NCBI GenBank assembly: GCA_003990765.1
Contig: RBNJ01000341.1
Span: 1 to 32,547, forward strand
Direction: 5' to 3'
DNA from: Jimgerdemannia flammicorona
Lineage: Eukaryota
Length of the DNA: 32,547 bases
Part shown: in pieces, positions 1 through 32,547 of the stretch
Layout of the letters: the number at the start of each line of letters is the position of its first letter
Numbering within the stretch: the first letter of the stretch is position 1
Notes under the pieces: model-generated
The model's database searches: none
Seen by the model: only the letters and a program-made list of their open reading frames with translations
What the model was told of the DNA's origin: nothing
Program-made: the position numbers and the translations under genes

Positions 1-64
1 TTTTGGGAGAGGGGGGCGGGGGTTGCTAATAGTGACATCCCGACCATCGAATTGATGCATGCAG

Positions 65-1365
65 GATTATCCCCGAGACCGCCCACGCCGCGTTCCACAA
101 GGCCGCTGAGTATTTCAAGATCAGGCTCATCATCATTGCCGTTGACCCTGTTACCATGAAGGTGGACGTCAAGTCCGTCGCGCGCGCGATCAACCGTAAC
201 ACGATCATGGTAGGCCATTGACTCCCTTCAAACCTCACCATTGTCCCACTTCTATGCCCTTCGTGATAATACACTAGACGACCAACCGCTCGTGCACCTC
301 CTTTTTCCCTTCTTCCCAAACTCCAGCTCGTCGGTTCGGCCATCAATTTCCCGCACGGTGTCGCCGACGACATCACGCCCCTCGCCACCCTGGCCAAGCG
401 CCATGATATCGGCATGCACGTGGACTGCTGCCTGGGTTCCTTCGTCGTGCCCTTCCTCGAGCGCGCCGGCTTCCGCACCGTGCCCTTCGACTTCCGCATC
501 GATGGCGTCACCTCCATCTCGTGCGACACCCACAAGTACGGTTTCGCTCCCAAGGGATCCTCCGTCATCATGTACGAACACAAGGATATTCGCAAGTACC
601 AGTACTTTGTGAGGGCGGACTGGCCAGGCGGTATTTACGCGTCGCCGGGCATCGCGGGATCACGGTAAGTGAAGGAGGGAAAGAGGGAGGGTTTCAGAGG
701 CGGGAGTCACCGAGTAGATAAAAGATCAGATGTTTACAGTAGGCTGACGTGCCGCTCATTCTATTGTCGGTGATTTGGTTTCTGTAGTCCTGGCGCACTG
801 ATCGCTGGGTGCTGGGCAGCGATGATCAATATGGGAGAGAATGGGTACCTCGATACCACAAAGCAGATTGTTGGCGCCAGGCAAAAGATCCAGGCTGGGT
901 AAGTTGATTTTGGGTTGGATGGAAAGGGGAATGAAGATCTGCTTTGCTTTGTGTCGATTTTTTTCACTTACATGCCAATCCACATATGCACATGTGAATA
1001 CACCCAGTGTCGAATCCATCCCCGACCTCTACGTGAACGGCGACCCCATCTCGACGGTGATCTCCTTCAGCTCGCGCGACCCGCTCAACATCTACGACGT
1101 GGGCGACCATCTTAACAAGCGCGGCTGGAACATCAGCCCGCTGCAGAACCCGCCCGCCCTCCACATCTCCGTCACCCTCCTCTGGGTACCCAGCGCAGAT
1201 GAGTTTGTTAGCGATCTCCGTGAAGTCGTCGCCGCTCTCAACGCCGACCCCTCACTCAGACAGGGCAAGTCCGCCGCCATTTACGGAACCGCCGCGAGCT
1301 TGCCAGATAAGAGCCTAATTGCAGAGATCGCGACGGGATATATTGACCTGCTGTATAAGGCGTGA
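65..1365 (+). CDS. DPL1: Sphingosine-1-phosphate lyase (PLP-dependent), 5'-partial; exons 65-209, 327-664, 788-898, 1008-1365
   Basis: Spliced translation gives [17 protein letters not shown]...[11 protein letters not shown]...HVDCCLGSF...[18 protein letters not shown]...[27 protein letters not shown]...[12 protein letters not shown]...AAIYGTA. GT-AG introns (210-326, 665-787, 899-1007) keep phase. DTHK holds the PLP lysine. Confidence 0.96.
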
Positions 1366-2559
1366 GGGGTGATAGGCAAAAGGTGGGAAGGGAGGTGCAG
1401 TAACATTGCGGTGGTGAGGGCGCGCTGGTGCGTGGCCATGTTGGCTCGGAACGATCCGGTTGGGCGTACGAGCTTTGTTGTGCACGCCGAGCTGGCCTGT
1501 TTGGCTCGGGACATCCCATCTTTATACAGTATTCGACATTTAACCTTTGTAACAAAACCTATAGTTGATAATATATGTACGCATATCTGCAATGATATCA
1601 TCCGTTTCTTCGATTCTGGAAATTGATCCATTTCGCGTAATAGAGACTCATACATAAAATTCTGCAGTATTTTGTTAAGAGGTTGGATCTCCCAACGAAT
1701 AAAGCGAGACCATGCCTGCGTAATCATGTTCATTCAGGTCAGTCATGTAATGTGATTATGACGTCACCCTTCCCGCGTAAGTTTTTGCTTCTGCATATAG
1801 TTGGCATAGTCTTAAATGAGCGTGGATATATTTCTTGCCCACTGGGTATATTCAATAACTTGTCGTCGCCATACAGGTGCGCTCGATAAAAGCAACCGTT
1901 TAAGAATGCACCTGACACCAGGTGTGGTGTCGGGAACGTATCGGTGTGTGTACTTCCCCAGATCTCCAGCTTCTCAACCACCAGCTTGCTGCCAGTCTGC
2001 AAGCACAAGGTCTCCCACCAGATCTTAATAATATAGCTCAAAAAAGTTAGTTTTTTTTTTTTAATTAATATCCAAATTTTTTTCCTAATAACATTCGAAA
2101 TATATATATTCTTCAGCTTCTAAGCCTGGGCTGGAGTGTAAATCTTGCTATAATTGTCATTTTTGTCATCAAGTTTGTTCAAGGACTATCTGAGAGTATT
2201 GTTAAACTAATTTTCTAGATACCCTAAACTTTATAGAGAAAAGGTCTTACAAATCAGATATTAGACATACTTTTGCTGTAGTTAATAAATATATTAAGAA
2301 AGTATATAATGACCAACTAAGATAAGAAGTTATAAGAGTAATAGAAAACTATATAAAAATTATTGAATATTTATCATACTACACTAGCTTCAAGGTAAAT
2401 GCCAAAACATAGAATAAGTGAGATTGTCCAGATAGAATTGTTGTTATAAATAAATATGAAAAACTACTAGTTATATTTAAATGAGTACTGGTGAAGAACA
2501 ACAAAATACTTTATACATAACTAATAGATAGTAAGCTTATATATTTGGTTGATATTGAG

Positions 2560-2900
2560 AAAGAGAAGGATAGTAGTAGAGAAGATAGAGAGGTGAGAAA
2601 GATTAATGCCAGTGAAGAAGTCAGTATTAATAGAGAGGTTAGTAGAGAGATTAGTATAGAAGAGATCAGTATAGAGAATATTAGTATAGGAGAGGTCAGT
2701 ATAAGAGAGATTGATATAGAAGAGGTTGGCATAAAGAAGGTCAGTTTAGAGAAGATCAGTATAAGAGAGATTGGTATAGAGGAGGTTAACATAGAGAAGA
2801 TTAGTATAGAGAAATATAGAAATATCAGTGTAAAGGATAAAATAGAGATTAATACAGAGGAGGTTAGTATAGAGGAGGATATAGAGGAAGAAAATATAGA
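2560..2900. repeat. Decayed ~15-bp purine-rich tandem repeat
   Basis: Units like AGAGAAGATCAGTAT / AGAGGAGGTTAGTAT repeat many times; the repeat is duplicated at 6174-6400. Confidence 0.75.
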
Positions 2901-3040
2901 GAAAAGCAGTTTAAAATATATAAACAAAGATAGTTTAGAATATGAGGAGAAGAAGAATTAGTTAATTTATAGTAATAAAGAGTAAGATCTATTTATAAAG
3001 TTAAGATCAATTTTATATAGAGTATATTCTCTATACTTAT

Positions 3041-4111
3041 TGTAAGTGCACAATCCCCAAGCCACTGAAATCACACATCACCCTCTGAACAAGCCACTGA
3101 AATCACATGCGACCTCTGAACAAATCTGAAAATTACCTGCAAGATCATAAAGCTGAGTCAAACTGAAGTCACAGTACACAAAGCTGAGTTAATATGAAGT
3201 CACAGAACACAAACAGAATCTTACCAATCAAGACCAAATATATATATACCAAGCACCAAGACATATTGAAACAGAGAATCAAAATAAACAATAACCACAA
3301 CTTCTGAATATATACAAATATGACCACTGAGATCTATAACTGCATCCATGCTAACATTTGGAATGCTATTATCAACCAAGCCACACTCCCTCTACCCCTC
3401 ATGAATATCTATAGTCTAGCACCCCTCTACTTCATGGAAGCCTGATAGAATGTTCTGAACATACTTAGCGAAGTCTACCAAATTGGACAAATCTCAAACT
3501 ACTACCAAATCAGCCACCTCCTAGAAGACATAGTTGAACACTACCATGATACAGACATCACTCAGATATCTCAACATCAGAAACTTATTACCTGCAAATA
3601 TTGAGAACTCTTCTATGAGTATAGTATCTTAATCTCCTGCCTCTAAGTTACTACTATCAAAATAGTTGCTACCCTATTCTATGGTCAAATCGATGACATG
3701 ATATAAGAACTCAACCACAAGTACCTTGAGTATGTTCAGACCACAGACAGAACCTTCCTGTACCCTGATGACCATATTCTACAAATGTCTCAAGTTGGAT
3801 ATGCTATGAAGGATGTCTATGATATAATCCAGTTCGATGAAGATGAAGCAGAAGATAATGATTCCTCTGATACCGACATGATCTCCAGCCAAGGATCTCT
3901 GTCAACTCTGATCACACTACCAACCTTATTGATGAACTTGCAACAGTTTATAACCATCTATGAGACCTACTGAGATAATGACCACTGGCATAAATATCAA
4001 TCTGTATTTACCCCCAATTACTTCAACTATAATGAAGAGACTGGAGAACACAATCTGTACCTCCAGACAACTCTCAAGATTGAACCAACCACTTCACTAT
4101 CTGAGTATGAG
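3041..4111 (+). mobile_element. 5' half of a family-1 LTR (duplicate of the 5' LTR at 6537)
   Basis: Starts TGTAAGTGCA after the same ...CTATACTTAT flank as 6537. Colinear with 6537-7577 and cut at 4111 by the antisense solo LTR. Confidence 0.9.
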
Positions 4112-6173
4112 TGTAAGAGGGTTGCTTTTTAGAGTAACCATTACATAGTTCTGGAAAGGTTTTCTGGATATTCTGGATGTTCTGGAAGACCGTTTTCTTA
4201 TGGTCAAGATCAATTTCATATGGAGTATGTCCTCTACACTTATTGATTTCAAGATTGGGTTGACGTCTCAACCAAAGTCCTTTTTCGGACTAGTTCTGGA
4301 TGTTTAGAATTTTCCGTATTTCAGGAAGTTTAAGAAACTAAGACCAGTTTAGTTGAATTGGCATATTGCTGCAGACAATACCCAATTAGGAAATTTTGTG
4401 ATGGGGTTAGGAGTGGGGTCTAATGGGGAGCAGATTTACTTAAGAGTGGTTTGTGGGTTATTGAATAGGTTTATTTGCTATTCATGATATTGCTATACTA
4501 GGAGTAGTTGTGTGAAGGAATATTGTGGAGAAGTATTCAGAAATGTTCTTGTGTGTTCGAGTCTGAGATTCTGAGGTCTGGGGGAGGGGGTATTTATACT
4601 AGTAAGGGGCTATCTGTACTATGCTAGATATGGATATAGTACTAAGTACTTTGCTGAGTTGGAATGCAGTCACATAGTACAAGTGTGATCTGACATATCA
4701 AGAGATCGTCTGACTGCTGAGTCAGTTCACAGTCACATCATACAAGGCTAATCTAACTATACTATGACTGCTAGGCTATTTATGGGTTTAGGCACTATCT
4801 GGGTAGTCCTTGATGACATCACCATCGATGACATCATCTCTGATAAAGTAGTTGTCTAGGAAGAGTGATTCGTGGATTACTTCTCCTTGTTTGCTGAGGT
4901 AGTAATATATTGGAACTTCATCTCTATCCTACAGGATAGCATCGTCTGTCTCATAGGCTAGATAAGGTGTTGGTAGATAAAGGATGGGTGTATTGTCTTC
5001 ACTTTCATTGGATTCACTGTCTGCATATCTTCTATAGATTACAGCACTATGAGTTGCAGAATTGTAGTAAGCTGGTGGCTGTGGTTCATATTGCTCATAC
5101 TCAGGTGGTGGAGTGGTTGATTCGATCTCGAGAGTTGTCTGGAGGTACAGGTTGTGTTCTCTGGTCTCTTCATTATAGTTGAAATAATCAGAGGTAAATG
5201 CAGGTTGGTATTCATACCAGTGGTCATTGTCCCAATAAGTCTCATATGCAGTTATGAACTGTTGTAAGTTCATCGGCAAGGTTGGCGGAGTGATCAGGGT
5301 TGGCAGAGATCCTTGGCTAGAGGTCATGTTGGCATCAGAGAGATCATTGTCTTCTGCTTCATCTTCATCGAAGTGGATTATATCATAGATGTCCTTCATG
5401 GTGTATCCAACTTGGGGCATTTGCAGGATATGATCATTGGGGTGTGGGAAGGTTCTGTCTGTGGTTTCGATATACTTGAGGTACTTCTGGTTGAGTTCTT
5501 ATATCATGTCATCGATTTGGCCATAGGACAGAGTAGTAACCATTTCACTGGTAGTAACTCAGAGGTGGGGAATAATGGTACTATACTCATAGAAGAGTTC
5601 TCAATATTTATGGGCAATGAGCTTCTGGTGTTGAGACATCTGGATAATGTCTGTATCATAGTGGTGTTCAACCATATCTTCCAGGAGGTGGCCAATCTGG
5701 TAGTAGCTTGAGATTTGTCTGATTCAGTGGGCCTTGCTAAGCATGTTCAGAGCATTCCATCAGGCTTCCACAAAGTAGAGGGGTACTAGGCTATGGATAT
5801 TCATGAGGGGCAGAGGGAGTGTGGCTCAGTTGACAATGGCATTCCAAATGTCAGTGCAGATACAGGTATAGATCTCAGTGGTCATGTTTGTGTATTTGGA
5901 AGTTGTAGTTGTTATTTGTTTTGGTTCTCTGATCCAACACATCTCAGTGCTTGGTATATATGCATTTGATCCTGATTGGTAAGATTCTGTTTATGTAAAT
6001 CTTATATTCTGTAACTTCATATTGACTCAGCTTCATGCACTGTGACTTTGGTTTAACTTAGCTTCATGATCAAGCAGGTGATTTCCAGATTTGTTTGGAG
6101 GTCATGTATGATTTCAGTGGCTTGTTTGGAGGGTGATGTGTAATTTCAGTGGCTTGGAGGTTGTGCACCTACA
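4112..6173 (-). mobile_element. Complete antisense solo LTR, family 1 (~2.06 kb)
   Basis: TGTAAG...CCTACA termini; reverse complement of 6537-8570 and 15024-17102. Flanks ATGAG / AGATT do not match, so there is no TSD. Confidence 0.92.
4788..5885 (-). pseudogene. LTR-encoded ~365-aa accessory ORF (best-preserved copy); other copies at 6786-7883 (+) and 15314-16415 (+)
   Basis: One frame from MTTEIY to DYPDSA*, 1098 nt in two copies. Internal stops are TGA/TAA/TAG, consistent with C>T/G>A decay. Confidence 0.75.
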
Positions 6174-6536
6174 AGATTAGTATAGGAGAGGTCAGTATGA
6201 GAGAGATTGGTATAGAAGAGGTTGGCATAAAGAAGGTCAGTTTAGAGAAGATCAGTATAAGAAAGATTGGTATAGAGGATGTTAACATAGAGAAGATTAG
6301 TATAGAGAAATATAAAAAGATCAGTGTAAAGGATAAAATAGAGATTAATGCAGAGGAGGTTAGTATAGAGGAGGATATAGAGGAAGAAAATATAGAGAAA
6401 AGCAGTTTAAAATATATAAACAAAGATAGTTTAGAATATGAGGAGAAAAAGAATTAGTTGATTTATAGTCATAAAAAGTAAGATCTATTTATAAAGTTAA
6501 GATCAATTTTATATAGAGTATATTCTCTATACTTAT

Positions 6537-8570
6537 TGTAAGTGCTCACCCTCTGAACAAGCCACTGAAATCACATGCAATCTCTGAATAAATCTGGAAA
6601 TTACCTGCAAGATCATGAAGCTAAGTCAAACTGAAGTCATAGTGTACAAAGCTGAGTTAATATAAAGTCACAGAACACAAACAGAATCTTACCAATCAAG
6701 ACCAAATATATATACCAAGCACCAAGACACATTGAAACAAAGAACCAAAATAAACAATAACTACAACTTCTGAATATATACAAACATGACTACTGAGATC
6801 TATAACTATATCTATGCTGACATTTGGAATGCTATTATCAACCAAGCCATACCCCCTCTGCCCCTCATGAATATCCATAGTCTAGCACCTCTCTACTTTG
6901 TGGAAGCCTGATGGAATGTCCTGAACATACTTAGCGAAGTCTACCAAATCGGAGAAATCTCAAGCTACTATCAAATCAGCTGCCTCCTAGAAGATATAGT
7001 CAAACACTATTATGATACAGACATCACTCAGATGTCTCAACATCAGAAACTTATTACCTGCAAACATTGAGAACTCTTCTATGAGTACAGCATCTTAATC
7101 TCCTGCCTCTAAGTTACTACTGCCAAAATGGTTGCTACCCTATTCTATGGTCAAATTGATGACATGATATAAGAACTCAACCACAAGTACCTTGAGTATG
7201 TTCAGACTACAGACAGAACCTTCCTGCACCCCAATGACCATATCCTACAAATGCCTTAAGTTGGATATACTATGAAGGATGTCTATAATATAATCCAGTT
7301 CGATAAAGATGAAGCAGAAGATAATGATCCCTCTGATGCCAACATGATCTCCAGCTAAGGATCTCTGTCAACCCTGATCACACCACCAACCTTGCTGATG
7401 AACTTGTAACAGTTTATAACCATCTATGAGACCTACTGAGACAATGACCACTGGCATGAATATCAATCTGCATTTATCCTTGATTACTTCAACTATAATG
7501 AAGAGACTGGAGAACACAACCTGTATCTCCAGACAACCCTCAAGATTGAACCAACCACTTCACTACCTGAGTATGAGCAATATGAGCTACAGCTACCAGC
7601 TTACTATAGCTCTGCAACTCATAGTGCTGTAACCTATAGAAGATATACAGACAGTAAATTTGATGAAAGTAAAGATGATACACCCCTCCTTCACCCACCA
7701 ACACCTTATCCAGTATATGAGACAGATGATGCTATTCTGTGGGATAGTGATAAAGTTCCAAAATATTATTATCTCAGTGAACAAGAAGAAGTAATCTGTG
7801 AGCCACTCTTCCTAGATGACTACTTTATCAGAGATAATGTCATTGATGGTGATGTTATTGAAGACTACCCAGACAGTATCTAAATCTATAAATAGCTTAG
7901 TAGTTATAGTATAGTTAGATTAGCCTTGTACAATATGACTGTAAACTAACTTAGCAGTCAGACAATCTCTTAATATGTCAGATCACACTTGTACTATGTG
8001 ACTGTATTCTGACTCAGTAAGATACTAAGTACTACATCCATATCTAGTATAGTTCAGATAACCCCTCACTAGTATAAATACCCCCTCCCCCAGACCTCAG
8101 AATCTTAGACTCAAATAGACTTGAATACATAAGAATAATCCTGAATACTTCCCTACAATATCTCTTTATATAACTATTCTTAGTATAGTAATATCATGAA
8201 TAGCAAATAAATCTATTTAATAACCTACAAACCACTCTTAAGTAAATCTGCTCCCTATTAGATCTCACTTCTAACCCCATTATGAAATTTCCTAATTGGG
8301 TATTGTCTGCAGCAATATGCCAATTCAACTAAGCTAGTCTTAGTTTCTTGAACTTTCTGAAATACAGAAAATCCTGAACATCCAGAACTAGTCCAAAAAA
8401 GGACTTTGGTTGAGACATCAACCTGATCTTGAAATCAATAAGCATAGAGGACATACTCTATATAAAATTGATCTTGACCTTAAGAAAACAGTCTTCCAAA
8501 ATATCCAGAACTTCCAGAAAACCCTTCCAGAACTATGTAATAATTACCCTAAAAAGTAAACCCTCTTACA
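6537..8570 (+). repeat. 5' LTR of family-1 element
   Basis: TGTAAG...CTTACA inverted termini; TATAAATA at 8073-8080; followed by the PBS. Confidence 0.92.
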
Positions 8571-8573
8571 ACT

Positions 8574-8586
8574 TGGTAGCAGCAGT
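8574..8586 (+). other. Primer-binding site, probably initiator tRNA-Met
   Basis: TGGTAGCAGCAG starts 3 nt after the LTR end; TGGTAGC is complementary to the 3' end of eukaryotic tRNA-iMet. Confidence 0.65.
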
Positions 8587-10599
8587 TTACAATCCAATTC
8601 TACTTCAAGATACTTTCTCACTCCACTACAAACTCTTCTGAGAATTTCTACAAGTTAGTATTAAGCCCAATCTCTGAACTGGAATTTATTCTGAACTATC
8701 TGATAATCTGGAGAGAATTGAACCTGATATACAAGGACAATTTGATCTCCACATCTACAACAAGTGGAACAAACTTCACTCAAAGAAAGAAGTACTCTGA
8801 TTAAATTAGCAAATAGGCAAAATCCTATTCACCGAACTCCTTGCTCTACACCCAGCAAGTCAGGATGAAGAAGGTCTTATAGAAGCCTTCTTTACTCTTC
8901 TCAATAAGAGTTTTGTTAGCTCTACAAATCCAAGCAACCTAGGACAACCAGTAGCAGTCTTTCTAGCCTTAGTTCCTCATGAAGCCCAAGCCTCTGTAGC
9001 CAAGTAGCTCAACTTTACTGACTTTCACTATACTAAGACCAAGACTGTATTATACTATCAATTCCAGAACAATAAGGCCTGCCATATTCTTAAAGAAAAA
9101 GCAAGGAAAACCCTTCATCAATAATCTGATCCTGAACTAGGAGCAGGCTCAGCTACAGCCCTACCTGAACCAGAAACTAATACTGAACCAGAACTTAACT
9201 TTGAATTAAGTCCATCCAAAATCAGATATACAACTGATTCTGTCTACTTTGATGCCAAGCAAACCCAATTACACAAGGACCAAACTGAAGAGGAGGAGGA
9301 GTATTTCAGTGAATTTGATCCTGGATACACCACTGAAGGAGATATACCTCCATTAGGACAGAATATACTGATACAGCAACAAACAGCTATCTATCGAGCC
9401 CTTACTCCAGACCCACAACTATTACTCCAGCAACTTACACAGACTCAAAAAACACTCTCACACTCTGCATCAGTACCTCAAGTAGTACCAGCAACACCAC
9501 TACCAGCAGTCCAACCACCTCCAGTAAACAATATAGCAAACTAATAGATTCTAGACCTCACAGTCCAGGTAGCCATAATGGCAGCAACTATTACCACCTT
9601 AGCTGAACAGACCTAATCTACCAAAAATCTGAGCCTATCTACCTTCAATAGTACTGCACAAGAAGTCCAAAGCTTTATTAGTATAGTTGATACAAACTTT
9701 GAGACCAATCAATGGACCAATGAGCAAGTTGCTGACTGCCTTCTGACAAACAATCAAGACTACACTCTGGAACAACTCTTTGCTACCACTACAGCCTATA
9801 TCTGCTGAGTTGTTATATTCTTCTGAGGACCTGCCAAAGAATGGTGGCAAACTCTTCCTAAAAAATCCCTCACATGGGATACCTGACCTGCAGTAGTTGC
9901 TCAAAATGCAGCAAACAATGTCCCAGGATATGGAGCCCATCCTGCAGTCCCTGGACTGAAACAACTCATAATTGCCCAATATTGCAGTAAAACCATGATG
10001 CTGAATCTCAAGTAAAACTCTGCAACCTCAAATTTGATATATATGGCAAGGAGGAATTTGAAACCTTCTATACAAAACTTGAATCACTTCTGAATACTGT
10101 TGGCCTAGGATACATTGCTAATGATGAAGTGTGAAATAGTACAAGAGCAGACCATCTATTTGATGCACTGCCTGAATGGCTTACTAGAAAAATCCGAGAA
10201 CAAGACTGCCTAGTTGGTTGCAATCACCAATAATGGTATCTAGTAAGAATCAAGACCATGGTCAAGCAAATTCTAATAGCTGGACCAATTCTGCTCTAAA
10301 GACAATTCAATAACAAAGAAAAGACTTTGACTAAGAAAGAAGAACCCAAGCATGAAGCATCCTGAGCTCCCTCAATATCTACCTCATGGATACTCAGAAA
10401 TCATAAACCTACCCAGCTGAGTATCTTCAAGAAACTCACTGAAGGAGAAAGGAATGAACTTTGAAGAAGTGGAGCATGCTTCTATTGCTGAAAGACAGGA
10501 TACATGGCCAGTACCTGCCCTAACCAAAAATCCCAAACAGCAACATGAGCAACTGTTACTACTCTGCACCACTTCAATAACCTGACTACCAGAACACTG

Positions 10600-11003
10600 G
10601 ACTTTATTAAGTTAAGGCAAACCACTAAGACTCCAACCAAAGGAAGTCAAAAGGCAGTCAGATATAACCTGTATGTAGCTGAAGAAGTTACAGTTTCCAA
10701 CTGAGAAGTTAAGCAAGTCTATACAGAAATCAGCATCCAAATCCCTGAAGGACATGTTGGAAGAATATACTGTCACAGTAGCCTAGCATTGAAAGGACTC
10801 TCAGTAGAAGGAGGAGTCATTGATGAAGATTACATAAGTGAAATTATTGTCCTCATCCAAAACCATAGTTGGATACTCTTCAAGATCCCTATTGGTTTCT
10901 GCATCATTCAGATCCTATTTGAGAAAATTGAGTCAACTCTGATAGTCAAGGAAGTCTCTGAACTACTATCTACTATCTGAGGATCTAAAGGATTTGGCTC
11001 ATC
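10600..11003 (+). pseudogene. dUTPase domain between Gag Zn knuckle and protease
   Basis: IPEGHVGRI..HSSLALKGLSVEGGVIDEDY.SEI...*GSKGFGSS matches trimeric dUTPase motifs II, III and V. Confidence 0.9.
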
Positions 11004-14000
11004 AAACAAGGCCCCAGCCCAACCTACCACAAATAAAGAAGAACAATTCTACAAGAAAATTGAAGATGGATATATACTTAGTGGCTGATGCCCCCAGGTA
11101 TTGGAATGTACTCTTCTTGAATGATCAATGATTGCTTCTCTTATATCAATAAATTGGCTCAAAGAAGAACTAATAGAAGGAAAGCTCTTACAACTGAAAT
11201 CACCACCATTGAATTAGACAAACTACTTACACTTCAAGTCTTTGTCAACTGAGCATCTGTCAAGATTATGATAGACAGCAGTACCTCAGACAACTTCATC
11301 AATGAAGAAACAGCCAACAGACTCAAGGTCTTCACCTCCCCAATACAACAAACTCAAGCAGTTGCTATAGCTAATAGAACCTCACATATTATTAGCAAGG
11401 AAGTCCACAATCTGCCCTTCTGAATTGGTGACTATCAAGTACATGTTACTCTCCAAATTATACCACTTCCTGATAATGAGATTATTCTTGGAACCCTATG
11501 GTTGAAACAAGAGAACCCTATAATTGATTGGGTGAACTATTCTCTGGCCATCAAGAAAGGATGCCACAACTTCAAACTGTAAGGTAAAAAGAAACCACTC
11601 AACTCTAGTGACTCTGGACCAAAGATCACTCATATCAACAAGCTACAACTCAAGAAATTAGTCAAGAAATGCCCTCTCTTTGCCATCTCCATCTGCTCAT
11701 CCAAAGGAGAACCTGAGAACTCTGAAGAAGACTTTTCCAAAGTTGACAGCCATGTCAGACCACTACTCTAGAAATTCCAAGATATATTTCCAAAGAAGCT
11801 TCCAAAAGGTCTATCTCTTAAACAAGTAGTAGACCATGCCATCAAGACTATTTCAGATGCCAAGCCAGCCTTTAAGTCAATCTATCACATGTCTCCAAGA
11901 GAAATCAATATACTCAAGAAAGAAATTGACAAACTCCTAGAATAAGAATTCATCAGACTCAGTATATCACCTTATGGTGCATTAGTCTGCTTTATTGTCA
12001 AGAAAGGAGGAGACTTATAAATGTGTATTAATTACTAAGACCTCAATGAACAAACTATCAAGAACTGTTGCCCACTACCTAGAATCGATGAAATATTTGA
12101 TAGGCTTATCAACCCACAATTCATAAGCTCTTTTGACCTATAAAATGGTTACTGGCAAATTGCTATAAAAGAAGAAGATATCTACAAGACAGTCTTCTGA
12201 ACTTGCTATAGACATTTTGAATTCCTGGTTATACCCTTTGGCTTAACTAATACTCCTGCAACCTTCTAGACTCTAATGAATACTATCCTACACCCATATC
12301 TGGACAAATTTATTGTTGTCTATATTGACAACATCCTAGTCTTCAGCAAAACTCTGGAGAAACATCTTGAACACCTCAAACTAGTACTACTGAAACTCCA
12401 AGAAAACTAACTCTTTGCAAAACTCAGCAAGTATGAATTTCTTCTGAAGGAAATTCAATTCCTTGGACACATTATTATACCAAATGGAATCAAAGTGGAC
12501 TCTAGCAAAATCTCCACAATTAAGGATTGGCCCAGACCCAAGAAGCTGAAAGACCTCCAGTCATTTCTGGGATTAGCAAACTATTACAGATAATTTGTTG
12601 CCAACTTTATCAAAATTGCCACTACTCTCACCCAAATGACCAAGCATAGCAAGAAAGAAGAATAGTCCTGGACTACAAAACAAGAGAAAGACTTCAACAA
12701 TCTTGTAAATTGGGGACCTGAGTAAGATACTGCCTTTTAAGCACTAAAGAATACCTTGATAACCACTCCAGTACTTCAAGTGGCAAACCCTGCCCTACTA
12801 TATAAAGTTACTACTGATGCCTCTGACTTAGCCCTTGGAGCAGTGCTCATACAAGAAGGATACCCTGTGGCCTATCATTCCTGCAAGTTCAATAATGCTG
12901 AAATCAATATGCAATCCATGAGAAGGAAATACTAGCTATTGTAGACACTCTGATAAAATAGCAACCATACTTAGAAGGAGTACACTTCATGGTATTGACT
13001 GACTACAAGTCATTAGTCAACATCAAGACCCAGGCTACTCTTTCCTGAAAGTAAGCCAGATAGATAAAAGTCCTTACCAACTTCGACTATGAAATCCAGT
13101 ATTGCCCTAATAAGAAAAACATTGTTGCTGATGCAATCTCCAGATCACCTATTGAAGAAGTTATCCAAACTCTCACCTTGGTTACCAACACTATCATAGA
13201 ACAAATTATTATAGCATATGTTGATGATAAGAAAGCTCAAGCATTCCAAGAAATCCTGAGCAGTGACAATGCTAACAAGCATATCTGGTACAACCAATAC
13301 CAACTGAAGGACAATACTATCTACTACAAGAACAGATTGTATGTTTCAAATAACCAAGACCTCTGAAAGACTATCCTATTTGAATGTCATGATGCCCCTA
13401 CAGCTGGACATTTAGGATTTGACAAATGCTATGAAGTTATCTCTCAAAACTTCTATTGGCCCCACATGGCAGATCAGCTAAAGACCTACATCACTTCCTG
13501 TAATACCTGCCAACAGAACAAGTCCTCAACATTAGCAAAACCTAACTTACTCCACCCTATCCCAGTACCATCCACTAATTGAAAACAAATCTCTATGGAC
13601 TTCATTATACAACTACCCCGAACCAAGAACAGGAAAGATACAATTGTTGTCTTCATGGACTATCTCAGCAAACAAGCCTACTTTGTACCAACTACCACTA
13701 CCGCAACAGCACCAGACGTAGCTATACTCTTGTTTGACAATATATTCTGCTATCATGGTCTTCCTAAGATCATTATTAGTGATTGAGATCCAAAATTCAC
13801 CAGCTATTTTTGGAAAGCCCTCCATGTATACCTTGGAACAAAACTTGTACTATCTACAGCATTTTACTCTGAAACTGATGGCCAAACTGAAAGAATAAAC
13901 TGAACTCTGGAACAAATGCTAAGGAACTATGTTTCCTACAGACAAGATGATTGGTATGAACACCTCACTACAGTTGAGTTTACCTATAACAACAGCAAGC

Positions 14001-15009
14001 AAGCCTCTCTTGGAATGACTCCATTCTTCACCAATACTGGACAAAATCCAAATACCCCTTTGACACTTATCCAAACTACTGACAAACTCTCCACAGTTGA
14101 AGCTGTTGAAGAATTCCTGCTCTGAATGTACAATCTAAGCCAGATTGCCATTGAGAATTTATCATGAGCTCAAGAACAACAGTTATAGTATGTTAACCAA
14201 CACTGCTGAGAAGAAACTTTTGACATTGGAGAAAAAGTTCTACTAGACATCCAAGGATATTGAGTTGATAACCTCAAGCACAGACTATCTACAAAGCTGA
14301 ACAGTAAGTTTATTGGACTATTTGAAGTTATTTCACAAGTCTTTAATATCTAACATCTCAAGCAATATAATGAAAATGATGACAAGCTATTCCAAAACTG
14401 GACAACTGAACCACCTACACCTGTCACTATTAATGACCAAGAAGAATATGAAGTTGAACAAATTCTCAACAAACATGGCAATAAGAACCACCCTGAGTAC
14501 CTTATCAAATAGAAAGGTTACCCAATCCATGATGCAATATGGGAACCCAAGACCAATCTCCAGAATGTCAGGAATATGATTCCTTGAACAACTAAAAAAG
14601 AATATCTAACACCTATCAGTATATACTATATATTACCCTCCCAAACATTATAATTATTACAAACAAAATTAAGAACTCAGCAAGTCAAGACAAAAGAATA
14701 CCAACTCTCTAGAAAAACAGCAAAACTGAAAGCAAGCCTATTCTCCCCATATCACTGGTGGGAAATGAGATGTAGATATTTAAGAAGATTCCTTAGAGGA
14801 AATTCTCCAGCAGTAAATAATGTCAGAATTACTTCCAGTGCACAGCATCGAACACACAACTCTTTAACATATGAATCCAATATATTAGGTAACCATACTA
14901 TAAGCATGTCACTTTTTGAGAAAAATGGACTTTACCAGACTTTTGACCTCCCAAATTGTGTAACAATATTAGAACAAATTAGAAGGCCCTGACAAGAATG
15001 TTAAAAGCT

Positions 15010-15022
15010 AAGAAGGGGAGAG
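15010..15022 (+). other. Polypurine tract
   Basis: AAGAAGGGGAGAG immediately before the 3' LTR. Confidence 0.85.
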
Positions 15023-15023
15023 T

Positions 15024-17102
15024 TATAAGTGCATAACTCCCAAGCTACTGAAATCACACATCACCCTCTGAACAAGTCACTGAAATCACATGCAACCTTT
15101 GAACAAATCTGGAAATCACCTGTAAGATTATGAAGCTGAGTCAAACCAAAGTTACAGTATATAAAGCTGAGTTAATATAAAGTCACAGAACATAAGATTT
15201 ACATAAACAGAATCTTACCAATCAAGACCAAATATATATATACCAAGTACCAAGACATGTCGAAACAGAGAACCAAAACAAACAACAACTACAACTTCTG
15301 AACATACACAAACATGACCACTGAGATCTATAACTGCATCCATACTAACATTTGGAATACCATTGTCAACCAAGCCACACCCCCTCTGCCCCTCATGAAT
15401 ATCCATAGTCTAGCACCCCTCTACTTTATGGAAGTCCAATGAAATACCCTGAACATACTTAGCAAAGCTTACCAAATCAGACAAATCTCAAGCTACTACC
15501 AAATCAGCCACCTCCTAGAAGACATGGTTGAATATTACTATAATACAGACATCACTCAGATGTCTCAACATTAGAAACTTATTATCTGCAAATATTGAGA
15601 ACTCTTCTATGAGTATAGTACCTTTATCTCCCACCTTCGAGTTATTATTACTGAAATGGTTGCTACCCTATCTTATGGTCAAATCGATGACATGATATAA
15701 AAACACAATCACAAGTACCTCAAGTATGTTCAGACTATAGACAGAACCTTTCTGCACTCCAATGACCATATCTTACAAATGCCTCAAGTTGGATATGCTA
15801 TGAAGGATATCTATAATATAATCTGGTTTGATGAAGACAAAGCAGAAGATAATAATCTCTCTGATGCCAACATGACCTCCAGCCAAGAATCTCTACCAAC
15901 TCTGATCACACCACCAACCTTGCTGATGAACTTGTAATAGTTCATAATCACTTACAAGACCTACTGGGACAATGACCACTGGCATGAATATTAACCCACA
16001 TTTACCCTCGATTACTTTAACTACAATGAAGAGACCAGAGAACACAACCTGTACCTCCAGACAACTCTTGAGATTGAACCAACCACTCCACCACCTGAGT
16101 ATGAGTGATATGAGCCATAGCTACCAGCTTACTACAACTCTGCAACTCATAGTACTATAACCTATAGAAGATACACAGACAGTAAATCTAATAAAAGTGA
16201 AGATGATGCACCCCTCCTTTATCCATCAATATGTATCTTATCCAGCATATGAGACAGATGATGCTATTCTGTGGGACAGTGATGAAGTTCCAATATATTA
16301 TTACCTCAGTGAACAAGGAGAAATAATCTGTAAGCTACTCTTCCTAGATGACTACTTCATCAAAGATGATGTCATTAATGGTGATATCATCAAAGACTAC
16401 CCAGATAGTGTCTAAACCTATAAATAGCTTAGCAGTCATAGTATAGTTAGATTAGCCTTATATGACATGACTGTAAACTGACTCAGTAGCCAGATGATCT
16501 CTTAACATATCAGATCACACTTGTACTATGTGACTACATTCTGACTTAGTAAGGCACTAAGTGCTACATCCATATCTAGCATAGTTCAGATAACCCCTTA
16601 CTAGTATAAATACCCCCTCCTCCAGACCTCAGAATCTCAGACTTGAACAGACTCGAATACACAAGAACAATCCTGAATACTTTCCTACAATATCTCTTTA
16701 CACAACTACTTCTAGTATAGTAATATTATAAATAGCGAATAAATCTATTTAATAACCCACAAACTACTCTTAAGTAAATCTACTCCCTGTTAGGTCTCAC
16801 TTCTAACTCCATCATGAAATTTCCTAATTGGGTATTATCTGCAAAAATATGTCAATTCAACTAAGCTGGTCTTAGTTTCTTGAACTTTCTGAAATATAGA
16901 AAATCCTGAATATTCAGAACTAGTCTGAAAAAGGACTTTGATTGAGATGTTAACTTAATCTTGAAATCAATAAGCATAGAGAATGTACTTTATATGAAAT
17001 TAATCTTGACCTTAAGAAAACAGTCTTCCAGAATATCCAGAACTTCCAGAAAATCCTTCCAGAACTATATAATAGTTACCCTAAAAAGTAAACCTTCTTA
17101 CA
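15024..17102 (+). repeat. 3' LTR of family-1 element
   Basis: TATAAGTGCA (decayed TG) ... CTTACA; colinear with the 5' LTR; followed by the TSD. Confidence 0.92.
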
Positions 17103-17227
17103 CTTATTGATTTTAAGATTAGATTAATATCTTAACTAAAGTTCTTTTTTGGACTTATTCTAGATATTCAGAATTTTCTATATTTTAGAAAGTTTAAAAA
17201 ACTAAGACCAGCTTAGTTAAATTGGCA
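17103..17227 (-). mobile_element. Old antisense family-1 LTR fragment (insertion target; other half at ~6494-6536)
   Basis: Matches 4239-4363 of the antisense solo LTR, while the sequence just before 6537 matches ~4200-4243. Confidence 0.8.
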
Positions 17228-17253
17228 TTACTAACTGAATATTTTAAGTACAG

Positions 17254-18784
17254 ATTTTGGCCATTATGACAGACAATGCCACAAATAACTCAATATTTTT
17301 CCAAGTTTTAGCAGTCAGTCTCAAATAGGAAAATGTGGCCTTTGGTGCAGAAAGCTGCCATGTATGATATCAGACCCATGTACTGAACCTTGCTATTCAG
17401 AACTATCTTATGCACATAGACAAAACATCTGAGAGAGGAGGGGCTCTGAGTATAATTTCCAAGCTATACAAACTAGTTATATCAGTCTGATTGTCTCTAT
17501 AATGATGAGACAAATTTGCTACATAGTATAGGGTAATTATTTTAGCCCCAAAAGAGCTTATATTGGATATCTGTATGTATTGAAACTTAACATTTGTAAT
17601 GATCTAGTATGTGCTGGAGTTTGCTGTGGTATGCATTCTTTTTTTCTTCAGTTGGCTGAAGCAACTTATTTTGGATGATTGAAGATTTATTTTTAAAAAA
17701 AAAAAAAACAAAAAAAGCTAATAGATTCAACAGTGGCTGCTGATAAAGAAATATGGGCCAAGGCTCTAGGTGAAAGTGAGTGAGACATACTTAGGAATAT
17801 TGTCAGAGTTTTGAAAGTAAGTGGTAATTGCTCTGGCTCCACACTCATTTTGTCTACCTCTACACTCATTTTGTCTGCCTCTGCATAATACAATACCTCA
17901 CCACATATAACTGTCAGTGTTTTGATGATTGTATGAAGGATATAGTCAAACAAATGACTCTGACAATAAGCTCTGCAATATCAGTATACAACCTTTTGAT
18001 TGACCAGCTAGAGGACAAGCTCAAGGATAGGCTGGAGAGTTGTAGTAATTTATAGTTAAGCCCAGATCAGAGAGATGCTGTTGAGGTTGCTCTAAGCAAG
18101 CTCAGAAAATACTACTCCCAAACAAATACTGTTATATACTCAATCAGTACAGATATGTTGATATTGGTATGTAGCTATTACCCCTTTAAAAATAGAGAAA
18201 CCCCTGCAAAAACTCACTCTCCTTTTCTTCAAATAGTGTTGGACCCATGCTTAAAGCTACAATACCATAAAGGTCAGAGCTAAGAGTAGTATTTTATTGA
18301 GAGAACCAAGTAAGCTATAATTGAAGTATACTGGAAATTCCAGCTGAAGTCCAGATGAATATGCTGAGAGATCTCTTCTGTTCCACATTTACTTCAGCAG
18401 ATAGAAGAAGAGGGAGTCATTAGTGGAAGAGCTGCTATCAATAGAAAAACTTATCATTTACCTTGCCAGTAACTGCATGATCCTACTGGAGGGCATGGAG
18501 GTACTCAACTGGTGGAAGGTAGGTTGTCAAGCAGACATTGGGCCAATTTAACCCATCAATCTAACTACTGCTCTACCTACTGGAGTATGTAGCTATATCA
18601 AATGGACTTCTCCAGCCTATATGATATGGCTCAGGACTACCTGGTAATTCCTACCTCCAGCACTCCTGTTGAGTGGGTGTTCTTAGGTAAGGTGGACCTC
18701 ATTGCTCCAAAGAGATATATACTGAATGCTGAGACAATCCAGGCATATATGTGTCTGAAGTCTTGGTGGGGCTTGGGCCACTAA
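17254..18784 (+). pseudogene. hAT-superfamily transposase, 5'-truncated, intron-containing, decayed
   Basis: ILAIMTDNATNN; HV*YQTHVLNLAIQ (decayed RCxAHxxNL); LILDICMY*NLT (decayed DVxTRWNST); SKLRKYY; VLDPCLKL; VLNWWK; dimerisation domain MAQDYLVIPTSSTPVEWVF...ETIQAYMCLKSW. Confidence 0.9.
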
Positions 18785-18939
18785 AATTTGACAGGTCCTG
18801 GGGATTTGCAGATAAGTTGATTGGCCTTGTGGAGTATTTAATACCTTTCAAAAATAATAAAAAGGGAAAAAAAACCTGAGGACTTAGCTCAGAATTTATA
18901 GCCCAAGTGGGGTAGTAGTTGGTGGAGTTGACAGCAGTA

Positions 18940-19565
18940 GTAGAGGGAGTGCACAATATTTACAGCTCTCTGCCAGCAGCAAGAGACAGTTCCAAGCTAT
19001 CAGTGCCTGGGTTGGTGGGTGGGTCAGTGGGTGGGCATGGGGTTAGCAGAGAGAGCATGCAAAATTTGCAACCCTCTATTGGTAGCAAGGAGCAGCCCTA
19101 AGCTGCAAGTGTCTGGATCAGAGGGGTTAGTGGAGGGGAGGGGTAGACAGAGGGGGGGGATAGGCAGAGAGAGTATGTAAAATTTGCAGTCCTTCACCAG
19201 CAGTAAGGGGCAGCCCCAAACTATTAGTGCTTGGGTCAGTGAGCAGGATTAGTTGGCAGAGTTGGTAAATGTAGGGTTGGTAGAGAGAGTGTGGCCCTCT
19301 GCTAGTAGCAAGGGATAACCCCAAGCTGTAAGTATTTGAGATAGACAGGGCAGGCAGAGAGAGTGTGCAAAATTTGCAGCCCTCTACCAGCAATATAAGG
19401 ACAGCTCTAAGCCACCAAGAAGTCCAGAGCAGAGGGTGCTTCTAGTGGTCAGAGGGTGCTTTTGGCAGTCAGAGAGTATTTCTAATAGTCAGAGGGTACT
19501 TCCAGCAGTCAAAGTCTATTACAGATCTGGGCCCCATCACTGGTTTGGGTCCCATGAGCACCCTG
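18940..19565 (+). repeat. hAT 3' subterminal repeats and candidate terminus
   Basis: GAGAGTGTGCAAAATTTGCAGCCCTCT-like motif at ~18944, 19049, 19167 and 19357; four 20-bp AGAGGGTGCTTCyrGyrGTC units at 19431-19510; ends GAGCACCCTG (reverse complement CAGGG, hAT-like). Confidence 0.55.
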
Positions 19566-19679
19566 GTTCTGTGCTGCAGCACTGCACTAGTAGTACTATA
19601 GAGCAGGGCCAAGGGGCCAGTAGAGCCCTGCATAATGGCTAAGCTAGTACTACAGAAGAGGTGCCTGGTCCAACCCTCT

Positions 19680-22221
19680 ATATAAGACTGCCCAACCTAT
19701 ACAAAATAACTATCTAACTCTCACAAAAGATTGCTTAATTCTCATGAAAGATTGTCTAACTCTTACAAAAACTGCTCCACCTGCCAATCTCAGGCCTTGA
19801 TGAGCCTATCATCTGTTATGAGTATGATAACTATTGTATCTGAGCTCTCCTCAAAGACAATAGTATCATGGTGGTTATGTGGTTAGAATAGGACAGCTGT
19901 GTTGGCCACAAACAGAATCCCAAAACTATAGGTAAGGTCATATCAGACTTCACTGCTATCCTCCCAAGTTGGGCCCTTCCTTTTCAGGATGTAAAACATT
20001 ACTGAGGTGACATTGTTATCTGTGTGTGTGGGTAGAGAAACATTATGCCTGATATATCCTAATGTAATATGAGTGTACAGTTGGGTGAACCCTTGGCTCA
20101 GGACCTCATACTACCAGACTATGCTAATAGATACCTACCCTTGGTTCAGCCCTAGGAGCCCCAGCTTAGAAACCTGTCAAAATGGATAGCAACTGGTTAG
20201 TCCTTTTTACATGTGGGGGGGCAGAAACCCCTCAGGCTACAGAAACCCTCTGGGCTGTAGTACCCAAAAAAGCAGACCTCCTCACCTCATATGGTATGCT
20301 AAATTGTACCAAGAATGTATATATAGCTGCACTGAGATCACTACTAAGCTGGTCTACTGTACATTCTACCAATCTGCTCAAAGAACCCCAGATCATAGCT
20401 GCCATCACTGCATAGGCCATGTTGTGCTCATGTACAGTTTGCTCTTTGACAGTACTTCTAAAGTTTCAGTAGGGGTACAGAATCTTGTGTATCTCTAGAA
20501 TTGTATCAAAAAGAGTATATTAGCAAAGAATGTGATTTATCTGAAGAGGAGTAAAAAAAAAAGAGAGACAAGTGCAGAGGATTTCAGAACTCTAGAACCC
20601 ACCCTTCACTAGTATTGCAGTATACCCAATTCCTGTCCAAACCCCCCCTTCTTGCTTTTTTTGCCCCCTCTTTCCTGCCACCCAGTATTTGATACAATCC
20701 TCACAAATCTCATTAATGTGGTGGCAAAGCTTGTCACTGTAGAGGTTCTTTACCACCATTGCAACCACCTCTCCATATTTTTTAATAATGATATAGTTCT
20801 CTTCATCATTGGTTACTCCTGCTGGCCAATAGACCCCTTGGTCAAGAATGATTGGCTCTGATTCAAATATAGACTCCCAAGCCTTGATAATAATGCTGAT
20901 ACTACTTATGCTGAACATCTTGCCCTTAAATTTCTCTATTTGATCAGATGCTGGATGTAGTTGAACTCAGGTAACTTTGAACTCTCCTTTCCAATAGAAC
21001 TGAGCCCTAATCTGAGGGACCAAGATAAGTATTTGGACAGGTTACATGTGGACAGATTGTATGCAGATGAATTGTATATAGACAGATTACATGCAGATGG
21101 ATTGCATGCAGATGGATTGTATGTGGGTGAGTTGTATGTGGATGAGTTGTATGTAGGTGTAGGTATTTTTTAGGGGGAGACTACATAAAAAATGAAATTA
21201 AATAAAACATAGAGATAGGTATTTCAGAAAAAGAGTATGAGTGAGTGAGTGAGTGAGCTGCATACTGGTGAGTTACATACCAATGAGTTACATGAGTTGC
21301 ATAAGATTGCTCATGAAGGCTTACTTCTGTTCCTTTTGAGACCTCCACCATATGATACATTGACTCAACAGCTCAGTCACCAAAGGCATACTCTGCAATA
21401 TCTGCCAGCCTTTCTTCATCTTGACCAGATGTTGTGAATAAAGTCAGCAGATCTTGCTGTAGAGCTGTGGACCCTAAGAAAAGTACAAGGTAAATTGGGT
21501 TGTACTGGGGAAATTTAAATAAACACAAGTAAATAAATGGTGGCCAAGTGAGCAACCTACATCTACTATCAGCTGCTCCAAAAAGGCTGCTGTGTACATA
21601 GCTGTGAGATCTGTGAATTCTGAGATCTGATGGATCACCATGAGTTGTTGCTGGAATTCTCTCTCATCCCTGCTATCAACTACCATTACTACTGCTATTG
21701 CCACTGCTATCATCATCACCATCACTACTGCCATTGCCACCACTATCACTCCTTTGACTCTTGATGAGCAGCTTGTGTGCTGCCCATATAAGAAAGAATC
21801 TAACATTGTCAGCAGAGAGTGTGTTTCCACCTTGAATACTCCCTCTTTTGATGATCATTGCAGGGTGAAAAATGAGTAGACTGGACTAATATATGAATTA
21901 AGGACTGCTGTTTTATTTACTTATGATGCAGTAGGAAAGAACAAAGAAAAGAACAAAAGAAGAGAGAGAACAAAAGAAAAGAGTGATGTCACTAAAGTGT
22001 GATAGGAAAAAAAAAAACAAGAGCAAAATGAACAAAAGAAAGGGTGATGTTATTATCAAAGATTTCAATCCAGATGAATCAATCCAGATGGATCAATCTG
22101 GATGGATCAATCTGAATCAATCTGAATCAATCTGGATCAGATTATGAGACTAATCTAAGTTGATTCAAATTCATCACATAATGAATCTTATCTGGATTAA
22201 CTCCATCTATTTGGAGCACTA
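19680..22221 (-). mobile_element. Old, CpG-decayed copy of a cargo-carrying DNA transposon (one terminus at 22221; other end not located)
   Basis: ~21030-22221 is the reverse complement of 31312-32547. Homology stops exactly at GGAGCACTA, and the flank is an unrelated LTR fragment. Decayed ATCCGG subterminal repeats at 22060-22200. Confidence 0.8.
19763..21924 (-). pseudogene. Multi-exon transposon cargo gene, putative TET/JBP-like 2OG-Fe(II) dioxygenase; reliable exons 21011-20603, 20494-20286, 20173-19763; 5' exons ~21924-21561 and ~21473-21320 less certain
   Basis: Phase-consistent GT-AG introns with CTAA branch sites. Last exon reads LYTHITLGYIRHNVSLPTHTDNNVTSVMFYI...WEDSSEV*Y...GILFVANTAVLF*PHNHHDT...TIVIILIT, i.e. 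HxD (20018-20026) and a distal His ~50 aa later (19868-19873). Confidence 0.6.
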
Positions 22222-23160
22222 AGTATAAGTGTAAACTGATATATCAAGAGATTATCTGGCTACTGAGTCAGTATACAGTTATATAATATGAGACTAATCT
22301 AACTATACTAATAATTGCTAAGCTATCTATAGATTTAAATACTATTTGGGTAGTCTTTTGATGAGATCATTATTGATGATATCATCTTTGATTAAGTTTG
22401 AGCAGTTTTCTAACTTCTGATATCATCAGTTTCAAAGATATTATCACATCTGCCTCTTGTAAAATTAGAACTATTCTTAGTAAAGATGATTGTATAGGAA
22501 TAGTAGGTCTTAGTTCTCTTTTTTTTTTAGACTATTGGTATATTTGTGAGAACTAACCATTCTTGTCTAGGGTAAGAGCTCTCATTGTTATAGCTGGGGG
22601 TTTGAACCTCTTGAAAATGATATTTTCTATAATCTGAGGTAATTTCTAGTAGTAATATCTGTTATATAGATAGACTTAAGATTGGTTTCAACAATATCAG
22701 CTTTCTTGAGTTTCAGATAAAATATCTATTATTCTCCAATAGAGGTAATATAGATAGAGTGAATAGAGTTATTTAAATATATTTTACTTCTATTAGTAAT
22801 AAGATCTTATATAGTTATAGTGTATCTTAGTCTTAAGTATAAGTATGGTTTATGAATCTTTAATAAATGAGATAGGGTTCTTCTTATTTCAGTTTGAGTT
22901 TTGATACTTTAGTTTTCTTTTATAATAGTATAGTATATCAAGACTAGTTGTCTAATAAGTAGAGGTTCAAAGTCAGTTATATGATCATAGTATTTTTTTT
23001 AGCATTCTTATATCTTGGCAATAAATCCTCATACTTATTGGTATACTTTGTATAATCAGATAATCTCTTCAGTAACTCATTTTGTGATCTTATATATAGT
23101 TTTTAAATTTATTCTAAGAATGATATATAATTTCAGTAGTTTGAAGATTATATGCTTATA
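22222..23160 (-). mobile_element. Old antisense LTR fragment related to family 1
   Basis: 22222-22395 aligns by eye with 4676-4848 (TATCAAGAGAT..CTGAGTCAG..CTAATCTAACTATACTA..GGGTAGTC). The rest is diverged and the right boundary is approximate. Confidence 0.55.
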
Positions 23161-23164
23161 CATA

Positions 23165-23345
23165 TAATCTGAATCACTCAATCTGAATTACTTAATTCAA
23201 ACTACTCAATCCAAATCACTCAATCTAAATTACTCAATCTAAATAATCATTCAATCTGAATTACTTAATCTAAATTATTCAATTTGAATTATCTCATTCA
23301 AATCATCTAATCTGAATCCATTAATTCAAAATTTTCAATTCAAAT
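23165..23345. repeat. Decayed ~13-bp tandem repeat (ATCTGAATCACTCA-like)
   Basis: More than ten imperfect units; resembles fully deaminated ATCCGG-type subterminal repeats. Confidence 0.6.
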
Positions 23346-23369
23346 TCTCTATATAACTCATATACTAGA

Positions 23370-23497
23370 TACATTTATACAAATATATATACACATAAAT
23401 ACATATGTATATAAATACATATATATGCAAATATACATATATGCAAACACACATATATATATAAATATATATATAAATATATAAATATAAATATATT
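23370..23497. repeat. (AT/AC)n degenerate microsatellite
   Basis: ATATATACACATAAATACATATGTATAT... low-complexity tract. Confidence 0.7.
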
Positions 23498-24181
23498 AAC
23501 AGATCAGTCTTTAATAGTTCATAATACTGATGATACTTCAAGTTAAATATCCTCAATAGTTCCATACTTTCTATGTAATCCTTACTCTGAAATCTGACAA
23601 CATTGTGCTAAGATTGAAGATAATATTATTTATAATTATTGTAGATAAAAAATTAAAAAAATAAGATGTATTTATGATATAACTAATACTTTTGTTTAAT
23701 ATACACATAATGTTATTTCTATTAACCTCTATATATGATATAGCCAGAAGTTCAAAATATTTAGTGAGTTAACTTCAAACATATACATATCAATATATAA
23801 AAGACAAATACTCTGACAAATCAAGAAGAATACAAAAACAAATAAAATTGATATTCAAGCTATAGTAGATATATTTATCTGATTGTCTGACCAATTCTAT
23901 ATCAATAATCAAAAATATTTAGTCATATTTTTCAGTAGAATTTTGAAATCAACTTATTTACTAGATTGTATATATAGATCAATTATTCACAACTATTGAG
24001 AGTAACCAGTTGTATAGCATCTTTGGTCTCCTTAAGTATGATTTATATCTGCTAAATACCAATACTATTTACAAAGATATCCTAGAGATCTATAGAAAAA
24101 AATATAATAATCTACCAGATACTTCAGATAAAATAAATAAATAAGAACAACACTATGACCATTGCAAGTTTAATTATATAT

Positions 24182-25564
24182 TGTAACAGTGACCCCAGAA
24201 TGATGACATCAGCATAGGAGACAGCCTTTTTTTACAAGCCACCAGATCGGAGTACAAGAAGATCATATGGCATACGAGATGAGCAATGATGACCAACTGT
24301 AAGTCATTGTGACCACAGCACAAGCATCCTGAAGAATATAAAAGAAGGACCAAGGAACTGCAGTAGCAGCAACTAACAAGAACTACCAATCTCAAAATAG
24401 CTCAAAGACTTACCACAAACAAAATGCCTGCTGCCTGCCAAACCTCAAGGTCAAGAAATTACCAAGGTATCTCGGTCAAGGAAAGGATGTTCCAAGACAT
24501 CAGAAGAGCCATGAGGACCTGCTCAAGAAGGACTCCTAGCATCAACCTGGGTACTACAGACCCCTATCACTTCATTTTCTACTGCCACGAAATGGAAACA
24601 AGGATCACTATTGCCACCGAATGCCTCCAAATGTGGCAGGAGTATGAAATAGGAAACCTCCTCTGCTGGGAGTTCCCACAGACCAGCCCTCAAGAGCTAC
24701 AAGATGCCACTCCCATGGACCTACGTGAGGCAAGGATAGCAAAGAAGATCCATCAGATCTTCAGGCATGCACCATGGTTGATCCCCAACTTGGAGTATGT
24801 TAGAGTCTCAGACTTCAGAGACCTGTCATCCTGCTGTATCAATGCACTAGAAGCCAGGGTAGCTACAGAAGCCCAGTCCACCATCACCCTCAATAGTAAA
24901 GAAGTAGAAGACTTCTGGCACCCTATCCTTCAGGACAACCCAGACCAATTTCTACAAGGATTGATCTCAGTATTCCAAGGCCCAAGCATCCAGGTCAGAT
25001 CTCCTCAAGAGCTCACATTTGTTCCTTATTTTGTGAAAGAGAACCTCATAGACTGGAGAGCTTCAGATCTTGTCCCCGATTTCCCCACCAAACATGATAA
25101 CGTCATCGGTGATGATGTCATCCTGCGCGACATACCACGCGAAGTACATGAAATACATGGCAATGAAGTACGTGAGACATGCAGCCTGCATGACGAATTT
25201 GTGGACCTCATCTCCTTCAGTGATGATGATGATGAAGCTCCCATGGTCCTGAACTTTCTGCTCTAAGTTCTTTGTTATACTGGATAATGCCAGCACTGGT
25301 ATTCTCATATAACACTGGATAATGCCAGCCCTGGAACTTAGTAGTTTTAGTTATTGGAATTTATATTTAGCTTTATATCTTAGCAACCATTGAATTATAT
25401 TTTATATAAATACCTCTCTTATTTCCTCTGAAATAAAGTCAGTCAAGTTCACTTACACACACTTCCTTGCAAGCAATCTAAGAAATAACAAGACAGTTAA
25501 AGATAAGAAGTTTGAGGACTATAAGATCTTAAGAAGGCACTCCAATAAGAACTTGCTTATAACA
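24182..25564 (+). repeat. Probable 5' LTR of family 2 (3' boundary uncertain)
   Basis: TG start; TATATAAATACC at ~25403-25414; AATAAA at 25432; candidate end TTATAACA. No second LTR is available to confirm, and no clear PBS. Confidence 0.55.
24424..25266 (+). CDS. Intact 280-aa LTR-region accessory ORF, homologous to the family-1 LTR ORF; function unknown
   Basis: ATG-to-TAA open frame upstream of the TATA box; shares YEIGNLL and IAKK..QIF.....LIPNL..........LS...IN pattern with the family-1 LTR ORF. Confidence 0.7.
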   Translation: MPAACQTSRSRNYQGISVKERMFQDIRRAMRTCSRRTPSINLGTTDPYHFIFYCHEMETRITIATECLQMWQEYEIGNLLCWEFPQTSPQELQDATPMDLREARIAKKIHQIFRHAPWLIPNLEYVRVSDFRDLSSCCINALEARVATEAQSTITLNSKEVEDFWHPILQDNPDQFLQGLISVFQGPSIQVRSPQELTFVPYFVKENLIDWRASDLVPDFPTKHDNVIGDDVILRDIPREVHEIHGNEVRETCSLHDEFVDLISFSDDDDEAPMVLNFLL

Positions 25565-25759
25565 ACTTGAGTTAGTCTAAGAGATACACCTTGAAGAGAA
25601 TCTGGCATATTTGAAGGACTCAATGGCCACTACATGACAACTTGGTGCCTATTGGCTGGTGATTCAAGATAAATCCCTCACTTTCAAGCTAAAAAATGAA
25701 CAACCCCACAACAACTACCCTGACTACAAGAGTCACCCCCTGCAAGAATTTAAGATAAG

Positions 25760-28700
25760 ATGGAAATGCATCCCCCTATATTCTATAGATATACTACTGA
25801 AGAGTCAATCCTGACCTTCATTGAAGACTTTGAACAATTTGCCACCATATGAGCCCTTGGTGTGGATGCTCAATTGGCCCTTCTATTAGTCAGCCTCAGA
25901 GGACCTGCCAGAGACAAGTTCAATGCAGCCACCATTGCTGATACTGGTACAGCCAAACTTACCAATATGAAGGCCTTCCTCAGAACAACATATTATATCA
26001 AAGAGATCAAGCAAGCTCTTAAGGATCAACTCAATACTATCTGCCAGGGACTTAGTGAAGATCCCAACTCATTCTATACCTGAATTTACCACCAGATTGT
26101 CTTGGCTGGCTATGATGATCACCTCAAAGAACAAATAGCAGATTCAACCTTCCTCAAAGGAGTTCACTCTGAAATTGCTCTAGCAATCTGGTCTACCTCA
26201 GCTGTACTGACCCTTGATCAGAAAGTGGTCTTTGCACAGAGATATTGGACTGCCAGACACCTTGCCAAACTCTCAATGGAGAAAATAACTGGCATCAAGA
26301 TGGAGCCATCAAAGCTAACTAGTATCTTACCTACCATAGTTGTAAACAGACAACCAATCCCACCTACCCCCAAGACAGCCAAAGCTGACCCAGTGGAAGA
26401 ACTTGTCAAGCAGTTCACTGAGATGACTGCACACCTTGGTGATGTTGTTAGAGAAGTCTGAAGCATCAACAGGAGACCAGTGCAGAGATTTGCAGCTGCT
26501 ACAGAAGAACACAATAACATCACATGCTTCAGATGTAAAGAAGAAGGCCACTATGCAAAGAATTGCATGACTGAAACAAGACGCAAAGCCCAACCAAGCA
26601 ATGCTAGCAGAACCAGAGAACAAACCAATACAGTAGTCATTGAGGAGATTGGTGACACTGATGATGAAGAGTATTACGAGGAGCTCGAATTCTACCCTGC
26701 TACTGAAGGTACCAGAACCTGGTCCAAGCCCTATGACAAGAAGAGCAACAGCAAGCCAGTTGGAAGACCAAAAAAGACTCCAGCTGTCACTATTCAAAGC
26801 AAGACCCAACATGAGGAGATTGATCAAGACATGGAGTTAGATGAGGCTGCCCACCAAATCATCGAAGGTACTACTCCAGTCTCAGGAGAAAGCAAGAGCA
26901 AGAAGGAACAGAAGCTGCGCAAGACCAAGATCCACCAGTATGACATCTACAAGGACCTCAAGGAACAGAAGATCAATGCCACTTTTGGGCAGCTAGCTGA
27001 AGTCCCTGCCTTCAGACAGCAGTTGAGAGTAGGACTTACAACTACTGTCAAGAATCAAGAGTATAAGATTGTAGAAGTTCACAATGCACAAGAAGAATCT
27101 GAGAACTCAGGTGAAGAATCTGAAGACCAGCACAAGACATCAGCCTATACCCCCTGCCAGATTGAAGACTGTATCTTTGATGCCATCATTGATACTGGTG
27201 CTGGAGGATGCCTCATGAGCAAGAAAGCAATTGACTACCTAGGTTGGGACATTGAAGAGTCCACCAAAATGGTCTATGTCACAGCAGACGGTATACAAGC
27301 TACCCCTCTTGACAAAATCCGAGAAGTCTCCATCAAGATAGGAGGAGCTACCATCCCAGTAGATGTGATTGTTACAAGCACCACCAACTATAACATCCTC
27401 ATCAGCAACCAATGGCTTCACAAGGCCAAGGCCATCATTGACCTCAATGCCCAGAAGATGCAGATCAACTACAGAGGAAGAAAGGTATGAGTTTCTATCA
27501 ATGTCCACAAAGGAGTCCTGCCAGACATGGAGGAAGGAGATGAAGAAGACACAGAGGTCTTCATGCACTTGGTGAACAAGAATAAGAACAAGACACCCAA
27601 GCTCACAGATGAGCAGTGGTATAACAAGATCATCGATGGGTATGCCCCTCAAGGAAGATGCCCCCATGGTACTAGAATGTACTGCTCTGAACACCTGAAT
27701 GACTACTGATCCTGTATCAGTGAAGTCAGGAAAATCTGCCAACAAAAATATGAGCAAGAAGCTGCTGAAGCAAAAAGGAAAACTGAAGAAGATGACCAGC
27801 CCCCAGAGCTTCAAGCTGACAGTGATAATGAGGAGGAACAAGAACCAGACATCACTCTCAAGGTCAAGAAGTTTCACCCTGAAGCCAAGATCCCCGAATA
27901 CAAGACTGAAGGAGCCATAGGAATGGATCTTGCCAGCATCCAAGATGCTACTCTCGAACCACAGACCACTACCCTACTTGGCACTGGAATTGGAGTCAAG
28001 TTGCCAGAAAACCACACCAGAATTATCAAGACCAGGAGCAGTCTGACCAAAAGCAAAATCTCAGTTGAAGGAGGAGTAATTGACCCTGATTACACTGGTG
28101 AGATTTTTCTCATAGTCAGAAATCACAACCACACCACTCCCTTCGAAGTCAAGAAGTATAACAGGATTGGCCAGATGCTGATCCACGAAATCAAGAAGCC
28201 CAAGATCATAGAGGCCACTGAGCTTATCAAGACCAAGAGAGAAGAACAAGGCTTTGGATCTACTGGAAGAGGAGCCTATGCTGCCACCAAGATTACTGAA
28301 CTTGAGCACAAGAAATACAAGGACCAGAGCAAGCACATATATACTATTGGAGAAAACTTTCCCTTAGAGGAACAACTTCTCAAGATCCTGTACTAGAACA
28401 AAGGAGTACTTACTACAGACTTTAGGGATATCCATAATCAAGAACCCAAGTACCACCATGAAGTTGACACTGGTGATACCAAGCCTATCTACCAGAAAGC
28501 CAGACCCATACCACCTGCCTACAGAGAGTGGCTGCGAGCCAAACTCAAGGAAATGGAAGAAGCTGGAATCATCAAGCAAGCTATCAGCCCCTGGGCCTCA
28601 CCCATTGTCCTTGCTCCGAAGAAAGGAAGCAAGCCTGGAGAGTTTGCACCAAGACTCTGCATTGACTACAGGAAACTCAATGCCATCACCAAGAAGGATA

Positions 28701-29788
28701 GGCAGCTCTTGCCAAATATTCAAGAAATCCTTACCACTCTTGGAAGTGAAGCCAAATACTACACCACCTTGGATCTGTTCTCAGGCTTCCATCAGATCAG
28801 TCTCACTCAAGATGCCAGTGAGAAATCAGTCTTCATCACACCTGATGCCACCTACATCTATCTGTAAATGCCATTTGGAATGTGCAATGCCCCAGCAAGT
28901 TTCCAGTGAATGATGAACAGAGTCTTCAGCAATGAGATTGGAAAATGGCTCTTTATCTATGTTGATGATGTGATCATCTTCAGCAATACTGCACAGGAAC
29001 ATATCAATCACATACAGCTAGCCCTCAAGAGGCTCAAGGAGCATGGCCTCTACATCAAGCCCAAGAAATGCAAGTTTGCAGCTCAAGAAATCACCTACCT
29101 AGGACACCTCATCAACTAGACTGGAATCCACACAGACCCTATAAAGATCAAGACTGTTGCAGCCTACCCAAGACCCAGAACAACCACAGAAGTCCATGCC
29201 TTCCTTGGACTGGCCAGCTACTACAGAAGATTTATCAAAGGATACTCCAACATTACAGCACCTATCTATGAGCTACTGAAGAAGCAGACCAAATTCGAAT
29301 GGACCAAGGAGTGCCAAGAAATCTTCAATGAACTCAAGACCAGGTTGACCCAAGCACCCATCCTCAGAAGACCAGACTGGAACCTAGAATTCATCCTGCA
29401 GACAGACACGAGTGCTATAGGACTTGGAGCAGTCCTAGCTCAGAAGAAAGATGGACATGAATATGTCATCTCCTATACAAGCCGAGATACCTGCAGAGCA
29501 GAACAGAACTATGAGTCATGCAAGCTTGAATGCTTAGTGGTAGTTTGGGCAGTAGATAAGTTCCACTACTACCTAGCTGAAAAACACTTCACCATTCAGA
29601 CAGACCATTCCACTCTTGCCTGGCTATTCCACACTCTGAACCCCAAAGGAATATATACCAGATAGATCTACAGGCTGCAAGAATATGATTATACTATCAA
29701 GCACTGCCCAGGAAAGACCAACACCAATGCTGATGTACTCTCAAGGATACCCCAAAACATCCCCATCAAGACTATTCAACATGAATAA
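25760..29788 (+). pseudogene. gag-PR-dUTPase-RT-RNaseH polyprotein in a single frame with about ten premature stops
   Basis: MEMHPPIF..; CFRCKEEGHYAKNC; IIDTGAG; dUTPase 27857-28267 (GMDLAS, RSSL, GGVIDPDYTGEI, GFGSTG); SPWASPIV, RLCIDYRKLN, LDLFSGFHQI, YVDDVII; LQTDTSAIGLGAVL, TDHSTL, NADVLSR. All ORF-track pieces share one frame. Confidence 0.94.
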
Positions 29789-31028
29789 GGAGCTATACTA
29801 TAGATTAATCAGCTATCTTGGGCAGCGGAAGATGCCCAACCACCTCGAACCCTGAACAATCACCATTATCAACTGGACTTAGAAACAGTTTGAATTAGAC
29901 AACACTACACTCAGAAAAGGAGGAAAGCTAGTAATACCTGAATATAAGAAATATCAAGTAATGAAGGAAGTACATGAGCAAGGACACTTAGGAGGAACTA
30001 ACACATATGATAAGACAAAAAGAACCATGTGGTGGCCCAAGATGGAAGAAGACCTGTGCCAATTTATCAAAGGGTGTGACAAGTGCCAAAAACAGAAACA
30101 AGATCAGCAAGACCAGGCACTCGGATCATCAAGAATTGAGCCTATCCCCTTCCACCACATCGCAATGGATATCATTGGACCACTACCAGTAACACTATCA
30201 GGAAACCACTATATTATAGTTATTGTAGACCTCTTCACCAAATGGATAGAGGCAGGAGCATTACAAGAAGCCAATGCCCTCTCTATAGCCAATTTCCTAC
30301 ACTGAGAAATCATCTACCACTACAAGACACCAAAGCAAATCACAACAGACCGTGGTACAGAATTTGTCAATGGATTCCATAAGATAATATACCAGAAATA
30401 CAAGATCCAGCACATCAAGACCACTGCATACCACCCTCAAGGAAATGGACAGACAGAGAGAACCAACAAGACCCTCAAGAACATCCTAGCAAAGATCTCA
30501 GAGACATATGAGAATTGGGATAACTATCTCCCAACTGCCCTCTCTGTTCTATGAGACATATGATCACAGAGCACACATTTTATCCCAAGAGAGCTGCTCT
30601 TTGGAGAAGAAGATTCTAATGGAACCTCAGCCACAAATCTAGATCTAACTTGGAGACAGATTGATGTAGAAATCCGGAGACTACACCAAATCAGGAAGAA
30701 GGCTGAAGATTACATCACCAAGTTACAAGTACTGATAAGAAAGAATGCAGAAAAGAATCACAAGGTCCTAGAATCCATCTGAATTGGAGAAAAGGTTCTA
30801 CTATATCGAAATATGGTAGAAGCCTCATAGTCACGAAAACTGGAGCCCAAATGGGAAGGACCCTTCTACATGCAAGATATCAAGAGAACTATCTTCTGGC
30901 TTAGAAAAATCTCAGGGACCATACTGCCTACCACGGTACATAGGAACAGACTCAAGAAGTACCACAAACCTATACAAGAGAAGCAAAACATGATGACCAC
31001 CCATGAGGTTCTAGTCTATGAATCGTAA
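29781..31028 (+). pseudogene. Integrase in a separate reading frame with its own ATG
   Basis: MNKELYYRLISYL...HEQGHLG...CDKCQK...AMDIIGPLP...TDRGTEF...AYHPQGNGQTERTN...KLEPKWEGPF...VHRNRLKKY; 416 codons with a few stops; no chromodomain. Confidence 0.9.
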
Positions 31029-31311
31029 CAGCATGTCCCATGACCAGCAGGCTATCTGTCTAGACCATTCTCTAAGGGATACGACACTGGCAACTACTTA
31101 TCCGTGAAGACTTTCGCAGTCAGAGGAGTTCGAACCGTCAACTGATTGGTCAAGATCAGAATCAGGCCCTTGCTCTATATAAAGGGAGCGACCCTTCACC
31201 ATCACGCCAAAATACAAAGAGAAGACACCAGCCCATAAACACCAGTTTTCGACCTCTTGTCAGAGGTTATGGGATCAGCAAATTTTTCAGGACTGGACTA
31301 ATGAATAAGGA

Positions 31312-32547
31312 TAGTGCTCCGAATGAATGGAGTTGATCCGGATGAGATTCAATTCAGATTCGTCATGTGATGGATTCAAATCAACTCGGATTGGTCTCGT
31401 GATCTGATCCGGATTGATCTGGATTGATCTGGATTGATCCATCTGGATTGATCCATCCGGATTGATCCATCCAGATGATCCATCTGAATGATCCATCCGG
31501 ATGATCCATCCGGATGATCCATCCGGATTGACCCATCCGGATTGATCCATTCGGATTGAAATCTTTGGTGACATCACCCTTTCTTTTGTTCATTTCGCTC
31601 TTGTTTTTTTTTTCTGCCGCACTTTGGTGACATCACTCTTTCCTTTGTTCCCTCTTTTTTCTTTGTTCTTTTTCTTTGTTCTTTCCTGCCGCATCATGAG
31701 CAAACAAAACAGCAGCCCTAAATTCATACATTGGTCCAGTCTACTCATTTTTCACCCTGCAATGATCGTCAAAAGAGGGAGTATTCGAGGTGGAAACGCA
31801 CTCTCTGCTGACAATGTTAGATTCTTTCTCATATGGACAGCACACAAGCTGCTCATCGAGAGCCAAAGGGGTGATGGTGGTGGCGGTGGCAGTGGCGATG
31901 GTGATGGCGATGGCGGGGATGAGGGAGAATTCCGGCAACAACTCACGGTGGCCCTTCGGACCTCGGAATTCACAGACCTCACAGCTATGTACATGGCAGC
32001 CTTTTTGGAGCAGCCGATAGTAGATGTAGGTTGCTCACTCGGCCGCCACTTGTTTACTTGTGTTTATTTATTTAAACTTCCCCAGTACGACCCAATTCAT
32101 CTCGTGCTTTTCTCAGGGTCTACAGCTCTACGGCAAGATCTGCTGACTTTATTCGCAACATCTGGTCAAGATGAAGAAAGGCTGGCGGACGTTGCGAGGC
32201 ATGCCTTTGGTGGCTGAGCTGTTGAGTCAATGCATCGCATAGTGGAGGTCTCAAAAGGAACAGAAGCAAGCCTTTGTGAGCAATTCTTGTGCAACTCGTG
32301 CAACTCATCAGCGTGCAACTCGTCGGCATGCAACTCATCAGCATGCAGCTCACTCACTCATGCTCTTTTTCTGAAATACCCATCTCTGTGTTTTATTTAA
32401 TTTCATTTTTATGTGGTCTCCCCCTAAAAAAACACCCACACCCGCACGCAACCCGCATGCAATCCGTCTGCACGCAACCCGCCTGCCCGCACGCAACCCG
32501 CCCGCACACAACCCACCCGCAACCCGCCCGCATGCAACCTGCCCGCA
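31312..32547 (+). mobile_element. Young CpG-rich copy of the cargo-carrying DNA transposon (terminus, subterminal repeats, 5' part of cargo gene); runs off the window
   Basis: Begins TAGTGCTCCGAATG; dense GATCCATCCGGATT repeats at 31400-31560; inverted homolog of 21030-22221 with many CpGs retained. Confidence 0.85.
31696..32275 (+). pseudogene. 5' exons of the cargo (putative dioxygenase) gene in the young copy
   Basis: ATG at 31696 or 31762; open frame to 32217 with a Gly/Asp tract; intron-like segment ~32026-32116. The frame of the second exon is ambiguous because each frame has at least one TGA. Confidence 0.45.

Follow-up and report, generated by a model that had tools for sequence, protein, structure and literature searches.

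Transposons that carry a demethylase-like enzyme of their own amount to a counter-defence against genome silencing. The question raised by this contig of Jimgerdemannia flammicorona is whether one of its decayed repeats carried such an enzyme and, if so, on which kind of transposon. In the stretch of DNA that we analyzed (the window, 32,547 nt), the locus of interest lies at 19763-22221. It is probably a dead cut-and-paste DNA transposon carrying a spliced and divergent relative of the fungal transposon-borne TET/JBP-like Fe(II) dioxygenases, predicted to oxidise 5-methylcytosine (5mC), or another mark, against silencing. The principle is already published, and the window gene is a further, divergent example. 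In rusts, hAT and six other superfamilies are reported to carry TET/JBP genes, and an anti-silencing role has been proposed for such cargo (Kojima 2025, PMC12730594). The features of the locus are as follows.

17229..18784 (+): hAT transposase remnant, 5'-truncated and decayed, in convergent orientation to the dioxygenase-like gene and a candidate for the transposase of that gene's element
18880..19500 (no strand assigned): internal repeats, four copies of a 44-nt core 106-190 nt apart (family D5), between the hAT remnant and the gene
19763..20173 (-): exon 3, 411 nt; core rich in beta strands that bears H-T-D, the decayed GG and, in HHDT, the second His
20286..20494 (-): exon 2, 209 nt; helical middle part, with one TGA
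20603..21011 (-): exon 1, 409 nt; N-terminal strands and a helix, with one in-frame TGA
21373..21858 (-): upstream ORFs (from the ORF lists) starting at an ATG at 21858, 363 nt inside the terminus; broken in copy 1
22062..22197 (-): subterminal short direct repeats of ~14-nt units, GATTGATCCAGAT-like (family D3, plus inverted pairs I5, I9 and I10 between copies)
22201..22221 (-): element terminus, reading TAGTGCTCC... inward on the minus strand
22222..22397 (-): outer flank, a fragment of an LTR-retroelement family and the insertion target of copy 1
31312..32547 (+): copy 2, in inverted orientation; the window ends before its exon 1

Element boundary and gene structure

The terminus proposed in the first-pass annotation, TAGTGCTCC, is a true repeat boundary, as demonstrated both by a second copy starting at 31312 and by a break in the retroelement flank. 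Together with 12 further bases it makes a 21-nt pattern that occurs twice in the window, at 22201-22221 (-) and 31312-31332 (+), with 0.01 occurrences expected. The alignment of the two copies (949/1131, i.e., 84% identity) begins exactly there. Outside the element, the flank at 22222-22397 matches 16354-16527 in reverse (84.7% identity over 176 nt, E 8e-46), as well as 4676-4849 and 7822-7995, and its homology to the uninterrupted retroelement (16354-16527) ends at 22222. With two copies sharing an exact boundary, the gene does sit, as had been claimed, in a repeated DNA-transposon-like element. The subterminal array (22062..22197) is longer in copy 2, and a 61-column gap of copy 1 in the alignment falls within it.

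The three exons constitute a real gene, the introns of which are shared by its relatives. They had been described as joining in consistent phase, and this is the case: the exon lengths (409, 209 and 411 nt) add up, by scripted slicing, to 1,029 nt, which is divisible by 3 (343 codons), and the introns of 108 nt (GTGGGT..CTAG) and 112 nt (GTGAGG..ACAG) are both of the GT..AG kind. The peptide strings quoted in the earlier annotation were present, and in the spliced reading stops fall at codons 15, 146, 219, 227, 283, 303, 334 and 343 (seven of them internal). Exon 1 contains the blocks NYIII, GEVVAMVVKN and GGVWTGIGYT, while exon 3 bears five internal stops and the final one. The HxD...H layout was also borne out, with the second His located 52 residues after the first His of H-T-D (hand count on the intact relative P0009). 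Even the guess of a decayed GG proved right, since P0009 reads SGGIW opposite the SSEV-stop of the window copy. Further upstream, the counterpart of the broken ORFs at 21373..21858 is, in copy 2, a single intact open frame of 223 aa; no Pfam family was found in these upstream ORFs.

Relatives of the gene

A phmmer search of 1.84 billion representatives with the exon-1 ORF retrieved P0002 (E 1.2e-18) and P0004 (E 4.5e-4). Another match, P0003 (2,113 aa, E 2.2e-4), was set aside as spurious, since it is a repeat protein whose match spans 21 residues around YWPAGV. With an exon-3 profile, seven proteins were recovered at E<=0.01 among 47 candidates, with E values from 4.9e-70 to 3.9e-23, and the intact P0009 is 66% identical to exon 3 without gaps (86/131, E 3e-65). 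Among 119 pattern-matched metagenome stretches, two loci were confirmed. One of them, L001, is intact and splices into a 318-aa ORF free of internal stops; the other, L002, is 99% identical to it, yet stop-bearing. The counterpart of exon 1 in L001 is found at 895-1182 (tblastn, 1e-11). When L001 and the window gene are aligned, the codons split by their intron 1 share one column, and intron 2, of phase 0 in both, is placed within one residue. In exon 2, the window reads YPY-stop-NF against TPYRNF in the L001 ORF at 1230-1478, the TGA of the window standing opposite an Arg. By tblastx, matches between L001 and the window were confined to exons 1 and 3, and neither the second gene of L001 nor its upstream exons had a counterpart in the window. 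Longer relatives of exon 1 did not appear in a word-indexed search with the single sequence and the profile, the exon-3 profile gave no match on genome contigs and viral contigs, and no TIRs were found inside L001 or L002.

The putative metal-binding residues are conserved across the family. P0009 reads HTD..LHGT and L001 reads HVD..VHGT, the second-His motif being LHGT and VHGT in these two and HHDT in the window copy. The His-x-Asp...His triad is absent solely in visibly decayed members. P0005, a cluster of 28 member sequences, has Asn in place of the metal-binding Asp, and P0007, P0010 and P0011 bear R>Q/W, D>N and H>Y changes. Like the window copy, the relatives occur in several copies and are in decay; the family is small, multi-copy and eukaryotic.

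Probable Tet-like identity and published types

The gene product is likely a TET/JBP-like dioxygenase, a reading supported by a language-model look-alike search and by collinearity, judged by eye, with the published PE and PU types in the available part of Table S1 (PMC12730594). The spliced gene and the HxD...H layout behind the original TET/JBP proposal stood, but no HMM match accompanied them: neither Tet_JBP (PF12851) nor the Tet-like 2OG-Fe(II) oxygenase family (PF20515), nor any other Pfam family, was detected at E<=10 in the window exons, P0001, the L001 exons, P0002, P0004, P0005-7 or P0009, the exons having been scanned singly, which halves the score. PHROGs yielded only noise (E>=0.036), and sequence searches of the PDB (two profiles and a single sequence) gave no TET, JBP or CMD1 chain; chance matches to a VgrG/effector (E 0.48) and to designed proteins (E 0.35) were dismissed. 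Exon 3 was modelled twice with AlphaFold2 from 9-sequence alignments; the models consist mostly of strands, but at a pLDDT of 37.1 and 37.2 they are unusable, and Foldseek with the first of them retrieved nothing at E<=0.001, only jelly-roll noise.

In the ESM Atlas, by contrast with these profile searches, exon 3 of L001 found its top clusters at 0.97, 0.93 and 0.91, all of them eukaryotic and mostly from Basidiomycota. In the cluster at rank 4 (0.91, 178 shared features) PF20515 is annotated in 72% of the members, and at rank 7 (0.89) PF12851 in 31%. The 10 best family-bearing matches all have one family or clan in common, a level of agreement that one third of shuffled proteins also reach. 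The exon-1 ORF of the window reached 0.87 with unrelated bacterial families, which is under the lead level. It could be argued that the gene is real and transposon-borne but encodes another beta-rich protein, in which the HxD...H and the other motifs are coincidental or distantly cupin-like. The matchless Pfam, PHROGs and PDB searches, the unusable models, the missing Arg (see below) and the agreement among shuffled proteins would all fit. We nevertheless find this unlikely, given that the Atlas scores lie at 0.91-0.97, on 178-221 shared features, and that seven blocks are collinear, with near-identical spacing by eye to the PE type. Besides, PE-type proteins were themselves almost missed by HHpred (e-value 1.4), yet had a structural match to CMD1, NgTET and CcTET, as reported in the available part of PMC12730594.

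The published catalogue, in the part available, spans rusts, mushrooms, truffles or morels, and its PE type, known from Pezizomycetes and Agaricales, has as its stated hallmark HxE in place of HxD (PMC12730594). Against the PE and PU sequences of Table S1, the collinear blocks (unscored, by eye) are NYI-hydrophobic; GE[IV]VAMV.[RK]N; [IV]NEI; GY[ST]A; H.[DE]; GG; YG[IF]R...AN[ST]...P.D[FL]HGT; and T..RL[IV]K. Four-letter family words, chosen beforehand, gave seven matches in the supplement, against one for the reversed words. None of seven words of 5-7 letters from the family was found in Table S1, so the family is not close to any type published there. On this by-eye comparison of sequences, it is most likely closest to the PE type, with some resemblance to PU too. 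With PE it shares the blocks, which start at the N-terminal strands and run as far as the C-terminal T..RL[IV]K, a GG ~24 residues past the first His, a second His within an HGT motif in intact relatives, and a distance from first to second His of 52 residues versus 51 in a Morchella PE sequence (hand count). Profile searches barely see either of them, and both have DNA transposons as carriers, but the window family has HTD/HVD where PE has HxE. The PU type, from Puccinia hAT7 elements, resembles the window gene in its HxD, in a GG.MW.IGW-like block similar to GGVWTGIGY, in the VHGT of some members (as in L001) and, if the candidate carrier of the window gene is right, in a hAT element bearing TET/JBP-like cargo. 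It differs in the stretch from HxD to GG (34 versus 23 residues, hand count), in mostly having Arg, in an [ST]R[LI]G motif, and in its transposon ends. With the AG type and CcTET, no likeness in blocks was seen by eye beyond HxD...H among the sequences compared, and their carriers, Kyakuja and Zisupton, have a transposase family different from that of the hAT remnant. In fungi with methylated repeats, Iyer et al. (2014) reportedly tied the expansion of TET/JBP genes to DNA transposons.

The first-pass annotation had remarked that the 2-oxoglutarate (2OG)-binding Arg was missing. The residue before the last core strand, where this Arg is expected, is T in the window gene, and the intact relatives also lack the Arg (T in P0009, Q in L001). 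A Tet-like enzyme with a different chemistry, either using a co-substrate other than 2OG or writing a mark, would be in keeping with an Arg absent throughout the family; however, in the 2OG-dioxygenase superfamily residues other than Arg can hold 2OG. CMD1 of Chlamydomonas, which uses vitamin C to add a glyceryl group to 5mC, may also lack the usual Arg, although it is a host gene and the window gene is transposon cargo. According to the available text, HHpred matched the PE type best to CMD1, and other activities were left open for this type, but the Arg position is also variable (K, H or Q) among some of the PU and PE sequences (PMC12730594). Overall, we consider such a departure from 2OG chemistry quite improbable. 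A bolder proposal is that the family represents a fourth, undescribed lineage of transposon-borne Tet-like dioxygenases: sister to the PE type, keeping HxD, without the 2OG-holding Arg family-wide, with a hAT element as its carrier, at home in a fungal lineage beyond the three surveyed classes, and perhaps using a non-2OG co-substrate as CMD1 does. We regard it as speculative and, on balance, unlikely. Any further lineage unseen by standard profiles would mean that the catalogue is incomplete and that surveys relying on Pfam miss part of such cargo.

The carrier, the predicted role and the decay of the copy

Carriage by a hAT element is plausible because a 5'-truncated hAT remnant adjoins the gene. 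The remnant is recognized by PF05699 (Dimer_Tnp_hAT) at 18593-18784 (E 3.6e-9); the rest of it gave no Pfam match and shows, by eye, the hAT motifs TDNATNN and HVLNLA. On the left it is bounded by an inverted retroelement piece (17103-17228). The ends of hAT elements follow a YARNG pattern, to which the TAGTG of the terminus conforms. As originally stated, the hAT assignment was not supported; the case for it consists of this neighbor and the type of end, with one end per copy in the window. The idea that hAT and TET/JBP would be an unusual pairing did not survive either, as 20 TET+ hAT7 families have been described in six Puccinia species (PMC12730594, available part). Two other assignments of the end were discarded: a TA target duplication, PHISTA- or ESTA-like, leaves one base too many (uninterrupted target ACTATGTG versus junction ACT+TAGTG), and a CACTA or EnSpm end is ruled out by a terminus that reads TAGTG inward, not CACTA.

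Instead, the remnant at 17229-18784 and the dioxygenase-bearing element could be two transposons that came to abut after nested insertion and deletion, with the TAGTG end belonging to another superfamily. The left side is indeed rearranged, with the inverted retroelement piece next to the remnant and 321 nt of retroelement (equivalent to 16528-16848) missing, and neither a second TIR nor a TSD, which is 8 bp long in hAT elements and 7 bp in hAT7, was found in the window. L001 (3.7 kb) has the gene and no transposase. Within the available part of PMC12730594, hAT is not among the PE-type carriers given, the TET+ hAT7 ends of the PU carriers begin with CAACGG or CAGCGA, not TAGTGC, and TAGTGCTCC is absent from the 5' ends of the Table S1 consensuses (5' ends compared). 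On the other hand, the remnant is oriented toward the TAGTG end, the interval 18784-19763 showed no further element boundary, and remnant and gene are both entirely without CpG. Two abutting transposons make a serious possibility, though one that we rather doubt, and a hAT element remains the plausible carrier.

Read inward from the TAGTGCTCC end, the transposon would present a spliced cargo gene whose last three exons encode a putative domain of ~320-340 aa. In an active copy, the protein would bind Fe(II) via His-x-Asp and the His 52 residues on, and may oxidise the methyl group of 5mC (or another base mark) on the DNA of the element. Such oxidation would counter methylation-based silencing and the C-to-T decay that ensues. 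The 2OG-binding Arg missing across the family hints at a possible, testable difference in this chemistry.

The copy at 19763-22221 (probably the whole of 17229-22221) is dead and fully CpG deaminated. Not a single CpG is left between 17001 and 24000, and all 51 CpGs of copy 2 are gone from copy 1. Opposite the exon-3 internal stops, five in number, P0009 has Q, Q, W, Q and W; each of these residues, like the R of L001 at the stop in exon 2, is a single C>T or G>A change away from a stop codon. The earlier claim that repeats here erode at CpG was supported, and 144 of the 182 differences between the copies are C>T or G>A. Since copy 1 is devoid of CpG, the cargo gave that copy no long-run protection, and this wreck is useful solely in pointing to intact copies in other parts of the genome. 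Copy 2, with a CpG o/e of 0.67-0.85, is less decayed.

Gene structure and relatives

The dioxygenase-like gene of the decayed element copy (copy 1, 19763..22221) has three exons of the lengths described in the first-pass annotation, whose quoted peptide strings are likewise present in the sequence. The introns between them are of the GT..AG type and measure 108 and 112 nt.

Exons of the dioxygenase-like gene in the window
21011-20603, minus strand, exon 1, 409 nt
20494-20286, minus strand, exon 2, 209 nt
20173-19763, minus strand, exon 3, 411 nt

Once spliced, they amount to 1029 nt, or 343 codons, and the reading meets a stop at codons 15, 146, 219, 227, 283, 303, 334 and 343. Comparison with relatives indicates that these exons belong to a real gene and are not chance ORFs. 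When the exon-1 ORF, which has no stop, was compared by phmmer with 1.84 billion cluster representatives, three proteins scored E<=0.001. Two are short fragments breaking off at one shared exon boundary, namely P0002 (E 1.2e-18) and P0004 (E 4.5e-4); P0003, a 2113-aa repeat protein whose match was confined to 21 residues, was discarded as spurious. The metagenome scan confirmed two loci out of 119 pattern-matched stretches. One of them, L001, retains all three exons undamaged; its introns measure 86 and 82 nt, and splicing produces a 318-aa ORF free of internal stops, 24% identical to the window reading over 277 columns of a pairwise alignment. Intron 1 interrupts a codon in the identical column in both, and intron 2 is in phase 0 in both, at positions no more than one residue apart. 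Of 47 candidates compared with an exon-3 profile, seven proteins matched, at E 4.9e-70 to 3.9e-23. The intact exon-3 relative P0009 aligns with the window exon at 66% identity, ungapped, and has Q, Q, W, Q and W opposite the five internal stops of this exon, while L001 has Arg opposite the exon-2 stop; each of the six is a single C>T or G>A step from the relative's residue. P0009 also reads SGGIW where the window has SSEV-stop, i.e., the decayed GG had been guessed correctly. Downstream of its intact gene, L001 contains a second multi-exon gene (2200-3400) without a Pfam family and, near the contig end, a GATTTGATTTGA-like short-repeat array (3501-3613) that recalls the subterminal repeats of the window element.

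Likeness to TET/JBP domains

All family and fold tests were run with each exon queried separately. The Pfam search for Tet_JBP or 2OG-FeII domains proposed in the first-pass annotation gave no family at E<=10, whichever piece of the window gene or its relatives was queried, PHROGs had no match, and PDB sequence searches (single sequence and two profiles) found no TET, JBP or CMD1 chain. AlphaFold2 on exon 3 alone reached a pLDDT of 37 in two runs with 9-row alignments, and Foldseek on the first of these low-confidence models returned nothing at E<=0.001. On the other side, the ESM Atlas, queried with the intact L001 exon 3, gave top clusters scoring 0.97, 0.93 and 0.91, eukaryotic and mostly basidiomycete. 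One cluster (0.91, 178 shared features) has PF20515 (Tet-like 2OG-Fe(II) oxygenase) in 72% of its members and another (0.89) PF12851 in 31%, resemblances that the tool itself describes as a lead rather than a test.

The family was also compared by eye with part of Table S1 of Kojima 2025 (PMC12730594), a list of TET/JBP domain sequences from genes carried by transposons. The PE type shares with the window family, in this order, an NYI-hydrophobic block, GE[IV]VAMV.[RK]N, [IV]NEI, GY[ST]A, H.[DE] with a GG ca. 24 residues past the first His, YG[IF]R...AN[ST]...P.D[FL]HGT and T..RL[IV]K. By hand count, the two His lie 51 residues apart in a Morchella PE sequence and 52 in the window family, but the PE hallmark is HxE instead of HxD. 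With the PU type, the family has the N-terminal strand, a GG.MW.IGW block and HxD in common. As a small control, six pre-selected 4-letter words of the family had seven matches in the supplement, five of them (HTDN, two; LHGT, three) at homologous metal-site motifs, against one match for the same words reversed. Seven longer words, of 5-7 letters, had no match there, so the family is not close to any sequence in that table. HHpred barely detects the PE type itself (e-value of 1.4 to CMD1), although this type matches CMD1, NgTET and CcTET by predicted structure (PMC12730594), which makes the negative profile results less damaging. With the Atlas clusters and the PE blocks as two indirect lines of support, we consider homology with these transposon-borne Tet-like domains likely.

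The Arg usually preceding the last strand is missing in the decayed copy, a caveat of the first-pass annotation that also applies to relatives with an intact gene, where the residue is T (P0009) or Q (L001). K, H or Q occupies this position in some published PU and PE sequences, and the co-substrate of CMD1 is vitamin C (PMC12730594). The family may hold 2OG in another way or use another co-substrate.

Element boundary and carrier

Copy 2 lies on the plus strand, starts at 31312 and runs past the window end. Its alignment with copy 1 begins exactly at TAGTGCTCC, going inward (949/1131, 84% identity). Outside the copy-1 end, 22222-22397 is a reversed retroelement-family fragment, and an uninterrupted copy of that family continues across the equivalent point (16527/16528). 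Two independent lines therefore fix the element end at the terminus originally proposed. The target fragment adjoins a very AT-rich tract (22400-24000, GC 21-28%) in which 14-nt units are repeated in tandem (23144-23345) and are followed by an array rich in AT/AC and resembling a microsatellite (23361-23514).

A decayed hAT transposase remnant (ca. 17229-18784, plus strand) is convergent with the dioxygenase-like gene. Its sole significant part is the C-terminal dimerisation domain (PF05699, E 3.6e-9), the other pieces having hAT-like motifs recognized by eye only. The remnant lacks its 5' third, and an inverted piece of a retroelement (17103-17228) adjoins it. Between 17229 and 22221 the reversed retroelement copy has lost 321 nt, so the left side is rearranged, insertion having been followed by deletion or rearrangement. 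Neither a second element end nor a target duplication was found within the window. At the junction of a retroelement and the hAT remnant there is a head-to-head palindrome (16849-17228; arms 16849-16974 and 17103-17228, 84% complementary). The element end reads TAGTG, fitting the YARNG pattern of hAT ends. Together with the convergent remnant, this makes hAT carriage of the putative Tet-like gene plausible, and we lean towards it. Overall, the element is a dead DNA-transposon copy whose spliced cargo gene is probably Tet-like.

Transposon-linked TET/JBP genes were reportedly described by Iyer et al. in 2014. Kojima 2025 (PMC12730594), the single paper that a full-text search on such captured genes retrieved, places them in seven DNA-transposon lineages of rusts, among them 20 families of hAT7 from six Puccinia species, and in mushroom Kyakuja and Zisupton, with escape from methylation-based silencing as the proposed role. 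The anti-silencing cargo idea is thus already in print, and so is the hAT pairing that had been thought unusual. What may be new is a lineage outside the Table S1 sequences, HxD on a PE-like scaffold, and a possible hAT carrier for it. The dead copy is of value because it points to copies that are intact and to a family escaping standard profiles.

CpG loss and other features of the window

The repeat decayed through CpG loss, as initially noted: 17001-24000 contains no CpG, all 51 CpGs that copy 2 has are lost from copy 1 (14 TG, 29 CA, 8 other), and C>T or G>A accounts for 144/182 differences between the copies. In the neighbouring housekeeping gene, CpG o/e is ca. 1.0. Residual CpGs in the repeats (2001-31300) are TCG/CGA in 99/180 strand-symmetric counts, and CTG and CAG are over-represented (1.9- and 1.6-fold), suggesting that decay was fastest at CCG/CGG sites. 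This context is unlike the TCG-targeted hypermutation cited for Pucciniomycotina (PMC12730594). Judging from their sequences, relatives elsewhere also behave as repeats: the second metagenome locus, L002, has stops despite 99% identity with L001 over 2717 nt, and P0007, P0010 and P0011 show decay-type changes (R>Q/W, D>N, H>Y). P0005, which with 28 member sequences is the largest cluster in the L001 subfamily, has HVN instead of HVD; with Asn at the metal-binding Asp, many of its copies are probably inactive.

The housekeeping gene (1-2000, GC 52-55%) belongs to the pyridoxal-dependent decarboxylase family (PF00282, E 6.1e-7 on 270-668) and meets the repeats, with CpG o/e of 0-0.25, at ca. 2000. 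Two LTR retroelements (24367-31200 and 9000-17105) contain zinc knuckle, protease, RT, RNase H and integrase domains, and a dUTPase between protease and reverse transcriptase.

dUTPase domains (PF00692) in the window
27710-28396, E 8.4e-27
10705-10980, E 1.2e-16

A purine-rich tandem repeat with strong GC skew is present in two copies (2521-2961 and 6137-6457), one frame of which is an EISIE/KISIEK-like peptide repeat.

Follow-up and report, generated by a model that had tools for sequence, protein, structure and literature searches.

The feature under study is an open reading frame (ORF) at positions 24424-25266 on the forward strand of the window, the term used here for the whole 32,547-nucleotide stretch of DNA that was analysed. 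This frame is open for 280 codons followed by a stop, and it holds the amino acid strings that the initial annotation quoted from it. It lies wholly within what is very probably the 1458-bp long terminal repeat (LTR) of a decayed, 3′-truncated, dUTPase-bearing Ty3/Gypsy element, referred to here as family 2, whose features are as follows.

24182-25639, forward strand: family-2 5′ LTR (TGT...ACA), delimited from metagenome contigs and sequence
24337-24344, forward strand: TATAAAAG, which lies 87 nt ahead of the ATG and may be the promoter of the LTR gene
24404-24423, forward strand: 20-nt leader adjoining the ATG, with the same sequence in the metagenome locus L001
24424-25266, forward strand: family-2 LTR gene (protein P0001), 280 codons and a stop, with a basic N-terminus, a helical core (low-confidence model), an acidic disordered tail, and DLISF and LNFLL motifs
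25403-25414, forward strand: TATATAAATACC, the LTR TATA box of the initial annotation, containing TATAAATACC, which is common to family 1; a candidate promoter or 3′-end efficiency element
25432-25437, forward strand: AATAAA, candidate poly(A) signal of the family-2 LTR
25642-25660, forward strand: PBS-like TTGGTGCC..., two bases past the family-2 LTR end
25751-31025, forward strand: family-2 gag-PR-dUTPase-RT-RNaseH-INT, decayed, with 19 stops in 1751 codons and one frame change near 29900
31026-31320, forward strand: family-2 3′ untranslated part, the element ending near 31312-31320, about 30 nt short of the PPT

The placement of the family-2 ORF inside an LTR is supported by repeat ends taken from metagenome contigs. 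In the X2 and X3 contigs the match to the window begins at 24182, with a purine-rich tract (...AGGAGGAAGA) just before it. In one X2 contig, 31312 and 24185 are linked through 33 intervening letters, and two X8 contigs diverge from the window after 25640; a second full-length copy was not seen. The family-2 3′ LTR is absent within the window, where the element breaks off near 31312-31320. The internal part of the element gave Pfam matches to zf-CCHC, RVP_2, dUTPase (E 7e-23), RT_RNaseH, Integrase_H2C2 and rve.

Two observations concern the coverage of the element. The depth of the X1 contigs, which is not equal to copy number, was approximately 2-3 times higher over the family-2 LTR than over the internal part. 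In run X8, whose RNA origin is no more than a guess, the contigs span the LTR (bins 24054-25831) and leave the internal part almost uncovered.

The window also carries a second and complete element, family 1, at 6537-17102, which is flanked on both sides by the target site duplication (TSD) CTTAT and whose two LTRs are 87.5% identical. Further copies of its LTR are found upstream. The features that matter for the comparison with family 2 are listed below.

6537-8570, forward strand: family-1 5′ LTR, 2034 bp, TSD CTTAT at 6532-6536
6707-6714: family-1 TATATATA, TATA-like, 79 nt before the ATG
6786-7883, forward strand: family-1 LTR ORF in the 5′ LTR (P0010), 365 codons in one frame with 8 in-frame stops
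8073-8082, forward strand: family-1 TATAAATACC, 190 nt past the ORF stop, the next AATAAA being at 8206-8211
15024-17102, forward strand: family-1 3′ LTR, PPT at 15003-15022, TSD CTTAT at 17103-17107
15314-16415, forward strand: family-1 LTR ORF in the 3′ LTR, with stops and one frameshift
4788-5885, reverse strand: family-1 LTR ORF in the inverted LTR copy at 4110-6174 (P0009), one frame with 7 in-frame stops
3320-4111, forward strand: family-1 LTR ORF in the truncated LTR copy at 3028-4111

For family 1 the location of the ORF inside the LTR is proven, as two LTRs, the TSD, the PPT and the PBS are all present in the window; the claim that both ORFs are LTR-borne is supported. The 365-codon ORF occurs in all four family-1 LTR copies, each of which is broken by transition stops, and the strings quoted for the reconstructed frame were recovered from 4/4 of them. 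The reconstruction itself could be compared with two natural relatives whose frames are intact, P0016 (128 aa) and P0011 (247 aa); these have R, Q or W where the copies in the window show stops, and their residues at the stop sites match the reconstructed protein.

The two families share a common layout. The ATG is located at base 243 of the family-2 LTR and at base 250 of the family-1 LTR, and the TATAAATACC motif follows the ORF stop by 137 nt in family 2, so that both ORFs lie upstream of this motif, as first described. Both LTRs end in ...ACA, followed by AC and then TTGGT, and the PBS-like TTGGTAGC at 8573 comes after the family-1 5′ LTR end (...ACA, AC) in the same arrangement as in family 2. 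Both elements have the Ty3/Gypsy (Metaviridae) order gag(CCHC)-PR-dUTPase-RT-RNaseH-INT, with RT recognised by the similarity between the families, and in both of them dUTPase lies between PR and RT. The dUTPase and RT stretches are approximately 32% identical between the families, and the family-1 dUTPase-like stretch (10594-11067) is itself 32% identical to that of family 2. At the DNA level, a blastn search (word 11, E 1e-5) found no similarity between the two LTR families, in agreement with the initial annotation. The LTR ORFs are not copies of their own gag or pol, as all the tblastn matches obtained with six queries had an E of 0.046 or worse.

On the pattern of sequence conservation, 24424-25266 is a genuine protein gene. 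Relatives in public data range from 28% to 85% identity. A word-indexed search returned five relatives (57-81% identity), and a search of 1.84 billion representatives returned five clusters with open frames of 138-342 aa, the most distant being 28% identical to P0001. The close intact relatives are partly a matter of ascertainment, because protein databases hold open frames only. No related locus was found in the first metagenome scan or in the viral-contig scan, while the second metagenome scan yielded the single locus L001, whose ORF encodes a protein that is 38% identical to P0001. The contigs that carry L001 and the database relatives are short and do not show an LTR setting.

The comparison of the window with L001 points to purifying selection on the family-2 frame, the outcome that the proposal of a protein gene had called for. 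Identity at codon positions 1, 2 and 3 is 0.478, 0.623 and 0.391, respectively, and over residues 22-215 pN is 0.41 and pS is 0.71. The 20-nt leader before the ATG is identical at 20/20 bases despite the 38% protein identity, and the same TATAAAAG octamer occurs at positions 296-303 of L001, 80 nt before its ATG (87 nt in the window). Indels in the variable tail preserve the frame in those members of a 10-sequence alignment that have a tail, and the DLISF and LNFLL motifs, or near variants of them, were present in 7/7 of a hand-picked set of family-2 proteins that was scanned.

It could be argued that there is no gene here, and that the frame is open by chance or that the conservation reflects cis-acting LTR DNA such as enhancers. 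The intactness of the window copy is in fact just mildly unexpected, with stops at 0/280 codons in the LTR ORF compared to 19/1751 in gag-pol (about 3.0 expected in the ORF, P ~0.05). However, the frame stays open in relatives at 28-42% identity, conservation is highest at second codon positions and lowest at third positions, and the tail indels are of the frame-preserving kind described above. We consider this explanation very improbable.

The two proteins are acidic, as had been noted, and they differ in how the charge is distributed. In P0001 the N-terminal 50 residues have a net charge of +6 and the last 65 residues (216-280) a net charge of -13; P0009 is net negative throughout. Neither has a hydrophobic segment (maximum Kyte-Doolittle value over 19 residues, 1.27) that would resemble a transmembrane segment. 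Searches against known families gave no assignment: Pfam returned no family for P0001 and P0009, and at E up to 1 just a weak ATG5_HBR match (best E 0.028, 3/10 members); the best E in PHROGs was 0.093 only; a profile search of PDB sequences had no match at E up to 10; and the ESM Atlas gave unnamed clusters only (best score 0.88). AlphaFold2 models built on the 10-sequence alignment and on a 13-sequence alignment had pLDDT values of 49.1 and 45.6, with a disordered tail. The term helical domain is drawn from weak models, because both of these predictions are of low confidence.

The initial annotation had aligned the two LTR proteins, and this claim survives in part. Pairwise comparisons were not robust. 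With P0001 as the query, tblastn against the window gave E values of 0.9-10 only, and BLASTP gave E values of 0.034 and 0.056 against P0009 and 0.003 against the intact P0016. In Smith-Waterman comparisons the observed score was reached by 25-27 of 1000 shuffled sequences for P0001, and by 43-326 of 1000 for the other family-2 members P0002 and P0003. Profile-profile comparison improved as the diversity of the profiles grew, from E 0.052 over 27 columns to 0.0029 over 123 columns and then to 0.0026 (score 30.2). The final hhalign alignment covers the N-terminal ~123 columns with P 0.0026 and a probability of just 12%, the profiles being shallow (Neff ~1.5-2). None of 230 column shuffles, which form a lenient null, reached a score of 30 (mean 14.1, sd 2.1, maximum 22.3), and the reversed alignment scored 13.9. 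MAFFT independently placed the N-terminal alignment in the same register.

The C-terminal halves of the family-1 and family-2 proteins, on the other hand, showed no significant similarity (score 15.5, reached by 11/150 shuffles), and homology of these parts is unsupported. A second collinear BLASTP block near the C-termini (YFVKENLID... in one protein and YFIRDDVID... in the other, E 0.056) was not recovered by the profiles and was set aside.

Taken on these profiles, the N-terminal ~125 residues of both proteins are probably homologous. If the N-terminal domain is common to both lineages, a single ancestral element would have passed the gene on to them, with no second capture. The opposite view is that the LTR ORFs are unrelated genes which two Gypsy lineages acquired independently, and that the N-terminal likeness comes from chance or from helical composition. 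The marginal pairwise statistics, the low hhalign probability from shallow profiles and the dissimilar C-terminal halves are what such an origin would lead one to expect. It fits less well with the failure of every column shuffle to attain the profile score, with the rise of that score as distant family-2 members join the profile, and with the same ATG position and the same flanking signals in elements that have the rare PR-dUTPase-RT order. Independent acquisition seems rather unlikely.

The best explanation for the locus, to which we assign a probability of roughly 55%, is that every LTR in these two distantly related lineages carries a self-contained accessory gene cassette, old within the dUTPase-bearing Gypsy clade, with its own promoter and a trans-acting product. 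The cassette would open with a TATA element placed ~80-87 nt ahead of the ATG, followed by a short leader, the ORF (280 codons in family 2, 365 in family 1) and the LTR region with TATAAATACC and AATAAA. Its predicted product is soluble and belongs to no known family; in it, a helical N-terminal domain of ~125-150 residues, probably common to both lineages, would be followed by a fast-evolving, acidic and probably disordered remainder that in family 2 ends with two conserved hydrophobic-acidic motifs (DLISF... and ...LNFLL). Transcription would start at the promoter within the LTR and end at the LTR poly(A) site, which would give a separate transcript. Because promoter and poly(A) site would both be within the LTR, expression should be alike from 5′, 3′ and solo LTRs, and the dose should rise with LTR copy number. 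The protein may then act in trans as a regulator or adaptor of the element; most plausibly, its acidic tail would recruit host factors so that LTR transcription is activated or silencing is countered.

The family-2 LTR has two candidate TATA elements, at 24337 and 25403. The assignment of the ORF to U3 is unsupported, because the conserved TATAAAAG, ~80-87 nt ahead of the ATG, is compatible both with a separate promoter within U3 and with a long R. In the latter case, TATAAAAG at 24337 would be the sole promoter of the element, the ORF would lie in an R of ~1.08 kb and precede gag as the first cistron on the genomic RNA, and TATATAAATA with AATAAA would be a 3′-end signal only. The conservation of the upstream TATA element between the window and L001, together with the TATA-like element at -79 in family 1, agrees with this arrangement, and U3 would then be ~190 nt long, which is an ordinary size. 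Yeast-type 3′-end signals consist of an efficiency element plus a positioning element, and the family-2 TATATAAATA, with AATAAA 20 nt further, resembles such a pair. However, a 280-codon ORF with A at -3 placed ahead of gag would block scanning ribosomes; the gag start is 1327 nt past the ATG. In addition, the family-1 TATAAATACC (8073) is located ~130 nt from AATAAA (8206), a spacing consistent with a promoter followed by a short R of the usual kind, and we know of no LTR element with an R of ~1 kb. An ORF within a long R is, on balance, unlikely.

A further possibility is that the gene has no promoter of its own and is read from the U3 of the 3′ LTR on a spliced subgenomic RNA made from the main promoter. 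MMTV sag and lentiviral nef are retroviral ORFs in or overlapping U3 that are expressed in this manner, and an AG is present 23 nt before the family-2 ATG (ctcaaaatag). This AG is not preceded by a polypyrimidine tract, a donor/acceptor pair was not identified, and the conserved TATAAAAG and leader fit a local promoter better. Expression by splicing is quite improbable.

In an extended form of the cassette reading, which we regard as doubtful, this would be an autonomous LTR gene long carried by a clade of dUTPase-bearing Ty3/Gypsy elements, with its own promoter and the LTR terminator, able to survive LTR-LTR recombination. Its expression from solo LTRs would report LTR number through dose, the encoded protein would regulate the whole family in trans (as an activator or anti-silencing factor, or as a copy-number control), and the intact ORF in an otherwise dead copy would be a working gene.

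Among known systems, the gene is like MMTV sag in being a protein ORF within a long LTR, so that an integrated element bears it twice, once at either end. Whereas Sag is a type II membrane glycoprotein, the LTR proteins described here have no hydrophobic segment and no Pfam match; their element belongs to Ty3/Gypsy and lives in a non-vertebrate host, and the local TATA box suggests a promoter of its own. Rfam and tRNA scans aimed at the identity of the host returned no matches, and an Atlas search with a host exon pointed to no useful taxon. The foamy-virus Tas/Bel1 protein is a second parallel, being an accessory protein of ~300 residues encoded in the 3′ end/U3 region, with a promoter separate from the main LTR promoter and an acidic C-terminal part. 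There is no sequence or fold match to it, the gene in the window is wholly inside the LTR, and the likeness to a trans-activator is one of composition only.

Some plant Ty3/Gypsy elements carry extra ORFs. The available text of three papers describes comparable genes elsewhere: ORF3s as additional ORFs in bdelloid rotifer elements, which also have dUTPase between PR and RT (PMC5408684), an "add. ORF" in fungal elements (PMC2864245), and in Cer1 CERV an additional ORF whose product is made from a spliced mRNA (PMC10309623). As far as these texts go, such genes are likewise lineage-specific accessory genes of unknown or regulatory function in Ty3/Gypsy-like elements; in contrast to the gene in the window, which is inside the repeat itself, they lie between the LTRs, before gag or after pol. 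The PR-dUTPase-RT order of both window elements is also that of the basidiomycete dUTPase-bearing Ty3/Gypsy elements of the PosPlaTy3-5 type, for which the available text of the paper does not mention an LTR-borne ORF (PMC2864245). In the full-text literature, with subscription journals outside its coverage, no description was found of a Ty3/Gypsy retrotransposon, fungal or other, with a protein gene inside its LTR.

LTR retrotransposons usually carry their accessory genes between the LTRs, and a gene inside the repeat would be duplicated with each insertion and left behind in solo LTRs. If the proposed cassette exists, LTRs that appear to be dead could still supply a protein in trans, and there would be a natural dosage link from copy number to the regulation of the element. 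If the gene is common to two lineages with just ~32% identity in the aligned RT and dUTPase stretches, it would be old and maintained. As a candidate it would also be tractable, and could stand for a new class of retroelement regulators outside vertebrate hosts, and annotation pipelines that mask LTRs would systematically miss genes of this kind.

The family-2 LTR ORF (P0001), which contains the strings quoted in the initial annotation, is followed on its 3′ side by sequence encoding a Ty3/Gypsy polyprotein, with the pol end near 31025. The features of this element are as follows.

24182–25639, + strand: LTR, 1458 bp, TGT...ACA, from contig junctions
24337–24344, + strand: TATAAAAG candidate TATA element, 87 nt before the ATG
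24424–25266, + strand: LTR ORF (P0001), an open frame of 280 codons
near 25751, + strand: gag start, from the frame layout
26480–27490: zinc knuckle and aspartic protease (Pfam)
27923–28396: dUTPase (Pfam)
29345–29665: RNase H (Pfam)
29961–30305: integrase (Pfam)

A second copy of 24182–25639 was not found within the window by self-blastn, so the window alone is insufficient to show that the ORF lies inside an LTR. The LTR ends were determined by mapping contigs of three DNA-type runs (X1, X2 and X3) and one run of uncertain type (X8) on 23800–31400. In the X2 and X3 contigs the match begins at 24182 with a purine-rich tract (...AGGAGGAAGA) just before it, the start of this tract was found past 31312 in one X1 contig, and in one X2 contig only 33 letters separate 31312 from 24185. 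Two X8 contigs track the window sequence up to 25640 and diverge beyond. These junctions indicate that in other family-2 copies the internal region is longer by about 30 nt, has the polypurine tract at its end and is followed by the sequence starting at 24182. The ORF thus lies inside the LTR, as had been proposed, at LTR bases 243–1085, and a PBS-like TTGGTGCC starts two bases past the LTR end at 25639. Contigs of X8, which is guessed to be RNA, cover the LTR at high depth (24054–25831) and leave the internal region nearly bare; in the three DNA-type runs, LTR and internal region are both covered. Transcripts confined to the LTR, solo LTRs or an internal region that differs could each explain the X8 pattern.

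The window copy is decayed: its 1751 codons are interrupted by 19 in-frame stops, the frame changes once near 29900, and the copy terminates near 31312–31320 with its 3′ LTR lost. Two inverted repeats of about 1 kb each (21156–22188, +; 31356–32442, −; 82–84% identical), which include runs of GGATTGATCC-like units, flank an AT-rich stretch and the element. Because the element ends just before the right arm, the 3′ LTR was probably removed by rearrangement. The very AT-rich DNA directly 5′ of the LTR (GC 0.21–0.28 over 22001–24000) holds a 14-nt tandem repeat at 23144–23345.

A word-indexed search for relatives of P0001 returned five, at 57–81% identity, and a profile search run exhaustively over 1.84 billion representatives returned only five clusters, with open frames of 138–342 aa and identities to P0001, taken from the multiple alignment of family-2 members, down to 28%. 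A further relative, of 291 codons and 38% identical, lies on a single metagenome contig (L001). Between the window ORF and L001, identity at codon positions 1, 2 and 3 was 0.478, 0.623 and 0.391, and over residues 22–215 pN was 0.41 against a saturated pS of 0.71. As judged from these sequence comparisons, selection is on the family-2 protein and not on the DNA; the predicted purifying selection was borne out, and the codon pattern opposes the disfavoured reading in which the frame is not a gene. Close relatives hardly differ over residues from about 140 to 215. Residues 216–262 are variable with in-frame indels, and the DLISF and LNFLL motifs or near variants occur in all seven family-2 proteins of a hand-picked set. 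The absence of stops from the ORF, where about 3.0 were predicted from gag-pol decay (P about 0.05), is suggestive only as a sign of constraint. On L001, a 33-nt direct repeat (170–202 and 1481–1513; 82% identical, 1311 nt apart) lies on either side of the ORF and may represent repeat units or LTR-internal repeats.

The family-2 protein is basic over its first 50 residues (net +6) and strongly acidic over its last 65 (net −13), so that the acidic tail of the initial annotation stands for this family. Poor AlphaFold2 models (pLDDT 49.1 and 45.6) suggest helices over residues 18–185, in line with the proposed helical domain, and disorder over 216–280. No membrane segment was found, PDB sequences gave no matches, and PHROGs and the ESM Atlas gave nothing usable. 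Pfam assigned no family to P0001 or to the family-1 copy P0009; a weak match to ATG5_HBR, seen in three of ten members with E no better than 0.028, was disregarded. An origin from the elements' own gag or pol was rejected, the LTR protein being unrelated to either.

The complete family-1 element (6537–17102) was delimited by self-comparison and reading of its ends.

6532–6536 and 17103–17107: target-site duplication CTTAT
6537–8570, + strand: 5′ LTR, 87.5% identical to the 3′ LTR
15003–15022: PPT
15024–17102, + strand: 3′ LTR
3028–4111: truncated LTR copy
4110–6174: inverted LTR copy

TTGGTAGC is located two bases past the 5′ LTR. All four LTR copies carry a 365-codon frame starting 250 bases into the LTR, and in two of them (P0009 and P0010) it stays in one register, interrupted by 7 and 8 stops respectively. 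Two intact natural relatives were found in public data: P0011 (247 aa, 64% identical) and P0016 (128 aa, N-terminus). At the stops of P0009, Arg is present at five in P0016, Gln at one in P0011, and Trp at one in both P0010 and P0011, and all of these differences are transitions, consistent with the strong CpG depletion of the retrotransposons (observed/expected 0.04–0.28 vs 1.04 in the host exon region). The earlier reconstruction of this ORF is therefore sound.

A 176-bp fragment (22222–22397, −) is 79–85% identical to the part of the family-1 LTR with the ORF end (4676–4849, 7822–7995, 16354–16527). Tandem repeats of 15 nt lie just 5′ of two LTR copies (2644–2823 and 6170–6319), and 2677–4111 duplicates 6173–7577 (90% identical) with the repeat flank included, so that the duplicated segment exceeded the LTR; the inverted copy lies between the duplicates. 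Host exon sequence at 1–700 (+), e.g. 330–665, encodes a sphingosine-phosphate-lyase-like pyridoxal-dependent decarboxylase (PF00282, E 2.3e-07) within bases 1–2000 of GC 0.53 and CpG observed/expected 1.04. A hAT dimerisation-domain remnant of the transposase C-terminus, with stops in frame, lies at about 18578–18767 (+; PF05699, E 8e-08).

Pairwise support for homology between the two LTR proteins was marginal. Within the window, tblastn gave E 0.9–10, and BLASTP of P0001 gave two collinear matches to P0009 (E 0.034 and 0.056) and E 0.003 against intact P0016. The Smith-Waterman score of P0001 was reached by 25–27 of 1000 shuffles, and those of two other family-2 members by 43–326. Profile-profile evidence was stronger and rose with added sequence diversity, from E 0.052 over 27 columns (6 vs 3 sequences) to 0.0029 over 123 columns (10 vs 3) and 0.0026 (10 vs 6; score 30.2, P0001 22–147 against P0009 9–132). 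None of 230 column-shuffled family-1 alignments reached 30 (mean 14.1, sd 2.1, maximum 22.3), column shuffling being a lenient null and both profiles shallow; the reversed alignment scored 13.9, and the hhalign probability was only 12%. The register agrees with a MAFFT alignment of all sequences. The claimed alignment is thus probably right for the N-terminal domain and is not supported for the C-terminal halves, which showed no similarity (score 15.5, a value that 11 of 150 shuffles also attained), and the second BLASTP block was not recovered by profile comparison.

Homology is made more credible by the common ATG position (LTR base 243 in family 2), the flanking signals, the shared layout of LTR end, spacer and PBS, and a dUTPase between protease and RT in both elements (10594–11067 and 27923–28396, 32% identical). 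Over the aligned dUTPase and RT stretches, the two elements are only about 32% identical. With a probability of about 0.7, the N-terminal domains are homologous; independent capture of an LTR gene in two lineages is the rival reading.

The candidate TATA element TATAAAAG recurs in L001 (296–303), 80 nt before the ATG, and the 20 bases directly 5′ of the ATG are the same in the window and L001 despite only 38% protein identity. The family-1 counterpart, TATATATA, lies 79 nt before the ATG. On the 3′ side, TATAAATACC occurs 137 nt (family 2) and 190 nt (family 1) past the stop and is followed by AATAAA at 25432 and 8206. Both ORFs are therefore 5′ of the LTR TATA box as described, and their assignment to U3 hinges on the TATA from which the genomic RNA is transcribed. 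Were it the upstream one, R would be long and the ORF would be the first cistron of the genomic RNA, a less likely reading than a gene with its own promoter.

Retroviral genes inside or overlapping LTRs include MMTV sag, lentiviral nef and the foamy-virus bel genes, and plant Ty3/Gypsy elements carry extra ORFs. Expression from spliced RNA, as for sag or nef, is a further and less likely alternative. In a search of openly available full texts, no protein gene was found described inside a Ty3/Gypsy retrotransposon LTR. In the available portions of the sources, the extra ORFs of bdelloid rotifer (PMC5408684) and fungal (PMC2864245) Ty3/Gypsy elements, and that for CERV of C. elegans Cer1, encoded from a spliced mRNA (PMC10309623), lie between the LTRs, whereas those of the window families lie inside them. 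The same portions report the PR-dUTPase-RT order of both window families in basidiomycete (PMC2864245) and bdelloid (PMC5408684) elements.

Alongside the observed location, coding constraint, conserved upstream signals and shared layout, an LTR-borne gene cassette is the most likely mechanism. The gene would have a separate transcript, initiated from its own TATA and terminated by the poly(A) signal of the LTR; the two LTRs of an element and solo LTRs would then all express it. The product may be soluble and may act in trans, as a regulator or adaptor, with motifs in its acidic tail that would recruit host factors.
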